Assembly: GCA_965224195.1 (NCBI GenBank)
Contig: OZ245040.1
Location: 1,152,001 to 1,216,000, forward strand
DNA length: 64,000 nucleotides
Direction of reading: 5' to 3'
From: Nitrosopumilus sp.
Lineage (GTDB): Archaea > Thermoproteota > Nitrososphaeria > Nitrososphaerales > Nitrosopumilaceae
The position numbers and the translations under genes were made by a program. Positions 1-64,000 of the stretch are shown piece after piece. Position 1 is the first letter of the stretch, and every line of letters begins with the position of its first letter. The notes under the pieces are model-generated. The model worked only from the letters and a program-made list of their open reading frames with translations. It was not told the origin of the DNA and did not search any database.

Positions 1-9
1 AAAGAACTG

Positions 10-393
10 TTGGAAAAATTAATGGAATTTAATGAAAAAAATCCCTCAAAATTTACATTGTATGTAAATGAAGAAACTTATTCAATTACAAGTACTTTGA
101 TAACTAATTCTCCAATCCCTGTAAATGAACCCACCACTCGTGGCGGGGTATATTTTTCAGATAAATTTGCATACAAAATGAAATGTGTTGTAGATGATCT
201 TTCTGTAGTGCCCCTACTTACAAAGAAAATGCTTGGACCCAATACTGAGTTTGGCGAACTAAAGATAACTACTACAATTGAATCTGATGGTAAATCCATC
301 CCAATTGAAATTTTTACCAATCTTACAAACAGTGTTCAAACTCCAAGTTCAATTGAATTAAGTTTGATTATTGTAAAATTAGAATCAGTCTAA
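10..393 (+). CDS. hypothetical protein
   Basis: 127-aa ORF with host-like composition, convergent with the J-domain gene. Confidence 0.75.
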   Translation: MEKLMEFNEKNPSKFTLYVNEETYSITSTLITNSPIPVNEPTTRGGVYFSDKFAYKMKCVVDDLSVVPLLTKKMLGPNTEFGELKITTTIESDGKSIPIEIFTNLTNSVQTPSSIELSLIIVKLESV

Positions 394-944
394 TTCACTT
401 TGAGATATTTATCATATTTTTCTCTACGTTCTAAATCTGATAACACTTCATACGCTTTGTTTAGCTCTGCCATTTCTTCTTCCGAATTCTCCCTGGTTTT
501 ATCTGGATGGGTCTTTTTTGCAAGTTCTCTGAATTTCTTTTTAATTTCCTCAGGGGTCGCATCCTTTGAAACTCCTATTACATCATAATAATTTGGAAGT
601 TCATCGTTGTTTAGTGCATCTCTGAATTCTTTGTCATCTTTGGTATTCCTTCTCTTGCCAAGTTCTTCATAATCATCTCCCCAATCTGAATGGTATTTTT
701 CAAATGTTTTCTCTTTTTTTGACTCTAGATTTTCTTTATCATAAGATGTCTTTCTTCTAAGGATGATATCTCTTGATAAAAATAGAAACACTGCTAATAT
801 TGCAATGATAAATCCTGAAAATAACATAATTTTTTCTTCATCTGTTACTTCAAGTACCATGTTGAGATTTTCTTCTTGAGCATTTGCTGATTGCAGTCCT
901 CCAAAGACGATAATTGATATTATAAAAATACTGAAATTCTTCAT
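390..944 (-). CDS. membrane-anchored DnaJ (J-domain) protein
   Basis: signal peptide plus TM helix; C-terminal J domain (NYYDVIGV...IKKKFRELAKKTHPDK...LNKAYEVLSD) with HPD motif. Confidence 0.9.
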   Translation of the reverse strand: MKNFSIFIISIIVFGGLQSANAQEENLNMVLEVTDEEKIMLFSGFIIAILAVFLFLSRDIILRRKTSYDKENLESKKEKTFEKYHSDWGDDYEELGKRRNTKDDKEFRDALNNDELPNYYDVIGVSKDATPEEIKKKFRELAKKTHPDKTRENSEEEMAELNKAYEVLSDLERREKYDKYLKVN

Positions 945-954
945 TTTTTCTTTC

Positions 955-1398
955 CTATGATAATCTGAAATCTTCTTTTGCAGTATTTAGAACTACATGA
1001 GTTATGGTATTTTCCACATTAGGAATTGTTGCCAACTCCTTTACAAACTTGCTTAATCCTTTTCTTTCTTTGAATTTTGCAATGATTATGGTGTCTGTTG
1101 AACCTGTAATATCATATACTCCACAAACATTTTCAAATTTTGCTATTTCATCTTCTATATCTACAACTTTGTCATTTTTGGTAATGATTTCAATAATTGC
1201 AGTTAATGAATATCCTATTTTTTCATGATCAATGATTGTAGTGTATCCTAGGATGATTTTCTCTTTTTCTAATTTCTTCATTCTTGATAATACTGTCACA
1301 GTTGACATTCCAAGTTTTAGAGCAAGCTGTCTGGCTGATTGTCTTGCATCAACAAGTAAGTTTTTTAGAATTTTCTCATCTGTTTCATCCAGGTCCAT
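955..1398 (-). CDS. Lrp/AsnC family transcriptional regulator
   Basis: MDLDETDEKIL..L..DAR HTH and C-terminal ligand domain (YDITGSTD). Confidence 0.95.
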   Translation of the reverse strand: MDLDETDEKILKNLLVDARQSARQLALKLGMSTVTVLSRMKKLEKEKIILGYTTIIDHEKIGYSLTAIIEIITKNDKVVDIEDEIAKFENVCGVYDITGSTDTIIIAKFKERKGLSKFVKELATIPNVENTITHVVLNTAKEDFRLS

Positions 1399-1519
1399 AT
1401 TCTATAATGGTGAAAAATTTATTTAAATTTTCATGAAATTTGTGTAAATTTGTTTGATTCTCTCTATTCTCATCTTTGATTTTTTTTAGATTTAATACAA
1501 ATGATGTCTAGAATATTCT

Positions 1520-1747
1520 ATGGGTGAAATTGAAGATCTAGTCAATAAAGGTCGGGCTCTAATGGATGAAGGAAAATTCTTTGATGCTCTTGGTTTTTTT
1601 GAACAAGCCCTTCTATTGAATCAAAATAATCCAGACCTTTGGAACAACAAGGGAGTTGCCCTGAGAAGTTTAGGTAGGTACGAGGAATCAATGGAATGTT
1701 TTAACAAATCACTTGAAATTGAACCTCGAGACAAATTTGCTTCTTGA
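1520..1747 (+). CDS. small TPR protein
   Basis: TPR consensus LWNNKGVALRSLGRYEESMECFNKSLEIEP. Confidence 0.9.
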   Translation: MGEIEDLVNKGRALMDEGKFFDALGFFEQALLLNQNNPDLWNNKGVALRSLGRYEESMECFNKSLEIEPRDKFAS

Positions 1748-1807
1748 TGTCTATTGGTTATTGTATAATGATCGCTGATTTAATAATTCATTTTTCTAAT
1801 TCAAAGA

Positions 1808-2389
1808 ATGTCTAGTCAGGTTTTATGTCCACAATTGATAGTTGGGGAGACAAAAAATCAGTTTATTATTAACAAAATAATATCAAATACTGTGAGCGAT
1901 AAAATTGAAAAGATGCTGGTACAAGCTTTTGAATGTGTTGAAGATGAGAATTTCTCTGATGCTTTGAAATTATATGATTTGGCACTAAAAGAAGATCCTG
2001 ATAATACCAATATCCTAATTGATAAAGGTGCAACTTTACAAAACATAGGAAAACTAAAACTTGCAATTCATTCATATGATGAAGCCCTTAAAATTTCTCC
2101 TGAAAATATTGATGCATTGTTAAACAAAGGTTCCACATTACATTCAGATGAAAAATACATTCAAGCAATAGAGTGCTATGATTCTGCTTTGAAAATTGAT
2201 AAAAACTGCGCAATGGCTCTTGCATACAAGGGTCTTTCATTAGGGGAAATGGGCAAACTCAAAGAAGCCATAAAACATTTTAAAAAAGCATTATCTATTG
2301 ACAAACATTATGATTTGGCAAGTATTTCAAAAGACATTGCACAGGAATTACTAAAATCAATTAACGAAAAAAAATCTAAAATACAGTAA
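1808..2389 (+). CDS. TPR repeat protein (real start may be an internal GTG)
   Basis: several TPR units (e.g. ALAYKGLSLGEMGKLKEAIKHFKKALSID). Confidence 0.9.
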   Translation: MSSQVLCPQLIVGETKNQFIINKIISNTVSDKIEKMLVQAFECVEDENFSDALKLYDLALKEDPDNTNILIDKGATLQNIGKLKLAIHSYDEALKISPENIDALLNKGSTLHSDEKYIQAIECYDSALKIDKNCAMALAYKGLSLGEMGKLKEAIKHFKKALSIDKHYDLASISKDIAQELLKSINEKKSKIQ

Positions 2390-2546
2390 CATCTCCTGGT
2401 GCTGGCTCTCGATTTGGCTGTTCGTTATCTTTGAAAAAGTCACTATGTTTCAAATTTTGGTGCTCTCTTAATTCTTCTATATTCTCAAAACCCTCATGAC
2501 ACAAGTAACATTTTGGTTTATGTTCATCAATTAGAGGAAGTACCAT
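2376..2546 (-). CDS. C2H2 zinc-finger microprotein (56 aa, not in ORF track)
   Basis: manual translation MVLPLIDEHKPKCYLCHEGFENIEELREHQNLKHSDFFKDNEQPNREPAPGDVTVF; C-x2-C-x12-H-x4-H. Confidence 0.8.
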   Translation of the reverse strand: MVLPLIDEHKPKCYLCHEGFENIEELREHQNLKHSDFFKDNEQPNREPAPGDVTVF

Positions 2547-2621
2547 GACATTTCTATCATGACTGGCTACTTATTTCTTGAGACTACAAGGAATATATCC
2601 TGATAGGAAAAACGAATCAAT

Positions 2622-3719
2622 ATGCTGGAACAACTAGTTGGAGATTCACAGGCTTTAGATCGTGTTCTTGCTGGCGAGGAACTTTCCTACAAAGATGGTA
2701 TGGATTTGATGAATTATGATAATTTACATTTACTTGGAGCAGTTGCAGATAACTCTAGAAAAAAACTAGTTAATGATACTGTAACATTTGCAGCATCATA
2801 CTACATGAATTACACCAATGTTTGTGCAGCTAGCTGTCAAATGTGTGCATTTTATCGAAAAGACGGTGCAGAAGATGCATACACCTTAACTCCACAAGAA
2901 ATTGAAGCTCGAGTGGGAATTGCAAAACAGATGGGTGCTACTGAAGTTCACATTGTTGGCGGCTTTCATCCCAAACTTCCACTAGAATACTATGAAGACA
3001 TGATGAGGTCAATTAAAAAAAGTCATCCTCAACTTAACATCAAAGCATTAACTGCAGCTGAGATTTACTATTTATCAAAATTAACAAAAAATTCTACTAA
3101 AGAAATTTTGTCTCGTCTAAAAGATGCAGGACTTGATTCAATGCCTGGTGGAGGGGCTGAACTATTTCATCCTGACATTAGAGGAAAGATAGTTCGTGGA
3201 AAATGTACGGGACAACAGTGGCTTGATGTTATTGAGGAGGCTCATAATATGGACATCAAAAGCAACGTTACCATGCTTTATGGACATATTGAAAAACCTG
3301 AACATATTGTTGATCATCTAATCAAGGTGCGTGAATTACAAAAGAAGACAAATGGATTTCTAACTTTGATTCCTTTAAAATTTAGTTTAGATAATACTGA
3401 ACTGGAACAAGAACACTTGGTGAGTAATGAATGTTCATCAGTTTATGATTTACGAGTTGTTGCACTATCAAGATTGATGCTTGCAAATGTTCTAAATAAC
3501 ATCTCAGTTTACTGGGTTGCATATGGCAAAAAGCTTGCACAAGTTGCATTGTCTAATGGCGGCAACGATTTAGTTGGAACTGCCTTTTCTGAGGAAATCT
3601 ACAAATCTGCTGGAAAAGCAACTTCTTCTTCAGTTGAAGAACTTGCAACAATGGTAAAAGAGATTGGCCGTACCCCTGCACAAAGAAATACTCACTTTGG
3701 TATTTTGAAAAAATTCTAA
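2622..3719 (+). CDS. mqnE: CofH-family radical SAM enzyme, likely aminofutalosine synthase MqnE
   Basis: CAASCQMC radical-SAM motif, SMPGGGAELF, IPLKF, VYWV; mqnD and ubiX also in window. Confidence 0.8.
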   Translation: MLEQLVGDSQALDRVLAGEELSYKDGMDLMNYDNLHLLGAVADNSRKKLVNDTVTFAASYYMNYTNVCAASCQMCAFYRKDGAEDAYTLTPQEIEARVGIAKQMGATEVHIVGGFHPKLPLEYYEDMMRSIKKSHPQLNIKALTAAEIYYLSKLTKNSTKEILSRLKDAGLDSMPGGGAELFHPDIRGKIVRGKCTGQQWLDVIEEAHNMDIKSNVTMLYGHIEKPEHIVDHLIKVRELQKKTNGFLTLIPLKFSLDNTELEQEHLVSNECSSVYDLRVVALSRLMLANVLNNISVYWVAYGKKLAQVALSNGGNDLVGTAFSEEIYKSAGKATSSSVEELATMVKEIGRTPAQRNTHFGILKKF

Positions 3720-4039
3720 CCTAGTTGTTTTTTAATAGAATCTAATTTTTCTTCCATTTTGACTTGTTTGTCTCGTCTTGAATCTATTTTGATAATTACC
3801 TCCACTCTTGCTATGCCTAGATTGTGAACTGTCTCCATCATTTGTTTTGTTGCCGTGTTTATGACATCCATATTATTTGATTCTAGAATTGTTCCCATTG
3901 CATTGATTTCATATCTTAAATTTTTGATTTTTTGAATTGATTCTATTGCCTTTGCAATGTAAAAACTGGTGCTGGTGGTTTTAGTTGCCATTGGGTAGAT
4001 GCTGATTTCAGCTTGAATCAAGATGTCTAATTTTGTCAT
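3716..4039 (-). CDS. MTH1187/YkoF-like thiamine-binding protein
   Basis: AEISIYPM...YEINAMGTILE...IKIDSRRDK pattern. Confidence 0.85.
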   Translation of the reverse strand: MTKLDILIQAEISIYPMATKTTSTSFYIAKAIESIQKIKNLRYEINAMGTILESNNMDVINTATKQMMETVHNLGIARVEVIIKIDSRRDKQVKMEEKLDSIKKQLG

Positions 4040-4154
4040 TTTTTACTTAATAATATATTCTCAAGTTGTTTTTTGTGATCTGAATATGTCATTGATAGTT
4101 TCCCTAACATTCAAAGATGGGTAATTATGGGTAAATTTGAATTGGAACATAACT

Positions 4155-4265
4155 ATGATTAAGACAAAATGTGATAGATGTGGTACTGATTTAGGCACCG
4201 AAAGTAAGAAAACAAAGCAACGATTTTGTGGAAATTGTAAGAAAAAGTTTGATTTGTATAAATAA
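4155..4265 (+). CDS. zinc-ribbon microprotein (36 aa)
   Basis: manual translation MIKTKCDRCGTDLGTESKKTKQRFCGNCKKKFDLYK; two CxxC. Confidence 0.6.
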   Translation: MIKTKCDRCGTDLGTESKKTKQRFCGNCKKKFDLYK

Positions 4266-4546
4266 TTAATTTTAAAACAACACGAAAGCCTCGTTACGGC
4301 AAACGACGAGATGTGTGGTATTTGCAGGCTGCAATGTATGCCTTTATGCATTATGAGGAGACAAATTTTATTGCAAATCAAATCGTCATCATAGAGTCAT
4401 GTGAAGACGGAAAGTGCAGGATACACAAGGTAAAGTTTGCAGACTATGCAGATGAGATGCTTGAAACAATCCAAATGTTTTATTTGCCTGAATCAACTGA
4501 CAACTCGCCAACAAAATATCTAGAGTTTTTGAGGAGGATAAACTAA
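4262..4546 (+). pseudogene. C-terminal half of a RecB/Cas4/lambda-exonuclease-like PD-(D/E)xK nuclease
   Basis: frame reads IINFKTTRKPRY...WYLQAAMYAFM (degenerate D-x-K motif plus QxxxY); an in-frame stop precedes it and the N-half is missing. Confidence 0.65.
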
Positions 4547-4894
4547 ATGTCTGCCGTATCCATGGCCTCAAGGTTTGACAGCACCTGCAAGGTCTGCAGC
4601 GTACAAATCAGAGCCGGTGATGCCATATACAAAGTAAATGATCACTGGTGTAAAAATCAAAACTGTGGCAAGTCTGACAACCAGGTTCACATGGAGAAGA
4701 GACGCATTGATCTTGAGAATAAAACTCCGCCTGGCGACTTGGATTCTGAGACGTGCAGTGTCATTGATGCAAATGCCGTGCTCTTGTACAAAATTAATCA
4801 GAGAGTTTTGCATGCCCTCAAGAGATATGACGAGGCCCCAAACCCTGCAATGGTTGGGCAGTTTACAAAAATCATATATGACAAGCTAGGATGA
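4547..4894 (+). CDS. Zn-finger-containing hypothetical protein, probably viral
   Basis: SRFDSTCKVC..IRAGDAIYKVNDHWCKNQNC; abuts the exonuclease fragment. Confidence 0.7.
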   Translation: MSAVSMASRFDSTCKVCSVQIRAGDAIYKVNDHWCKNQNCGKSDNQVHMEKRRIDLENKTPPGDLDSETCSVIDANAVLLYKINQRVLHALKRYDEAPNPAMVGQFTKIIYDKLG

Positions 4895-5061
4895 TTGGCG
4901 ATCCTAGCTTGTTCTTATCATCCCGCACATGTCTTGATCTCACTGATATAGCACGAATTAAATAAAAAACATCACAACATATCATTAATTTTATTATGAT
5001 GTATCTTTGATGTGTCAGACTAAAGCACAATGCAGATATAATCACGCAGTAACAAGACCAC

Positions 5062-6653
5062 ATGGCACTGCTTTATGTTTTTATGGCATTGCTAATTTTG
5101 TCCAGTTTTATTCCGTTATCTTACTCTGAAGATATCAGGGGGTCGCATCATGATTCTAAAATACACATGCAGATTCAGGGCGATACAACATCAGGCAAGA
5201 TAACACACAAGGATGTCCAGTATTCATGGGATGACATAAAGTTAATTTATAAAAATCAAAAGCTGTACATATTTGATAATGATATAAAAATTCTGGCAAA
5301 ACAAGTAGCAGATTACAAGTATCTGATAATTGCAAAGCTTGCAGATGATGATGGCGTCAGATTGAGGTTCTTGTCTGATGTATCAGAGCCTGCAAAAAAC
5401 ACTGCACAGCGCAATCTGTTGGATGAAATGAATCAAAAAACTTTAGAGTCTGTCAAGTCTGAACATGACATGACTTTTAAAGAAAAACAATTGCTAGAAA
5501 AGGAGAAAAAAACAGCAGAGGCAAAAAAGATATCAGATGACAGACTGGAAAGAATTGCAGAGCAAAATACAAAGAATATGAATGGCAAGACATCTCATGG
5601 CATTATGGAGGACTGGAAGGAATCATAAAAACAGACGGGTATGAAATTGATAACTGATGATTCTAAAAAGACGGTAAAGCAGGATCCAAAAAAAGATGTT
5701 GTAAATACAGTACAGAAAACAAAGGTATACATTTCTGTTCCGCATCATGTAGAGTGGAAAAATACGCTGCGATATGATATACTAGTTACTGATGATGCAC
5801 GCATCAATATGTTGATGACTACAACTCTTTTGTAGGAAATGTACTATCTGATGTTGCAATAGATGGAACCATAAAGAATCCTGATGGCCAAACAGTTCAT
5901 AAATTCAAAGGTGTGACTTCTGCATCTGGCTCATATGCTAACAGCTGGCTTGTACCGGATAATTCCAACACTCGTGGGCAATACACTTTGGAGATAAATT
6001 CTGTGTTTGGGAAACAAAGAGATAACAAGCTGGTTTCATTTTATGTACTGCCAATTGCTAAAGGTTCTTTTAACAATCCACCAGTAGCTGACGCTGGAAT
6101 TGGAGGGCATTTTCCAAGTGGTAAATTGATAACTTTGGATGGTTCTAAAAGCAATGATCAAGATGATTCAAAGTTATTCTATACTTGGACACAAATAAAA
6201 GGTTTAGATGTTCCAATGAATAAAAAAATTGCAAAACCAACTTTTACAATTCCTGATATTGCAGGTATGTTTGAATTTAACCTAGCTGTTAGTGATGGCA
6301 GAAAGTCAGGCAATAATTCATCAAATGTTGCAATATCTTCAATTCATGCAAATGCTGGGGAGAATGAAACCTACACTGATGGTACCGCTAATTTTACTCT
6401 AAACTCTGCTGAAATAATACTTGACGGTTCTGAAAGTAAGGATTCTTTAAAGCATTCTTTGGATTATGTGTGGGAAATATTTGGCAATGTTCCAATACAA
6501 AGCACTTTGACAGATTTAAAAATAACAAACCCGACTCAATCTGTGTCTAAATTCATACCTGATGTTATAGGAAAATATAATTTTACTTTAACCATTAGTG
6601 ATAAGGACAAGATAAAAGATTCTGATAATATTATGATAACTATAAAAAAATAA
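5062..6653 (+). pseudogene. split secreted protein with C-terminal PKD/Ig-like repeats (ORFs 5062-5628, 5641-5835, 5913-6653)
   Basis: signal peptide in first ORF; PPVADAG..ITLDGSKSND..YTWTQ and HANAG..ILDGSESKD..YVWE repeats in last ORF; consecutive same-strand pieces. Confidence 0.6.
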
Positions 6654-7060
6654 AATACAATTATAAATTAATTTAGATATAAATTAGTGTAAAAAAATCA
6701 TATTTTTTTTTATGTTGTTTAACTATTGTCTCATAACAGTTAATTGTGTGTTTATCATAACCTCACTGAGTGGCAGAAATTTTCAGTTAGCTTGTGCAAA
6801 TTATTTGTTCTCAACATGAGGTATTTGCCAATTATCATTCATTGTGTTATTGTGATGTTTTTGAGGATTATCATGATATTACAGTTGTATATTATACACC
6901 TGAGGCAAAATACAGTGCACTTGGAGTATTTTGCAAAAGGACATTGGCAATTCTGAAATTTTAACATCAGACTCGATACGGGTAATCGCCACACAGTTCC
7001 TGGAAAAATTATGAATGAACTCTATATCCCCACAACGTTACAGAACTCAAAACGCTTTAT

Positions 7061-7096
7061 ATAGATAATCTCAATATAGATAATCTCAATATAGAT
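7061..7096. repeat. 15-bp tandem repeat ATAGATAATCTCAAT x2.4
   Basis: read directly from sequence. Confidence 0.9.
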
Positions 7097-7162
7097 CAAC
7101 AATGTTAGAATTTCAAGAATTTAAGGAAATTATAAAAGATTATGTGGCCATAAGAACTTGAC

Positions 7163-7275
7163 AGAATTGGATTGGAATTGTATTCTTTAGTAAGGATCAC
7201 CTTTTGATATGGCTTCTGCAAGGTCCTTGCCATCTAAGAATTGGATTGGAATTGTATTCTTTAGTAAGGATCACC
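7163..7275. repeat. two perfect 39-bp direct repeats separated by a 35-bp unique spacer
   Basis: AGAATTGGATTGGAATTGTATTCTTTAGTAAGGATCACC at 7163-7201 and 7237-7275. Confidence 0.9.
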
Positions 7276-7403
7276 AAAGGTAAACACATGAGATTTACAA
7301 AAGGAACAAAGGAGGTTTGACAAGACGTGGGGAAAAAGCCAAGCGTGAAAGACTGTCAAAGTCTGAACGGAATATATATAACGTATCATTGTGATAATAT
7401 GAA

Positions 7404-9245
7404 ATGATGTCTGCAGGACTGTATGCACTGGTACTGCTTGCATCCCTGTCAGTCCTCCTGCTTTCAAGTACAATCAGTACAGCTGATGCAACCAATCATA
7501 TTCCTCCAGTACTGAAAAATCCAACTGGCCTCGATGTGTATTCAACTCCAGTCTCTGCCACACTATCCTGGTATGCACCTATAGTAGATGCCAACGATGA
7601 CTTTGCATCTGAGAATATTCGTTATGTCGTAAGTGTCCATGATGGTACTAGTGGTGCTAAATTATCTGAACATAAGAATTATTACAGCGCAGATGGCAAG
7701 TTTTATTCACTTTCTGTATATGGTTTGACTCCTGGCAAGGCATATTCTTTCTCGCTTTATGCATATGTTGATACAAATAACAGTATTAGATCTGATACCT
7801 TGTCTCATGGCTTTACGAGCTTATCTCCGGGTGGTCCTATTATCCCTGGCCCACCAGTATTTACTTTAAAAGAAATAATATCCAATACCCAGGCCATATT
7901 CACAATTGAAAGGCCTGCAAAGGTGTTTCCTGGCGATATAGCACATTATGTTTTACAGTATACCTGCGGCTCTGGTGACAAAGAACATACCTACGGCGCC
8001 AAGACATCTCTCAACCCTAATGCTGAGATACGTGTAATGCCTGATAGATCAGGTGTTGGCCAGTATACGACTGTTGATGTAGGAGCATCTGGAAATATCG
8101 ACTCTTGCACTTTTAAGATTATCACCAAACTTGATTATAAAATATCTAGTGATTGGTATTCGTTTACTGTATCATATCCTGACGCAGATCCACTAAAAGA
8201 TCACAAAAAGAAGAAGAGTACTGGCAGCTCAAATGAGCACTACAAAAAGCCAACCTTTGGATTATCCCATCTGACAGAAAGTCTAATTGTAAATAATGGC
8301 ATGTGCCTTAATGACAGCTGCGTTGACGTTGTATCATGGCACACAAAATATCCGGAGGATAAAATATTGATAGACACCACAAACTATCTGCAGGCCAAAA
8401 TGTACACTGATAAAACTTTGCGATATGTAGAGTTTTTCTTTGGAGTGCCAAGGCCTGGAGATGCATCTAATGCAGAGGTATTCGTAAAGGTAAGCCTGTC
8501 TAGAAACTATACCAGTCCAAATAACTATGATGTAACTGGCATCAGTACCATTGATGCAGAAGGTTTGCTGGATGGCACTGTAACTGCTGCAACCATACAG
8601 CCAAGCAAATGTCTTAGTGCAGATGCCGAACCAAACTGTCACACTGTAACATTGCAGTTTGATTTCAACGAGGCGCCAATACACAGGGCATTTGCCATAG
8701 CGGCAGTTGACATGGACAGACGAGTCCATACAAATTACTTTAATGACGGCTTTGTGGTACTTGGCGAATCACTAAATCCAGCAGATATGCACCATGTTGC
8801 AAACAGTGGCAAGTATCACTCTAATGAATATGCAAGTACGCACCAGCTGACACTGACCCAGACAGACAGGGCCAAGAACCTGTGGGCTGACCAGTGGGGA
8901 TTTGCCTGGACACAAAATGACCATGGTACATGGCTCCAGCTGGAACGAGATGAGTTTGTACGACACCAGGATGACATTAGCAGCGTAATGACCAGAGTAA
9001 ACTCTAACTATGATAGTATGATATCTCATGAGAGGGACCGCGCATTACAGCATGCAAAGGATATGTATGGCAGCATATATGACAAACCATCCTCTGATCT
9101 GGCAGAGCCTGTAACCATATGGATTGTGCCCTCACCGTCAGGCAAGCTACAAAACCCGGAGATACTTGATGCAATGAAACTGGAGGAAGCAAAGGCAATG
9201 AGCTATTTGCAGCATATGGTACGCGCAGACATGTCGCGTGAATGA
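7404..9245 (+). CDS. secreted protein with fibronectin type III-like domain and C-terminal module
   Basis: signal peptide; PTGLDV..TPVSATLSWYAP...RYVV...VYGLTPGKAYSFSLYA FN3 pattern. Confidence 0.8.
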   Translation: MMSAGLYALVLLASLSVLLLSSTISTADATNHIPPVLKNPTGLDVYSTPVSATLSWYAPIVDANDDFASENIRYVVSVHDGTSGAKLSEHKNYYSADGKFYSLSVYGLTPGKAYSFSLYAYVDTNNSIRSDTLSHGFTSLSPGGPIIPGPPVFTLKEIISNTQAIFTIERPAKVFPGDIAHYVLQYTCGSGDKEHTYGAKTSLNPNAEIRVMPDRSGVGQYTTVDVGASGNIDSCTFKIITKLDYKISSDWYSFTVSYPDADPLKDHKKKKSTGSSNEHYKKPTFGLSHLTESLIVNNGMCLNDSCVDVVSWHTKYPEDKILIDTTNYLQAKMYTDKTLRYVEFFFGVPRPGDASNAEVFVKVSLSRNYTSPNNYDVTGISTIDAEGLLDGTVTAATIQPSKCLSADAEPNCHTVTLQFDFNEAPIHRAFAIAAVDMDRRVHTNYFNDGFVVLGESLNPADMHHVANSGKYHSNEYASTHQLTLTQTDRAKNLWADQWGFAWTQNDHGTWLQLERDEFVRHQDDISSVMTRVNSNYDSMISHERDRALQHAKDMYGSIYDKPSSDLAEPVTIWIVPSPSGKLQNPEILDAMKLEEAKAMSYLQHMVRADMSRE

Positions 9246-9444
9246 TATCCCGTATTTTTTGAATGTTATGTTATCTGATACTTTGGTCAAAACTAGGCCG
9301 GATTTTCAACTGATGGTAAATTCGGGTGACAGAGTGGTTCAGTTAGGGTTACCAACGCCTTAACATTGCAAAGCTGACAGCAAACAACACCACCCCCTCT
9401 TTTTATTTTAAAATGTTAACATACAACTATACTAAATTATTATT

Positions 9445-9588
9445 ATGGCATCAAAGCGCATAACCATTATGATTGATGAGAAAAATTACTCCAAAATACA
9501 CAAAATTCAGGCCAAGAGAATTCTAAATGAGAATCGCGCTGTCAGCTTTTCTCAGGTTATTAATGATCAATTAGAAAAAAGTTTCTAA
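9445..9588 (+). CDS. ribbon-helix-helix-like microprotein (47 aa)
   Basis: manual translation MASKRITIMIDEKNYSKIHKIQAKRILNENRAVSFSQVINDQLEKSF. Confidence 0.75.
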   Translation: MASKRITIMIDEKNYSKIHKIQAKRILNENRAVSFSQVINDQLEKSF

Positions 9589-9688
9589 ATACCTAGTTTT
9601 TGTGTATGGCATAATCCATACACTTTTTGTAAAATGCCTGGGATAGGATATCCCGTCCTAGCTTTATCTTTGGAGGCATTGGACAGCT

Positions 9689-9790
9689 TTTGGTTTTTAC
9701 ACCAAGTGCTCATTTACCTTACAGATGGTATCGCCTTTTTTGATGGATATCTTACAGTGCTTGCCAGGTGCTATCAAACTTTGACTGCAT
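9689..9790 (-). pseudogene. frameshifted paralog of the N-terminus of 4547-4894
   Basis: correcting two +1 insertions gives MQSKFDSTCKHCKISIKKGDTICKVNEHWCKNQ. Confidence 0.75.
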
Positions 9791-9885
9791 TGCATTTGGT
9801 ATGATTACAGTATTACTTTATGATTATTAAATACTGTCTTTGTGTCCATATTGTTAACTAGGAGTTATCACTGGATCTTTATAGA

Positions 9886-10150
9886 TTGGAGATAACAATT
9901 AGAGATGCAACTAGCAAGGATTACCCTGTACTCTTGGAGCTGCTATACGAATTGGGAAGACCAAGAATACAAAAAGACTATGATGTTGAGATGTTTAGAA
10001 GCAAGATAAAAAAAATACCTGACATCTTTTGATAAAAAAATATCTGTTGCAGAAATTGGTGATATTAAAATTGTAGGAATGGCTAGTGTAATGTTTTTAC
10101 CAAGACTAAACCATACAACTTTAGAGATGTACATCCTAGAACTGTGGTGA
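9886..10150 (+). pseudogene. GNAT acetyltransferase remnant
   Basis: ITIRDATSKDYPVLLELLYELGRP / VAEIGDIKIVGMASVMFLPRLNH..LEMYILEL across a frameshift in an A-run; C-terminus lost. Confidence 0.7.
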
Positions 10151-10524
10151 TAGAAAGTATTTGTTTGCCATAATGGACAACGAGACTAGATTTTGGATTT
10201 CCCAAGTAGCAGATTCAAATTTCCCCCTTTTTCTTTTTTTAAATGCCACAAAAATGCCTTAGAACTATGCAAAAATTTTTAGTCAATGTCCCCCCAGATG
10301 CATCTGGATTTGCCCGATTATATTTGACAAAAACAAGTATGATGTATTGTCTAACATTTCATTCCATTGCAAGAAAATGTATTATGATGATGGTAATCGT
10401 GAAGACGAGTGTTATTACAAGATAGGTTTAGTTGAGATACAAAAGGTTGGAACAAAGTACATTTATCAACAAATTGGAACTAAACGTGGCATAGTACAAG
10501 TGAATGATGAATATTATGATTGAT

Positions 10525-10782
10525 CAGATATTGAACTTAGATGATTTGCTGTGTGATTTCTCAGAGTATGATTTGGATTGTGTCAAATCTATTGCTACAA
10601 AGGTTGCAGCAGTATTTGATAGTGGTATGGATTCCTGATGGTCTGTTGATTGTGCTAAAGGTAAAGACGGCAAATAGTATCTAATTGATATGGCTTTGGG
10701 CGTTATATCTGGTCATTACTTTGAGTGTCCTAACAGACCTAAAGTAAAATATTCTGATGGAGTGAGATTTGCTGATGAGTGA
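10525..10782 (+). pseudogene. ATP-grasp-like C-terminal remnant
   Basis: frame reads ...DS*WSVDCAKGKDGK*YLIDMALG...; in-frame stops at 10636 and 10675. Confidence 0.5.
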
Positions 10783-11017
10783 TGCATTAAAAGTCGCATT
10801 TGTATTAGTTAATGCAAACTTTCCAATAAATGATTCATTAAGAAATAATTTGGAATTAATAGATGAGGTAAAACAGGTATCTAGGACTTTGGGGCCATAT
10901 GATTTTGTCGTAAAGGTTGGAGCATCTAACATTGAAAACCTTCGAGAGGCAATCACCTGGAAGATACGAAAATTATCAGATATAAAATCAACTCTAACGC
11001 TGGTAAAGAACCAATGA
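10769..11017 (+). CDS. stand-alone Lrp/AsnC ligand-binding domain protein
   Basis: AFVLVN...TLGPYDFVVKV...ITWKIRKLSDIKSTLTL, no HTH. Confidence 0.85.
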   Translation: MLMSDALKVAFVLVNANFPINDSLRNNLELIDEVKQVSRTLGPYDFVVKVGASNIENLREAITWKIRKLSDIKSTLTLVKNQ

Positions 11018-11268
11018 CTGATGATTTTGTAGATAAAGTGGATTATGTCAAGTATACGGGACACGACTAGAAATCTTCTTCGTGTAAACATCGGGACATG
11101 CAGCAGGTTTAAATTTTGAATGAAGTTATAATCAGTATGACCGTTCTAAATCATCTTGAGTGCAACTGTGAAATTACAATAAAAAATTTAGTAAATATTA
11201 TAAAAAATTAGCTTGTTTGCATCCTAAAAAGATGTGGATGATAGCATTGGAACTCGGGGGTGATGGAG

Positions 11269-11334
11269 ATGAAGTTCATTACTATCTGTATCCTAGTGCT
11301 GTTGGCTAACGTCAACATTACAATACAGATTTAG
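11269..11334 (+). CDS. putative 21-aa hydrophobic peptide
   Basis: GGGGGTGA SD-like element at 11256-11263; MKFITICILVLLANVNITIQI; hairpin plus T-tract follows. Confidence 0.4.
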   Translation: MKFITICILVLLANVNITIQI

Positions 11335-11335
11335 A

Positions 11336-11359
11336 AAGTGGCAACCCCACTTCTTTTTT
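11336..11359 (+). terminator. hairpin plus oligo-T terminator-like element
   Basis: AAGTGG-CAACC-CCACTT followed by CTTTTTT. Confidence 0.5.
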
Positions 11360-11475
11360 ATTTGCATTTTCAATCAAAGTTTTCCACTTATTATTACTGT
11401 GAATGATAATTGAAGTTCTAGGTACACCTGAAACAATAACCTTTGAAATAAAAGATAAAAAAGTAAGAATAAAAT

Positions 11476-11812
11476 CTACTTAAGATCAACCGTATTGAAC
11501 TCAAGATTTCTTAGATTTTTACCCATTGTTGCTCTGTAATAACTGAATAGTCCAGCTACTCGTTCAGATGTTATTTTTGTCTTAAATGTAGTATTTTGCT
11601 TAATCACTAAATTCTCTCTCACTAGGATTGAAAGACATTTGTCTACTTTTGGGCCTCTCTAATTTTGTAAATTTTGAAATGTCGTCAATTTTTTGTTCTA
11701 ACTCATAATCAGACAAAAGACAATCCAAAATTTTATGCATTCCTTCTGTAGAGAACAATCGTTCTAATGGTAATGCGTATTTGTCTGTAGTCTCGATTTG
11801 GTTTAAAGCCAT
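11476..11812 (-). pseudogene. winged-helix protein, frameshifted
   Basis: ORF 11600-11812 continues in another frame as KVDKCLSILVRENLVIKQNTTFKTK...LFSYYRATM to a stop at 11476. Confidence 0.6.
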
Positions 11813-11842
11813 GCGATAATTGGATTTTGATTCTATTTAAAA

Positions 11843-12118
11843 TTATTCTGCTGGTTTCTTTTCTTTTCTAGTTGCACTATCTTTTTTCCTTCTTGCACCA
11901 AAACTAATCAAAACTAGTAAGAATCCTATACCTACTAAAATCCCTGATAACATTTGATAAGCTTGATTTTGATCCTCAGCTATTAGCAAATCGATAACTT
12001 CCTCTTCACTCATTCCTGATTCTCCTATTGGTTGATCAGCTGATACAATGGTGACGATAATTCCTGCAATGATCATTGCAAGGCCTCCTGATAGAATTCG
12101 TTTATCAGCAAGAACCAT
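11843..12118 (-). CDS. small two-TM membrane protein
   Basis: two hydrophobic helices, basic tail. Confidence 0.8.
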   Translation of the reverse strand: MVLADKRILSGGLAMIIAGIIVTIVSADQPIGESGMSEEEVIDLLIAEDQNQAYQMLSGILVGIGFLLVLISFGARRKKDSATRKEKKPAE

Positions 12119-12163
12119 GTGTAATTTTAGTTGGCTTTCACCATATATTAGGTATTTTGAAAA

Positions 12164-12454
12164 TTAAAATCCTTCAGGTGGTCTTTGAACAAAAACATTG
12201 CAAACTAGCGCATCTGTTTTTTCATCTCTATATTGCACATTACATGACACAAATTTTCCTTTGAGTGCTCTCTCTAAATCTTCTTTAGTTTTCTCTTCGT
12301 ATTGTGGTTGTGCAGGATCATCGATTTTACTCATTATTACTTTTTCAACTTTACCATATTGTTCTGTGTTGTCTTTTCTTGTATGACTGACTAGTAATTC
12401 AAAAGCATTGTTTGTAAGAATTGAAAGTACTGCGCCACCTATTCCATCTCCCAT
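12164..12454 (-). CDS. hypothetical protein (possible thermonuclease-like OB fold)
   Basis: 96-aa ORF co-oriented with mqnD; ...KIDDP...LERALKGKFVSCNVQYRD. Confidence 0.7.
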   Translation of the reverse strand: MGDGIGGAVLSILTNNAFELLVSHTRKDNTEQYGKVEKVIMSKIDDPAQPQYEEKTKEDLERALKGKFVSCNVQYRDEKTDALVCNVFVQRPPEGF

Positions 12455-12480
12455 GGTACTATTTTTTTTCGGTTCTATAA

Positions 12481-13308
12481 TTACTTGCTGGCAATACTAA
12501 TTTCAAAGTCTGGAACAAGCCCTTTCTCTTTTGCCATTTGGAATAGTCTTCTGATTGATTCCTCTCCTGGGTCTCCCATGTTTACAGTTACGTGGTTTAC
12601 ATACATTTTTACAAATTTCTCAATTAGACTTTGTTCTTTACCTCTGGCATATTGCATTGCATATTCTATTGCATCCTCAAAATACTCAATTCCAAACTCT
12701 ATTGATTTTTGCAGATATTTGTCAAACTTTGCTATTGTCTCCATGCCTAGGTCTGTTTTCATGACATTAATCCCTAAAGGTACTGGAAGACCATTTGTGG
12801 TTTTATTCCACCATTCACCAACATCTAAAATTTTGACATTGCCTTCTTGTTCATATGATAATTGAGTTTCATGAATTACTAATCCAGCATCTACTTTACC
12901 TGATTTTACAGCTTCTGGAATATCACTGAAATTCATCTCAACGTAATCAAACTTTCCAATCATTAATTGCAATAGTAAGAATGCCGATGTCATTTTTCCA
13001 GGAATTGCGATTTTGCATTTTTTAATCTCATCAATGCTCATCTGTTTTTTAGCAGTAACAATTGGACCATAGTTAATTCCAAAACTCCCACCACTTCTCA
13101 AGATTGTATATCCTGGGATAAATGCACATGCATGAACTGAAACTGCAGTTACATCAAGTTCTGGATCTGTTGCTTTACGATTTAATTTCTCAATATCTTC
13201 AATAACATGATTTACTGTAAATTCTGGAGATGGAACTTTGCCTGTAAACATTCCATAAAACATGAATGCATCATCTGAATCAGGAGTGTGGCCTACAGAA
13301 ATTTCCAT
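12481..13308 (-). CDS. mqnD: 1,4-dihydroxy-6-naphthoate synthase MqnD
   Basis: GHTPDSDDAFMF, DIEKLN, AIPGKMTSA, GLVIHE, LPVPLG, MYVN motifs; start set at MEISVGH. Confidence 0.9.
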   Translation of the reverse strand: MEISVGHTPDSDDAFMFYGMFTGKVPSPEFTVNHVIEDIEKLNRKATDPELDVTAVSVHACAFIPGYTILRSGGSFGINYGPIVTAKKQMSIDEIKKCKIAIPGKMTSAFLLLQLMIGKFDYVEMNFSDIPEAVKSGKVDAGLVIHETQLSYEQEGNVKILDVGEWWNKTTNGLPVPLGINVMKTDLGMETIAKFDKYLQKSIEFGIEYFEDAIEYAMQYARGKEQSLIEKFVKMYVNHVTVNMGDPGEESIRRLFQMAKEKGLVPDFEISIASK

Positions 13309-13461
13309 ATCTATTTCCTTGATTCTGGTAATAAATACCAAAAAGAAGAGAGAGTGAATCCATTTGTGGTGTGAAAAAAGAATCTCAATGTTTCTAACCG
13401 TATGATCTACTGATCTTTTGAAAAACTAAGGTTTAATACCTGAATCCAAAGTTTTGCGAAT

Positions 13462-15654
13462 ATGGCAAAATTCAAGTCTACTGACGAGGTAATGAAAATT
13501 ATCAAGAACAAGGGCAATATTCGTAACTTTGGTGTTATTGCCCACGTTGACCATGGAAAGACAACAATGAGTGACAGCCTTTTGGCAAACTCTGGAATTA
13601 TTGCTCCCTCAGCTGCTGGAAAAGCACTTGCAATGGACTTTGATAAAGAAGAGCAAGAAAGAGGAATTACAATTTACCAAGCAAACGTTACTTTGCTCTT
13701 TGCCCAAAAAGATCAAGAATATGTAATTAACATGATTGATACCCCAGGCCACGTCGACTTTAGTGGAAGGGTAATTCGAAGTCTCAGAGCAATTGATGGT
13801 GCAGTAGTAGTTTGTGATGCAGTAGAAGGTATCATGACACAAACAGAAACTGTAACTAGAATGGCCCTTGAAGAGCGAGTAAAACCTGTTTTGTTTATCA
13901 ACAAAGTGGATAGGCTCATCAAAGAATTACGATTAACTCCAGAAAAAATGCAAGCACAATTAGCAGAAGTAGTCTCAAATTTCAATACCCTCATTGACAC
14001 ATATGCAGAACCAGAATACAAAGAGAAATGGAAAGTATCCATTCAAGATGCAAGTGTAACATTTGGTTCAGCAAAAGACAGATGGGCAATTAACACTGAT
14101 TTAATGAAAGAAAGAGGAATAACATTCAAAGATGTAATTGATGCATATACTGAAGAAAAACTAGATGCTCTTATTGAAAAAGCACCACTAGCTGATGCAG
14201 TACTTGGAATGGTAGTAAAACATCATCCAGCACCACACGAAGCAATTCCTTACAGAATTCCACAAATTTGGAAAGGTAACTTGGAATCAGATATTGGCAA
14301 AGCTTTGCTTGCAGGTAAAGATGATGGTCCAACTATTATGATGGTTGTAAACATGGTGCTAGATCCTGCAGCAGGTCCTGTTGCAATTGGAAGATTATTT
14401 TCAGGTACAATCAAAGACGGTCAAACTTTACACATTATAGATGAGAAAAGAGAAGGCAGAGTTCAATCAGTCAATTTCTTTATGGGTAACCAAAGAGAAC
14501 AAGTTGGCGAATTGGGTGCAGGAAACATTCCAGCTTTATTGGGATTAACTGAATGTAGAGCAGGAAACACACTATCATCTGTTAAAGGAATTCCAATGTT
14601 TGAAGGTGTGAAATATGTCTCAGAACCAGTCGTTCAAATTGCAATAGAGCCAAAACATCCTAAAGATTTACCTAAACTCGTAGATATTTTAAGACAATTA
14701 ACAATTGAGGATCCAAATTTAGTTGTAAAAATTGATGAGGAATCTGGTGAGACAATTGTTGCAGGAATGGGTGTATTACACTTGGACGTTGCAGTACACA
14801 GAATTCAGGATGCAAAATGTGACATTATAACTTCAGAGCCATTAATCAATTACAGAGAAACTGTAAAGGGTACATGTGAACCAATTATGGCTAAATCACC
14901 AAATAGACACAATAAAATTTTCATGAAAGTAGAGCAACTAGAACCAGAAATTGCACACATGCTAAGAACTGGTGAAATTTCAGATGTTAAAGATAAAACT
15001 GTAGTAAAAGATTTGTTGAAAAATGCAGGATGGGATACTGATACAATCAAGAGAGTTATGAAATTTGATTCACGTGGTAATGTTTTGATTAACGGAACAA
15101 AAGGTGTTCAATTTGTACAAGAGTCAACTGATTCTATTAATTCAGGATTTGAAGAAGTAATGAAAGAGGGTCCTCTCTGTAAAGAACAGATGAGGGATTG
15201 TAAATTCATCTTTACTCACTTTGTTCCTCACGAGGATACAGCACACAGAGGTTTGTCCCAATTAGGACCTGCATCAAGACGTGCATGTATGGGTGCTTTG
15301 TTAACTGCAGGTACTGCAGTGCTAGAGCCAACTCTAGCAATTGAAGTTCGTGTACCAACTGATTTGGTTGGTAATGTTGCAACTATTCTTTCAGGTAAAC
15401 GAGGTAAAGTCCTTGACATGTCACAAAAAGGCGCATCAAGTATTGTAATTGGTGAGATTCCAGCATCTGAGACTTTTACACTATCAGAAGCTATGAGAGG
15501 TCAGACTGCCGGTCGTGCAACCTGGAATACATCATTCAAAGAATGGACAGAAGTTCCAAAATCCATGTTAGAAGCAGCAGTAGCTGATATTAGAAAGAGA
15601 AAAGGATTAGCACCAGAACCACCAGGTGTTGGCGAATTTATCGATAAAGCATAA
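13462..15654 (+). CDS. fusA: archaeal elongation factor 2
   Basis: AHVDHGKT, RGITI, DTPGHVDF, NKVD, diphthamide loop HEDTAHRG. Confidence 0.99.
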   Translation: MAKFKSTDEVMKIIKNKGNIRNFGVIAHVDHGKTTMSDSLLANSGIIAPSAAGKALAMDFDKEEQERGITIYQANVTLLFAQKDQEYVINMIDTPGHVDFSGRVIRSLRAIDGAVVVCDAVEGIMTQTETVTRMALEERVKPVLFINKVDRLIKELRLTPEKMQAQLAEVVSNFNTLIDTYAEPEYKEKWKVSIQDASVTFGSAKDRWAINTDLMKERGITFKDVIDAYTEEKLDALIEKAPLADAVLGMVVKHHPAPHEAIPYRIPQIWKGNLESDIGKALLAGKDDGPTIMMVVNMVLDPAAGPVAIGRLFSGTIKDGQTLHIIDEKREGRVQSVNFFMGNQREQVGELGAGNIPALLGLTECRAGNTLSSVKGIPMFEGVKYVSEPVVQIAIEPKHPKDLPKLVDILRQLTIEDPNLVVKIDEESGETIVAGMGVLHLDVAVHRIQDAKCDIITSEPLINYRETVKGTCEPIMAKSPNRHNKIFMKVEQLEPEIAHMLRTGEISDVKDKTVVKDLLKNAGWDTDTIKRVMKFDSRGNVLINGTKGVQFVQESTDSINSGFEEVMKEGPLCKEQMRDCKFIFTHFVPHEDTAHRGLSQLGPASRRACMGALLTAGTAVLEPTLAIEVRVPTDLVGNVATILSGKRGKVLDMSQKGASSIVIGEIPASETFTLSEAMRGQTAGRATWNTSFKEWTEVPKSMLEAAVADIRKRKGLAPEPPGVGEFIDKA

Positions 15655-15699
15655 ATTTTTTTTAAAAAACTTATACCTAGAATATTTTTAATTAGAATT

Positions 15700-15918
15700 G
15701 TGGTTAGTAATGATGATATTCGAGAATATACCAAGAAAAAATATGGATATTCTGTAAAAAATGGATGGATTGCTCATGCCAAAGAACATTACAATTTAGA
15801 TGTAAATCAGGCACATAATCGCTCAGGTGAGAGAAAATGGCCTTGCCCTAAGAAGAGATTAGTAGAATTTGAAGAAATTTTTACTTATTTTGGGTTGTTA
15901 AAAAAGACAAAAAACTAG
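15700..15918 (+). CDS. small basic hypothetical protein
   Basis: 72 aa; IREYTKKKYGYSVKNGWIAHAKE...PCP; first gene of the island. Confidence 0.7.
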   Translation: MVSNDDIREYTKKKYGYSVKNGWIAHAKEHYNLDVNQAHNRSGERKWPCPKKRLVEFEEIFTYFGLLKKTKN

Positions 15919-17258
15919 TTAGATATTGTCTCTTTTTTATCAAGAATCCTAAAAATGGATTTTCCTGTTTCTGGTTCGATTTCCCATTCAACTTGTTTTA
16001 ATTCCGCTAGCCTTCCCATAGTTGCTACTCTCCACCCTTCAATGTATTTAGCATTTGTTTTATCTAGTATTTTTTCACCTATTTCTTCGTCCATTTCATA
16101 CTCTATTTTTGCAAACTCACATCTTGTTGAAATTTCTGGATTGGATTCAACAAATTCATTATTTGCTCTAATAATTTCTTGATCTAAAACCTTGGCTATA
16201 GGTACTTGTTGTAATGTTGGATCAAATTGATATTTCTGAACTGTCTCTAATGCAACTTTGTGAAATAAACTCTCTAATTTTATTTCAGGAATAATTTTTC
16301 CAATAATGTATTCTCTTTCATCTTTTGATAGTCCTTGTGAATAGTCTTGATTCAAAATTGGATTATCTAATAGATAGAATTCTTTACCTTTTTTAGTTAG
16401 TGAAATGAATTCCTCTTTTCCTTCTTTAGATAATACAGCAAATCCTAACGCAGCTAGCATTCCTTCAAAATACAATTGTTTATCGTTTCTGTCTTTTCGT
16501 GTCTTTCCAATATATTGATCTCTGAATCTTTTCTGAACTGAAACATTATCTTCTGCATCATTACTTAATTTTGGAAACCCTGTAGATATTTTTTTAGCTC
16601 TTTTAATAGAGTTTTTTGTTTCAAACTCTATAATTTTTTCATTAAATTCTGCAGCAATATCTAATGCATCTGCTCTTAATGCTTTTAGGTTTATTTTACT
16701 CAATGATGGATTCTTTCGTAACAAATCAGATAATACTGCCAGTACAATTTTGGATGGAGCAAATCTACTATAGAATCTAAATAATATTGGGTAATCATCA
16801 AATGTAATTACAGAGTTACTTGGTGTTGTAATTTTAAAATTTCTAATATATGTTCGAGTATCTTCTAAATTATTAATTAATTCTAAATAATCATTTTTTG
16901 AGTCTCTTTTTTCTTTTAATCTTAATTCCTCATTGATTGATGGTTTATCTGGTCCTGCAACATATTCTTGATATACTTCTTTTTTGAGATTGCTTTGCAT
17001 CATTTCTTTTTGTTCATCTGTCTGTGGGTATCCTTTCATGACATCCATTGATGATTTTGGGTCCAATTCCCATGTCAGTAATATTTGGATGGCTCTATCA
17101 AGAAATGCTTCTGGATTTCTAAATCTCTGCTTTTTTACTAGTTCATCAATTTTTTTTGCATCTTCATTTAGTGGTATGTACTTTATTTTAGATCCCAATA
17201 TACAATATAATCTATTTATGTTATAAGTATTGTAGTAATATCCATTTTTAACACACAT
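15915..17258 (-). CDS. large hypothetical protein with N-terminal RHH/CopG-like segment (true start probably near 17198)
   Basis: IDELVKKQRFRNPEAFLDRAIQILL; wHTH-like ISLTKKGKEF; long intact ORF. Confidence 0.75.
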   Translation of the reverse strand: MCVKNGYYYNTYNINRLYCILGSKIKYIPLNEDAKKIDELVKKQRFRNPEAFLDRAIQILLTWELDPKSSMDVMKGYPQTDEQKEMMQSNLKKEVYQEYVAGPDKPSINEELRLKEKRDSKNDYLELINNLEDTRTYIRNFKITTPSNSVITFDDYPILFRFYSRFAPSKIVLAVLSDLLRKNPSLSKINLKALRADALDIAAEFNEKIIEFETKNSIKRAKKISTGFPKLSNDAEDNVSVQKRFRDQYIGKTRKDRNDKQLYFEGMLAALGFAVLSKEGKEEFISLTKKGKEFYLLDNPILNQDYSQGLSKDEREYIIGKIIPEIKLESLFHKVALETVQKYQFDPTLQQVPIAKVLDQEIIRANNEFVESNPEISTRCEFAKIEYEMDEEIGEKILDKTNAKYIEGWRVATMGRLAELKQVEWEIEPETGKSIFRILDKKETISN

Positions 17259-17298
17259 TTTAATTTGCGATCGTAATATTTTAAGAATTTAGGCATAA

Positions 17299-17820
17299 AT
17301 GTACTGCTTTTGGATCTATTATATTGAAGAGAAACCATTTATGTTAAACATAAAGAATTATATAATATACTTACGTACAATATACATGGTCGCAACAACA
17401 CATGGAAATAAACTCGTTCTAGATACTTGTGTCATAATCAATATTCTGGAGAATAGGTCAGTAGCTGATCTAATCAAATGTCATATTGATACTGAAAATT
17501 GTAGAGTTTATCTAAACAGTGTATCCCTTGATGAAGCCTCAAGAAAAGGATACGGCAAAAAACAACTAGTTTCAAAAATTTCAGAATACTTGGATACTTT
17601 GGTAATTGTAAAAGAAGTGACTAATGAGAATTACATCGAAGCCCAAAAATTAGAAGATAATTGTTCTTTAATTCATCATGGTGATTCTGCAATTGCAGCA
17701 TTTTCAGTTGAGAATAAATCAACTTTGGTTACATATGACAAAGAACTTCTCAAAGGATGTAATGTTGTAGGAATTCCAACTTTTAATCCAAACATGATTT
17801 TAGGAGGAATGACAGCATGA
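17299..17820 (+). CDS. PIN-domain protein (start probably MVATTHG)
   Basis: LVLDTCVII...SLDEA...GDSAIAA...LVTYDKEL acidic PIN residues. Confidence 0.9.
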   Translation: MYCFWIYYIEEKPFMLNIKNYIIYLRTIYMVATTHGNKLVLDTCVIINILENRSVADLIKCHIDTENCRVYLNSVSLDEASRKGYGKKQLVSKISEYLDTLVIVKEVTNENYIEAQKLEDNCSLIHHGDSAIAAFSVENKSTLVTYDKELLKGCNVVGIPTFNPNMILGGMTA

Positions 17821-18680
17821 GTCTAATATCTATTCCTGAAGCATATTCTCTTAGCACTGGTATTGAAGTTGAAGGAATTGTAAAATCTATGGAAAAAGGC
17901 AAATGGGTTTGGATTAATTATTTACAAGATTACAAACGTGTTTGTAATGCAAAATTAACTGATGGTAAAGACAATAAGATAAATATTGCATTTTGGGACG
18001 ACGATATTCTTGCAGTTAGAAACAATCTAAAAATCCACATTACTGATGCAGAATGGGATGACACAAAAAAAGTTCTTTACAAAACAAAATTTGGTTCAAT
18101 AATTGTTTTAGGCTTTAATCCTAATTTAATTAAAAATGACATCATCAATATTAAAAAACGAAAGAAGATAATTTCTTTCAAAGAATACCAAAAACATGTT
18201 GAAAATAGCCCTGACCTCATGTATCTTGGCAAAGATAAAAAAGAATATTTACTTATCACAAAAGCATTTACTCAAATTGAAAAATATGCATCAAAATTTA
18301 GAAACAGTGGTGTATCACAAGCAATAAAATATTTGCATAATAGAATCACCCTTTCAGCAGAACAAATTCATACAATTCTTAAAATCTTTAATATTTCTGT
18401 TCCATGTGACAGAATTTTAAGAAATTCTATTCCTTCTAAACTGAAAGAAAATAAAATAATTCATACTAAAAATTCATACAAAATAAATATAAAAAAGAGT
18501 GATTCGGATTCTATTCATTTAGAGACAATTATTGCAGAAAATGTTGAAGGACCAAGATATACAGAACTACCTAGTGAAATATCTGTTAATGAGGTATCTT
18601 CAGATAGTAAATTTACGCCTATAATGATAGAAGATACTAAACATTGTGGAAATTTTGACACATATGGAGATTCAGCATGA
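17817..18680 (+). CDS. OB-fold (RPA/SSB-like) domain protein with C-terminal extension
   Basis: IEVEGIVKS...VCNAKLTDG..KINIAFWDDDI..KIHITDA; ATGA overlap with PIN gene. Confidence 0.7.
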   Translation: MSLISIPEAYSLSTGIEVEGIVKSMEKGKWVWINYLQDYKRVCNAKLTDGKDNKINIAFWDDDILAVRNNLKIHITDAEWDDTKKVLYKTKFGSIIVLGFNPNLIKNDIINIKKRKKIISFKEYQKHVENSPDLMYLGKDKKEYLLITKAFTQIEKYASKFRNSGVSQAIKYLHNRITLSAEQIHTILKIFNISVPCDRILRNSIPSKLKENKIIHTKNSYKINIKKSDSDSIHLETIIAENVEGPRYTELPSEISVNEVSSDSKFTPIMIEDTKHCGNFDTYGDSA

Positions 18681-18762
18681 TAAATTAAATTAAAAAGAAT
18701 ACATTGTGTCATGAGAGTTTAAAAGATGTCAACATACATCAAAAAATAGGAGACAATTAAAC

Positions 18763-20115
18763 ATGGTCCAAAATAAAATTGATAAAAAAGCAGCTCAAAA
18801 GATTTTAGATTATATTGATACTAATGATGTTGAAACTGCTAGAAAAGGAGATATTATTGTAAATGGGAAAACTGAACAAAAATTGGCTCACACATTACCG
18901 AGAAGTCTTTTAAAACTAAATATTGACAATCATCGTTTTAGTACTGCAATCGAGACATTAAGGCAAGAACGAAAAGAAGAAGGTAAATCCCCTGAATTGA
19001 ATATGGGTAATAAATCCGACATAGATGAAATTAGAAATATGCTTAGGGGAATTAACCCCTTAAATTCAAATAGAAAAACACAATACAATAAACTATTACA
19101 AGAAGTAAAAGAATATTCAATAGAAAATTCTGGCAATGGATTAACAGCCTTGACCATTGTTACCGCTGATGGAATATACGTTAATGGAAATAGACGAGAT
19201 ACTGTTTTAGAAGATTTAACAGAACAAGAAAATAAAAAGAAACTAGGTGGATTACCCCAAAAATATGAAGATATTGAGGTAATAGTTTGTCCAGATACAC
19301 TCACTGCATCAGACATACGTCAAATGGAATTAAAAGAACAAGTTGGTCTTAGTCTTCGTGATGAATATGATAAAATGAATACCGCATTATTGATTAAAGA
19401 AGAATATGAAACCTTACTTGAAGGTAAGGGACCAGGTAAAGAAAGTGAGGTAAAAAATATAATTGCAAGTAGAATTGCAGGTAAAGACAAAACGCATGTT
19501 AGTGATTATTTAAAATTTTTAGAATTTGTAGATCTAGTACTTGAAGCACTAGATAAAGAGGGAGAATATTATAAAATTAACACAAAAACTGATAATGAAA
19601 AAGATTCGCAACCAGTCACAACCATTTGTATTGAATTTCAAAAGCAATGGGAAAAAGTAGAATCAAGTAAACAAAAAACAAATGTTGTTTATCATTGTGC
19701 AGCATATTGTCAGGGTGTTTTTAATCAACCAAAAGCAGATTCAGGAGATTATAAATTCAATTCAAGAAGTAAAAGAATTTTAAGTTCTGCTTTAAACAAA
19801 AAAAGTGCTAAACAATTACTGGACAATTATGATATGACTGATTTTGACTTTAGTTCCGATGCAGAGGTTAAAAAATATGGAACTATGTTACAACAGGTTG
19901 AAGACAAAGCAAAAAATGAAACGTGGTTAGAAACTCCAGAGAAACTCCTGAAATCAATAGAAGGTTCACTTTTTACTATAGATGAGGCATTATCTACATC
20001 TGAAAGTAAAAAAGTAAAAGCAAGATTAGAGCATGTACACGTAAAAAGATCTTTAAAATTATTTGTAGAGATTATAGATAAAATTGAGCATAAAATGAAA
20101 ACAATAAAGGATTAA
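18763..20115 (+). CDS. ParB/Srx-like domain protein
   Basis: LNIDNHRF and IVTADGIYVNGNRRDTVL (GxxR motif); helical C-terminus. Confidence 0.75.
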   Translation: MVQNKIDKKAAQKILDYIDTNDVETARKGDIIVNGKTEQKLAHTLPRSLLKLNIDNHRFSTAIETLRQERKEEGKSPELNMGNKSDIDEIRNMLRGINPLNSNRKTQYNKLLQEVKEYSIENSGNGLTALTIVTADGIYVNGNRRDTVLEDLTEQENKKKLGGLPQKYEDIEVIVCPDTLTASDIRQMELKEQVGLSLRDEYDKMNTALLIKEEYETLLEGKGPGKESEVKNIIASRIAGKDKTHVSDYLKFLEFVDLVLEALDKEGEYYKINTKTDNEKDSQPVTTICIEFQKQWEKVESSKQKTNVVYHCAAYCQGVFNQPKADSGDYKFNSRSKRILSSALNKKSAKQLLDNYDMTDFDFSSDAEVKKYGTMLQQVEDKAKNETWLETPEKLLKSIEGSLFTIDEALSTSESKKVKARLEHVHVKRSLKLFVEIIDKIEHKMKTIKD

Positions 20116-20122
20116 GGTATCT

Positions 20123-22150
20123 GTGATTCAAATCAAATTTTCTAAACTGGATTCAAATATATTTCAAATTGAAACAGATGAAAAATTAAGTCCATATGTT
20201 AGAATAAATCTAAAACAAGAAAATTTTAAAAATACTGAAAATAAATTGGTTTGGCAAAAAACATCTGACGATAATCAAACAATTGAAATAATTTATGATT
20301 TATTTAGTGAGAATAGGTATGAAATTATTCCAAATCCAGAAATAAAAAAAATTATAGACAATTTTGAACATCTAAAAAAAGAATATGAAAAATTTGTGGA
20401 GATAGGTACAGAATTAAAAAAGAATAGAAATCCAACTTTACCTAAAATAGAATTAGAACAAGGAATATCTCTAAAACCTTATCAAAAAATGCCCGTTAAC
20501 CATATGATAACTATACCCAATACTGCAAATTTTTCCATTCCTGGTTCTGGAAAAACCCTAATGACATTATCATCATTTAATATTTTAACAAATCAGAATA
20601 AAATAGATCAAATGTGGGTTATTGGTCCATTGGCTTCATTTAAAGCATGGGAGATGGATTACGAAAAACTATTTGGTAAATCAATATCCAAACATACTCT
20701 TCGTTATCATGGAACTCCAGTAGAACGTAAAAAATTAAGAGGCCAAATAAAAGACAAAGATATAATCATTACATCATATGGTACGGCAAATAATGATTTA
20801 GAATTAATTAAAAATTTGTGGAAATATAATAATAAAAAAATATTATTAGTACTAGATGAATCTCATCACATTAAATCTATTGAAGAAACAACTACAGACG
20901 GCAACGATACAATGTCTTCTAAAATGATTCAATTGGGAAAATATGCTAATAGAAGATGCATTTTGACAGGTACTCCAATTCCTAGAAAGTTAGAAGATCT
21001 CTGGTCACAAATAACGTTTTTGTGGCCACATATTGAACCATTCAAAGAACTTTACGGGGGATCCCGTAGAGAATTTGAGAGATATGTAAAAGACGAATTT
21101 GGTGCAGAAGAAAAAATTAAAGAGATAATTAATTTCATGTGGAGTAGAGTTACAAATAAAGAAATGGCACCAGAAATGCCAGAAAGACATTCTCATCCAA
21201 TTAAAGTTATAATGGATTCAACTCAGCAGCAAATCTACCATATCATCAAACATCAAGCTGCAAGTGAGATGGATGAAGGTAGAAGTCAAGATGCAGTTAG
21301 AAAATTAAAAAAAGCAACTATCATCAGATTATATCAGACTGTAACAAATCCTAGATTAATATCTGAAAATGATGGAGATTTCCAAATTGATGGATTAAAG
21401 ACTGTCGAGAGAAAAGGAGATCAAGATATTTTGAATCTTATTTCAGAATATGACGGTACAAAAACCACTCCAAAAATTGAAGCGATAGCAGAACATGCAA
21501 GGGAATTATCCACAGGTATTGGAAAACGTGCATCAAAGAATGGACCAAAAAATATATTAATTTTTACTATTTTCAAAGGAACGGTAGATGACATTGCAAA
21601 AAAACTCAAGGATTTAGAGCCATTAGTAGTGAAAGGAGACATTGATGGAACAATTAGAGAGGACATATATGAAAAATTTAAAAATTGGAAATTTCCAAAT
21701 GGTTATGGAAAAATTTTAATTGCAACTATTGGTTCCGTAGCAGAATCTGTGTCATTACATAACAATAAAAATAATGAACCTGTATGCCAAAATGTAATTT
21801 ATGCAGAAAGAAGTCACAATGCAGGTCAATACATGCAATCACTTTTTCGAGTTTATCGTGTAGGTTCTAAAAAGGAATTAGACATACATTATTATTTTTA
21901 TCAAAGTATTTTTGATGGAGGAATTACTTCAATAGATGATACCGTTGACGGTATTTTAACTGCTAGAACAAATAGAATGTTTGATATTTTAGGTGATGAG
22001 TTCATAATGAAACCAATGTCATTAGGAATAGATACAAAAGATGATAAAAAGAATTATGATGAAAATGAGAAATTAAGTGATATTGATGATATCGATGAAA
22101 TAGAGGATGAAATTTTTAAAAAGGAAATCCCAAAGGAGAATTTAAATTAA
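20123..22150 (+). CDS. SNF2-family helicase/ATPase
   Basis: LKPYQ, FSIPGSGKT, LDESHHIK, LTGTP..LEDLWSQ, QSLFRVYRVG. Confidence 0.92.
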   Translation: MIQIKFSKLDSNIFQIETDEKLSPYVRINLKQENFKNTENKLVWQKTSDDNQTIEIIYDLFSENRYEIIPNPEIKKIIDNFEHLKKEYEKFVEIGTELKKNRNPTLPKIELEQGISLKPYQKMPVNHMITIPNTANFSIPGSGKTLMTLSSFNILTNQNKIDQMWVIGPLASFKAWEMDYEKLFGKSISKHTLRYHGTPVERKKLRGQIKDKDIIITSYGTANNDLELIKNLWKYNNKKILLVLDESHHIKSIEETTTDGNDTMSSKMIQLGKYANRRCILTGTPIPRKLEDLWSQITFLWPHIEPFKELYGGSRREFERYVKDEFGAEEKIKEIINFMWSRVTNKEMAPEMPERHSHPIKVIMDSTQQQIYHIIKHQAASEMDEGRSQDAVRKLKKATIIRLYQTVTNPRLISENDGDFQIDGLKTVERKGDQDILNLISEYDGTKTTPKIEAIAEHARELSTGIGKRASKNGPKNILIFTIFKGTVDDIAKKLKDLEPLVVKGDIDGTIREDIYEKFKNWKFPNGYGKILIATIGSVAESVSLHNNKNNEPVCQNVIYAERSHNAGQYMQSLFRVYRVGSKKELDIHYYFYQSIFDGGITSIDDTVDGILTARTNRMFDILGDEFIMKPMSLGIDTKDDKKNYDENEKLSDIDDIDEIEDEIFKKEIPKENLN

Positions 22151-22163
22151 TTAAATCCATAAC

Positions 22164-23130
22164 ATGAAAGCAAATATTTCTGATTTAGTTTGTATTTTAA
22201 AATATTTTAATAATTCCAAAAATATTGAAAAAAAATATTTATTTTTTTAATTAAATCGAGACACAACAAGAATCAATTGGGTTAAACTGTATAATTTAGG
22301 AATAGAATTAAAAATTTTAAATGAAAATAAAAGCATTGCTAAAATTACATCCAAAGGAAAAGTATTCTATTCAATGTCAAATAATTCTTCAGAATTAAAC
22401 ATTGAGCAAAAATTATTTATTTTTACAAATGGAGTTTTGGATAATCCATCATTTAAAGTAATTAATAATTTTTTAAAATTATTTACTCTCAATAATCAAA
22501 GATGATTTAGAATTTTATAAAAAACAAAAGGGTTATGAAAAATTGAGAAGCAGTGATACTGACATTTTATTTGAATTAAATGTATTAAATTATGAAACAA
22601 ACAAAATAACAATCAATGAAAAATTTGCAGAAATCTTATTACATCAAAAATTATTGGGCAAGTCGGAATTATCTCAAAGTGAATTTGATCGAATTTTAGA
22701 TGAACAAAAAAGAATTGGAGATTTAGGTGAGAAATTAACACTAGAATATGAAAAAGATCAATTTAAGAAGAAAAGATGGAATTATCAAGAAAAAAATGTG
22801 AGAATAATTGGGAAAAAAAATATACGTAAAGGATATGATCTAGAGTCATTTTTAACACAAAAATCTAGACTCAATTCTGAGGGAATAGCTGATAAACACA
22901 TTGAAGTTAAAAGTAGAAAATATGATGAATTTTCATTTATAATTTCTGCAAATGAATTAAAAATTGGAAAGATTCTATCTGAGAGAGAAAATCATGAATA
23001 TTTGATATATTTTTGGAATAATTTAGGAAGCAAAAATTTGCCTACATCCCCGGTGAAAATTATGTCATTTAAAAAATTGAATGTTACACCTTGCAAGAAT
23101 TGTCTCAACTATTTTGTATCTTTAGATTGA
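22164..23130 (+). CDS. DUF3883 (NO VEIN C-terminal)-like PD-(D/E)xK nuclease; 5' part broken in this sequence
   Basis: IGDLGEKLTLEYE...GYDLES...IEVKS...ISANE in 22543-23130; the upstream frame from ATG 22164 joins across an in-frame stop and a frameshift in A/T runs. Confidence 0.8.
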
Positions 23131-23207
23131 TCTTAGAAAATTAACTTATTTTGATGAGTATAAAATAATCAAAAAAAAAACCTATAAGAGATAATCTTAG
23201 TCAAAAA

Positions 23208-24092
23208 TTGAACAATTTGTTAAAATCAACTCAAAGACTTAATGTAATTTATCGTAGTGACTGTTTAAACAAATTAAAAAAATTAGATTCTAATTCTATA
23301 GATTTTATTATTACTTCTCCTCCGTATGCAGATAGCAGAAAAAAAACATACGAAGGCGCTTCTGCAGATAAATATGTGAACTGGTTTTTACCTATTTCAA
23401 AAGAACTTAAACGTGTTTTAAAACCTAGAGGCTCTTTTATTTTAAATATCAAAGAAAGAGTTGTTGATTCTGAACGTAGTACATATGTTCTAGAATTAAT
23501 TCTAGAGATGCGAAAACAAGGATGGCTGTGGACTGAGGAGTATCTTTGGCATAAAAAAAATTCTTTTCCTGGAAAATGGCCAAATAGATTCCGAGATGGG
23601 TGGGAAAGATGCTTGCATTTTACAAAACAGAAAAAATTCAAAATGTATCAAAAATCAGTCATGGTGTCTAAGGGAAAATGGACAGAGTCTAGACTCAAAA
23701 ATCTTTCTGAGACTGATATGGAACGTGATAAATCTCGCGTGATGAGTGGATTTAGTAAAAATGTATCCAATTGGTTGGATAGGGATCTGGCATACCCATC
23801 TAATGTCATTCATATGGCAACTGAATGTTCTAATGTAAGTCATAGTGCCGCATTTCCTGTATCTTTACCTGAATGGTTTATCAAATTATTTACAAAAGAT
23901 GAGGATGTTGTATTGGATCCTTTTATGGGGAGTGGCACTACTGCTGTAGCTGCAACAAAATTAAATCGTAATTATATTGGAATGGAAAAAAATACGTTAT
24001 ATCATAAATATGCAAATAAAAGAATTAGAATTTTTAAGAAAGAACTTGAAGCAAATTTAAAATCTAAAAATAAATTAAAAATTTCTAGTTAG
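23208..24092 (+). CDS. beta-class amino (N4-C/N6-A) DNA methyltransferase
   Basis: ITSPPY motif IV N-terminal; HSAAFP; VLDPFMGSGTT motif I C-terminal. Confidence 0.95.
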   Translation: MNNLLKSTQRLNVIYRSDCLNKLKKLDSNSIDFIITSPPYADSRKKTYEGASADKYVNWFLPISKELKRVLKPRGSFILNIKERVVDSERSTYVLELILEMRKQGWLWTEEYLWHKKNSFPGKWPNRFRDGWERCLHFTKQKKFKMYQKSVMVSKGKWTESRLKNLSETDMERDKSRVMSGFSKNVSNWLDRDLAYPSNVIHMATECSNVSHSAAFPVSLPEWFIKLFTKDEDVVLDPFMGSGTTAVAATKLNRNYIGMEKNTLYHKYANKRIRIFKKELEANLKSKNKLKISS

Positions 24093-24242
24093 CTTTTTTA
24101 AAAAGTGATTTTTGACCAAATTGATTTTAGTTGAATGTATTTTTCTCTGAATCTATTTTTCAGTAACAATATGTTGGAAAACTACATTATTCTTTAAAAA
24201 TTCTTAAAAAATCATATAATGATCATACTCTATAGAATACTA

Positions 24243-24728
24243 ATGTCGCTTGACGTCTCATCATTAATTCAGGCATTAAACAAGTCAAAACTAGTTGCAA
24301 AATGTCCGCACTGTGGAGATGAGTTCCGCCTTTCAAAGTCGCTTCTTTTTGACGGAAGAGGGAAATTTCCCGACAAGGCAGAAATAAGAAGACTGGAATT
24401 GTTCGAGGAGCTCAAAGACAGAGCCACAGATCTCTTGGAAAAACAAAAGAGAGCAACAACAAAATCAGAAAAAACAGCAGTAGCCGTAGGAATTGGAAAG
24501 ATTATTGAGAAAATTTTTCCTGCTCACAAGAATTTTGATCTGATCCCCTCTGATTGCAGATTCCTTGCAGAGCCAATAGATATGATAATCTTTGATGGAG
24601 TGTCTGAAAACAAGGTAGACAAGATAACCTTCATGGATGTAAAGACAGGTGGTGCCACACTCAACAAACATCAGAGACAAATCCGAGATGCGATAAATGA
24701 TCACAACGTAAAGTGGGAGTCATACTAA
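24243..24728 (+). CDS. Holliday-junction-resolvase-like endonuclease (Endonuc_Holl type)
   Basis: CPHC knuckle; GKIIEK..P, RFLAEPIDMIIFDG..ITFMDVKTG..LNKHQRQIRDAI. Confidence 0.85.
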   Translation: MSLDVSSLIQALNKSKLVAKCPHCGDEFRLSKSLLFDGRGKFPDKAEIRRLELFEELKDRATDLLEKQKRATTKSEKTAVAVGIGKIIEKIFPAHKNFDLIPSDCRFLAEPIDMIIFDGVSENKVDKITFMDVKTGGATLNKHQRQIRDAINDHNVKWESY

Positions 24729-25237
24729 TGGTACAATCCTTTGTTGAGATGTTTAATCAGCTAAAGACTATTCACTGCATGTGTTCTAACTGTGATAATA
24801 TAATGAGGGCAAGTGATTTGAAATTGATCTCTAAAGAAAAAACAGACAAAACATGGCTTGATACACATGATGTAAAAACAAAACAGATAGACAAAAAAGA
24901 AGATAAGTTTGCAGAAGAAGAAGGTAAAATTAGAGAAGAATCTCGAAAGAGAGGGAGAGACCAAGTTCCAAAATTAATCAATCAATCGCTAAACAAGAAT
25001 TTCTTAAAACTAAAGTATGATCCGTATGATGTCAAGGCAATTCTACATCCAGTTGATTTTATTGCATTCAAAGGAATGAATGACGGACAAGTTGAACATG
25101 TCTCTTTACTGTCAAATAAAACAACAAACCCTCACATGCAAAGTCTTCACAAGGCAATTGCAGAAGCAATCAAGACAAAATCATATGATTGGAAAGTATT
25201 GCATGTAGCCGAAGATGGTGAGGTTGCCTACAAATAA
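24728..25237 (+). CDS. paralogous Endonuc_Holl-type protein with degenerate catalytic motif
   Basis: CSNC knuckle; HPVDFIAFKGM..VSLLSNKT lacks the acidic residue of D/E-x-K; TAATG coupling to previous gene. Confidence 0.8.
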   Translation: MVQSFVEMFNQLKTIHCMCSNCDNIMRASDLKLISKEKTDKTWLDTHDVKTKQIDKKEDKFAEEEGKIREESRKRGRDQVPKLINQSLNKNFLKLKYDPYDVKAILHPVDFIAFKGMNDGQVEHVSLLSNKTTNPHMQSLHKAIAEAIKTKSYDWKVLHVAEDGEVAYK

Positions 25238-25258
25238 ATTAAAAATTGAGCATGAAAT

Positions 25259-26653
25259 ATGACTAATTCTAAACAAATAAGAAAATTTGATCTAAATATT
25301 GAAGAAGTTTTAGAGAATTGGGACGTATATCATGCAATAAGAGAAATTATTGCAAATGCCATTGATGAACAGATACTAACAGATACACAAGAAATTGAAA
25401 TTAAAAAAGAGAAAAATAGTTTTGTAATTCGTGATTATGGACGCGGTGTGAAATATGAACATCTAACTCAAAATGAAAATAAGGAAAAGATATCCCACCC
25501 AGAATTAGTTATTGGAAAATTTGGAGTGGGTTTGAAGGATGCATTAGCCACATTTGATAGACATAAAATCAAAATTATGCTAAAATCAAAATATGGAGAT
25601 ATCACAATTGATAAATCATCCAAATTTGGATTTGAGGATGTTATTACACTTCATGCAGTGATTTCTCCCCCATCAGAATCCAAAATTGTTGGAACAAAGA
25701 TAATTCTTGAAGGATGTACAAAAAATGATGTAGAAAAAGCAAAAAATCTCTTCTTAAAATTTTCAGGTGAAAAAATGTTAGAAAGAACACAATATGGTGA
25801 AATTCTACAAAAAGATTCTATTTCAAAAATTTACATTAATGGAATCAAAGTTGCAGAAGAAGATAACTTTCTTTTTTCATATAATATTACTTCATTAACC
25901 AACGCAATGCGAAAAGCTCTAAATCGTGAAAGAACACATGTTGGAAGAACTGCATATACTGAACGAGTTAAATCTATTTTGCTTTCAAGTAATGATGAAA
26001 AAATTGCCCGATTACTAGTAGATGATCTTGAAGGATATCAAAAAGGTACAGAACATGATGAAATGAAATACATCGATGTTGCAGTGCATGCATGTAAAAT
26101 ATTGAATACTTCATCATCAGTAGTTTTTGTAACACCCCAACAATTACAATATGACACTATGGCCATAGACAATGCTAGAAATGATGGATTGGCAATAATT
26201 GTTGTACCTGAAACAATTAGTCACAAAATACAAGGTATGAAAGATATTTCTGGAAATATAATGCGTGATTTGGGACAATACAATCTGGAATGGAATGAAA
26301 GTTTTGAATTCAAATTTGTAAAACCCTCTGAATTAACATTAAACGAACGTAAAATCTATGATAAGACATTCGATATTTTCAATTTAATTGGAGGCAAACC
26401 AAACATAATCAAAAATATTTCAATATCTGAAACTATGCGTAGAGAATTTTCTGGAAATGAAGCACTTGGTATTTGGGAGCCAAGTATTAAGAGAATAGTT
26501 ATCAAACGAGAACAACTCACAAAAATTGAATCATATGCAGGTACACTACTTCATGAAGCCGCACATGCATTAAGTGGAGCAGGTGATGTATCGCGAGAAT
26601 TTGAAATGGAATTAACTAACATTATTGGTAAAATTTCTGATAAATCAATCTGA
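25259..26653 (+). CDS. GHKL (HATPase)-type ATPase fused to a C-terminal zincin metallopeptidase motif
   Basis: AIREIIANAID, IRDYGRG, IGKFGVGLK; C-terminal GTLLHEAAH. Confidence 0.85.
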   Translation: MTNSKQIRKFDLNIEEVLENWDVYHAIREIIANAIDEQILTDTQEIEIKKEKNSFVIRDYGRGVKYEHLTQNENKEKISHPELVIGKFGVGLKDALATFDRHKIKIMLKSKYGDITIDKSSKFGFEDVITLHAVISPPSESKIVGTKIILEGCTKNDVEKAKNLFLKFSGEKMLERTQYGEILQKDSISKIYINGIKVAEEDNFLFSYNITSLTNAMRKALNRERTHVGRTAYTERVKSILLSSNDEKIARLLVDDLEGYQKGTEHDEMKYIDVAVHACKILNTSSSVVFVTPQQLQYDTMAIDNARNDGLAIIVVPETISHKIQGMKDISGNIMRDLGQYNLEWNESFEFKFVKPSELTLNERKIYDKTFDIFNLIGGKPNIIKNISISETMRREFSGNEALGIWEPSIKRIVIKREQLTKIESYAGTLLHEAAHALSGAGDVSREFEMELTNIIGKISDKSI

Positions 26654-26662
26654 GAAAATAAA

Positions 26663-27111
26663 ATGATTAACCAAATAAAATTCAAAGTGCAAGGGCGACC
26701 ACCACGAAAGACAGAAGATAAATCTTGCTGGTCCGTTAACAGTAAAGAATGGAAATACATCTACAAGCTTAAAGAAGAGGCATTTGAAGCAAAGAAATTA
26801 GCAGGTGTTGATGATTATTTTAAAACAAATGCAAAGATTTCAATTATTATCAATACACCCTATTTGACAAAAAAAGATGAAAATCTCCACATTGGCGATC
26901 TTGACACATTTGTAGCGGGAATTTTTGAAGCAATCCAACCTGCACACCCCAAAATGATACATTAGATATTGATGAGAAACTGAAAAATCACCCTGATTTT
27001 GGTTCTAAAATTTCTTTGTTAGTAGAAGATGATTCTTACATTACTGAAGTTAATGCCAAGAAAATTAAAAATGATGAAACATTTTATGAAATAGAAATTA
27101 CTGATGCATAA
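26663..27111 (+). pseudogene. RusA-like resolvase, frameshifted near 26960
   Basis: FKVQGRPP..K, GDLDTFVAGIFEAI, then VEDDSYITEVNAKK in a shifted frame. Confidence 0.65.
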
Positions 27112-27261
27112 ATCATTCATTTGAACACACACTTTGTTCGTTCATTTGAACAAACAATATCTACGCCTATAACTGCCAAAACCACTCATTATCCGCCATT
27201 CAATGACATTCATTACCATTCATTACCAATAGTTATATACCGCAAATTTAATCCCAATAAC

Positions 27262-27675
27262 ATGAGTACACAATCTCAAACCAGCGACGCATTTGCAATG
27301 TACAAGCAAAATGTTCAGAAATACTTTGAAAATATTTCAAAACTAACTCCACAATATTTTCAATCTGCAACAGAATTGCAAAACGAATGTATGAAAACTT
27401 GTCAAAAAACAATTAACGCTACAGTATCAATGCAACAAGAATTTGCAAAGAAATCAGGAATCAATACTGAAATTCCAGACTCTGCAAAAACTGCACTAGT
27501 TGATACAAACAAGCAAATTGTTCAAGCAAGCACAGTAAACAACCAAATGGCAAAAACTGCTATTGAGGCAACTGTTCAAAATTTCAAAACATTTAACGAC
27601 AATGTTAATGCCTTTGCTGAATTAAACAAAAACATTATCCAAACCTGGGTAACTCCTTTCGCACAAACAAAATAG
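27262..27675 (+). CDS. phasin-like amphipathic helical protein
   Basis: Q/N/T/A-rich helical 137-aa protein starting MSTQSQ; TATA-like TTATATAC just upstream. Confidence 0.55.
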   Translation: MSTQSQTSDAFAMYKQNVQKYFENISKLTPQYFQSATELQNECMKTCQKTINATVSMQQEFAKKSGINTEIPDSAKTALVDTNKQIVQASTVNNQMAKTAIEATVQNFKTFNDNVNAFAELNKNIIQTWVTPFAQTK

Positions 27676-27815
27676 TGTGATTGACTTTTCTTTTTTATTT
27701 TATTAGTTTAGAATAATTTATGAAATTTGATGATCACTCATCAAACCCCACAGTGTGTTCGGTAATTTGTCTTTCAAAATTTGTATTTAACCCAGATGAA
27801 CGATTCATCAGTGGG

Positions 27816-28916
27816 TTATCTGAGTTCAGAAGTTCCTCTATTAGTTTGATAACTTCCAGCTGATTCTCCAATGGACACAGCACACAAATCCTTAGGATCT
27901 ATCCCTGTTTGCTCAGTGCCCGTTTTTTTACTTTTTTTGTCACTCCAAACAAAAAAGCCAGCAGCTATTGCTACTCCGATACCTGACACGGCATACATTG
28001 TTGGAACCTGTGAATCATCGTTATCTACCGTTCCTGGGGCATTCTCTGTAACTAGAAATGACTCTATTCTTCCTGCACTTTCCTGAACATACCCTTCAAT
28101 GATTATTGTTCCATCATCTTGGCTTTCTATAGAGCGTATCGTATATTCTTCCTCATCAATAACAAAGGATTCAGTGAGGTCTCTGTCTTGGCAGACTCCG
28201 AGGTATACTGTGCATATCCCCATGGAATAGTTTGTTACAACTATGCCTGAAAACCCAAATTCTACAGTCTCACTCATTTTTGCAGTAGGATCAAACATTG
28301 ATTCCCACTTTGATAGTGGCAAGTCAGAAAGTCCTGTGGTATCTAGTAATTTTAAATCCAATACCTTCATGGCATCAGATTCTGAGAGATATCGTGCAAC
28401 CTCTGGTAGTATGACAAACACTGAGATTGGAGAGTTGATGTCATATACTCCAAATTCAGTCTCTATTGGAATTTCACCCAATACCTCAAATCCTCTCCAT
28501 TGTGAATCAAGGACAGATTCTGAAATAAAATGGCCATACATAGTTAGTTCTAGTAATATCTTGTATTCTATGGATGCCGAATTTTCATGTGGGGTGATGG
28601 TGGCAGAATATTTTCCTGTTACATCAGAGACTGTGACAAATGATTTTTCTTGCAATTGAGAGTTTATCTCTTGAATTAATACAGCGGCATTTTTAGAGTC
28701 TAAATCAAGTGATATTTTTTGTTGTGCATCTCCAAACAATTCGGCTAGTTTACTATCTTCTGAATACTGAATTGATACAATTCTTGTAAATGTAAAAACT
28801 GGTGAAAATTCATCAGAGCCTTTAGGTATTACAGCATCAAGCTGAACTGCATGTGCTGGTATCACAAATGACACTAGTACCAACATTACAACAACTCCAA
28901 CATATTTCTCATTCAT
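27816..28916 (-). CDS. exported acidic protein with C-terminal membrane anchor
   Basis: signal peptide (..IPAHA), C-terminal TM and cytoplasmic tail. Confidence 0.8.
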   Translation of the reverse strand: MNEKYVGVVVMLVLVSFVIPAHAVQLDAVIPKGSDEFSPVFTFTRIVSIQYSEDSKLAELFGDAQQKISLDLDSKNAAVLIQEINSQLQEKSFVTVSDVTGKYSATITPHENSASIEYKILLELTMYGHFISESVLDSQWRGFEVLGEIPIETEFGVYDINSPISVFVILPEVARYLSESDAMKVLDLKLLDTTGLSDLPLSKWESMFDPTAKMSETVEFGFSGIVVTNYSMGICTVYLGVCQDRDLTESFVIDEEEYTIRSIESQDDGTIIIEGYVQESAGRIESFLVTENAPGTVDNDDSQVPTMYAVSGIGVAIAAGFFVWSDKKSKKTGTEQTGIDPKDLCAVSIGESAGSYQTNRGTSELR

Positions 28917-29015
28917 ACCATAAATTACATTTTATTCTATAAAACAAGAACAAGGGATTATTTTCTTTGAGAAAACATTACTCCTTTTTTATACTATTTT
29001 CACAATTACACACTC

Positions 29016-29315
29016 ATGCAAAAATACACAATCCTTACAGGACTATTTCTTGCTGCACTAATGGCTACATTTGCACAACCAGCATTTGCACAATATGATG
29101 TTCTAGATAAGGGGATATACCAAGGAATGGAAACCTCAAAAGACAAAGTAGAGATTGCAAACAAAGAGGGTGCATTAGGTTCTGGCACTCCATACTTTGC
29201 TGCAGATGGTGTACTAGGCGCATCATTACTCTCCGGTGGAGTATTTGGAGGGATTGCTGCAATGCTTTTCATTCGAGGTAAAAAAGGAAAATATGCTGCA
29301 ATTGGACGAGGGTAA
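29016..29315 (+). CDS. small exported/membrane protein
   Basis: signal peptide (PAFAQ), Gly-rich C-terminal TM. Confidence 0.8.
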   Translation: MQKYTILTGLFLAALMATFAQPAFAQYDVLDKGIYQGMETSKDKVEIANKEGALGSGTPYFAADGVLGASLLSGGVFGGIAAMLFIRGKKGKYAAIGRG

Positions 29316-29401
29316 TCCCTCTCTTTTTGTGCGTAAATCCATTCAATTATTTAAAGAAAATTTTTTTTCTCACAAATAGGAAAATGTAGCATTTCTTAAG
29401 T

Positions 29402-29935
29402 ATGATTTTGACGTATTGTATGGTGATGTCAAACAAGTTCTCTCAACTATTGTGTATGGATACAATAAGAAATGCAAATAATCATCTAGAGCCAGGACAA
29501 CGAACTATGCTTGCTTGTGAAAACAATCTTCCAGAGTCAACCGTAAAGGCTGCGTTGTCTATTCTAAAAGATCATGATTATGCGCTTTGGATTGAACTAC
29601 ACGAACACAACCTAGCTGAAAAGATTATTGGAATCTATTCTGATCCAACAAAACGCCACATTCTTTTGCAAATTGATAGTCCTATTTCAAAAGATGAATT
29701 GCTTAATCAATGTGGAGCTTCACAATCTTCAGCTTATCGAAAGTTCAATGAGTTGTTGCAAGATGGTTTTATTTTGCCAGTCGGATACACCAAATCTACA
29801 AAACGTGTACGGCTATATGACAAAATAATCTCAAAGGCTGAGTTTAGCGTTTCAACAAAAATAAGTCAAATTCGACTTCAGGTAAATTTATCGCGTTTAC
29901 CAAAACTTCCAATAGGGGAGCCCATTTATCCATGA
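29402..29935 (+). CDS. ArsR-like winged-helix regulator
   Basis: SDPTKRHIL...SQSSAYRKFNELLQDGFI. Confidence 0.75.
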   Translation: MILTYCMVMSNKFSQLLCMDTIRNANNHLEPGQRTMLACENNLPESTVKAALSILKDHDYALWIELHEHNLAEKIIGIYSDPTKRHILLQIDSPISKDELLNQCGASQSSAYRKFNELLQDGFILPVGYTKSTKRVRLYDKIISKAEFSVSTKISQIRLQVNLSRLPKLPIGEPIYP

Positions 29936-30516
29936 CCTCGATGGAGACTCTCCTTGCTACTTCTTTTGAGAAAAAATTTTCTGATTTTGTAGGAGATGTG
30001 GAAGTTACAAAAATTAAAAATTCAGTTTTTGAGCAATATGACATGACCCTACTATCATCCATTAAAGATTTTGAAAAATTTCAATTAATTACTGGTCAAG
30101 TTCTTGGTGATGATGGAACACCTATGATAAAGAAAACTTTAGAATCTATTTGCTCTTTAGAATCAAAATCTGAACACGTTGTGGAAATTAAAGATGAATC
30201 TCTGAAGAATGCAATTTTGTTATCTTTTGAAGATGGTGTTAAAAAACAAATTTTGGATATTGCATTTGATTATCCTCTGACAATCTGGGAAATTGCATCT
30301 AGGACAAATATTGAACCTGGAATCATTTCTGAAAATATTTCATACCTTATTTCTCATGGTTTACTTGCAACTAATGATTTACAAGATTCTGAACACAACA
30401 AAAAATATTGTTCGGTAATTGATAATTTCTCAGTAAAAACTGAAGGTGATGAATTTCACATGTATGTTACGATAAATGAAATTACAAATACTGATCCATT
30501 AAAGATAATTTCCTAG
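29932..30516 (+). CDS. winged-helix regulator-like protein
   Basis: KKQILDIA..PLTIWEIA...ISYLISHGLL; ATGA overlap with previous gene. Confidence 0.75.
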   Translation: MTSMETLLATSFEKKFSDFVGDVEVTKIKNSVFEQYDMTLLSSIKDFEKFQLITGQVLGDDGTPMIKKTLESICSLESKSEHVVEIKDESLKNAILLSFEDGVKKQILDIAFDYPLTIWEIASRTNIEPGIISENISYLISHGLLATNDLQDSEHNKKYCSVIDNFSVKTEGDEFHMYVTINEITNTDPLKIIS

Positions 30517-30572
30517 GCTCAGAATCTCCGAAGACCTTATTTCTACTCTGTATACAACTAGTTTGAATCTCA

Positions 30573-30701
30573 ATGGTAAAAAATTACTGGGAAAAACGCT
30601 TCAAGAAGGAACTTGTTGAGGAAGAAGATAAACTAAAACAAGAAGCTGCTGCTGTCAAAAAGAAACTTGATGAATCTGCAGAGTCTGAACCTGAATCTTA
30701 A
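30573..30701 (+). CDS. charged microprotein (42 aa)
   Basis: manual translation MVKNYWEKRFKKELVEEEDKLKQEAAAVKKKLDESAESEPES. Confidence 0.55.
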   Translation: MVKNYWEKRFKKELVEEEDKLKQEAAAVKKKLDESAESEPES

Positions 30702-31978
30702 TTTTCATAAACACTCAAACCATTATTATCTAAATTCAATGAATGCACATGTTCACTGTGTTCTACTCGTAATTTTGTAATCCGTATGGTTCTTTTCATT
30801 TGATTGTTAATACTTTGATTATCTAATTGGATTATCCCTGATGTGACAAATGATTCTGATGGTGTGCTGTTTTCAGAATTTTCTGAAATCAATAATGATG
30901 TGACATTAAAATTTTCTAATGATTGAATCATTCCTTGCAATCCTGCCCTCATGTGAAATTTGTTAGAATATTGCATTCCTAGAATTGATATTGAATCAAC
31001 AACAATTCTTTTAGCTTTGATTTTTTTAATGCTGTTTAACATAAATTTAGTTAAATGCTCAAACGGAATTTGCTCTGCTCTATACAAAGAATCATCTCTA
31101 CCTATTATTTCATCTTTGATTTTAAATGGTCTTAGATCTATTAGCAATACTTTTCCTTTAGAAATTAAACCTTCAATGTCCCATCCGAATGCTTTACAAT
31201 CATTTTTTATTTCATCGACACTTTGTGAAAGTGAAATGTAGACTCCTGGTTCATCATGTTCTTTTGCACCTGCACAAATAAACTGTAATCCAAATATTGT
31301 TTTTCCACTACCTGGAGGCCCTGACACTAATACCGAACTTTTCTTCTTCAAACCTGTTGTTAATGAATCGAATCCTGGAATTCCTGGTATTGTGATTTCT
31401 ACATTTTTATTTTTCTTTGTTATAATTTCAGATTTAAATATTGTAAAAAATATGACACTTCCACAAACACCTACTGCGGTTGAAAATGTTTCTCCTGCCA
31501 ATACGTAAGTGGTTCCTACTAATGATGCTAACAACCCTCCTGAAAATAACATTTGAGGAAATGTTGTACTTTTTTGAATTATTTTGACTGGTTGTTTTGG
31601 TGCTAAAATTGGTTTTATTTTTTGCTGTGTATCTTGTTTTAGAATTGGAATCTTTTCAAAACATTTGTCATGAAACCAAAAATTATTTCTTCTAATTGAT
31701 TTATCTTCTAAATTAATTTCAATGTTACATTTTATCAGATCTTCTGATAACACATTATCTATGACTATTTCAGTTTCTTGAAGAACTTCAACTGGAACCT
31801 GTTCACATAATCTTATCATTCTATGAATATACAAATAATCTGATTTTGGTAATTGGCTTTCTTTATCTAATTTTTCAATGATGTAATTTGTTCTTCCATA
31901 ATCTCCGAAATCGCTTTCTAGACTTTCTTTTAATTTTAAAATAATTTCATTTATTTCCAATATGGTAAATTCTAACAA
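30698..31978 (-). CDS. KaiC/RAD55-type ATPase with N-terminal extension and two TM helices
   Basis: GIPGFD, GPPGSGKT Walker A, RIVVDSIS Walker B; hydrophobic pair before the ATPase. Confidence 0.85.
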   Translation of the reverse strand: MLEFTILEINEIILKLKESLESDFGDYGRTNYIIEKLDKESQLPKSDYLYIHRMIRLCEQVPVEVLQETEIVIDNVLSEDLIKCNIEINLEDKSIRRNNFWFHDKCFEKIPILKQDTQQKIKPILAPKQPVKIIQKSTTFPQMLFSGGLLASLVGTTYVLAGETFSTAVGVCGSVIFFTIFKSEIITKKNKNVEITIPGIPGFDSLTTGLKKKSSVLVSGPPGSGKTIFGLQFICAGAKEHDEPGVYISLSQSVDEIKNDCKAFGWDIEGLISKGKVLLIDLRPFKIKDEIIGRDDSLYRAEQIPFEHLTKFMLNSIKKIKAKRIVVDSISILGMQYSNKFHMRAGLQGMIQSLENFNVTSLLISENSENSTPSESFVTSGIIQLDNQSINNQMKRTIRITKLRVEHSEHVHSLNLDNNGLSVYEN

Positions 31979-32104
31979 TTTTCAAGTAATGGGTTATGAA
32001 TAATCAAAATTCTCTAGGGGGTCAATTATTTGGACAGTCAAATCTTGATGTCTGCTGAAAACTTTAATCTCTTGGAGATATTTTAGATAAATCAAAAAAA
32101 CTGA

Positions 32105-33218
32105 ATGTGTAGAAATATTTCATCCCATTTGATATATTCAAAATTACCTATCTGTAATTATATGTGGCTTGGAATATTTACTATATTACCAATATTTCTG
32201 ATTTTATTGTCCTCTATTGTAATTCCGTTCTCTTTTGCATCTGTTGAATCAGAATCCCAGGAAGATATCCAGGCAGGATGTAGAGATGCTCAAACTATGG
32301 TTATTCGTTATTCTTCTAATGAGTATGTCTGTGTGGATCCTGATACTGCTGATAGATGGCGTGAACTAGGAGTTGCAAAAATTATTTTTGAAAATCCAAA
32401 AGATATAGAAAAAAATGATTCTGAAGACATTCCAGTTAAAGATAATCTTGTTGAAGACCTTGAATTTCCAGGAGCCCCTCCTAAGAAAACCACTTCAATT
32501 GAATCCTCTGAATGCCGAGAGGGATATACGCTAGTGTATAGATTAACCCATCATGACACATTCTGTACTAGTCCATCTACAGCAAATATGTGGGAGATGT
32601 TAGATCTTGCAAAAATTATCACTTCTGATGAACTAATTTTTGAAGAATCATCTGAAGAATCATCTAATGATGTGACGACATTATCCAATTTTTCAGACAT
32701 TCCAAAATTATATCCGCTTAATGATAGAATTTGGGTTGCAGTAGGATATGATTCTACAAATACTTTGTTAATTGAAGGTGATTCTGGTATAATTGTAATT
32801 GATACATTGAGTTCTTACGATTCTGCAAAAAAAGTCCTTAAAGATTTTAGAATGTTCTCTGAAAAACCTATTGAAATAATCATTTACACTCAGGAAAACT
32901 CTGATCTTCTTTTAGGATCTAAAGCCTTTGTAGACGAAGGTGATGGCAGTGTTGAAATTATTGCCCCTAAGCATATTCTTGAGTTTCTCTGAAAGTGATG
33001 ACTCTGATGTTATTCCAACTCATACTTTTAATTTTGAATTTTTAATGGAGATTTCTGGTGTAAAAATGAGTCTTGGATTTGGTATTGGGGAATTTTCTGA
33101 TCAAATGTATATTTCTCTTCTAGATGACGGTGCTCTGATAATTGGAGATACTGTTTATGGAGTTGCACCCTATATTTTAGATATAGAATATCTGCAATTT
33201 GTGAACGAATCTAGATAA
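32105..33218 (+). pseudogene. exported protein with two Cys repeats and a degenerate metallo-beta-lactamase (alkyl-sulfatase-like) domain, split into two ORFs
   Basis: IWVAVGYD..NTLLIEGDSGIIVIDT..IIYTQENSDL (HxHxDH lost); second ORF carries GE..DQ..IIGD. Confidence 0.65.
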
Positions 33219-33290
33219 CCTGTTTTTTTATTTACATTTACAACCGACAATGATTTATACTTAACCTGTATTATATAGGTCGACCTAGAT

Positions 33291-33872
33291 ATGGTGAGTC
33301 ATGATGAGCCCCGCTTGGAAGTATATGAGCGTGAACGTGTTGTATTTCAGAGCATCAAAGATAATCCTGATTTACATCATAATACCCTTCTAAAACAAAT
33401 TGTTCCAAAATTCATGGCAAAAACAACTTTTGAGAAAACAAGGAATTCGCTATTGGAAAAAGAGATAATTTTTGTAACTAATCGTGGAAACATGAAATTT
33501 TATCTTCCTACTGAAAATTATGAAGAAAAACTGCATCATAGAATTGAGCGAAACACCAATACAACATTTCATGATTTAAAGTTAAAAATAAAAAAATTAG
33601 ATACTGATTATTCTCACAAAGATGTTGATGAGAAGATATCTTTGGCAAATATCTTACTGAGAAATTTAATTCAAGTTGATAATGGATTTACGTTGTTAGA
33701 TTCTGCAAAAAATCCTAAAAAGACACTATATCGTGATGAGCATCTTACAATACAACAATTGATCAATCATGTTTTTGAAGTGATGAGAAAAGACAAAGAT
33801 TTTGAGATTATTTTCCCATCTATTGTAAGTAATTTAGGAATAATGATGCCTCCAGTATCGTTGGATGAATAA
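33291..33872 (+). CDS. hypothetical protein, N-terminal winged helix
   Basis: IKDNPDLHHNTL...MAKTTFEK..LLEKEII. Confidence 0.75.
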   Translation: MVSHDEPRLEVYERERVVFQSIKDNPDLHHNTLLKQIVPKFMAKTTFEKTRNSLLEKEIIFVTNRGNMKFYLPTENYEEKLHHRIERNTNTTFHDLKLKIKKLDTDYSHKDVDEKISLANILLRNLIQVDNGFTLLDSAKNPKKTLYRDEHLTIQQLINHVFEVMRKDKDFEIIFPSIVSNLGIMMPPVSLDE

Positions 33873-33916
33873 GATTTCAACTAGTTATTTATTCGGGGTT
33901 ATTTTATGATATTCAA

Positions 33917-34156
33917 ATGGGTTTATTGTATACAAAATTTTATATGGATTTTGATGAAGATGAGTGGAAACAAATATCAAATGAGCCGATAATTTTTGAA
34001 TCTGTAAAAAAAGATGTTAGTCTGGAAATTGAAGATACGTCTCATAAATCATACAATCTTCTTTTCAAAGAAGGTGGAAAAATTCACATGTTTCGAGTTA
34101 CTGGAAAGTTTCGTTTAACATGGGATGATGAGGATTTAGTACATTCTATAAAATAA
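33917..34156 (+). CDS. hypothetical protein
   Basis: 79-aa ORF, host-like composition. Confidence 0.7.
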   Translation: MGLLYTKFYMDFDEDEWKQISNEPIIFESVKKDVSLEIEDTSHKSYNLLFKEGGKIHMFRVTGKFRLTWDDEDLVHSIK

Positions 34157-34181
34157 TAATAGGGGATTTTTAGTTATTATC

Positions 34182-34412
34182 ATGTCTTTAGAAGAACAAA
34201 TAAAAATAATTTTGGATGATTTTAAATCTGCAACCCCTGAAACAATTGTTGATATTTTAAATCAAATAAAACCTCATTTCAAAAGTACACTAATTTCAGA
34301 ATATTTACAAGGTAAAATTCAAAAAATCCAAGATTCTGATGATGATCAGGAGAAAAAGAAACAATGCAAGGCGTTATTGCCATATTTTGATTGGTATTTG
34401 CAAGGATTGTAA
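34182..34412 (+). CDS. hypothetical protein
   Basis: 76-aa helical ORF. Confidence 0.7.
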   Translation: MSLEEQIKIILDDFKSATPETIVDILNQIKPHFKSTLISEYLQGKIQKIQDSDDDQEKKKQCKALLPYFDWYLQGL

Positions 34413-34414
34413 GA

Positions 34415-34840
34415 TTAATCTGAAAAATTATTAATCTTATCTAATGCTGTTTTAATGGTCTCAAGATCTTTTTTTCCTTGAATCATGTCTCCGACTAGTT
34501 TCATATGGTATTCATTTCCTGAATCTTCTGCTTTGTGAATATCTGATTCATAACAAGATAAGGCTTTTTCAAAAAATTGTTTTTCTGCTTCCAATTCTTT
34601 TAAAAATTGTATGTCTGAAAGACCTGTTTGAATTTTTTCAATAACTTCATTAATTTTAGGAACTGTTTTTCTTGCTTGCTGGTTTAAAATTGAACCAAAT
34701 GTTCCACCTGCATCTTTTACCTCTGGGCTTTCACTTAGTGTTTTTAATCTATTTTTATAATGATTCAGTGATTTGAGAATTATCTCATAACCCCCTTCGT
34801 CTTTGAGGTATATGCCTCCTAACCAAATTTTTCCAGTCAT
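34415..34840 (-). CDS. hypothetical protein
   Basis: 141-aa helical ORF. Confidence 0.75.
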   Translation of the reverse strand: MTGKIWLGGIYLKDEGGYEIILKSLNHYKNRLKTLSESPEVKDAGGTFGSILNQQARKTVPKINEVIEKIQTGLSDIQFLKELEAEKQFFEKALSCYESDIHKAEDSGNEYHMKLVGDMIQGKKDLETIKTALDKINNFSD

Positions 34841-34955
34841 TTATTCTTGATATTTACATGTGTTATTATAATTTAGTTCTCGGGATTGCCATCAATATTT
34901 TTCTAATCTCAAATTTAAAATTATTACACGTGAATAATGAAATTTAATGCAAAGA

Positions 34956-35180
34956 TTAGGATTCTGAACTTTCCTTTAACGTTGGCTCGTTTTTGTTAAT
35001 CAAATGTAATAAAATCCCTGCAAGGCCAACCCCCATCCCACTAATCCCTACAAACGTACCTGTATCTTTTAGGAATCTTAAAACTGGATCTGTCTGTCCT
35101 AATTCGATTGAATAGAACAATATCAGTCCAAATCCGAACATGGAGATACCTACAATGGTAATCACTATGGGCATTTTCAT
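34956..35180 (-). CDS. small two-TM membrane protein
   Basis: two hydrophobic helices. Confidence 0.7.
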   Translation of the reverse strand: MKMPIVITIVGISMFGFGLILFYSIELGQTDPVLRFLKDTGTFVGISGMGVGLAGILLHLINKNEPTLKESSES

Positions 35181-35276
35181 ATTGAAAGTAATTTTTTCTG
35201 TCTAATAAATAACAACAAAATGTATGTTCTTATGCACAGGATAAACTCTTTTAATTAAATTTAAATTTCATATTGT

Positions 35277-36092
35277 ATGGATGTCCGGTTTCTTGTTTTA
35301 AGATTAATTGCTTTATTCATTATTCCAATGACATCTAGTGTATTTGCTCAAACAACCTATGATGTAAATATCCCTACTGGTGCTGCAAGCCCCGATTCCA
35401 AATATTTCTGGCAAAGTGAAAAAGATGGCTCACCAACTGGAGATGTTGCAATCTCTCTTGATGATACTATACTTTGGAAAAATGCTGATAGTTCAGCACA
35501 TACAGTAACTTCTGGTAATGCGGAGGAAGGTCCTGATGATATTTTTGATAGTAGTTTGTTTGGTCCTGGAAAATCATTTTCACACAAGTTTACAGAAACT
35601 GGTCACTTTGATTACTATTGTTTACTTCATCCTTGGATGAAGGGAACAATTATGGTGACTGCTGGGTATTTCATAATCCCTGATGTTGGAAAACTAACCG
35701 GTGATGGCTCCACATTCTTTGATGTAGAATATGATTTCAATCGAATACTTGGAAAACCCCTCATTGATACTGAACAAAAATCAATAACTTTTGAAATAAT
35801 TGGTGAAGCCCAATCTGAAAATCATGATTTAGAATTAAGATTACCTTCAGACTTGATTGATGGGAATTTTGTAATTTGGATTGATGGTGAAAAAATATCT
35901 GATTTTGATCAAATCAAAGACGATGATGTCCATGTTGTATTTCTTACAATGAATGCTGACTCTGAACTATTAACTATCATGGGTACATCTGTTGTCCCTG
36001 AATTTGGAACAATGGGAATTATGATCCTTTTAATTTCAATAATATCTGTGATTACTTTAAGCCAGAAATCTAAAATTCAATTAAAATTTTAG
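35277..36092 (+). CDS. plastocyanin/azurin-type cupredoxin with PEFG-CTERM sorting signal
   Basis: HTVTSG...YYCLLHPWM type-1 Cu ligands; VVPEFG plus TM. Confidence 0.92.
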   Translation: MDVRFLVLRLIALFIIPMTSSVFAQTTYDVNIPTGAASPDSKYFWQSEKDGSPTGDVAISLDDTILWKNADSSAHTVTSGNAEEGPDDIFDSSLFGPGKSFSHKFTETGHFDYYCLLHPWMKGTIMVTAGYFIIPDVGKLTGDGSTFFDVEYDFNRILGKPLIDTEQKSITFEIIGEAQSENHDLELRLPSDLIDGNFVIWIDGEKISDFDQIKDDDVHVVFLTMNADSELLTIMGTSVVPEFGTMGIMILLISIISVITLSQKSKIQLKF

Positions 36093-36240
36093 ATTTTATT
36101 TAAAAATCAGACTGAAAATAGTTTATCATACGATCATTTAGAAACTAAGCCTCTTTTTATCACCTAAAATTCATGTCTGTGTTAATTTTTTTGATAAAGT
36201 TATTTTTACTGGATTCAATAGCAAATTAATCAAACACAAT

Positions 36241-37997
36241 ATGACTCAATTAGAACAACTTTCTCTCAGTCAGACAATATCTAAAGTAGATGAATTAATT
36301 GATAGTGGAAATGGCGATGCTGGAAGATTATATCATATTTTAGAGTTTTTAAAAAAATAATAGACTCCTGTACCATTCAGATAAAATTTACCTTGAAAAT
36401 AAACTTGAATCTTCTTTTTCTGTAAAAGATGAATCAGTTGAAGAGAATAAACTTCTTCCTAGAATCAAAGAACTGATTGACTCTGGAAATGGAGATCCTG
36501 GTAGATTACAATACATCTATGATGCACTTTCAAATAACAAATAGCTTTATCACTCAGATGCAGATTATTTGGAATCAAAATTACATCCCGCAATCAAAGA
36601 AACAATTATTGTAGAATCCTTAAAAAAACTAATTACTGAAACTCCAAAAATAACAAAAGAAATTACTGAATCAAAAATTTCACAAAAAACTAAAGGTGTA
36701 TTGCCGAAAGGATGGTCTCAAGACATTATTTCTGAAGATGTTGAAAACATTACAAAAGACATTGAAAACATTACAAAAGACATTGAAAACATTACAAAAG
36801 ACATTGAAAACATTACAAAAGACATTGAAAACATTACAAAAGACATTGAAAACATTACAAAAGACATTGAAAACATTACAAAAGACATTGAAAACATTAC
36901 AAAAGACATTGAAAACATTACAAAAGACATTGAAAACATTACAAAAGACATTGAAAACATTACAAAAGACATTGAAAACATTACAAAAGACATTGAAAAC
37001 ATTACAAAAGACATTGAAAACATTACAAAAGACATTGAAAACATTACAAAAGACATTGAAAACATTACAAAAGACATTGAAAAAGAACAACAAAAAATTA
37101 AAACACAGGAAAAATTATCTGATGAAATTAACCAACAAAGAACTAATTTGTTACAATTAATATCCAATAGAAAAGAACGTGAATAAAAAATAACACAGGA
37201 AAAATTTTCACTTGAATCACAAATTAAGGAGGAACGAACAAAAATTGAAATTCAGACAAAGTTTTCAAATGAAATAATTGCTCAAAAAGCGGAACTTGAA
37301 AAAGTGAAAAAAGAAAAGGTCATAGCAATTGGCAAGATTGCTTTAGAAAAAAATAAAATTTCAAAAGATTTACTATCACAAAAAAAACAATTAGTTCAGG
37401 CACAATTAGAACAAGAAAAAATTGAGAAACAGGTGATACGTGAGCAGGAATTGTTGGCAAAAATGGCTATTGAACAAAAGGCCAGGTTATTGGAACAGGT
37501 ACAAATTGCTCGTGAAATTAAATCAAAACAAACTGAATTAAATAAAACAAAACAGAATTATGATGATATTGTATCCCAGGTTAATGAAGAAAAAGTAAAA
37601 TTTACAGAGTCTAAAAAATTTAAAAGAATTAATCAAATCACAAGAACAAGATCTTATACATGCCAAAGAGGAGCGACTTAATCTGATTAACACCATTGCT
37701 GCAGAAAAAAATTTATATCTAAAAAAACTGATGAGGAAAAATTAAAATTAAAATCACAAACTGAATTAACTAAACAACTCAAAAAAGAAGAAAAATCATA
37801 TGATTTACTAAAAAAGAAACGTAAAAAAATTGAATTGCAAATTAAAATTAAGAATCAAAAACTTGAAGAAAAACAACAAAAGTTAAAAAAACAAATTGAT
37901 GAAAAAAATAAAAAAACTAAAATCTATTTCAAAAAAGTCTGTTGTAAAAAAGACAGTTAAAAAACCTGTAAGTAGAAAAATTAGTACTAAAAAATAG
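36241..37997 (+). pseudogene. long coiled-coil protein broken by several frameshifts/stops (includes ORFs 36569-37186 and 37304-37681)
   Basis: ATG 36241; duplicated IDSGNGD.GRL..I...LYHSD..YLE unit; K/E/Q-rich heptads throughout; breaks mostly in A-runs. Confidence 0.7.
36743..37078 (+). repeat. perfect 21-bp tandem repeat x16 (GAAAACATTACAAAAGACATT; ENITKDI)
   Basis: counted from sequence: 336 bp / 21. Confidence 0.97.
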
Positions 37998-38615
37998 TTA
38001 TTTTATTTTTATGGTAATTTCTTCACCATTGCCTATGGGTGATGTTATAGTTCTTAGTCTGGGATTAGTTTTTAGGTGATTTGAAAATTTCTTCATTTCT
38101 GGCCTATATTTTTCTGGATATAGCATATTGTCTGTAACAATTATTCCATTTGTTGATACCATTGGAAAAATTAACTCAAAATATTTGATAATATTTTCTT
38201 TGTCTGCATCAATGAAAACAAAATCAAAAAAATTCTGATATTTTTTCTGAGAATTTAATTCTACTAGTATTTTTATTGCTAGTCCTTCTTTGATTGAAAT
38301 TCTATCTGATAATTCTGATTTTTGGAAATTTTCTTTTGCTCTTTTGATTTTGTTTGGATTTTGCTCTATGGTGATAATTTCTCCTAAATTATCTGAAATC
38401 GCTTCGGCACACCAAATCGTTGAATAACCCGTAGATGTTCCAATTTCAAGCATATTTTTTACATTATTTAGGCGCAAAATCATGTTTAGCATTTCTCCTG
38501 TTTCTTTAGTAATTGCAAGCATTCTATTTTATGCTATGACATCTAGCCTTCTTGATTTTTCTAGACTTGATTGCATCTCTAATTCATTAAGAACAATTTC
38601 AATGGGTTTTTCATC
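37998..38615 (-). CDS. class I SAM-dependent O-methyltransferase; in-frame TAA separates ATG 38615 from the main ORF 37998-38522
   Basis: LEIGTSTGYS, FDFVFIDADK, IVTDN. Confidence 0.85.
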
Positions 38616-38715
38616 TGATCGGAATAATTTTCAATAAATTTAACTTTGTCTTTAAATTGCTTTTATTGAAATATTTGATAGCTTATATTTAGCAAATCTT
38701 TTTTTTAAATTAGAA

Positions 38716-39093
38716 ATGGCAGCCAAAAAAATTGATTTACTTGATGTTGTTCAAAAAATTCTCAAATTAGACACTAAGATGAGATTTGCAGCAATTATTG
38801 ATCCTAAAGGCAATATTCGTGAGGCCATTATGAAAACAGGAAAAACTAATTTAAAAAATCAAAAGGAAGAAGAACATTTCTGTAAACAAGTTGCTCAGAG
38901 ACGTACTATGAGAAAAGAATTTGATAGATCCCTTGGTAAAGTGAGATATGTTCATGTAGAAAGAGAAAAAGTATCTCAAATGGTAATTTACACAAAACGA
39001 AATATTATTTATTTTACAATGGAGCCTGAAATGCCAATTAGTACTAAAATCAGATTAATTACAAAAATTAAAAAAATAACTTCTAGTCTTTAG
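38716..39093 (+). CDS. roadblock/longin-like thaumarchaeal protein
   Basis: ILKLDTKMRFAAIID..G...FDRSLGKVRYVHVEREKV. Confidence 0.75.
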   Translation: MAAKKIDLLDVVQKILKLDTKMRFAAIIDPKGNIREAIMKTGKTNLKNQKEEEHFCKQVAQRRTMRKEFDRSLGKVRYVHVEREKVSQMVIYTKRNIIYFTMEPEMPISTKIRLITKIKKITSSL

Positions 39094-39112
39094 GCTTTTT
39101 TAACAACACCAA

Positions 39113-39487
39113 TTGTTAGATAATATGACAATTCGTAAATATTTTGGTGATTCAAAAATGTTTGAATACGATAAATTTTATCGTGAATGTCAGCAAGAAA
39201 ATAGACCTTTTATTAAGGCAAAAATAAATCCTCTCCACGGAAATTACCTTGTACAAATTGATTTGATTACATGTAATTTTGAATTATCTATTGACATGCA
39301 AGAAAAAATTTCTAAATTAATCCAAGATGAAATTGAATATGTAAAGTCAAATTCAGAATATCTATTTGAAGGATTTAACATCGATAAAGAATTAGCTTGG
39401 TTTGATGGTGTATCATCAGAACATCTTGAGGTTTTTTGTAATTCCCTATATGATTTATCTTTAAAATCAAGCCTAGAATCGAATTAA
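39113..39487 (+). CDS. hypothetical protein
   Basis: 124-aa ORF. Confidence 0.7.
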   Translation: MLDNMTIRKYFGDSKMFEYDKFYRECQQENRPFIKAKINPLHGNYLVQIDLITCNFELSIDMQEKISKLIQDEIEYVKSNSEYLFEGFNIDKELAWFDGVSSEHLEVFCNSLYDLSLKSSLESN

Positions 39488-39679
39488 ATTTTTTAAAATT
39501 TTATCAATAACTTGAATTTCTTGTTTTCGTTCCTTTATTGTGGATTGATTCCACTCTTTTGCAAATTCTGATTGTTTATCCATTTTTTCCAGCATTTCGA
39601 TATATTTTACAAGATGAATTTTGTAGTCATGAAGCATGTCTAGATGCTTGTTATGATTTTTCTCAGTTGGTGTGACCAT
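39473..39679 (-). CDS. hypothetical protein
   Basis: internal start MVTPTEK of the 91-aa ORF; helical. Confidence 0.6.
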   Translation of the reverse strand: MVTPTEKNHNKHLDMLHDYKIHLVKYIEMLEKMDKQSEFAKEWNQSTIKERKQEIQVIDKILKNLIRF

Positions 39680-39896
39680 TCCATTCCTCCTCTTTGGTAT
39701 CTGGAAACATATCTCTGATTCTTTTCTTATCCTTCTGCATTGCATCAATTCTATTTTCTAAATGACTTTTGATTGCTGGCTCTCCTTCCTGGTCTTTTTC
39801 TTTTTGAATATCTGAGATTACTTTGGTAAGGGATTTGTAATATGAGATGTGATTTTTTTTAGATTCATCTGATGTATCTTCTTCTTTTACATCCAT
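39663..39896 (-). CDS. hypothetical protein
   Basis: 77-aa charged helical ORF. Confidence 0.7.
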   Translation of the reverse strand: MDVKEEDTSDESKKNHISYYKSLTKVISDIQKEKDQEGEPAIKSHLENRIDAMQKDKKRIRDMFPDTKEEEWNGHTN

Positions 39897-39997
39897 TGTA
39901 TCTTATAATATAATTGAAAATAAGTACTTGATGGTACTTTGAATTTATGATTTCATAATCCCGATACGCTTAAGTTAATTATTCATACAGTAAATTT

Positions 39998-40132
39998 ATG
40001 GATCTGAATGAAATACTCACAAGAGAAAGAGATTCTGTAAGAGATGAAAATATGGAGTTAAGAAAAAAAATAAATGTACTTGAATTAAAAATACGGGAAT
40101 CCGAGAAAAAAAATGAAAAATGTGTTAATTGA
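39998..40132 (+). CDS. coiled-coil microprotein (44 aa)
   Basis: manual translation MDLNEILTRERDSVRDENMELRKKINVLELKIRESEKK...; overlaps next gene. Confidence 0.55.
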   Translation: MDLNEILTRERDSVRDENMELRKKINVLELKIRESEKKNEKCVN

Positions 40133-40406
40133 TCAAAATTGCAAGTGGTTAGTAAATGAAGATGCTAAAAAATATCTAGAAAATTATGATAAAATATTCG
40201 TTGTTGGAACTGATTTGAAACAAAGAGATTATGATGAGACACTAGCAACCTTTTGCAAAGATAATGACTGTGAGTTACTTACGGCTGATAATCGTGCGTA
40301 TATTCATTTTTTTAGTGAGAAAAAAATTAAAAATGTTCAATTATCTGAATTCACTTATGAAGACAAGGCAGATAGACCCATCTATCTTGTTAAGATTGTA
40401 GACTAG
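40113..40406 (+). CDS. PIN-like (Mut7-C/DUF5615-type) protein
   Basis: VLIDQN...DYDETLATFC...LLTADN. Confidence 0.7.
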   Translation: MKNVLIDQNCKWLVNEDAKKYLENYDKIFVVGTDLKQRDYDETLATFCKDNDCELLTADNRAYIHFFSEKKIKNVQLSEFTYEDKADRPIYLVKIVD

Positions 40407-40969
40407 TTCACATTCTTTGTGTCAATATGTGATATTCTCAAATTTGCAAGAACTTCATTAAGAAAATCCCCCTCTGACTGATGTGTTATGCTGTTCATTA
40501 TTGATTCCCAACAATCATTTATTTTTCTTATAATTTGTGAATACATTTTGTCTTTTTTGAATGTAGGATAGTATGACAATAGTTTCATTATTCCATCAGT
40601 TGATTGAACTATGTGTATTTGATGAATAATTGATCTTAGTCTTTCATGATATGAGAAATTTTCCTCCTTGACTGTAATTTCAAAATTGGAAATTTCTTCA
40701 AATATCATATCAACTTCTTTATGCAAATTTTTCAGTTGATTATTTACAGATTCTGAGAGATTTATCAACTCATATTCAATATGGGAACGACTGTGAACTT
40801 TTTTATCAATTTCCCCAGCTTCCACTAGTTCACTTATTTCTCTATATACTATTTTCTCATTTCCTACTTTTTCTATCACTCTTTTGGCAAGATCTGTACC
40901 TCTAATCTTTCCATTTTCATTTAGTATCCTGATAATTTCTGTTTTAATAATTTCTGAATTTTTATCCAT
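40403..40969 (-). CDS. winged-helix domain protein
   Basis: IIRILNENGKIRGTDL...YREISELVEAGEI. Confidence 0.75.
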   Translation of the reverse strand: MDKNSEIIKTEIIRILNENGKIRGTDLAKRVIEKVGNEKIVYREISELVEAGEIDKKVHSRSHIEYELINLSESVNNQLKNLHKEVDMIFEEISNFEITVKEENFSYHERLRSIIHQIHIVQSTDGIMKLLSYYPTFKKDKMYSQIIRKINDCWESIMNSITHQSEGDFLNEVLANLRISHIDTKNVN

Positions 40970-40984
40970 TATTTCTCCTAAAAT

Positions 40985-41218
40985 TTACTTTTGATATTTT
41001 GCAATTACTGCCTTTTCTCCCATCTCGCTAATTTCTGTTACTAATTTTTCTAATATCTCAACACCTTTTTTTATTGGTTCTTTTTCTAAATTTTTATATT
41101 CTAACTTTTGTTTGAGTACCATTCTTTCATTATTTACAAAACTCAATAATGGCACATTTTCCCCCATGTTTAGATTTATGAAAAAATCAATATATTCTTC
41201 AGTTGATTTTATTGCCAT
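40985..41218 (-). CDS. hypothetical protein
   Basis: 77-aa ORF co-oriented with neighbour. Confidence 0.7.
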   Translation of the reverse strand: MAIKSTEEYIDFFINLNMGENVPLLSFVNNERMVLKQKLEYKNLEKEPIKKGVEILEKLVTEISEMGEKAVIAKYQK

Positions 41219-41295
41219 ATTTTGTATTCTTTAATCTAGTATTTGTTTGAAGTTATTCATACTAGGTTTATTTACAATTTTGATTAAACCTGGGT

Positions 41296-41544
41296 ATGGA
41301 TAGTTGTGATAGGCGTGTTCGTGCTTATAAAAATGGTAAAACATTTGATCAGTGCCGAGATATGGCAGAATCTATGAACCCTGATTTTAAAAAAATTATT
41401 GAGAATAATGGCAAGGTTCTCTGGACTGAAATTTTAGAAAAAGTTGATCATGATGAAATTATTTATAAACTTACTCTGAAATTCTTAAGACGTGATGGAT
41501 ATGATATTGGAAATCACAAGATTCCGGAAGTAAAGAAATTCTAA
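41296..41544 (+). CDS. hypothetical protein
   Basis: 82-aa ORF. Confidence 0.7.
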   Translation: MDSCDRRVRAYKNGKTFDQCRDMAESMNPDFKKIIENNGKVLWTEILEKVDHDEIIYKLTLKFLRRDGYDIGNHKIPEVKKF

Positions 41545-42368
41545 TCTGGATTAATCTTACAACTACCATCATCATTTCGCAATTTCTTTGCCATGATGTA
41601 TGGAGTTACTAGCAAGACGGGTATTGAAATAGCAATGAAAAATGTCTGTAATTGAGTTAATGCAATTGATAATGCAATTCCACTTGCGGTTCCAATGAAT
41701 ACTGACAAAAATGATCCTGCACAAGTTGGGCATGCGATGAATAATCCTGCTATTGCCCCTATGCTACTTGCACCTCTACCTTTTTTAGAAATTGTATATG
41801 CGTTAATTGCAATTGCAGCGTTTAATCCTACCAAATATGAAACAATAATTTGTAAAACTAGATTAATTGGTATTATGTTTAATCCTACATGATCTGTAAG
41901 GTATATGATAACTTGTGGCATGTATCCTGGTCCATCGCAACATGGGGCAACAAATCCTGATGGGATGGTTGCACCATAATGATATGAAAAACTAACTTCT
42001 GGTTGATACACCAGTGTTCCTGAAACTAGTGAAAAAAATATTCCGTATCCGATAAATGTTGCAATAAAGATTTTTCGAGATTTTGAATTCCATGTTGTTA
42101 ATGCGATGATTGAAGAAAGATCCTTTCCTTTGTTTTCAACTTTTTCTCTATGATATCTGTACATTCCAAATGCAATGGCTCCAAATGAAACTATTAGAAT
42201 AATGTAAAACCCATAGGCTATCCTTTGTATTGTATCTATGGCGCTGGGAGTTATGAGTTCAGGATCTTGATATCTACCATACATGAAAAATAAAATTCCA
42301 ATAGTCACAAATCCTAAAATAATTAATTTCTTTCCTTGGTTTGTACTCTTTTTGATACTAGTCTCCAC
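41541..42368 (-). CDS. multi-pass membrane protein with CC and CPTC motifs
   Basis: about six TM helices; APCCD and IACPTCAG. Confidence 0.8.
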   Translation of the reverse strand: METSIKKSTNQGKKLIILGFVTIGILFFMYGRYQDPELITPSAIDTIQRIAYGFYIILIVSFGAIAFGMYRYHREKVENKGKDLSSIIALTTWNSKSRKIFIATFIGYGIFFSLVSGTLVYQPEVSFSYHYGATIPSGFVAPCCDGPGYMPQVIIYLTDHVGLNIIPINLVLQIIVSYLVGLNAAIAINAYTISKKGRGASSIGAIAGLFIACPTCAGSFLSVFIGTASGIALSIALTQLQTFFIAISIPVLLVTPYIMAKKLRNDDGSCKINPD

Positions 42369-42665
42369 AACTTGAAATCTTGTATTGTGGCATTAAATTC
42401 TATCCTACCATGTATGGCAGTAATGATGTGAAAATTCGTAAAATTATTTTTATTTTACGGATTTCTTTATTTCATCTAAAACATGATTTGTCATGTTTTG
42501 TAAAAACATCAAATCTTGGCTTGTTTTTTCTAGAACGCTCATTAATAAGGATAAGTGAATTGTATTGATAAGAATATGTCATTCCATTTTATTACACGTT
42601 TTATGCCTGTATTGGCCTAAATTTTCATTAATTTATGATTTTTTTCTGTGGTATAATCTAGAATT

Positions 42666-44504
42666 TTAGCTTAGTTTAGGTACGAAAATGTAGATGATTG
42701 CAATTATCTCCAATCTGCCAAATATCATCAAGAACCCTAGCACAATCTTTGTTGCAGGATCTGTTTCTAAATCAATTACTCCTGCAGATAGTCCTCCAGT
42801 AGTAATTACTCCTACTGATTCAAAGAATGCATCTTGGAATGGAACATCTTCAATTGCTGAAAGATGCAGTCCTGAAATTATTGAAATTGTAGGGAATAAT
42901 GCTAAAATGATTAGTGTTGAAATAACTTCTTTTTTTGATTGAGTTGGAAGTTCTGCACGTTTTACTTTAGATAGTAATGCTTTGACATCTTTTAGATGGA
43001 ATAACCTAAATATTTTCAAGCCTCCTGCTGTTGAAAATCCGCAACCTCCTATGACCATCAAAATTATCAGAATGGCGTGTGCCCCCCCACTTAATCCTGC
43101 AAGACTTTCCATTTGTAATCCTGCAGTGGTACTAGCTGATACAGAATAAAATGCACTTTGTATTGGATCTAATCCACTAATTCCAACAAACAAAATAATT
43201 GCACTCCCTAAAATTGCAAAATATGCCAAAACTTCTTTTCCAAGTTTTGGTGAAAGGAATTTTTTTCTTACAAATGCATAGTGGAATGTAAATGGTAATG
43301 CACCTAGTATCATTGCACCCATTAAGACTATTTGTTCTTGCCATACCAAATTATCTAATATAGTGGATGTCGGTGTAAATCCTCCTGTTGACAAAGTACT
43401 CATCGCCAGTGAGAAATTATCTAACATTGATAATGAGGCAATGTCTAGTATGCTGTCTTCTCCAAATATGTGCAGTAAGAATGCTACAATTACAATGTAA
43501 ATTGCAAAGATGACTGTGATGGTTAAGAATAATTCTTTCATGTGTAACGTTCTACCTGAAATAAAACCACGCATTGATTGTAATTTTGACTCTGGATAGA
43601 ATGCAGTAATTACCAGATAGATGAAACTCATTCCTCCTACTAGCTGAGTATAACTTCGGAAAAATGTAAAACTATGAGTAAGTTCTTCTGGTTCATCAAA
43701 TAGTGATATTCCTCCTGTTGTAAATCCTGCAGCACTAGAGAAAAATGCATTACTAAATGCCTCTATACTAGTTTCATCACTTGGAAGTACGTATAGATAC
43801 GGCACCGTTCCAAACAGTGATAGTAAAAACAGGCTCGAAAACACTAGAATTGATGCTTGTTGAAGGTTAAGGCTTGATTTTTCACCATATGAATTTAGGA
43901 AAAATCCTGTAACTAACAAAAGCACTGTTGTCAGGTAAATTCCTGTAGCAGTTGTAGTGTCCTCAAGAACTGTGGCAACTATGGCGGGAACTAAAAGTAA
44001 AACGCCTGCAAATTGTAACACAAAACCTAGATTACCTAAAATTGCTTTTACTGGTGGACTAAGTAAACGAGGTGCAGTTGCAGTTGCATCTCTGATCACA
44101 TTTGCAATGACTGTTTGAAAAATCATCCCAATCACTTGATTTTTTTTTGATATGACTGGTAATTTTCTAATATTGTTATCTTTCATTTTGTGTAATGCAT
44201 CTTGTAATGTTGATTTTTCATTAATTGTAATTAGAGGTGTACTCATGACATCTTTCAATGTTGTAGCTTCTGCGTAAACTGTAACATCACTAACTTTACT
44301 TAAAATATCTTCATCTGTAACAATTCCGACAGGAAGATTGTCTTTGTCTGTAACAATAATGTCATCTGTTTCGTAGTGACGTAACATTCTGGCAGCTTCT
44401 CTGGTTTGTGTATCTAGTCCAAGAATCAACACATCTTTGTCCATGTAATTTGTAACATACTTGCTAAGAACGTATGATACTGCACGTTCTGGATTAGTTG
44501 ACAT
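42666..44504 (-). CDS. trkH: TrkH-type potassium uptake protein with N-terminal CBS pair
   Basis: CBS pair (VGIVTDEDI, IRKLPV); pore loops FTTGG, LSTGGF, STTAG, ITTGG; FGRLEI end. Confidence 0.92.
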   Translation of the reverse strand: MSTNPERAVSYVLSKYVTNYMDKDVLILGLDTQTREAARMLRHYETDDIIVTDKDNLPVGIVTDEDILSKVSDVTVYAEATTLKDVMSTPLITINEKSTLQDALHKMKDNNIRKLPVISKKNQVIGMIFQTVIANVIRDATATAPRLLSPPVKAILGNLGFVLQFAGVLLLVPAIVATVLEDTTTATGIYLTTVLLLVTGFFLNSYGEKSSLNLQQASILVFSSLFLLSLFGTVPYLYVLPSDETSIEAFSNAFFSSAAGFTTGGISLFDEPEELTHSFTFFRSYTQLVGGMSFIYLVITAFYPESKLQSMRGFISGRTLHMKELFLTITVIFAIYIVIVAFLLHIFGEDSILDIASLSMLDNFSLAMSTLSTGGFTPTSTILDNLVWQEQIVLMGAMILGALPFTFHYAFVRKKFLSPKLGKEVLAYFAILGSAIILFVGISGLDPIQSAFYSVSASTTAGLQMESLAGLSGGAHAILIILMVIGGCGFSTAGGLKIFRLFHLKDVKALLSKVKRAELPTQSKKEVISTLIILALFPTISIISGLHLSAIEDVPFQDAFFESVGVITTGGLSAGVIDLETDPATKIVLGFLMIFGRLEIIAIIYIFVPKLS

Positions 44505-44635
44505 TAAGCTACCTTAGTTGGGGATTTTAAATAATTTGGGGTTACGCGTGAGAAGTGATCGTTGAAAAATAATTTACCTATTCATGATTTTGATCTTAAA
44601 TTTTGCTATCTTTATAAGCACTGAACAGGAAGTTT

Positions 44636-45076
44636 ATGTGTAATACAATGGAAATTGATCAAGCACAAGAGCCTGATTATGACTCTGTAAAAATTGATTA
44701 TGTTGGATTTGTAGACCCATATGCAGTTGAAGGTATGGTTGTTCTAAAATCTGATAATGGTAAAGAATTCCATATGAGGGCATTTTCTGGCGAAGTTGCA
44801 AAACACATCTCAAGTTTTGGAGAAACTGAAGGTGAGACTGCACCATCAATTTACAAGATGATTGAAGAAATTTGTGAACAAAATGAATTAGTTCTAGTTA
44901 AAGTCAAAATTTATGAAAGCGGTAATGTGCTACGCGCAAATCTATATTTTACAGGTAAGAAAGACCTTGTATTGAGAAATTATCGTGCGTCAGATGCTAT
45001 GGCATTGGGTGCATTTTATAATATTCCAATTCTAGTTAGGAAAAATCTCCTAAAAGAAAGCATGGAAGCTGAATAA
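44636..45076 (+). CDS. bifunctional nuclease (DUF151) family protein
   Basis: RASDAMALG..YNIPILV. Confidence 0.85.
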   Translation: MCNTMEIDQAQEPDYDSVKIDYVGFVDPYAVEGMVVLKSDNGKEFHMRAFSGEVAKHISSFGETEGETAPSIYKMIEEICEQNELVLVKVKIYESGNVLRANLYFTGKKDLVLRNYRASDAMALGAFYNIPILVRKNLLKESMEAE

Positions 45077-45127
45077 CATTACTTTTGATTAGAATAGTTT
45101 TTCTTCTAGTGTATAATTGTGATATTA

Positions 45128-45345
45128 TGAATGAACAAGAACAGATAATGGATAATTTACTTAATGTTGATCTTGAAATTATTGATGTGGTTCGAGAACT
45201 ACACCAGGGACATTGGGATTCAGAATCAATGAAACAACAAGTTGGAGATTTACTAAAAATTAGGGATGAAATGGTCCAACAACTAATGTCTCTAAAAGGC
45301 GATGATAATTCTTGTGATTGTGGTCATGATCATGCACATGAATAA
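45128..45345 (+). CDS. hypothetical protein with Cys/His-rich tail
   Basis: MNEQEQ start; ends CDCGHDHAHE. Confidence 0.7.
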
Positions 45346-45552
45346 TTAACTTAATTCTTCAAAGAAATTATCTGGAAATTTTTTCTTAATCTTTACTATT
45401 TCAAGTTCATATGTTTGAATCTTTAATTCAATTTCTTTCCTTTCTTCATCTTTGAGATTCTCTTTGTCTTTTTTCAGTTTGTTGATTTGATTAGTCAATG
45501 TTTTGTACATTATTGAAAATTCTGGAAAATTCTCAGGAAGCTCCTCACCCAT
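45346..45552 (-). CDS. hypothetical coiled-coil protein
   Basis: 68-aa ORF. Confidence 0.7.
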   Translation of the reverse strand: MGEELPENFPEFSIMYKTLTNQINKLKKDKENLKDEERKEIELKIQTYELEIVKIKKKFPDNFFEELS

Positions 45553-45588
45553 TAGCTAGATTAAATACACATCCCCCTAATACTGGTT

Positions 45589-45981
45589 ATGAAAATTTTA
45601 TTTTTCTTTTTATTTTTCATTGTGTCTGGAATGAGCGTAGCATTTGCTGATCCAATAACTGCGCAAACTTCATCTGAAGATAAAATTCATTTTGTTGATG
45701 AACAAATTATGATAATGGCTGATATTTCAAATAGTCAAGACACACAACAAAATTTTGCATATATCACACAAGTACGAGATAATGAGGATATTGTGATTTC
45801 ATTATCTTGGCTAACTGGTTCATTATCTCCTAGACAGTCGTTTTCCCCTGCACAATCTTGGATACCTACTGAACCTGGAACATATCATATCCAGGTATAT
45901 GTTTGGGAAAGCATTGACAATCCTTCAGCTTTGTCTCCTCCGCTATTCATGACAGTAAATGTCAGTGAACGTCAAATTTAA
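45589..45981 (+). CDS. exported Ig-like protein
   Basis: signal peptide; FAYITQV...SWIPTEPGTY...VWES..P.ALSP. Confidence 0.8.
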   Translation: MKILFFFLFFIVSGMSVAFADPITAQTSSEDKIHFVDEQIMIMADISNSQDTQQNFAYITQVRDNEDIVISLSWLTGSLSPRQSFSPAQSWIPTEPGTYHIQVYVWESIDNPSALSPPLFMTVNVSERQI

Positions 45982-46140
45982 TTAAATAAAAAACGCTTCA
46001 TAATTCGGCAATCCACATCATCTATCAGTTATAGCTTAGAAGGTTGATTAATCATCAGCATTTTTCCTCATATTATCTAGAATATATTGTCATTCAATCT
46101 AGAAATCAGAAGCTTTTTCACATGATGGAATTTCATTATA

Positions 46141-46518
46141 GTGATGGTAAATCTTGAAAAAACCTATCAAAGTGTAGCAGAACATATTATTCAAAGATGT
46201 CACGGGGCAATCAAAATTACTAAACATGGAAAAATAATTGAAGTTTATGACACTAGACGACATATTTGGAGTGATGGGTTGGCAGGTCTTATAATTAAAG
46301 AAGAATCAAAAAATGCAAATTTACGTGAATGGGAAGTTGCAAGATGCATTAGACCTCGTATAATTTCTATGCTTCTTGAAGACAAGAAAGGGTTACTATC
46401 AACACGATTAGCTCCTGACAGTGCAGAAAATCAAACTAGAAAAAGATTATCCAATAAAAAATTCACTGGTAAAAAACCAACCACAAAGAAACCAATTAAA
46501 AGAAAATCTAATCAATAA
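46141..46518 (+). CDS. hypothetical protein with basic tail
   Basis: 125-aa ORF. Confidence 0.7.
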   Translation: MMVNLEKTYQSVAEHIIQRCHGAIKITKHGKIIEVYDTRRHIWSDGLAGLIIKEESKNANLREWEVARCIRPRIISMLLEDKKGLLSTRLAPDSAENQTRKRLSNKKFTGKKPTTKKPIKRKSNQ

Positions 46519-46772
46519 CCACCTTTTCTGATCAAATGCGGCTCTTTTAACATAATTGTGTCGTCTTTGATAGATGACAAATCTACTTGTTTGAGATTGT
46601 GATTTGTAATAACAATTAATGCCTCACATCTAGAACATAGTATTGTCTTTCCATTTGAACGCTCTTCTCTGATAAGGTCTTTTTCTAATCTATCTTCTTT
46701 TTGACATGTGGGGCATAGTCTGGGCTCTTTTAGAATTGTTATTATTTCCTTGATGAAAATGGTTCTATCCAT
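46512..46772 (-). CDS. zinc-ribbon protein
   Basis: CPTC...CSRC. Confidence 0.75.
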   Translation of the reverse strand: MDRTIFIKEIITILKEPRLCPTCQKEDRLEKDLIREERSNGKTILCSRCEALIVITNHNLKQVDLSSIKDDTIMLKEPHLIRKGGY

Positions 46773-47182
46773 ATTGTTGATTTTGAAATACCCCTAAAGA
46801 GTTGTATTGTTAATTGGTATCAGCATTCCATTTTGAATGTCAAACCGCTTTAATCATTCAAAATTAGAACGATTGGTATTCAGTATATTCCCAATCTAAC
46901 CAATTAACATTATTTTGTGAAGTATCTTGAAAATATATTTTTGTAAATTAGATTATTTTTCGTAGCAAGCCATTTGCTGTTTTAGAATAACTATGTGTGG
47001 ATTTTTTTGTTAATATCCTGAGTCTTTTTCTACTAGTGATAATTTTTTATATCTTTGAATGCCTGAATATTTTTATGAAAACTATATTATAATTTATAAA
47101 AATCACTTGTATTTTATGTAATTATTCATACTAAATATTAAATAGTTATTTGTCTTATCCAATATGATGTTGTTAGTTATAA

Positions 47183-47300
47183 AATCTGGCGATTAGATTG
47201 CGCTACCCCGCAGAACGAAAAAGGCAATCAGGCGTTTAGACGTTTGACCACGAGAGGAAATCTCTCAGAGTTCTGCAGTTAGGGGTTTGCGCCTTTTTGT
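47183..47300 (+). ncRNA. putative structured small RNA of unknown family
   Basis: GC-rich intergenic segment with nested stems GCGC/GCGC, ACCCC/GGGGT, GCAGAAC/GTTCTGC, hairpins TCAGGCGT-TTAG-ACGTTTGA and GAGAG-GAAAT-CTCTC, then T-tract. Confidence 0.65.
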
Positions 47301-47311
47301 TTTCTTTAGAA

Positions 47312-47497
47312 TCATTTAGCTTTTCTAGATCTTGGCTTTGTTCTCAAAACTGCCTTACAGCAAACACACCTGATATCTTCTGATGAGAAAAAAATACCAC
47401 AATATGTGCATCTTTTTTGTCCAATTTCATATCTGATTTTGTTTGAAACTGGCTTTGCTTTATGCATCTCACAAATACCTCTACATGTTCTACCCAT
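47312..47497 (-). CDS. Cys-rich zinc-finger microprotein
   Basis: CRGIC..RY..GQKRCTYC...CVCC..LRTKPR. Confidence 0.8.
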   Translation of the reverse strand: MGRTCRGICEMHKAKPVSNKIRYEIGQKRCTYCGIFFSSEDIRCVCCKAVLRTKPRSRKAK

Positions 47498-47601
47498 CTT
47501 TTTTCACTTGAGTTCATTTGGGTCTCATGGTATTTGAATAAAACACCATTTTCTTACTAGTGGTAATTTTTAGATTGATTTGATGATTTTGAGTATTTTA
47601 C

Positions 47602-48693
47602 TCAAGTAACAATTTCATCTAAACGGTCTTCTTCTTGTGCTCGTTTAATTTCCATGGCGATTCTTCTACCCACACCGAATGTTTGACCATGTTGATATTT
47701 TGTATATGGGCTAGTTGTTGCAACAATTGGATTTCCTGGAACTCTTAATGATACATCATATACGATTAATTCTAGATCTTTTGTAATTACACTTTGTAAT
47801 GAAAATGGACCAATGATTCCTGGGGCATATTCTTTCTTTACTGCTGCCACAAATTTGTCTCCCATTTTGAGTACTTTTTCAAGTAATGATTCTCTGATAC
47901 TTGCAGGTGTGTGTCCTACTTCGATATTTTGTAAATCAATATCCATTTCTAATTGCTCTTTTGCTGGAAGTGCATTGTAATCATGAATGTTAGTTTGTAA
48001 TCTTCGCTCAATTCCGATAAAGTCAACTTGATTTGAAATTGGAGTATGGAAGAAATTAAAATTCATGTATGTTCCTATTGCCAATTCTTCAATACTTGCT
48101 TTTTCAAGATCCTTTCTAGCAATCACTCCTTGCTTGATTTTTTCTTCAGATTTTGTTACATAGTCTTTGTAGGATGATACGTTAAAAAACGCTCTTTCCA
48201 GGGGTCTCTTTTTTTCTTGAACTTTGACAATGCATGGCTTGTTAATTCGTTTAGGATCTTTGAATAATTTCGGGTATTTTATTCTGGCTTTTTCTAAAAG
48301 ATAGTATTGTCCTTTTTTAGCAGTTCTTTCTTCTGCTTGGAATAATTTTCTATTTCCAAATATTGGAACTTTAAATGAATTCTCAATTATTTTGTATCCC
48401 AAGTATACTGTAAGTGATCTGTGAGGAACAATGATTGTACTAGAATCTCGTAACTCTTTTTGATATTTAGCAGATGCCATATCTTTGAATTTATCTAAAA
48501 CTGTAATCTCATCTGCAATACGTCCAAATCTTTGATAAGGTCCTTCTCGTCCTTTTTGACAAAAGACTCTAGTTTGAAAATCTTCATCTTTAGCACCATC
48601 CATTATTTCAAGTGCTGAGTGACTTCCAAGAACGCCAATTTTGACATCAGAATAATCGTTGACTATTTTCTTTATCTCAGAACTTTTAATCAC
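47602..48693 (-). CDS. purP: PurP-family FAICAR synthetase (ATP-grasp)
   Basis: LGSHSAL..GAKDE, IVPHRS, FGNR, ASIRESLL, IIGPFSLQ, GRRIAMEI. Confidence 0.88.
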   Translation of the reverse strand: MIKSSEIKKIVNDYSDVKIGVLGSHSALEIMDGAKDEDFQTRVFCQKGREGPYQRFGRIADEITVLDKFKDMASAKYQKELRDSSTIIVPHRSLTVYLGYKIIENSFKVPIFGNRKLFQAEERTAKKGQYYLLEKARIKYPKLFKDPKRINKPCIVKVQEKKRPLERAFFNVSSYKDYVTKSEEKIKQGVIARKDLEKASIEELAIGTYMNFNFFHTPISNQVDFIGIERRLQTNIHDYNALPAKEQLEMDIDLQNIEVGHTPASIRESLLEKVLKMGDKFVAAVKKEYAPGIIGPFSLQSVITKDLELIVYDVSLRVPGNPIVATTSPYTKYQHGQTFGVGRRIAMEIKRAQEEDRLDEIVT

Positions 48694-48791
48694 ATTGTGC
48701 CTGCATATTGGTATCTAATATATCTAATTTTTGATTAACTAGATCGGTTTAATTAAATAGATTTTTTCCCAGTTAGTATTTGATTCAAATC

Positions 48792-48932
48792 ATGTTGTAT
48801 TCTTTTGAACTCCAATTACTTGGAGCAATCCTTCTCCCTGTCATGCTTATTGCAGGTATAGTCATGTGGTATAAACGAAGAAAAACTGATCAAGAATTAT
48901 CTGATGTAGATTTATCAAAAAAAGAGGAATAA
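48792..48932 (+). CDS. single-TM microprotein (46 aa)
   Basis: manual translation MLYSFELQLLGAILLPVMLIAGIVMWYKRRKTDQELSDVDLSKKEE. Confidence 0.6.
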   Translation: MLYSFELQLLGAILLPVMLIAGIVMWYKRRKTDQELSDVDLSKKEE

Positions 48933-48935
48933 AAA

Positions 48936-49220
48936 ATGATCAATACAAAAGGAATATTCAAAACTGCTGTAATGCTTTTTGGTATTGTATTGGGGGCAGG
49001 TGCTGGAGAATTAGTTGAATACGTCATATGGACAGTTGGAGATTATGCAGGTCCATATTGTGCAGAACAAAATCTCCTTCCTGAATATCATGAAATATGT
49101 TTAAAAAATCTAGGAAATTATAATGAGTTCAAACCTTTCTTCCAATTAGTTGGTGTTATTGTGGGATTGATTGTGGGATTGATTGTGGCAGTTACAGGGG
49201 TAAATAGATTTTTTAAATAA
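48936..49220 (+). CDS. two-TM membrane protein
   Basis: two hydrophobic helices, paired Cys in loop. Confidence 0.7.
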   Translation: MINTKGIFKTAVMLFGIVLGAGAGELVEYVIWTVGDYAGPYCAEQNLLPEYHEICLKNLGNYNEFKPFFQLVGVIVGLIVGLIVAVTGVNRFFK

Positions 49221-49234
49221 AAAAAGTGAGGAAA

Positions 49235-49333
49235 ATGGAATCCGAACAAGCTCAAATAATTATCCCTCTGGTGATAATTCTTGGTGTGGGCTCTGTTATT
49301 GGAACTCGACTTTGGTTGATGTTTAGAAAATAA
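49235..49333 (+). CDS. single-TM microprotein (32 aa)
   Basis: manual translation MESEQAQIIIPLVIILGVGSVIGTRLWLMFRK; GTGAGG upstream. Confidence 0.55.
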   Translation: MESEQAQIIIPLVIILGVGSVIGTRLWLMFRK

Positions 49334-49381
49334 AAAAGAAGATTCTCCACAGATGGGAAGTAACTCATTCCCTACTTGTAA

Positions 49382-49534
49382 TTAGAAATCTAAACTCTTA
49401 GTTTTCAATGCAAATGCTCCACATTTTGGGCATCGATGTTTTTTCAAATACTCTGCATGAGTTTGAGTATTCTTTTTAGAATACGTAATGTGTTCCCCAC
49501 AATCTTCACATACGCCTGGCAAATCCCCTTTCAT
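49382..49534 (-). CDS. zinc-ribbon microprotein (50 aa)
   Basis: manual translation with CEDCG...CPKCG. Confidence 0.65.
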   Translation of the reverse strand: MKGDLPGVCEDCGEHITYSKKNTQTHAEYLKKHRCPKCGAFALKTKSLDF

Positions 49535-50112
49535 AGTTTAATTGTGAAATACTAGTACAAATAAATCCATAATCGTAAAAAATAAAGAAAAAGATGTCTT
49601 GTGGTCGTTTAACCCTATGTTCTGTGCCCCCATTAGACTGAAAATCACAATCTTTTTCCATAGATGAACTAAGAAGATTTGTGGAAAAAGAACCTAGTGA
49701 GTATGAATGCGAACATTATGCTGATCATTGTTGGAAACTAGAGTACAACACAGGAGAAAAAGAAAATCCTGTCGGTGTTTTTTTCATATGTCAAAAACGC
49801 TCAGAAGGAGATCTTTTTGGTACAGAAAATAGGATAAGTTAAATCCAAATGACTAGAACCGCTCTTGCAAAGATAGACTACATCAAATCAAAGATTGCAA
49901 TACATGAATCTGAGATTACTGCTCTTCAAGGAATGATACAGAAATTGGAGAATGAAGAGTAAGTGCACATGATAAGGATCACATCGTTTTTTAGTGAATT
50001 ATACGCCTAGAATTGTACGGAGGTTCTTGAATTAAAAGTGAATTATGAAAACTAATGCAAAAAACTTGACTCGTTGCCAACTTGCACAAAACACTATACA
50101 TTGTGAGATTGA

Positions 50113-50673
50113 TTGTTGAAACTTGTAATTGGAATTACTGGCAGTACTGGCGCAATCTATGGGATACGAATGCTTGAAACTCTTAAAAAATTAAACATTG
50201 AAACGCATTTGGTAATTTCTGAATGGGGTGAAAAATGCATTTCCATGGAAACTGAATTTACTCCTGATTATGTAAAATCTCTTGCAACAAATATTTCTGA
50301 TGAAAAAAATATGGCCTCTAGTGTTTCTAGTGGCACTCATAGGATTGATGGGATGATTGTGGCACCATGTAGTATGAAAACATTATCTGCAATTGCAAAT
50401 GGTTATGATGATACTTTGGTAGCAAGAGCAGCTGGAGTAACAATTAAAGAATCTAGAAAATTAATTTTGATGGTTAGGGAGACTCCTCTTTCTGCAATTC
50501 ATTTAGAAAATATGTTAAAGCTTGCTAGATTGGGTATTGTGATTTTACCACCTGTAACTGAATTTTATACAAAACCAAAATCAATTGATGACATAGTAAA
50601 CCATGGTGTTGGAAAATGTTTGGATCAGTTTGATATAGAGCACAATTTATACCCTCGATGGGGTACTCTCTAA
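50113..50673 (+). CDS. ubiX: flavin prenyltransferase UbiX
   Basis: GITGSTG, SSGT, APCSMKTL, RAA.V.IKE.R, RETPL. Confidence 0.95.
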   Translation: MLKLVIGITGSTGAIYGIRMLETLKKLNIETHLVISEWGEKCISMETEFTPDYVKSLATNISDEKNMASSVSSGTHRIDGMIVAPCSMKTLSAIANGYDDTLVARAAGVTIKESRKLILMVRETPLSAIHLENMLKLARLGIVILPPVTEFYTKPKSIDDIVNHGVGKCLDQFDIEHNLYPRWGTL

Positions 50674-50680
50674 AATACCA

Positions 50681-51109
50681 TTGCCTAAGTTTTCTTTAGA
50701 AAAAATTGTTAACAGTAATCGAAATGATGTTTTTGAAATTTTCTCTAATTTTGAAAATTATCAAAAAATAATTCCACAGCATTATCCTTCAATTCGAATT
50801 CGCTCTATGCGAGGAGATGTATCTGTGGTTGAAGAACATTTGATTTTGGGTGATGTTGAATTACTAATTATGGCAAAGCATATTTTACAAAAACCCATCT
50901 TTCATGAAATGATTGTAATTGGTGGTGATGCCAAGGGGAGTAGAATCAAGCAAGAATTTATAGAACTTGAAAATGGAACCAAAATCTTAGTGGATGTTGA
51001 TTTAAAATTTAAAGGAAAAATGAGGATTTCAGTCATGTTTGGAAAAAATAATTTTAAACAAGATTACGATGATGTATTAGATGATTTTGTAAAACTGGCT
51101 GAAAACTAG
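50681..51109 (+). CDS. SRPBCC/START (polyketide cyclase-like) protein
   Basis: VFEIFSNFENYQKIIP...GTKILVDVD. Confidence 0.8.
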   Translation: MPKFSLEKIVNSNRNDVFEIFSNFENYQKIIPQHYPSIRIRSMRGDVSVVEEHLILGDVELLIMAKHILQKPIFHEMIVIGGDAKGSRIKQEFIELENGTKILVDVDLKFKGKMRISVMFGKNNFKQDYDDVLDDFVKLAEN

Positions 51110-51309
51110 TCTGATTTTACTTCTTTATCCTTAGAACTATTGATTTCTTCCTTGAATTCTTTTAGATCTTTGTCTGCTTCAATTTTTCCTTTCTCAAATT
51201 CGCCTTTGGCTTTACCAAAAGTTTTTGCAAGTTCTGGAATCTTTTTTGCACCAAAAATCAATACTCCGATAACTACTACCAATACAATGATCTCGGTGGT
51301 TCCTAGCAT
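51106..51309 (-). CDS. tatA: twin-arginine translocase TatA
   Basis: TM then FGAKKIPELAK.FGKA..EF. Confidence 0.95.
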   Translation of the reverse strand: MLGTTEIIVLVVVIGVLIFGAKKIPELAKTFGKAKGEFEKGKIEADKDLKEFKEEINSSKDKEVKSD

Positions 51310-51335
51310 TTACAAAATATTTGCTTATTTCCGAT

Positions 51336-52127
51336 TTAAGTGTTAGACTTTTTTCGTTCTTTACGCTCAATTATGATCATGCCTGCTGCATACAGTCCAA
51401 TCATTGGGCCTGCAACAAACATCATTGTCACTCCTGTTCCATCTGGAGTAATTATTGCTCCAAAGATTACTATGATCACTATTGCATATCTGATATTTTT
51501 TCTCCAAAAATTAGCATCAACCATTCCTGATGCTGATACTGCATACATTACAAGAGGAAGTTGAAATGAAAAACCAAATGCTAACAAAAATTGTAATACA
51601 AATGTTACAAACTCCATTACAATAAGAAATGTAATTAATCCTGCACCTTCTCCATATCTGTACAAAAAATCTAACATGTATGGAATAACAAAATTATAAG
51701 AAAACACACATCCTGCAATAAATAACCCTAGTGCCGGCAATGATATACTTCTACTTACATTAATTTCATTTTCTTTTAATGCTGGCTTGATGAATCCTAC
51801 TAGTTCTTTTATGATCACTGGCATACCTACAACAATTCCAATAAGTGCTGCAACATACATTTGAGCAAAGAATGCTTGTCCTGGTGCAGTTTGAATTAAA
51901 TCTACATTTTCTGGAACCAACATAATTCTCATGTGATTTGTAATCTGTGCTGCAATATTGTGAGTTGGTTCAATGGTTGGATAATACAAAGTGAATTGAT
52001 TAATTTGAAATGGTTCTGCATGAAACATTAGCAAAAATACACTAATTCCACCAATAACGATTACAATTCTAACTAACCGTTTTCTTAATTCTTCAAGATG
52101 TTGATTAATGCCATCCAATTCAGACAT
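51336..52127 (-). CDS. tatC: twin-arginine translocase TatC
   Basis: HLEELRKRL, FIKPAL, FQLP, AIITPD. Confidence 0.95.
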   Translation of the reverse strand: MSELDGINQHLEELRKRLVRIVIVIGGISVFLLMFHAEPFQINQFTLYYPTIEPTHNIAAQITNHMRIMLVPENVDLIQTAPGQAFFAQMYVAALIGIVVGMPVIIKELVGFIKPALKENEINVSRSISLPALGLFIAGCVFSYNFVIPYMLDFLYRYGEGAGLITFLIVMEFVTFVLQFLLAFGFSFQLPLVMYAVSASGMVDANFWRKNIRYAIVIIVIFGAIITPDGTGVTMMFVAGPMIGLYAAGMIIIERKERKKSNT

Positions 52128-52156
52128 TTGTTTTCTTTAATTCTAAAGTATAATAA

Positions 52157-52624
52157 TTATGTCGGGATTGGTAGTAATTTTGCTTCTGGAAGCCCTGCTT
52201 CTTTGAGTGCATCAGCGGTGATTCCTCCAAATTCTAATGATATGACTGCCTTTACATTGAATTTTGCCTCCATCTCTTTTGCCAAATTTGCAATGTCTGT
52301 TGCAGAATAGATTTCATCAGAACCTTTTAGGATAATTCTATCTCCTTTTTCCATCTCTTTACCTTTGTATTTTCCTTGAAGGAATTTAGTAATTTCAGGT
52401 AATTCTTTTCTATCAATGTTGTTGTAAAAATAACAGATTCCTTTGACTGATTCATAATCATATGCTGTTCCATTTCTATACATGAATAGACCAATAAAAT
52501 GAGCCTCATCTTCTGGTTCTCTGATACATTTGATTTCCCAGTTTAGCAAATTCTTTTCATCATATGCATAACCGCTTAATTCATCAGATGCGATTTTCCA
52601 ATATCTCATTCTACCTTTTGCCAT
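52157..52624 (-). CDS. hypothetical protein upstream of tatC
   Basis: 155-aa ORF, host-like composition. Confidence 0.8.
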   Translation of the reverse strand: MAKGRMRYWKIASDELSGYAYDEKNLLNWEIKCIREPEDEAHFIGLFMYRNGTAYDYESVKGICYFYNNIDRKELPEITKFLQGKYKGKEMEKGDRIILKGSDEIYSATDIANLAKEMEAKFNVKAVISLEFGGITADALKEAGLPEAKLLPIPT

Positions 52625-53229
52625 TATGAAATATTGTAAATTATTCTGATATAAATTGGTGTTTTTTGATACATTATTTGTAGAGATTTTCTACCTATCT
52701 ACGTAGCTAAACTTTGTAATTCCTTTGTACAACCTAAAATCATAGGATTTGTACCTATGTTATGTAAAATAACATACAGATGGTAGTGTACGAAAATCTT
52801 AATTCTAGAATAATGTCCGTAGTAAGTTTTGCAAAAATGGTAATAATTGGTTTTATCTTTTTGAGAGGCATCAAAGCAGTTCATTGGTTAATTTTTAAAC
52901 GAAATAAAAAAGAAAAATCATGATTATTCCATCATAGACTACCTTCAGAAAATATTTCATACACATCAAAATCCATATACATTACTCAAATGTTATAAAA
53001 AAATAATTTATGATCATTGAAAATTAAAATTATCTATCTGGTCTTTACAGAATCTATACGGAACATGTTAAGGAAAAAATGAATTCAAAGTAATCAGATC
53101 TGGGCTGGCGATATCTTAACAACACAAGTCCTCAAATCTGGGTTACCTGTTGTATATTTTAAAATAAGTATAAAAGCACAAAATTATTCGGAAGATAGAT
53201 TAACCTCGATTTTATTTTTCAATTTGTAA

Positions 53230-53490
53230 ATGGCAACTTTTCAAGTTCATGTAACTATAGAAAACAAACCTGGAATTAGTGATCCTGAGGGTGAAACTAT
53301 CCTTAATGATTTGGTTCTCAAAGGAACTCACAAAACAGTTTCAAAAATAAAAACAGCAAAGATGTTAAAATTTACAATTATAGAAAATGATAAAAATACT
53401 GCCCAGTCAAAAGTGCAAGAAATTTGTGATGATTTGAGAATTTACAATCCAATGGTAAGTGTTGTCACGATTGATGTTTTTGAAAGTTAA
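53230..53490 (+). CDS. purS: FGAM synthase subunit PurS
   Basis: KPGISDPEGETI...IYNPMV. Confidence 0.93.
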   Translation: MATFQVHVTIENKPGISDPEGETILNDLVLKGTHKTVSKIKTAKMLKFTIIENDKNTAQSKVQEICDDLRIYNPMVSVVTIDVFES

Positions 53491-53492
53491 TC

Positions 53493-53933
53493 CTATTCTG
53501 AATTAACATTATTTACTGTAGCATTAATCAAAAGTTTACTTCTTAGAACTTCTGCTAAATTTGTCTGAGTTATTACTCCTACTAGATTTTCATCTTCAAG
53601 CACAATTAAACGCCTAATGTTGTTATTTAGCATCTTTTGAACTGCATGTTCAACTTCTGTCTCCGGTTCTACCCATTTGAAATTTTTAGACATTATCTCT
53701 TCTATCTGGATTTGTGATGATTTGACATTTTTTGCTGCAATTTTTCTTACAATGTCTCTCTCTGAAACAATTCCTTCTGGTTTTCCTTCCTTTAGTATTA
53801 CAAGAAAACTGATCTCTTTTTCTTTTAGAATTACTGATGCGTCAAGTGCATTTTTGGTGTAATCTATTGTGATTACATTTTTTTCCATAATGTCTATCAC
53901 TTGAGTCATGGCGATCAACCAATTTCTATACAT
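53493..53933 (-). CDS. CBS-pair protein
   Basis: GIVSERDIV, IRRLIV, VGVITQTNL. Confidence 0.9.
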   Translation of the reverse strand: MYRNWLIAMTQVIDIMEKNVITIDYTKNALDASVILKEKEISFLVILKEGKPEGIVSERDIVRKIAAKNVKSSQIQIEEIMSKNFKWVEPETEVEHAVQKMLNNNIRRLIVLEDENLVGVITQTNLAEVLRSKLLINATVNNVNSE

Positions 53934-53987
53934 AAGAGTTTACTCGGACTAGATTCAAATTAAATATCTCTGAATGTTTGAAGAATT

Positions 53988-54668
53988 ATGAAAGTTGGAG
54001 TTGTAGTTTTTCCGGGTAGTAATTGTGATCGTGATATGTATCATGTATTGACTGATGTATTCCATCTTAATGCAGAATATTTTTGGCATGAAAAAGGATT
54101 GCCCGAAAATATTGATGCTGTAATTCTTCCAGGAGGATTTTCTTATGGTGATAGATTGAGAGCAGGTGTTATTGCAGCTCACAGTCCTATTATCAAAGAT
54201 GTCCAGAAAATGGCTGAAAAAGGAATCCCTGTTTTGGGTGTATGCAATGGATTTCAAATTCTTGTAGAATCTGGATTGCTTCCAGGAGTATTGCTCAAAA
54301 ATGAGTCTCTTAATTTTATGTGTGAATGGACTAATCTAATTGTAGAGAACAACAAAACTCCATTTACAAATCAATTCAAACTAAATGAAAAAATCCCAAT
54401 CCCAATAGCTAATGGTGAAGGACGATATTATGTTGATGATGATACTATGAAGGAATTAAAAAAGAAAAATCAAATTGTTTTTCGATATTCTGAGGTGGTA
54501 AATGGCTCTTCAAATAGAATTGCAGGCGTGTGTAATGAGGATGGTAATGTCGTTGGAATGATGCCTCATCCAGAAAGAGCGGTTGAATCAGACATTAATC
54601 CAATTGATAACAAACCTTCTTCTCTTATCTTTGAATCACTATTGACAAAAATGGGTGTTAGCAAATGA
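53988..54668 (+). CDS. purQ: FGAM synthase glutaminase subunit PurQ
   Basis: FPGSNCD, PGGFSYGD, GVCNGFQ, MMPHPER. Confidence 0.97.
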   Translation: MKVGVVVFPGSNCDRDMYHVLTDVFHLNAEYFWHEKGLPENIDAVILPGGFSYGDRLRAGVIAAHSPIIKDVQKMAEKGIPVLGVCNGFQILVESGLLPGVLLKNESLNFMCEWTNLIVENNKTPFTNQFKLNEKIPIPIANGEGRYYVDDDTMKELKKKNQIVFRYSEVVNGSSNRIAGVCNEDGNVVGMMPHPERAVESDINPIDNKPSSLIFESLLTKMGVSK

Positions 54669-56842
54669 GTTTAGAAGAACACGAACTAGATGAGTTAAAA
54701 TCTAAAATTGGTAGAGATCCAACATCTACTGAACTACAAATTGTAGCTGCTGAATGGTCGGAGCACTGCTCCTACAAATCATCGAAAAGACATTTGAAAA
54801 TGCTACCTATGGATGGCCCTCTTGTAATTAATGAGAATGGATGTGATTCTGGAGTTTTAGATGTAGGTGATGGATATGTTGTAACTGCTCACATTGAAAG
54901 TCATAATCACCCATCAGCTGTAGAACCATACGGTGGTGCTGCTACTGGAGTTGGTGGAGTAATTCGAGATATCTTATCTGCTGGAACTAGACCTATTGCA
55001 ATTTTTGATGGATTAAGATTTGGAGATATTGAAAAAGATCTGCAAGCAAGATGGCTGTTCAAAAACGCTGTCACTGGAATTGCGGATTATGGAAATTGTT
55101 TAGGTATTCCAACTATCGGAGGAGAAGTGGAATTTGATGAATGCTATGAAAATTATGCAATGGTGGATGTTGCTGCATTAGGTTTTGGTAAAAAAGAAAA
55201 CTTGATCAAAAACCATGTGGAAAAAGATGATATTGTTGTCTTGATGGGGGGTTCTACTGGCAGAGATGGTATTGGTGGCTCTCAATTTGCATCTGATTCT
55301 TTAGAATCTGAAGACCGTTCTGCTGTTCAAATCCCTGACCCATTCATTGAGAAATTAATCATTGAAGTAGTTTTACAGGCACGAAATGATGGATTAATTC
55401 ATGCAATGAAAGATCTTGGAGGTGGCGGTTTATCGTGTGCAGTTTCTGAAACTGCTGATGCAATGGAGGTTGGAATTGAAATGGATGTTGACAAAGTTCA
55501 CACTAGAGAATCTGATATGCATCCTGATGAAATCATGGTATCAGAATCTCAAGAGAGAATGTTAATTGTTACAAGTAAAACAAAATTCAAAAAATTAGAA
55601 GAAATCTGTAATAAATTCCATATTGGTTGCTCTGTTATTGGCCATGTAAAATTTGATAATAATGTACATATCAAAAAAGGTGAAAATACAGTTGCCAATT
55701 TACCTGCTGATTTTGTAGCTAATGCAACACTACTTGATTTACCGTCAAAAGAACCAACTTATTTGAAAACTATTGAAACTGAAAAAAAATTCGACCCTAT
55801 TCCTGATTACTCTAAACTTATGATGACATTACTTGTATCACCAAACATTGCAAGTAAGATTTGGGTGTATGGCCAATATGATCATGAAGTAGGGATTAGA
55901 ACTGTAGTAAAACCTGGAACTGATGCATCTGTGTTAAGATTAGATAATGGAAAATATCTATCTGCAAAAATTGATGGTAATCCCAAACAATGTTACATCA
56001 ACCCTAGAGAAGGGGCAATTGGATGTTTTGAGGAAGCATGTAGAAATGTTGTGTGTACTGGGGCAAGACCAATTGGAATGCTTGATCATCTTCAATTTGG
56101 TAATCCTAATGATCCTGAAATTTTTTGGACTTTCTTAGAATCCCTGAAAGGTTTGACTGATTTTGCTAAATCATTTGAAATTCCATGTGTTGGAGGTAAA
56201 GTGAGCCTGTATAATGAGACTCCTAAAGGCTCTATCAAGCCAACTCCTGTCATTGGAGTTATTGGATTGATTGACAAGAAACCCTCAGTTCCTCAAAAAA
56301 TTTCACAAGATGATTGTCTCCTTATTATTGGTGACACTAAAGATGAGCTTGGTGGCTCTGAGTATTTTGAATATATCCACAAATTTATCGGAGGAAAATG
56401 TCCTGCTGTTAACTTTGAGGATTCAAAGAAACACATGAAATCTGTTCTTGATATAATTGATAAAAGTCTCATCAAATCTGCACATGATTGTTCTAAAGGT
56501 GGACTTGCAGTTGCAGTATCTGAAATTTGTATGACTAATCAAATTGGCTGTAATATTTCATTGAATAAAATCCCTGGTGAAAAACTAGATGTTGATAGAA
56601 TTTTGTTTTCTGAAAGTCATTCTAGATATCTATTATCCTTTGATAAGAAAAATTTTTCAAAAATTGAAGATATTCTCAAAACAAACAAAATTTCGTTCAA
56701 TCAAATTGGTCAATTTGGCAGTGAACAAATTCAATTTGTTTATGATTCAAAATTAATTGTTGATCTTGATTTGAAAAAGGTACATGAAATCTGGCTACAT
56801 GCGCTTCCAAATTTAGTACTTCGTGGCAAAAAAACTCTCTGA
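54665..56842 (+). CDS. purL: FGAM synthase subunit PurL
   Basis: WSEHCSYKSS, ESHNHPS, DLGGGG, SESQERM, QYDHEV, GGKVSLYN. Confidence 0.98.
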   Translation: MSLEEHELDELKSKIGRDPTSTELQIVAAEWSEHCSYKSSKRHLKMLPMDGPLVINENGCDSGVLDVGDGYVVTAHIESHNHPSAVEPYGGAATGVGGVIRDILSAGTRPIAIFDGLRFGDIEKDLQARWLFKNAVTGIADYGNCLGIPTIGGEVEFDECYENYAMVDVAALGFGKKENLIKNHVEKDDIVVLMGGSTGRDGIGGSQFASDSLESEDRSAVQIPDPFIEKLIIEVVLQARNDGLIHAMKDLGGGGLSCAVSETADAMEVGIEMDVDKVHTRESDMHPDEIMVSESQERMLIVTSKTKFKKLEEICNKFHIGCSVIGHVKFDNNVHIKKGENTVANLPADFVANATLLDLPSKEPTYLKTIETEKKFDPIPDYSKLMMTLLVSPNIASKIWVYGQYDHEVGIRTVVKPGTDASVLRLDNGKYLSAKIDGNPKQCYINPREGAIGCFEEACRNVVCTGARPIGMLDHLQFGNPNDPEIFWTFLESLKGLTDFAKSFEIPCVGGKVSLYNETPKGSIKPTPVIGVIGLIDKKPSVPQKISQDDCLLIIGDTKDELGGSEYFEYIHKFIGGKCPAVNFEDSKKHMKSVLDIIDKSLIKSAHDCSKGGLAVAVSEICMTNQIGCNISLNKIPGEKLDVDRILFSESHSRYLLSFDKKNFSKIEDILKTNKISFNQIGQFGSEQIQFVYDSKLIVDLDLKKVHEIWLHALPNLVLRGKKTL

Positions 56843-56846
56843 TATT

Positions 56847-56978
56847 ATGGCTGAAAAAAAGAAAAAATCTGAGAGAAAACAGAAAGGACAAAAGGCAGCT
56901 GAACAAAATCAGCGAATTAAAAAATACAAGAGTGAACAACAAATAAAGAAAAAAGGAAAAAAGCCTAAGAAATATTAG
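56847..56978 (+). CDS. Lys-rich microprotein (43 aa)
   Basis: manual translation MAEKKKKSERKQKGQKAAEQNQRIKKYKSEQQIKKKGKKPKKY. Confidence 0.55.
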   Translation: MAEKKKKSERKQKGQKAAEQNQRIKKYKSEQQIKKKGKKPKKY

Positions 56979-57140
56979 AATCTGAAAGGAGAGATTCCTG
57001 ATCGCTTAAAGTGATCATCATTTTTATTGTTCAAAGGTAGTAGTGGATCAGGGGATGGAGTCGTTATCTGATTTATCAGCCGAGTTTTACACTTTTTCTA
57101 ACCTTTTGATGTTATCTTTCTTTGAGGGATCTGCCTAGAC

Positions 57141-58583
57141 ATGCCTAAGGTAAAAGAAAATTGCGGTGTTGTTGGAATTTATAGCTTATCTGGAAAAAAT
57201 GTTGTTCCAATGGTCTTTGATGCTTTACGAGCTTTACAACATAGAGGACAAGAGGCTTGGGGATTTGCAGTTCCAAATAAACCTCCGTTTAAAAAAATTG
57301 GACTAGTTTCTCATTCTTCATCTGATTTTAAAAAAATTGCCAAAGAGTATGAATCTCCATGTGTCATTGGGCATGTGAGATATTCTACAATGGGTACTAG
57401 TACTCTGGATAATGCACAGCCATTGAAAGTAAAAGATCTCTGCATTGCACATAATGGAACAATTGCCAATGCCCAGGAATTATCTAATTTAGTTGGAGGG
57501 TGTTCTTTTACTCCACAAAATGCAAGTGACACTTTGGTTGCAGCGCAAAGACTTGTTTCATTAATTTCTGAAAATGGTGAAATGGGAAAAGCACTTTCAA
57601 TTTTAAAAAATGAAATGGTTGGCTCTTATTGTTTTACATTTATCTCTGATGATAATTCTGTTTATGCAGCTAGAGATCCTAAAGGATTTCGTCCAATGGT
57701 ATTGGGACATAAAGAATCTGATGACACATACATTGTAACCTCTGAATCAGCTGCAGTTATTGCAGTTGGTGCAACTTTACAAAGAGATGTAGTGCCAGGC
57801 GAATTAATCAAATTAAGCCAAACTGGTATAGAGACTGAATTATTTTCAACTGACACTTCTCGTGCACATTGCTCTTTTGAATTTACTTATTTTGCACATC
57901 CATCAAGTAACATGGAAGGACGTAACATTTACGTTTCAAGGAAAAAAATTGGGCAATTTATGGCAAAGAAATTCCCAATCAAAGATGCTGATTTGGTAAT
58001 TCCGGTACCCGATTCTGCAAGACCTGCAGCTTTAGGTTATGCTCAAGAACTCGGTGTGTCTTTTGATGAAGGTTTGTTAAAAGACAGATACAGTAAGAAA
58101 GGCCCATTGCGAAGTTTCATTGAACCTCACCAAAGTGATAGGGTTGAGATAAATCGCTGGATAATTCCAATTAGTGAAATCATCAAAGATAAGCATGTGG
58201 TGGTAATAGATGATAGTCTAGTTAGAGGTACTAGTTCTAAGGCTATTATCAAGGCACTTCGTCGTGCAGGTGCCAAAAAAATAAGCATGCTGATCACATA
58301 TCCTCAAATTAACTATCCTTGCTATGCTGGAATTGATTTCCCATCTCAAGAAGAACTTGCCACATTTACTGATGGAAAAACTATGACCAGTGATGAGATT
58401 ACTGAGATGGTTAGAAAAAGTATTGGTGTTGATTTTCTAGGATATAACACTGCTAAAAATTTAGCAGACGCAGTTGGAATGCCAAAAGATTCAATGTGTT
58501 TCACATGTTCTTCAGGAAACTATGATTCATTGGGAATAAAGCCTGATTTTACCAAACGCGAGCAAGTAAAGGCGACAAATTAG
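57141..58583 (+). CDS. purF: amidophosphoribosyltransferase
   Basis: ENCGVVG Ntn Cys, LQHRGQE, GHVRYST, IDDSLVRGTS, Fe-S cysteines. Confidence 0.98.
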   Translation: MPKVKENCGVVGIYSLSGKNVVPMVFDALRALQHRGQEAWGFAVPNKPPFKKIGLVSHSSSDFKKIAKEYESPCVIGHVRYSTMGTSTLDNAQPLKVKDLCIAHNGTIANAQELSNLVGGCSFTPQNASDTLVAAQRLVSLISENGEMGKALSILKNEMVGSYCFTFISDDNSVYAARDPKGFRPMVLGHKESDDTYIVTSESAAVIAVGATLQRDVVPGELIKLSQTGIETELFSTDTSRAHCSFEFTYFAHPSSNMEGRNIYVSRKKIGQFMAKKFPIKDADLVIPVPDSARPAALGYAQELGVSFDEGLLKDRYSKKGPLRSFIEPHQSDRVEINRWIIPISEIIKDKHVVVIDDSLVRGTSSKAIIKALRRAGAKKISMLITYPQINYPCYAGIDFPSQEELATFTDGKTMTSDEITEMVRKSIGVDFLGYNTAKNLADAVGMPKDSMCFTCSSGNYDSLGIKPDFTKREQVKATN

Positions 58584-58631
58584 TACCAATTTAGAGAATT
58601 GATTAAATATTGTTAAAAGATTTCTTAAACT

Positions 58632-58910
58632 ATGCAAGCAATATGGAATGATGTAGCTATTGCAGAAAGCAATGACACTGTTGAAGTGGATGGAAATTCA
58701 TATTTTCCATTTGATTCAATCAAACAAGAATATTTCAAAAAAACTGAATTGACTACTGTATGTGGTTGGAAAGGAATGGCCAATTATTACTCTGTAGATG
58801 TCAATGGGAAAACAAACAAAGATTGTGCATGGTATTATGCGGAACCAAATGATGCTGCCTCTAAAATCAAAGGAATGGTGGCATTTTGGAATGGTATCAA
58901 AATACAATAA
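58632..58910 (+). CDS. DUF427 protein
   Basis: IAES..VDGNSYFP..TVCGWKG.ANYY..AWYY..P. Confidence 0.9.
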   Translation: MQAIWNDVAIAESNDTVEVDGNSYFPFDSIKQEYFKKTELTTVCGWKGMANYYSVDVNGKTNKDCAWYYAEPNDAASKIKGMVAFWNGIKIQ

Positions 58911-58913
58911 TTC

Positions 58914-59111
58914 TTAGTCTTCATCTATTTTTTTATTATATTCGTCAATTTTGAGATTATATTCTTCAATATCTTTATTTTCAGAATCAATATTTTCAAA
59001 TAATTCTGGATTCACTTCTTGAGCTTTTTTCATTAGTTTTTTGAATGAATCTGGATCGTCTTTTTGAAGATCTAGTAGTAATTTCCCTATTGATTCATCA
59101 AGATTGCTCAT
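58914..59111 (-). CDS. small acidic hypothetical protein
   Basis: 65-aa ORF. Confidence 0.6.
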   Translation of the reverse strand: MSNLDESIGKLLLDLQKDDPDSFKKLMKKAQEVNPELFENIDSENKDIEEYNLKIDEYNKKIDED

Positions 59112-59152
59112 TTCATTATTTGTAATTTTATCGGCTATTTTTGAATTTCTTT

Positions 59153-59464
59153 TTAGATGTTAATCTTTTTGTTGGCAATTTTGAACGCATTCTTTGTTAG
59201 AGTATCAAATCCTGCAATTGTGGCAATCAAACTGGCAAATATCATAAGTTCTGATAGTTCTGAAAGCATTTGATTTTCAATTGCCTCAATTTGTGGTCCA
59301 ATGATTGTAATTCCAACAATAAATGCAATGATTGCTGATGCTGTGCCGCTTTTGAAATCATACTTTTCTTTTGATTTTAACCATCCAAGAATATTTTGTA
59401 ATAGTACACCTGAAAATACAATTGAAATTGTTGCAAGAACTGGTGACAATCCAAATATTTCCAT
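59153..59464 (-). CDS. three-TM membrane protein
   Basis: three hydrophobic helices, basic C-tail. Confidence 0.75.
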   Translation of the reverse strand: MEIFGLSPVLATISIVFSGVLLQNILGWLKSKEKYDFKSGTASAIIAFIVGITIIGPQIEAIENQMLSELSELMIFASLIATIAGFDTLTKNAFKIANKKINI

Positions 59465-59626
59465 GTTGAAATTATACTAAAAATCCTATTGTAGTTTAGT
59501 AATAACTTGTGAGTGATTCTTATATCTTCATCATTTTTCATCTTTGCAATTCAATTCTTCTTAACAAAAGATGTTGTATTTATTGAACAACCTATTACTT
59601 ATGAAGTTAATCTAGTATGATGTATT

Positions 59627-59731
59627 ATGCCTAAATGTAGAAACTGTGATGATGATTTTATAGTACATTATACTAGCTTTTGCTCTGATGATTGTTCTTC
59701 TGTGTATACTAAAAGATACTTTTTACATTAA
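59627..59731 (+). CDS. CxxC-FCSxxC zinc microprotein (34 aa)
   Basis: MPKCRNCDDDFIVHYTSFCSDDCSSVYTKRYFLH. Confidence 0.65.
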   Translation: MPKCRNCDDDFIVHYTSFCSDDCSSVYTKRYFLH

Positions 59732-59757
59732 CTCAAGTTCATATTTTATTGACAAGT

Positions 59758-60293
59758 TTACTGTTGAGGAATTTTTATTTTGAATTCAAAACTATCTTCA
59801 TCTGATTTAAAATCAATAGTTGTGTGTTTTGCATTATTGAACATTTTGAAATAAATCATACCGTTGACGTAGAGCCAATTATGTCCCATATCCCTATTTG
59901 AACACACTATGACCCTTACCCCATCTACATCATCATAATACAAATGATGTCCATTTTGTTTGAACCAACTACCATAGTTTCTGTCATTTCTTCAAATTTT
60001 AACATTGGAGAAAACAATTGCATGCATGATACCGTGGGTTCATATTTTGTTTCAACCCACCCATCTAGTTCTTCTTTTTCAAATCTATTGTACAATTGCT
60101 TTATCTCTTTTCTCTGAGTGATCATATCTTGGCGTTTGAAACATTTTTCAAGTACATCTATGTGGTTGTTGATGATATTTTCTGCAGTTTTGGTAGGCGA
60201 TATATTTAGTTCATGTGCCAATTTTTTAATTGTCTCTGCATGATTTTTTGTAAATCGTAAACTAAATACTTCATCCTTTGTTTTATCTGACAC
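59758..60293 (-). pseudogene. RHH-type regulator with C-terminal domain, split into two overlapping ORFs
   Basis: FSLRFTKNHAETIKKLAHELNISP N-terminus; second ORF continues ..HNW..F..M. Confidence 0.6.
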
Positions 60294-60422
60294 TAAGTTT
60301 GGGGGGTAATTTTTTAATAAAAACTATTCTTTAAAAATTGAATAATATGTAATATTCTTACATTACTAGCTAAAGCTTACATTTTTCGTATTCTATAAAT
60401 TTGGGTAAATTAAGAGAATTTT

Positions 60423-60635
60423 ATGGGCGCAGAAATGGCAATTGAGAAATTAAAGACTTCTAATCAAGGCCTAAAGATTATCCAAGAAAATATTCATGAA
60501 CAACTTGGAGAAATTGCCTCTGATCCTAGACTGGAGGGACTAACTATTGATTTGGAAAATCTCTTTGAATCATATCTTGATACTTGGGTGAAAAGTAATT
60601 CGGATATCATATCTATTTTAGAAAAAGGAAATTGA
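60423..60635 (+). CDS. hypothetical protein
   Basis: 70-aa helical ORF. Confidence 0.7.
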   Translation: MGAEMAIEKLKTSNQGLKIIQENIHEQLGEIASDPRLEGLTIDLENLFESYLDTWVKSNSDIISILEKGN

Positions 60636-60636
60636 A

Positions 60637-60732
60637 ATGAGTTCTGTTAAAATTTGTAAACGATGTGAACACGAATTTGAAAATCGCACTAGTGATTTCT
60701 GTTCACCTGAATGTGCGGCGGAATTTTATTGA
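60637..60732 (+). CDS. CxxC-FCSxxC zinc microprotein (31 aa)
   Basis: MSSVKICKRCEHEFENRTSDFCSPECAAEFY. Confidence 0.65.
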   Translation: MSSVKICKRCEHEFENRTSDFCSPECAAEFY

Positions 60733-60890
60733 AATTGGTTTGCATGCATTGTGGAGATGCATTTGAAGGAAAGAATGAAAAATTTTGTTCTCATGGATGT
60801 AGGGATTCTCACATTGCTTCCCTGGAGAAACGTACCCGTGAAGCAGTTAGGGATGATCCTGGCCATACTGCAAAAATGAGTAGATCTTAG
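60729..60890 (+). CDS. CxxC-FCSxxC zinc microprotein (53 aa, TTG start)
   Basis: LVCMHCGDAFEGKNEKFCSHGCRDSHIASLEKRTREAVRDDPGHT; 4-nt overlap with previous ORF. Confidence 0.7.
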   Translation: MKLVCMHCGDAFEGKNEKFCSHGCRDSHIASLEKRTREAVRDDPGHTAKMSRS

Positions 60891-61433
60891 AATATTTTGC
60901 ATTGTTATAGTTTTAAACTGAAACAACAATTCCCTTTGACGGACTTGAAAGACGGGTCTCTACGTTCTGAACATTGTTTGACTTATTATTATGATTAAAA
61001 TCTATATTGGGATTTTTTTTCATAATTTTATGGTTTTTAAAGTAATGTACAAATTTTCTAATGAAGATATTTCATACATTTGTTATATGACCCATAAACA
61101 GTATATCAATTTCAAAGACTTGGCCTACAATAAAGGAAATTATCATCCTAAAGAGAAATCAAATAGAAATGAAAGAATATGAGAATGAAATGCAAAACTC
61201 AATTGATGCGGCATTTGCAAATAGTACTTCTCACATAAAGAAACTCTCTGAAGAACTATAATTTTTACACAAATCTAGGTTCATTTTCATCCCCAAAATG
61301 ATGACTGAATTCCCGTGGATTTGAATCTAGCTTTAACGCCTTGAACTAACTTGACAAGTCCCATCGAGGGCTTTTACAAATTAGTTCAATTCTCTTATAA
61401 TCAAACTCTCTACGATTTGATAAAGTGATGTAA

Positions 61434-61451
61434 TGGACCGGATGGGAATTG
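61434..61451 (-). other. 18-bp tRNA-Ala-like 3' fragment (probable att site)
   Basis: minus strand CAATTCCCATCCGGTCCA = T-loop end, T-stem 3' strand, acceptor 3' strand with U70 and A73; no 5' half adjacent. Confidence 0.6.
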
Positions 61452-61473
61452 GTCTTGTGATGGTGCTTTTTTG

Positions 61474-62465
61474 TACTTTGTCGAACAAATAACAATCTGA
61501 TCAACTTTATTTCATAACAATAGCTTTGGATCTCACATTCTGACCATTCTCATGGTTAACTGGAATCAATACAATGAAAAACTAGTCAGAAGAGGCGAGA
61601 TCATAATGTCATTTGATGCTATTGATAACTGGCATAAAGAATTAGAGGTCATGAATCACAACAAAAGAGGTAGAAAGTTTGACTATCCTGATTCATTCAT
61701 GAAATTATTGGGTTATGCTAGAATCTATTTTGGATTACCATTCAGACAAACAGAAGGAATGATACGTGCATATTGTAATAGAGTTCCAGCAGTTCCTGAT
61801 TTCACATCAATCCACAAGAGAATAAACAAGCTTGACATCAAAACTGATGATTCCATTGGAGATAATAATGAAATCATTTTGGCAATTGACAGCACAGGAA
61901 TCAAGGTTGCAAACAGGGGCGAATGGATGAGACAGAAATGGCACATGAGGAGAGGATTTCTAAAAATCCATGTTGGTGCCGATGTCAAATCAAAGAAAAT
62001 AGTTTCACTGAAAATAACAGATGATTCATCCCATGATGCTGCACATCTGCCAGAACTGGTACAGCAGGCATCACAAAAAGGAAATGTAATCAAGGTTCTA
62101 GCTGATGGCGCATATGATTCAGAAAACAACTTCTCATATCTATATCACAACACAGATGCACTGCCTGCAATCAAAGTTAGAAAGACATCATCTCTCAAAA
62201 CAAAATGTTATCCGAGAAAGAAATCAGTCTTAGCTCAAATGTATAATTTGGATTTGTGGAAGCGCAGCGTCAGCTATGGGGACAGGTGGATTGTAGAGTG
62301 TGTGTTTTCAACATTCAAAAGGATGTTTGGTGAGTATGTCATGGCTCACAAAAGAAAATACATGGCAAAGGAATTAAAATTAAAAGTCGAGCTGTACAAT
62401 CTGTTTGCAGGTGCTTGAGGGAATGAAATCAAAAACTAGTTAGAAATGATTTGTTCGACAGAGTA
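61474..62465 (+). mobile_element. complete IS5-family (IS903-group-like) insertion sequence, 992 bp
   Basis: 17-bp TIRs TACTTTGTCGAACAAAT / TACTCTGTCGAACAAAT; 8-bp TSD CTTTTTTG at 61466-61473 and 62466-62473. Confidence 0.93.
61552..62418 (+). CDS. IS5-family DDE transposase
   Basis: NWNQYNEKLVRRGE, AIDSTG, ADGAYD, Y..RW.VE..FS..K. Confidence 0.96.
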   Translation: MVNWNQYNEKLVRRGEIIMSFDAIDNWHKELEVMNHNKRGRKFDYPDSFMKLLGYARIYFGLPFRQTEGMIRAYCNRVPAVPDFTSIHKRINKLDIKTDDSIGDNNEIILAIDSTGIKVANRGEWMRQKWHMRRGFLKIHVGADVKSKKIVSLKITDDSSHDAAHLPELVQQASQKGNVIKVLADGAYDSENNFSYLYHNTDALPAIKVRKTSSLKTKCYPRKKSVLAQMYNLDLWKRSVSYGDRWIVECVFSTFKRMFGEYVMAHKRKYMAKELKLKVELYNLFAGA

Positions 62466-62568
62466 CTTTTTTGAGTTCCGTTGTGACTAGAATTTAGTTT
62501 GATTTTAGTTTTTAGAAATTGATTTTTTTAGCTTTGTTATAATATCTTAATTCCAGGATTATTCTTTA

Positions 62569-64000
62569 TTATTCAGAAAGTGATTTTGTAAATTCTATTG
62601 ATTGCCTTTTCCACATAAAAACAACACATAATGCCACAAAGTAAATAGATATTCCTAAAATCATTGCATATGAAGAACCATACAGAATACCTATTACAAC
62701 TGACAAAACTGCACCAAGTACTGAAAATGAACCATTTATTGCCCACATCCAAGGAATACGTGTTGGTTCATGAGATTTTAACAGTCTCATTACTGTAGGT
62801 AATGGTATGCCCATTAGTAATCCGATTGGGAAAAGAATACCGACACTAAGCATTACTTTAATTTCAAATTCTTCTGCTATTACAGAGTAGATGATTTCAG
62901 GTAATACCATAACATATGAAATACCTATCACAAGTACTCCTGCTATAATTAATAACAGATTTCTAGTATTGTGTTGAATTAAACGAGTACTAATTTGACT
63001 GCCAACCCCACTTGCTATAAGAATAGTAAAAAGCAATATGGCAAAGGTAGTTGTAGGATTACCTAAAAGTAAAATGAATTTCTGTAATAATGCAAGTTCA
63101 ATTAAAATGAATCCTACTCCCAATGAAGAAAAATATAGAACTACACTCCAAGTTTTTAAATCTGTTTTTTCAGTATGTTGTTTCTTTAACCAAATCAATG
63201 GCCCCAAAATAAATACTAAAACAATAATCAAACTCGCGTAAACTAAAGACATGACAATTGTGGGAATGGGTTTCTCAAATGATAAAAAGAAGGGGCTATC
63301 ATCAGTTACAGGATGAACTTTTGTTGAAAATAGTGAATAGAACTCTTCATTTGTAATTTTGCCATTCAGATAGGCTGGATATGGTTCTAATGAAACTAAA
63401 TTAGGTACAAGAATTGGCTTGTATCCATTTTTAATGATTGAATCATACATGTATTGAGTTTCGTCACTGGTAAATGGAGATTTTGAAAAAATTGTCATTG
63501 TTACACTAGGATCTATTTCAACAGAATCCGAACTCACAATTATTAGATGTTTTTCTAAATCTGTAACTGCAATATCATTTTGTTGTAATATTTCAGCAAA
63601 TGTAGTTACAAATCTTGGTGAATCAATTAGCCATCTAACTGTAATTATCTTACCGTCTTCTTCTAAATGATCATAATATTCTTGAAATCCTTCAACTGTG
63701 TACAGGAAGTTTTCAGATACACCTAAACCACCAGAAGATACAGATGCCCAGGTATCGACAAATGGAATGTAAATAATATCAAACTTTTCATCTGAACGTG
63801 AAACAAAACTTCGTCCTTCATCTACGTGTGCACTGACAAACGGATGCGTATACAGATTACCTGCTTTATCGCCATAACTTTTGACAGTATCAAAAATTAT
63901 GGGATTTATTTCTACTGTGGTGACATCTTGACTTCCGCTTACAAGTGATGCAACAACATCTCGTCCACCTCCAGATCCAATTATCAGCACTTTGGGATTT
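62569..64000 (-). CDS. membrane-fused spermidine-synthase-like SAM-dependent transferase (5' end outside window)
   Basis: LIIGSGGGRD, VEINP, DEGRSF, NFLYTVE, TDDSPF, C-terminal TM bundle with WAING.FSV. Confidence 0.85.
   Translation of the reverse strand, partial: NPKVLIIGSGGGRDVVASLVSGSQDVTTVEINPIIFDTVKSYGDKAGNLYTHPFVSAHVDEGRSFVSRSDEKFDIIYIPFVDTWASVSSGGLGVSENFLYTVEGFQEYYDHLEEDGKIITVRWLIDSPRFVTTFAEILQQNDIAVTDLEKHLIIVSSDSVEIDPSVTMTIFSKSPFTSDETQYMYDSIIKNGYKPILVPNLVSLEPYPAYLNGKITNEEFYSLFSTKVHPVTDDSPFFLSFEKPIPTIVMSLVYASLIIVLVFILGPLIWLKKQHTEKTDLKTWSVVLYFSSLGVGFILIELALLQKFILLLGNPTTTFAILLFTILIASGVGSQISTRLIQHNTRNLLLIIAGVLVIGISYVMVLPEIIYSVIAEEFEIKVMLSVGILFPIGLLMGIPLPTVMRLLKSHEPTRIPWMWAINGSFSVLGAVLSVVIGILYGSSYAMILGISIYFVALCVVFMWKRQSIEFTKSLSE

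Follow-up and report, generated by a model that had tools for sequence, protein, structure and literature searches.

A mosaic accessory island at the 3' end of ef-2 in a Nitrosopumilus genome and its probably Hma-like, restriction-type cassette

The closest described relative of the gene cassette reported here is Hma (HmaA/HmaB/HmaC; "Type-1 BREX-related"). HmaA joins an SNF2 helicase to DUF3883 in one protein, HmaB is a methyltransferase with DUF1156 (PMC11232893; PMC12839542), and the DUF3883 domain of HmaA is a nickase that is required for defense (PMC11232893). The site at which the cassette lies has a literature of its own. The thaumarchaeal family-1 casposons integrate most often at ef-2, and those of Nitrosopumilus carry nucleases, methyltransferases, and HEPN proteins as cargo (PMC6563490); the family-1 casposase of N. 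koreensis has a 13-bp target sequence (PMC8464041).

We analyzed a window of 64,000 nucleotides from a Nitrosopumilus sp. (contig OZ245040.1, positions 1,152,001 to 1,216,000); all coordinates below are positions in this window unless another contig is named. An earlier note, made from the sequence alone, had proposed an undescribed archaeal defense island of eleven contiguous genes, holding one to three systems, at 15700-27111.

A variable site behind ef-2 and its accessory island

Comparison by blastn with six relatives showed that homology ends at 15655-15663 on the left and resumes at 27116-27209 on the right, and therefore the limits proposed earlier were accurate; the homology breaks give an island of 15658-27115 (Table 1). 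The open reading frames (ORFs) between the ef-2 stop codon (15654) and the right flank are indeed contiguous and number twelve. The GC content of the whole window is 0.323 and that of ef-2 is 0.377, so that the island is AT-richer than ef-2, as had been suspected. The block contains no integrase, Cas1, or tRNA, which agrees with the earlier statement that no integrase was visible, and there were no hydrophobic segments in any island protein.

TABLE 1 Features of the island and its flanks
Feature	Position	Strand	Basis or remark
ef-2 (aEF-2), left flank	13462..15654	+	TIGR00490, 805.6 bits, exceeds cut-off
Island	15658..27115	.	Strain-specific, 11.46 kb, GC 0.294
72-aa basic protein	15700..15918	+	phrog_27283, 3e-11
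447-aa protein, PIN partner	15915..17258	-	Nitrosopumilaceae-restricted family, 78 unnamed homologues
PIN-domain nuclease	17299..17820	+	PF01850, 1.2e-6, 29.6 bits (cut-off 23.6); divergent from 447-aa gene
287-aa protein	17817..18680	+	Start overlaps PIN stop
ParB/Srx-like protein, 450 aa, trio gene 1	18763..20115	+	Fold matches and invariant motif
SNF2-family helicase, 675 aa, trio gene 2	20123..22150	+	PF00176, 6e-25; without nuclease domain
DUF3883/NOV_C PD-(D/E)xK nuclease, trio gene 3, broken	22164..23130	+	PF13020, 8e-9
N6/N4 DNA methyltransferase, intact	23208..24092	+	PF01555, 1e-44; PADLOC MTase_II, 6e-50
Endonuc_Holl (HJR-like) nuclease copy 1, N-terminal Cys pair	24219..24728	+	PF10107, 2.8e-25
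Endonuc_Holl nuclease copy 2	24713..25237	+	PF10107, 2.1e-16
GHKL ATPase, C-terminal HEAAH (zincin-type) motif	25259..26653	+	PF13589, 25.5 bits, just at cut-off; phrog_6077, 1e-19
Last gene, frameshifted, 147-153-aa family	26663..27111	+	N-terminal part 26663-26965; C-terminal part 26929-27111, other frame
Right-flank conserved gene	27121..27675	+	Immediately behind ef-2 or close to it in relatives (80-83% aa identity)

A DNA search of 24 same-genus relatives gave no match to the block at the ef-2 locus, and the gap at this junction is variable, measuring 0.13 kb (G017), 0.22 kb (G019), 2.3 kb (G015), 5.5 kb (G003), 9.4 kb (G014), and 14.7 kb (G012). In some relatives the site is empty. Other cargo found there is of two types, one combining TIR, SRA-HNH, and NERD proteins and the other combining CARF, PIN, and beta-CASP-type nuclease proteins. 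G012 has a Cas1/pPolB casposon at the same junction, and in G023 a Cas1 fragment adjoins ef-2. The 13-bp target of the N. koreensis family-1 casposase has its counterpart in the last bases of ef-2 in the window, 15640-15652 (ATCGATAAAGCAT). Because ef-2 is the commonest target of family-1 casposons (PMC6563490, which the earlier note did not cite), the 3' end of this gene is a hotspot. The block is an accessory island within it, at a site that family-1 casposons target in this genus, and the earlier reading of a hotspot instead of a syntenic core was borne out.

The island shares its integration locus and the kinds of cargo with NitAR1-C1 and the other family-1 casposons of Nitrosopumilus, but it differs from them in having neither Cas1 nor pPolB (by profile search), no terminal inverted repeat, and no clear target duplication. 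A search for a duplicate of the 13-bp target gave a 10/13 match at 27104-27116, but the window contains 31 matches versus 35.5 expected, which is the chance level.

The island is decaying in this genome, with a stop codon plus a frameshift in the DUF3883 gene and a further frameshift in the last gene. These two broken genes had escaped the earlier note. A second copy of a 1.1-kb segment (22982..24104, + strand), 98% identical, lies elsewhere in this genome (G000:C1:785095-786216); the read contigs are interrupted at 22988.

The ParB-like/SNF2/DUF3883 trio and its methyltransferase

The island does not hold one system; it is a mosaic whose modules move independently, and the largest of them is a four-gene cassette for a ParB-like protein, an SNF2 helicase, a PD-(D/E)xK nuclease with DUF3883, and a methyltransferase acting on DNA. 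The 450-aa product of the first gene had no Pfam, PADLOC, or NCBIfam match. When its AF2 model (pLDDT 89.6) was compared to structures in the PDB, the top seven matches, and nine of the ten best, were to ParB, Noc, Spo0J, or pNOB8-ParB, although these matches were weak (probability 0.90-0.97 with E 0.06-0.1 for the top matches; E 0.06-0.3 and TM 0.2-0.48 over the whole set). The motif DG..NGNRR is invariant in the family, which comprises 1,306 clusters at 50% identity (E≤1e-10), and the plasmid proteins that a bacterial member matches carry the annotation "ParB N-terminal domain-containing." The fold matches and the motif support the label ParB-like, as proposed earlier, but do not prove it, given the lack of a Pfam match and the weak fold E values.

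The SNF2 label was confirmed. In PADLOC the best matches of this protein were to ZorD and DpdE, with DrmD also matching weakly, and the ZorD and DpdE similarity is confined to the helicase core. No ZorA, ZorB, or ZorC match was found to accompany it, nor a hydrophobic segment, as Type I Zorya would have; likewise DrmA/B/C, DpdA/B/C, and PglZ/BrxC were not found, which leaves the weak helicase-core matches to DrmD and DpdE as the only trace of DISARM, Dpd, or BREX. The DUF3883-like nuclease suggested earlier is recognizable by its Pfam match, but a stop codon interrupts its gene at about 22248-22250 and the frame shifts at about 22499-22507, leaving an open remnant at 22543-23130. Its alignment with the intact 324-aa homologue of locus L038 is split between two frames and crosses an in-frame stop, and the broken sequence is also present in contigs of three runs.

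The ParB-like gene was present in 8 of 401 Nitrososphaeria genomes. Six of the seven carriers other than our own were fetched, and in all six the ParB-like gene is followed by the SNF2 gene and then by a gene for a DUF3883 protein of 318-330 aa. Among metagenome loci, SNF2 came next after the ParB-like gene in 61 of the 62 with enough sequence, and DUF3883 came next in 48/48. These loci have GC contents of 27-62%, and an Azospirillum plasmid has the same gene order, annotated as hypothetical, DEAD-box helicase, and DUF3883. The trio is a strictly conserved operon found in both Archaea and Bacteria, and the description of the system as archaeal was too narrow.

Nearly every cassette includes a methyltransferase, though of varying family. 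It adjoins the trio in 35 of 43 loci; there was none among the ORFs examined in the other eight, three of which are too short to judge. The families are PF01555 short, PF01555 long (DUF1156/HmaB-like), D12, C5, and type IIG-like. The methyltransferase in the window, correctly called an amino-methyltransferase in the earlier note, is a 294-aa PF01555 protein and is 65-82% identical to the trio-adjacent methyltransferases of five relatives. An EcoO109I-like restriction endonuclease lies beside the orthologous methyltransferase in three of six relatives, and no type II restriction endonuclease was recognized in the window; the methyltransferase may in part serve neighboring type II enzymes instead of the trio.

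The trio has no name in PADLOC 2.0, NCBIfam, or the literature searched, and no PADLOC 2.0 system covers the block, in keeping with the earlier decision to assign it to no named system. Hma, which was not considered at that time, resembles the cassette in combining an SNF2 helicase, a DUF3883/NOV_C PD-(D/E)xK nuclease, and a DNA methyltransferase, which in some cassettes is DUF1156/HmaB-like. HmaA is one protein of about 1,150 aa, whereas the cassette splits helicase and nuclease between two genes; it also lacks a DUF499 ATPase, is led by an obligatory ParB-like protein, and varies in methyltransferase family. The cassette could be simply a split form of Hma and nothing new, which would suit the domain content of HmaA and HmaB in the papers cited above, the weak PADLOC HmaA matches of the relatives' SNF2 and DUF3883 proteins (5.6e-11 and 6.5e-6), and the HmaB matches (1e-23 to 1e-18) of the long methyltransferases beside the trio in G033, L065, and L072. 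(Similar long PF01555 proteins occur in L059, L083, and L105.) We consider this quite improbable. The window's SNF2 protein did not match the HmaA model at E≤0.01; a scan of 14 proteins from the island and its flanks found no HmaC/DUF499 ATPase, and neither did the cassette neighborhoods examined show one; the obligatory ParB-like protein has no Hma counterpart; and most cassettes have short PF01555, D12, or C5 methyltransferases. The window's own 294-aa methyltransferase is not an HmaB.

Type III restriction-modification (R-M) systems likewise have a PF01555-family methyltransferase, an SF2 motor, a PD-(D/E)xK nuclease, and presumed self-protection by methylation, but the cassette motor is of SNF2 type and separate from the nuclease, with no Res-type fused protein and with an extra ParB-like subunit. 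The nuclease domain is shared with PD-T4-1 and PDC-S36, the DUF3883 proteins of PADLOC (the window fragment matched at 3.7e-12 and a full-length relative at 1.8e-15); these are scored as single-gene entries, whereas the nuclease here takes third place in a fixed trio.

The other modules of the island

Separate from the cassette are the 447-aa/PIN pair, the Endonuc_Holl nuclease pair, and the GHKL-HExxH gene of phage type, for each of which domains and context suggest a role in defense. Three further genes are small or uncharacterized. In the co-occurrence comparison called for in the earlier note, the trio stayed together, but the other modules separated from it.

The PIN label held, as did that of the 72-aa protein as small and basic (K+R 21%); in G017, G090, and G335, homologues of the latter have cargo of a similar kind nearby. 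The 447-aa family is present in 21 of 301 family genomes, with PIN divergently adjacent in 15 of 20 loci other than our own. No RHH domain, as had been assigned to this protein, was found in Pfam or fold searches, and its AF2 model (pLDDT 85.6) gave no convincing fold match. A PIN-domain nuclease recalls VapBC-type toxin-antitoxin modules, but its conserved partner here is this divergent 447-aa protein, not a small codirectional upstream antitoxin, and the gene is not classed as VapBC. The 287-aa protein matched no family in Pfam, PADLOC, NCBIfam, or PHROG profile searches, and only its N-terminal 61 aa are conserved, in G017; its supposed OB fold found only weak leads in the Atlas (0.86-0.88).

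Both HJR-like nucleases were identified correctly, and G033 has a comparable pair next to its trio. The GHKL-zincin label also stood, the HEAAH motif being visible. The Atlas clusters of this GHKL-HExxH family carry PF25856 and are largely viral, and the gene occurs in unrelated contexts in G014 (twice), in G009, and on a verrucomicrobial contig; it is a stand-alone mobile gene of a largely phage-borne family. The island shares with Tiamat a GHKL ATPase (a weak sacsin-type match, NF047352, 26.7 bits, below cut-off) and a DUF3883 nuclease, but here GHKL and NOV_C are on separate, nonadjacent genes 2 kb apart, and the 464-aa GHKL-HExxH protein, unlike Tiamat-like GHL ATPases, moves independently of DUF3883. 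With an HExxH domain at the end of the GHKL protein and NOV_C on another gene, the island does not encode Tiamat, although a preprint reportedly describes Tiamat-like proteins with a peptidase in place of the nuclease. A GDLD stretch in the last gene may resemble RusA, but the RusA-like label was not confirmed: there was no Pfam match, and neither piece nor the intact homologue P0105 had a sequence match in the PDB.

That all eleven or twelve genes make up one large integrated system is very unlikely. The genes are contiguous and mostly on the same strand, the Endonuc_Holl pair adjoins the trio in G033, and an Endonuc_Holl gene adjoins the 72-aa/447-aa/PIN module in G017. However, the neighborhood counts already contradict a single system: the 447-aa/PIN pair occurs without the trio in 15 loci, nearly all of 80 trio loci lack PIN, GHKL, and Endonuc_Holl (whose profile matched 1/80), and GHKL-HExxH occurs in four unrelated contexts. 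Several independent modules replace the one to three systems proposed earlier.

Genomic context and possible function of the cassette

On chromosomes, the trio lies among R-M, McrBC, and other defense genes, and relatives' cassettes are near a terminase, an MCM helicase, and integrases. Two viral contigs have the ParB-like and SNF2 genes without detectable DUF3883, and on an Exiguobacterium plasmid the same pair stands behind ParA genes; a role in element maintenance or counter-defense is therefore possible. The island might be a decayed casposon or other integrated element whose genes serve the element (by maintenance, partition, counter-defense, or self-methylation) and not the host. Its position at a casposon target, where G012 has Cas1 and pPolB and G023 a Cas1 fragment, is consistent with this, as are the phage families matched by the 72-aa and GHKL-HExxH proteins, the trio's occurrence on plasmids and the two viral contigs, the terminase, MCM helicase, and integrase neighbors, and the two pseudogenes. 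We nevertheless think it unlikely, since the island has no Cas1, PolB, integrase, terminal inverted repeat, or clear target duplication in it or at its ends, and the trio usually has a methyltransferase coupled to it and sits amid chromosomal R-M, McrBC, and other defense genes. Such coupling and such neighbors are the usual signature of defense cargo, and mobile elements carry cargo of this kind too.

The reading that we prefer, and consider reasonably probable, is that the island is a hotspot mosaic containing an Hma-like, R-M-type four-gene cassette, its nuclease broken here, with the other modules separate. We infer that the cassette acts like a helicase-nuclease R-M system of the Hma kind: the methyltransferase would mark host DNA, the ParB-fold NTP-binding protein would sense, or load on, unmarked DNA, the SNF2 motor would translocate, and the DUF3883 nuclease would nick or cut. 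Because the nuclease gene is broken and the methyltransferase is intact and duplicated, restriction has probably been lost in this genome, leaving methylation alone.

More tentatively, and with somewhat less than even confidence, we propose that the ParB-like/SNF2/DUF3883 trio with an exchangeable methyltransferase is an undescribed, widespread restriction-type immunity of Bacteria and Archaea (about 1,300 clusters at 50% identity). A ParB/Srx nucleotide switch would be the sensor or loader of a split helicase-nuclease, and the casposon target in ef-2 would serve as a landing pad on which such systems gather and decay. Should the cassette prove to confer immunity, the helicase-nuclease/R-M family would gain a defined four-gene type, and the ParB-CTPase fold a role in sensing foreign DNA. 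The locus shows in addition that the ef-2 casposon site of marine ammonia oxidizers is a general exchange point for defense cargo, with its gain, duplication, and decay all visible in one strain, which is useful for mining defense genes in these abundant, genetically intractable archaea.

Content and insertion site of the island

Twelve ORFs lie between the ef-2 stop and a conserved 184-aa gene. The eleven contiguous genes described in the earlier note are contiguous, but the DUF3883 gene and the last gene are broken. Profile searches verified most of the domain labels (PIN, SNF2, DUF3883/NOV_C, N6/N4 methyltransferase, two Endonuc_Holl nucleases, and a GHKL ATPase), and the note's observation was largely right; five proteins (72, 447, 287, 450, and 100 aa) have no Pfam family. 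The island is AT-rich (GC of 0.294 versus 0.377 for ef-2 and 0.323 for the window), as the note had seen for its 16-24 kb part, and, again as in the note, has no integrase; neither a tRNA nor a Cas1 gene was found inside it.

The island is not core: when 40 relatives (24 from the same genus and 16 from the same order) were searched at the DNA level, both flanks were present and the island was absent from the locus. In blastn alignments, the left break in homology was at 15655-15663 and the right one at 27116-27209. Where both flanks were on one contig, the gap at the ef-2 junction was 0.13 kb (relative G017), 0.22 kb (G019), 2.3 kb (G015), 5.5 kb (G003), 9.4 kb (G014), or 14.7 kb (G012). The filling in G003 codes for TIR, SRA-HNH, and NERD proteins, and that in G014 for a beta-CASP-type metallo-beta-lactamase (MBL) nuclease, a PIN protein, a CARF-like regulator, and Endonuc_Holl. 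The filling in G012 is a casposon with Cas1 and a protein-primed PolB; its cargo includes Schlafen/AlbA_2, RiboL-PSP HEPN, and SHOCT proteins. The note's idea of a hotspot was therefore right.

Published work names ef-2 as the gene that thaumarchaeal family-1 casposons target most often (PMC6563490), and the Nitrosopumilus koreensis casposase targets a 13-bp sequence at the end of ef-2 (PMC8464041). The window has a counterpart of this target. Terminal inverted repeats and target-site duplications were sought at the island ends, which yielded AT-rich noise only, and the one candidate second target copy, a 10-of-13 match at the right border, was not above chance. Because inverted repeats and a significant second copy are lacking, a casposon origin of this island is not established. 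In G023, a Cas1 fragment about 0.8 kb away from ef-2 is the second indication in our sample that casposons use this site. The note's reading of one undescribed archaeal island gives way to a mosaic that is decaying at a site already known for casposons. Cas1 is present in 52 of 121 genomes of the genus, and this genome has three homologues outside the window.

The motif repeated at the right border is a candidate operator or promoter for the flank gene. G017 has comparable doublets, and a related motif occurs three times in G012. Elsewhere in the window, a stretch with a GC of 0.25 to 0.28, few long ORFs, and a very strong AT skew (0.41) at 37 to 38 kb could represent a further accessory or repetitive region.

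Coordinates of the features discussed (window positions unless a locus or contig is named)
Feature	Location	Strand	Remarks
ef-2	13462-15654		
Counterpart of 13-bp casposase target	15640-15652		
ParB-like gene	18763-20115		450 aa
SNF2 gene	20123-22150		
DUF3883 gene	22164-23130		
Methyltransferase gene	23208-24092		
GHKL-HExxH gene	25259-26653		
Last island gene	26663-27111		
Right-border motif	27113-27160		TTCATTTGAAC-like, repeated twice, upstream of 184-aa gene
184-aa gene	from 27121		
Low-GC stretch	36001-41000		
Own genome, second R-M cluster	L010 (G000:C1:776000-795999), 7867-12024		391-aa methyltransferase, 49-codon DUF3883 remnant, 98% identical methyltransferase copy; MunI-like endonuclease (PF11407, 6e-49), MT-A70 methyltransferase
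Own genome, Cas1 homologues	G000:C1:947177-948019, 714347-715189, 1455266-1456123		
G012 family-1-type casposon	L011 (G012:C1:872000-891000), ~1841-16589		ef-2 junction
G012 casposon Cas1	L011 14344-15360	-	
G012 casposon PolB	L011 8550-10331	-	protein-primed
G023 Cas1 fragment	G023:C22:14753-15127		ef-2 at 15964-18208
Zorya and GHKL-HExxH	L017 1018-9401		verrucomicrobial contig
KTSC + "integrase repeat" (INT_rpt) proteins	L033 14559-16310, L035 4454-6208		~580 aa
Recurrent 720-730-aa protein	L033 5270-7438, L036 10706-12901, L073 5751-7916		no Pfam or PADLOC family

A three-gene operon of fixed order and its exchangeable methyltransferase

The ParB-like, SNF2, and DUF3883 genes (the trio) form a fixed operon, and the neighboring methyltransferase is nearly constant yet exchangeable. 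The ParB-like gene was found in 8 of 401 Nitrososphaeria genomes, including this one. The trio was compared in six of the seven other genomes, and in all six the order was ParB-like, SNF2 (644 to 670 aa), and DUF3883 (318 to 330 aa), with the genes abutting. The seventh, G133, gave the weakest match (E of 3.5e-5) and had no SNF2 within the 1.5 kb examined. The trio proteins are only 25 to 36% identical between the window and these relatives; a PF01555 methyltransferase 65 to 82% identical to the window's adjoins the trio in five of the six and is accompanied by an EcoO109I-like endonuclease in three of the six.

For metagenomes, we scanned with a ParB-like alignment, analyzed the best 80 of 203 relatives, and scored the loci with profiles made from the seven archaeal cassettes (trio plus methyltransferase). 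Among those of the best 80 loci that extended 600 bp or more downstream, SNF2 came next in 61 of 62 (all but L099); DUF3883 came next in all 48 that had a complete SNF2 followed by a further 600 bp or more. The GC content of the loci ranged from 27 to 62%, and the PD-(D/E)xK signature of the DUF3883 proteins was invariant (n = 34). To score methyltransferase adjacency, Pfam was run on the ORF before the trio and the two ORFs after it (99 of 109 ORFs; the 10 left out were from near-duplicate loci, plus one methyltransferase scored earlier). With the profile scores included, a DNA methyltransferase adjoined the trio at 35 of 43 loci; none was among the ORFs examined at the other eight, three of which were too short to judge. 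Short PF01555 enzymes were the majority; others were of the D12 class (six), C5 (two), or type IIG-like (three), and long PF01555 enzymes occurred at five loci (L059, L065, L072, L083, and L105). Those of L065 and L072, the only two scanned with PADLOC, matched HmaB, DUF1156_MTase, and PglXI, as did the long methyltransferase of G033.

Two IMG/VR viral contigs (L118 and L119) carry ParB-like and SNF2 genes of the same family with no detectable DUF3883. KTSC + "integrase repeat" proteins lie near the cassettes of two relatives (L033 and L035), and so do homologues of the window's 72- and 447-aa proteins. The cassette at L035 (G335), positions 9133-14386, is intact.

State of the cassette and the other modules in this genome

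We compared the window's DUF3883 gene with the intact 324-aa protein of L038, the closest metagenomic cassette. Positions 22176-22499 align in one reading frame that is interrupted by a stop in place of the homologue's glutamine, and 22507-23127 align in a different frame. The stop is a TAA behind a T7 run (~22248-22250), and the frame changes at an A-rich stretch near 22500. Both lesions recurred, in identical sequence with no indels, in contigs from three sequencing runs (depths of 4, 93, and 393) of two samples from one study, which are probably the source culture. The GYD...EVK catalytic part persists as an open 195-codon ORF from which ~125 N-terminal residues are missing; the methyltransferase gene is intact. 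A 1.1-kb segment (22982-24104), including the last 49 nuclease codons, is duplicated 380 kb away with 98% identity, adjoining a MunI-like endonuclease and an MT-A70 methyltransferase. R-M decay usually proceeds by loss of restriction with methylation retained, and this strain has probably lost restriction and kept methylation.

The 447-aa protein has 78 homologues, none functionally named and all from Nitrosopumilaceae-type sources; its gene is in 21 of 301 genomes of the family. PIN was divergently adjacent at 15 of 20 other loci within 1.5-kb flanks, where the trio was not found; the pair is a conserved two-gene unit. Fold searches of PDB and BFVD with the 447-aa model (pLDDT of 85.6) gave no match with a probability above 0.3. 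The 72- and 287-aa genes join the pair only in G017. The 447-, 287-, and 450-aa proteins were considered as ZorA, ZorB, and ZorC and rejected, as membrane segments and matches were absent.

The GHKL-HExxH protein has a visible HEAAH motif and is 80 to 87% identical to copies in G014 (two) and G009 (truncated), which lie beside an SbcCD-like pair, an uncharacterized gene, or HNH and methyltransferase genes near a TraG-like gene. Searching genome contigs with this protein alone found only two loci. In a verrucomicrobial contig, a complete type I Zorya operon (ZorA-D) directly precedes a GHKL-HExxH protein that shares 50% identity with its archaeal counterpart, which suggests recent cross-domain transfer of the gene. 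Because the gene follows ZorD there, we considered it as a partner of SNF2, but dropped this given three other, unrelated contexts. The Atlas groups it with PF25856 clusters that are 45 to 88% viral; the gene is self-contained and probably phage derived.

The Endonuc_Holl pair adjoins the trio again only in G033 and in one of the best 80 metagenome loci. The last gene belongs to a 147- to 153-aa family; residues 94 to 145 of a homologue align with 26929-27108 (83% identity) in another frame, and therefore the gene is frameshifted. No similarity to RusA, the label the note had given it, was detected with either piece or with the intact homologue.

The ParB-like protein, Hma, and a possible mechanism

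A word-indexed search found 25 homologues of the 450-aa protein, all unnamed, and a profile search found 1,306 cluster representatives (E ≤ 1e-10) among 1.84 billion. The top seven PDB fold matches of its AF2 model (pLDDT of 89.6), and nine of the top ten, were ParB, Noc, Spo0J, or pNOB8 ParB-N, with probabilities of 0.90 to 0.97 for the best seven and weak E-values (0.06 to 0.3). A DG..NGNRR motif was invariant across 22 sequences (13 of the 25 homologues, eight locus proteins, and the window protein). Searching PDB sequences with the ParB-like profile gave no meaningful match; a bacterial family member matched plasmid proteins that carry the annotation "ParB N-terminal domain-containing protein." The weak-E fold matches support a predicted ParB fold with an arginine box. 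The predicted complex of the ParB-like and DUF3883 proteins of L038 scored 0.23 against a mark of 0.32, a value that does not speak to binding either way. Nine of the 80 loci have two ParB-like genes, and in such cassettes a recurrent 720- to 730-aa protein adjoins the second paralogue.

PADLOC 2.0, a check the note had proposed, had no match for the ParB-like protein of the window or of three of three relatives, and no member of the trio has a name in NCBIfam release 20. The SNF2 proteins match PADLOC ZorD, DpdE, DrmD, PbeA, and, weakly, HmaA via the helicase core; full-length DUF3883 proteins match PDC-S36, PD-T4-1, TmtA, and the HmaA C terminus (6.5e-6). The operon is not described in the open-access full text searched or in main-text passages on Hma, Tiamat, BREX-related, Dnd, and ParB-CTPase systems; the Hma, BREX-related, and Tiamat supplements may list split or ParB-linked variants. 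Hma, the closest known system, has an SNF2-DUF3883 fusion, a DUF1156 methyltransferase, and a DUF499 ATPase, whereas in the cassette helicase and nuclease are split, DUF499 is absent, and the ParB-like gene is obligatory.

The cassette is probably a modification-dependent system for telling self from nonself. The methyltransferase would protect host DNA, and the ParB-like protein, as a nucleotide switch, would recognize or clamp unmodified DNA and recruit the SNF2 translocase. The DUF3883 nuclease would then nick or cleave the DNA, by analogy with the DUF3883 domain of HmaA, a nickase required for defense (PMC11232893). The trio also occurs on an Azospirillum plasmid (annotated as hypothetical protein, DEAD/DEAH box helicase, and DUF3883 domain-containing protein), and the main alternative is that the cassette serves mobile elements themselves, which we consider unlikely. 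The cassette is the most interesting content of the island: a widespread and apparently unnamed Hma-like variant.

Follow-up and report, generated by a model that had tools for sequence, protein, structure and literature searches.

A structured small RNA specific to Nitrosopumilaceae, with a conserved 5' mini-ORF and a covarying three-way junction

The 64-kb stretch of Nitrosopumilus sp. DNA analysed here, referred to below as the window, contains a structured RNA gene that is very probably both real and previously undescribed. The gene is about 130 nt long and extends on the + strand from position 47166/47167, its predicted 5' end, to about 47298, with a promoter of its own. It is one of three paralogous small-RNA genes of the source genome, designated classes A, B and C, the window copy being class A. 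A nine-codon open frame at the 5' end of the predicted transcript, the mini-ORF, is followed by a three-way-junction domain. The explanation favoured in this study, with a probability of roughly 0.4, is that the leaderless mini-ORF acts as a gate, controlling in cis how the junction domain folds, and that the junction domain is an effector acting on a protein or RNA partner. An earlier first-pass annotation of this DNA had delimited the unit as 47183-47300; the folded region it recognised stands, but the unit begins earlier than was thought and includes the mini-ORF and a hairpin, P0. This first third of the predicted transcript and the promoter geometry were absent from that annotation. The features of the locus and of its paralogues are listed in Table 1.

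Table 1. Features of the small-RNA gene in the window, its paralogues in the source genome (G000), and the genes flanking each class
Feature	Coordinates	Strand	Basis or remarks
TATA box TTAAATA	47138..47144	+	Conserved in relatives at fixed spacing
Proximal promoter block, CTTATA/CTATA type	47154..47160	+	Anchored upstream regions of 54 copies; probable promoter-proximal role
Mini-ORF: ATG, 8 sense codons, TAG (MLLVIKSGD)	47167..47196	+	Frame conservation
Hairpin P0 within the mini-ORF (47171-76/47186-91), loop with TATAAAAT-like sequence	47171..47191	+	Covariation
5' strands of P1 (47200-03), P2 (47205-09) and P3 (47210-16)	47200..47216	+	Fold and covariation
Junction strand J1, A-rich (GAAAAAGGCAA)	47217..47227	+	Conservation; CGAAAAA block in class C too
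Hairpin H1, sequence and loop length variable	47228..47247	+	6/6 modelled pairs changed on both sides
Hairpin H2 (GAGAG/CUCUC), G-N-A-A-U loop, nearly invariant	47252..47266	+	Covariation and conservation
3' strands of P3 (47270-76), P2 (47282-86) and P1 (47289-92); variable 5-6 nt bulge at 47277-81	47270..47292	+	Fold, covariation and conservation
Invariant C, then U-rich tail (TTTTTGTTTT); probable 3' end	47293..47303	+	C47293 in 81/81 distinct rows
Class B paralogue (L062)	G000:C1:172800-172943	-	Same promoter, 9-codon frame and closing stem
Class C paralogue (L231/L232)	G000:C1:954032-954165	+	Same promoter, 9-codon frame and closing stem; different interior
Class A flanks: facing gene PurP (DUF1246/DUF1297); divergent conserved 86-aa ORF			PurP convergent in 22 loci
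Class B flanks: facing gene of ~145 aa; divergent short-chain dehydrogenase			Facing gene in 41 loci, its stop codon overlapping the RNA tail
Class C flanks: presumed facing EPSP-synthase-like (aroA) and divergent chorismate-synthase-like (aroC) genes			In 19/21 loci; identities assigned by reading the sequences

The junction domain forms a GC-rich island of about 100 nt in AT-rich intergenic DNA, as the first-pass annotation had noticed, with a GC content of 0.51 at 47200-47299 against 0.15-0.27 across the 250 nt upstream. The minimum-free-energy fold of 47183-47300 (+ strand) reaches -41.0 kcal/mol, compared with a mean of -29.6 kcal/mol for shuffled sequences (z = -3.28; 1 of 200 shuffles equals it), and it contains P1, P2, P3 and the hairpins H1 and H2, that is, all five of the mutually compatible stems that had been proposed. 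The minus strand of the same region is almost as stable, at -37.9 kcal/mol, so the strand is undecidable by folding energy alone. The strands joining the helices measure 12, 5 and 3 nt (GAAAAAGGCAAU, ACCAC and AGA). The T-tract that had been taken for the end of the unit is present at 47294-47298; the tail is U-rich in most copies, with several genera lacking a U-rich tail, and we infer that it represents an archaeal oligo-U terminator.

The structure was examined in two alignments of relatives. Alignment A1 comprised 54 full copies aligned on the basis of MAFFT, with the consensus computed by RNAalifold. Alignment A2 comprised 82 realigned copies, giving 81 distinct rows and 32 pairs. Its fitting to the model biases it towards the model structure, but the same helices are independently obtained from A1. 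Standard pairs occupy 95.7% of the paired cells in A2, and 20 of the 32 pairs changed on both sides, in 171 cells, although the copies are related by descent and copy counts overstate independence. Pairs with compensatory changes occur in all five helices (P0, P1/P2, P3, H1 and H2). None of 500 shuffles reached any of five measures, and 3' partners slid by 1-3 columns paired at 31-55%. A covarying structure in relatives, which the earlier annotation had proposed to look for, was thus found. The excess of G-U/U-G cells (151) over A-C/C-A cells (29) indicates that the RNA is read from the + strand, in agreement with the earlier remark that the G-U pairs favour this strand. A minus-strand reading, in which the structure would belong to the 3' untranslated region of the facing gene, was considered and rejected; it is disfavoured by the same 151:29 ratio and by the + strand promoter and frame.

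Conservation is distributed unevenly over the RNA, the junction domain being far better conserved than the mini-frame. In the GCG/CGC part of P1, two pairs are found in 81/81 distinct rows and the third in 80/81, with one G-U. The pair 47203/47289 shows compensatory change (UA 55, CG 12, UG 6), as does 47209/47282 (CG 68, UA 8, AU 3), and P3 is mostly near-invariant. Three of the five pairs of H2 are invariant in 81/81 rows, as are the first and last bases of its loop, G47257 and U47261, and its closing pair covaries (GC 64, AU 14). The variable parts are H1 and the bulge of 5-6 nt between P3 and P2. A mutual-information scan for a pseudoknot or other additional pairing returned, among its top pairs, only consensus helices or the split between classes A and B. 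As a separate observation, the purine strand and loop of H2 (47252-47262, + strand) partly resemble a Shine-Dalgarno sequence when compared with the 3' end of 16S rRNA, at 7 of 9 positions and more closely in some genera. In classes A and B this partially similar stretch is held within the H2 stem.

The first-pass annotation had also suggested that the junction strand at 47218-25 can alternatively pair with 47291-98. The complementarity exists in the window sequence; as a conserved feature the pairing did not hold up, being no better than expected from composition. Over the 82 copies, 76.9% of the J1-tail cells pair against 74.9% in shuffles, and slid registers covary equally or more. Four copies (L052, L056, L076 and L077) look compensatory by eye, an A-A stands uncompensated in seven copies of the L038 type, and divergent genera are unpaired. 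The apparent pairing can be attributed to the opposition of an A-rich strand and a U-rich one. More generally, no mutually exclusive pairing of the attenuator type (an antiterminator), to which a ribosome could shift the fold, was found to be conserved across the aligned copies.

The RNA was found throughout the family Nitrosopumilaceae. A second copy in the source genome is 77% identical to the window RNA, and BLAST searches, another check that had been proposed, revealed conservation in 36 of 36 genomes of the same genus, mostly with two matches each, and nothing better than E = 0.145 in 24 genomes of other families. A covariance model built from A1, R1, matched 22 of 23 Nitrosopumilaceae genomes and none of the 127 genomes searched in 19 further families of the order. 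The refined model R2, built from A2, matched 80 of 80 genomes of the family (79 of 79 without one unpublished genome, G284), representing 17 of 17 genera, and none of the 70 genomes searched outside the family but within the class. The large searches with R1 and R2 used the stricter filters of Infernal, and absence here means not found in the genomes searched. An exact-pattern scan of named genome records yielded at least 118 matching stretches, and the labels among the matches listed were Nitrosopumilus, Nitrosarchaeum, Nitrosotenuis, Nitrosomaritimum, Nitrosopumilaceae and a few otherwise-labelled contigs of metagenome-assembled genomes, consistent with the thaumarchaeal origin assumed earlier. 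Viral contigs gave 0 matches in this comparison, and a viral origin is not supported.

Genomes of the family usually carry two or three paralogues, at conserved positions. Several contigs were observed to end inside the RNA (G004:C72:1-83, G023:C41:1-89, G023:C76:1-83, G020:C47:1-83, G005:C107:1-78 and G013:C26:10000-10036), which is what a repeat of about 100 nt occurring as two or three similar copies should produce. Because fragmented assemblies often break in the RNA, annotation pipelines will tend to miss it.

The most divergent paralogue, class C, was recovered as a weak third R2 match in the source genome (25.5 bits). It has the same TATA box, 9-codon frame, 3-nt spacer, GCG...CGCC stem and U-tract as the other classes, and a different interior. 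By BLAST it was found in 21 of 101 genomes of the family, belonging to 6 of 27 genera. Its consensus fold is again a three-way junction, closed by a stem of 11 bp and carrying an H1 that covaries and an H2 rich in purines; 9 of its 26 pairs are compensatory. Class C copies preserve the frame, beginning it with ATG or GTG and ending it with TAA or TGA, even though their P0 is out of register. The complete source genome was scanned for a TATA box followed at 28-30 nt by a start codon and a frame of 5-14 codons, which gave 211 candidates; when these are ordered by the folding energy of the next 110 nt, the three family members occupy the top three places (-38.5, -35.5 and -33.4 kcal/mol).

Comparison with known RNA families bears out the suggestion that this may be an undescribed thaumarchaeal small RNA. 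The cmscan search against Rfam that had been recommended assigned no known family: with the 4227 models of Rfam 15, there were 0 matches at the gathering score in the 64-kb window, and at E<=10 six weak matches appeared at 46900-47600, none of them on the + strand over the RNA. Searches at E<=1 of the class B, class C and divergent loci gave only an unrelated tRNA and a weak match to a CRISPR repeat. Targeted literature searches turned up no description of this RNA. The RNA had been judged not to resemble several well-known types, and this judgement proved sound for each of them. ARAGORN detected 0 tRNA or tmRNA genes in the window. One gene each for 5S, SRP and RNase P RNA is expected per genome, and all three were found above the cut-off elsewhere in the source genome (RF00001 at C1:1999142-1999261, RF01857 at C1:384629-384940 and RF00373 at C1:1027387-1027665), none of these families matching at the locus; the window RNA is therefore not a diverged copy of any of them. 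No Rfam match to the hammerhead or other self-cleaving ribozymes was obtained, and the hammerhead core is absent from the junction strands. The further idea that the RNA might be a ribozyme found no backing, as no ribozyme family matched and no cleavage-site signature was seen.

C/D sRNAs are defined by C and D boxes with a k-turn, and H/ACA RNAs by an ACA box 3' of a pocket hairpin. No such boxes occur in 47167-47298, no Rfam model of either kind matched over the RNA, and the 3' end consists of CGCC and the U-rich tail, so that the exclusion of C/D sRNAs also stands. Downstream of the gene, at 47373-47438 (+ strand), weak matches to C/D-box snoRNA-like models were observed (TtnuCD28, E = 6.5; snoZ199, E = 9.4), far below the gathering score. 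This stretch has UGAUGA near its 5' end and CUGA near its 3' end, and may represent either a C/D guide sRNA or a chance resemblance.

The first-pass annotation had placed a TATA-like sequence near 47135-47145, and a TTAAATA box conserved in relatives does lie within this interval. In the anchored upstream regions, a box of this type precedes essentially every copy. In 73 of 82 copies, the first base of the 7-mer stands exactly 56 nt upstream of the stop codon and hence 29 nt upstream of codon 1; measured to the start codon actually used, the distance is 29 nt in 76 copies, 28 nt in 4, 30 nt in 1 and 36 nt in 1. In the four copies with frames of 8 codons (L087-L090), it is the TATA-ATG distance of 28-29 nt that stays fixed. 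Upstream of the first ATG of the long ORFs of this genome (n = 1156), the same motif peaks at 29 nt (11 cases) and 28 nt (9 cases), with 0-6 cases at other offsets. In published work, the archaeal promoter box is located about 26 nt from leaderless starts, and 11 of 11 Thaumarchaeota are placed in the leaderless group (PMC6028130). The agreement of the TATA-ATG spacing with that of the long ORFs and with the distance given in this source predicts that the transcript starts at the ATG at 47167 or 1 nt before it. By its spacing, the locus is a putative leaderless archaeal transcription unit with a predicted transcription start. The TATAAAAT-like sequence at 47178-85 was also considered as a promoter element and rejected: it lies in the P0 loop and in the frame, it is unconserved in divergent copies, and the actual box is the one at 47138-44.

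The mini-ORF is conserved as a frame. Among the 82 copies, the start codon is ATG in 78, the other four having TTG or GTG at codon 2 without a 5' ATG; the stop codon is TAA in 56, TAG in 22 and TGA in 4. In the window, the TAG at 47194-96 lies 3 nt before P1. The mini-frame is free of indels, while the spacer between stop and P1 varies from 3 to 5 nt. The frame was further analysed using 70 distinct 30-mers, derived from 103 copies of classes A, B and C. Internal stops are present in 0 of the 70 in frame 0, compared with 54 in frame +1 and 34 in frame +2. The same 70 sequences encode 68 distinct peptides, so it is the open frame (start, length and stop) that is conserved and not the peptide. 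Third codon positions are not the most variable, the mean entropy being 1.05, 1.28 and 0.96 for the three positions; given the unconserved peptide and the lack of third-position excess, the frame may be kept for a reason other than translation. About 22 nt of the mini-ORF are shared with P0, of whose five pairs four changed on both sides; 93% of its cells are paired, and G-U pairs arise only when it is read on the + strand.

The genomic surroundings describe a stand-alone gene. No ORF of 40 aa or more begins on the + strand within about 100 nt downstream of the window RNA, in line with the first-pass remark that no + strand gene follows. In 55 of the 82 class A/B loci both nearest ORFs are on the opposite strand; other contexts were seen in 19 loci, and in 18 a same-strand ORF comes next downstream, with unrelated products (CorA, PAPS reductase and uncharacterised proteins). 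The head-on arrangement is repeated, but at only three independent genomic positions. Since the flanks differ by class and locus and the downstream products are incoherent, the RNA is a stand-alone gene rather than the leader of a coherent regulon. A riboswitch leader would be expected to precede functionally related genes on its own strand; such a set is likewise lacking in the 18 of 82 loci concerned, which agrees with the earlier view that the RNA is not an obvious riboswitch leader. A same-strand gene follows the end of the RNA model closely in three loci of other genera, a CorA-like gene in L079 and L081 (at +88 to +91) and a PAPS-reductase-like gene in L077 (at +5), and the RNA might act in cis in these three.

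Further observations concern the neighbouring ORFs. Convergent with the window RNA, at 47602-48693 (- strand), lies a 363-aa ORF with the domains DUF1246 (E = 6.5e-46) and DUF1297 (E = 6.9e-73), which we take to be a PurP-type enzyme of archaeal purine synthesis. Between the RNA and this gene, a 61-aa Cys-rich ORF at 47312-47497 (- strand) has no Pfam match and no counterpart among the other flanking ORFs of the 82 loci. Among the first 60 loci, the 300-nt gap that holds it is conserved in L003 and L005 only, and the longest ORF there is on the other strand; the 61-aa ORF may not be a gene. Beside the class B copy of the source genome, the short-chain dehydrogenase gene is broken into two ORFs, one of 196 aa and one of 69 aa (L002 1764-2354 and 2373-2582, + strand), in place of the single ORF of about 247 aa of its relatives, and the split may reflect a frameshift, a pseudogene or an assembly error.

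Sequencing runs were also inspected. Matches were present in 24 runs, 14 of them recorded as RNA, all with small shares of 0.06-0.18, and four were examined as assembled contigs. Run X1 is probably DNA, X2 covers only 47068-47102 and X3 has none. In X10, a single 267-nt contig from a seawater metatranscriptome lies over 47209-47309; it gives neither strand nor ends, and could derive from the convergent gene. Assembled contigs carry no strand, ends or level and so speak neither for nor against transcription.

Gating of the junction domain by the mini-ORF would proceed as follows. The transcript would be leaderless, and ribosomes would load on its 5' AUG. A ribosome positioned at a stop codon covers roughly the next 12-13 nt, and because only 3-5 nt lie between the end of the frame and P1, a ribosome terminating there would have to melt P0 and the 5' strands of P1 and P2. 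In this way the mini-ORF may serve in cis as a gate, worked by the ribosome, that controls how the junction domain folds; the gate would set the stability of this domain, its 3'-end formation or its binding of a partner. The junction domain itself would be the effector, binding a protein or another RNA.

A somewhat unlikely alternative is that the RNA is structural and entirely non-coding, serving for instance as scaffold for an RNA-protein particle; the frame would then be an untranslated by-product of constraints on the start, on P0 and on spacing. The variety of peptides without excess variation at third positions would be natural under this explanation, as would the covariation of P0, the four copies without a 5' ATG and the much stronger conservation of the junction domain. 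It leaves unexplained why frame 0 alone is free of internal stops, why the stop position is kept with three different stop codons and the start with ATG, GTG or TTG, and why the frame stays indel-free next to a spacer of variable length. Moreover, class C retains the frame with P0 out of register, and the TATA box sets the start at the AUG as in leaderless protein genes. If the frame is coding in the ordinary sense, the locus could be a tiny mRNA whose product is the 9-residue peptide, with the junction domain stabilising and terminating it at the 3' end. The leaderless geometry of the promoter would fit, as would the conservation of the open frame, but the peptide sequence is unconserved and the sequence of the 3' domain is conserved well past the needs of a stabiliser, so that this explanation has only a slim chance of being right.

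The gene arrangement raises the question of whether the element controls the facing gene, or read-through from one co-directional gene into the other, by antisense pairing or polymerase collision. The opposite-strand neighbours in 55 of 82 class A/B loci (PurP convergent in 22, the ~145-aa gene in 41), the position of class C, flanked in 19 of 21 loci by aroA (convergent) and aroC (divergent), the overlap of the class B tail with the stop codon of its neighbour and the A-run of J1, which is a U-run on the other strand, are all compatible with such a cis-antisense or convergent-transcription element. It is nevertheless improbable: the arrangement comes down to the three genomic positions mentioned above, the context is a different one in 19 of 82 loci, the next ORF downstream is on the same strand in 18, and a function of this kind needs no covarying three-way junction, near-invariant H2 or conserved frame. 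A riboswitch-like element, in which metabolite binding at the junction would determine termination at the U-tract, has a little less in its favour than a tiny mRNA. The three-way junction, its conserved nucleotides and a closing stem abutting the U-tract recall such elements, but no riboswitch family matched, no consistent same-strand gene follows (18 of 82 loci, unrelated products), the tail is not U-rich in several genera and the alternative pairing is unsupported. Least probable of all, and very nearly negligible, is a self-cleaving ribozyme or a tRNA-like processed RNA, with P1-P2 resembling an acceptor and the invariant C comparable to a discriminator base. The three-way junction and the invariant GCG...CGC-C at the helix end suggest the comparison, yet no ribozyme or tRNA model matched, the junction strands have no hammerhead core and nothing similar to a T-loop or anticodon is present.

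Nitrosopumilaceae carry out much of the ammonia oxidation in marine and fresh waters and are hard to culture, the clade being among the most abundant on Earth. No regulatory RNAs of this family were found described in the literature searched. The presence of the RNA in all 80 genomes searched with R2, usually as two or three paralogues, makes it unlikely to be dispensable, and the RNA offers a concrete object for the study of post-transcriptional control in these archaea. The models R1 and R2 are usable as a family-specific marker and as an annotation aid. In its most far-reaching form, gating by the mini-ORF would make this RNA the first translation-gated RNA switch of Archaea, present family-wide in three paralogues, with the ribosome opening or closing the junction; this is a speculative extension and is unlikely to hold in full. 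Were it true, the RNA would report the translational state of the cell to a partner or to the facing genes, which belong to purine, aromatic amino acid and other pathways. If the mini-ORF is translated, the RNA would be an archaeal counterpart of ribosome-sensing leaders, and translation-coupled RNA control would become directly testable in archaea.

Among known systems, the RNA can be compared with tmRNA in having, within one molecule, a short stop-ended frame and a structured domain closed by the pairing of distant strands. It differs in having its own 5' start codon and in lacking a tRNA-like domain (by ARAGORN), a CCA-type end and a T-arm. To our knowledge, tmRNA is not known in Archaea. 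Tan1, an orphan abundant non-coding RNA of 229 nt from marine group II Euryarchaeota (PMC5069720), is like the present RNA in being structured, specific to one lineage of marine planktonic archaea and discovered through comparison or transcriptomics. Compared by description only, Tan1 differs in its length and its phylum, and that description reports no mini-ORF (PMC5069720).

The likeness to leader-peptide attenuators is closer. These too have a very short 5' ORF followed directly by a GC-rich stem and a U-tract, and in the present RNA, as in them, translation rather than the peptide may be what matters. The known mycobacterial type combines short-ORF attenuators with leaderless initiation (bioRxiv 10.1101/834739), which is also predicted here. 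Unlike attenuators, the RNA in the window belongs to a family that in most loci has no same-strand regulated gene downstream, its peptides contain no runs of a sensed codon and it has no conserved antiterminator pairing. In addition, its junction domain greatly exceeds a terminator in complexity, and its host is an archaeon. We know of no case in which hairpin-dependent termination has been established in archaea.

As a stand-alone gene combining a short frame with a conserved structured part, the RNA is also similar to the dual-function small RNAs SgrS/SgrT, RNAIII/hld and SR1/SR1P. In those the peptide is conserved and functional, whereas the present RNA conserves the frame only, and it is archaeal and predicted to be leaderless. 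Judged from comparative sequence data, a small RNA with a putative regulatory mini-ORF of this kind appears to be new as a family and, if the mini-ORF is translated, would be new for Archaea.
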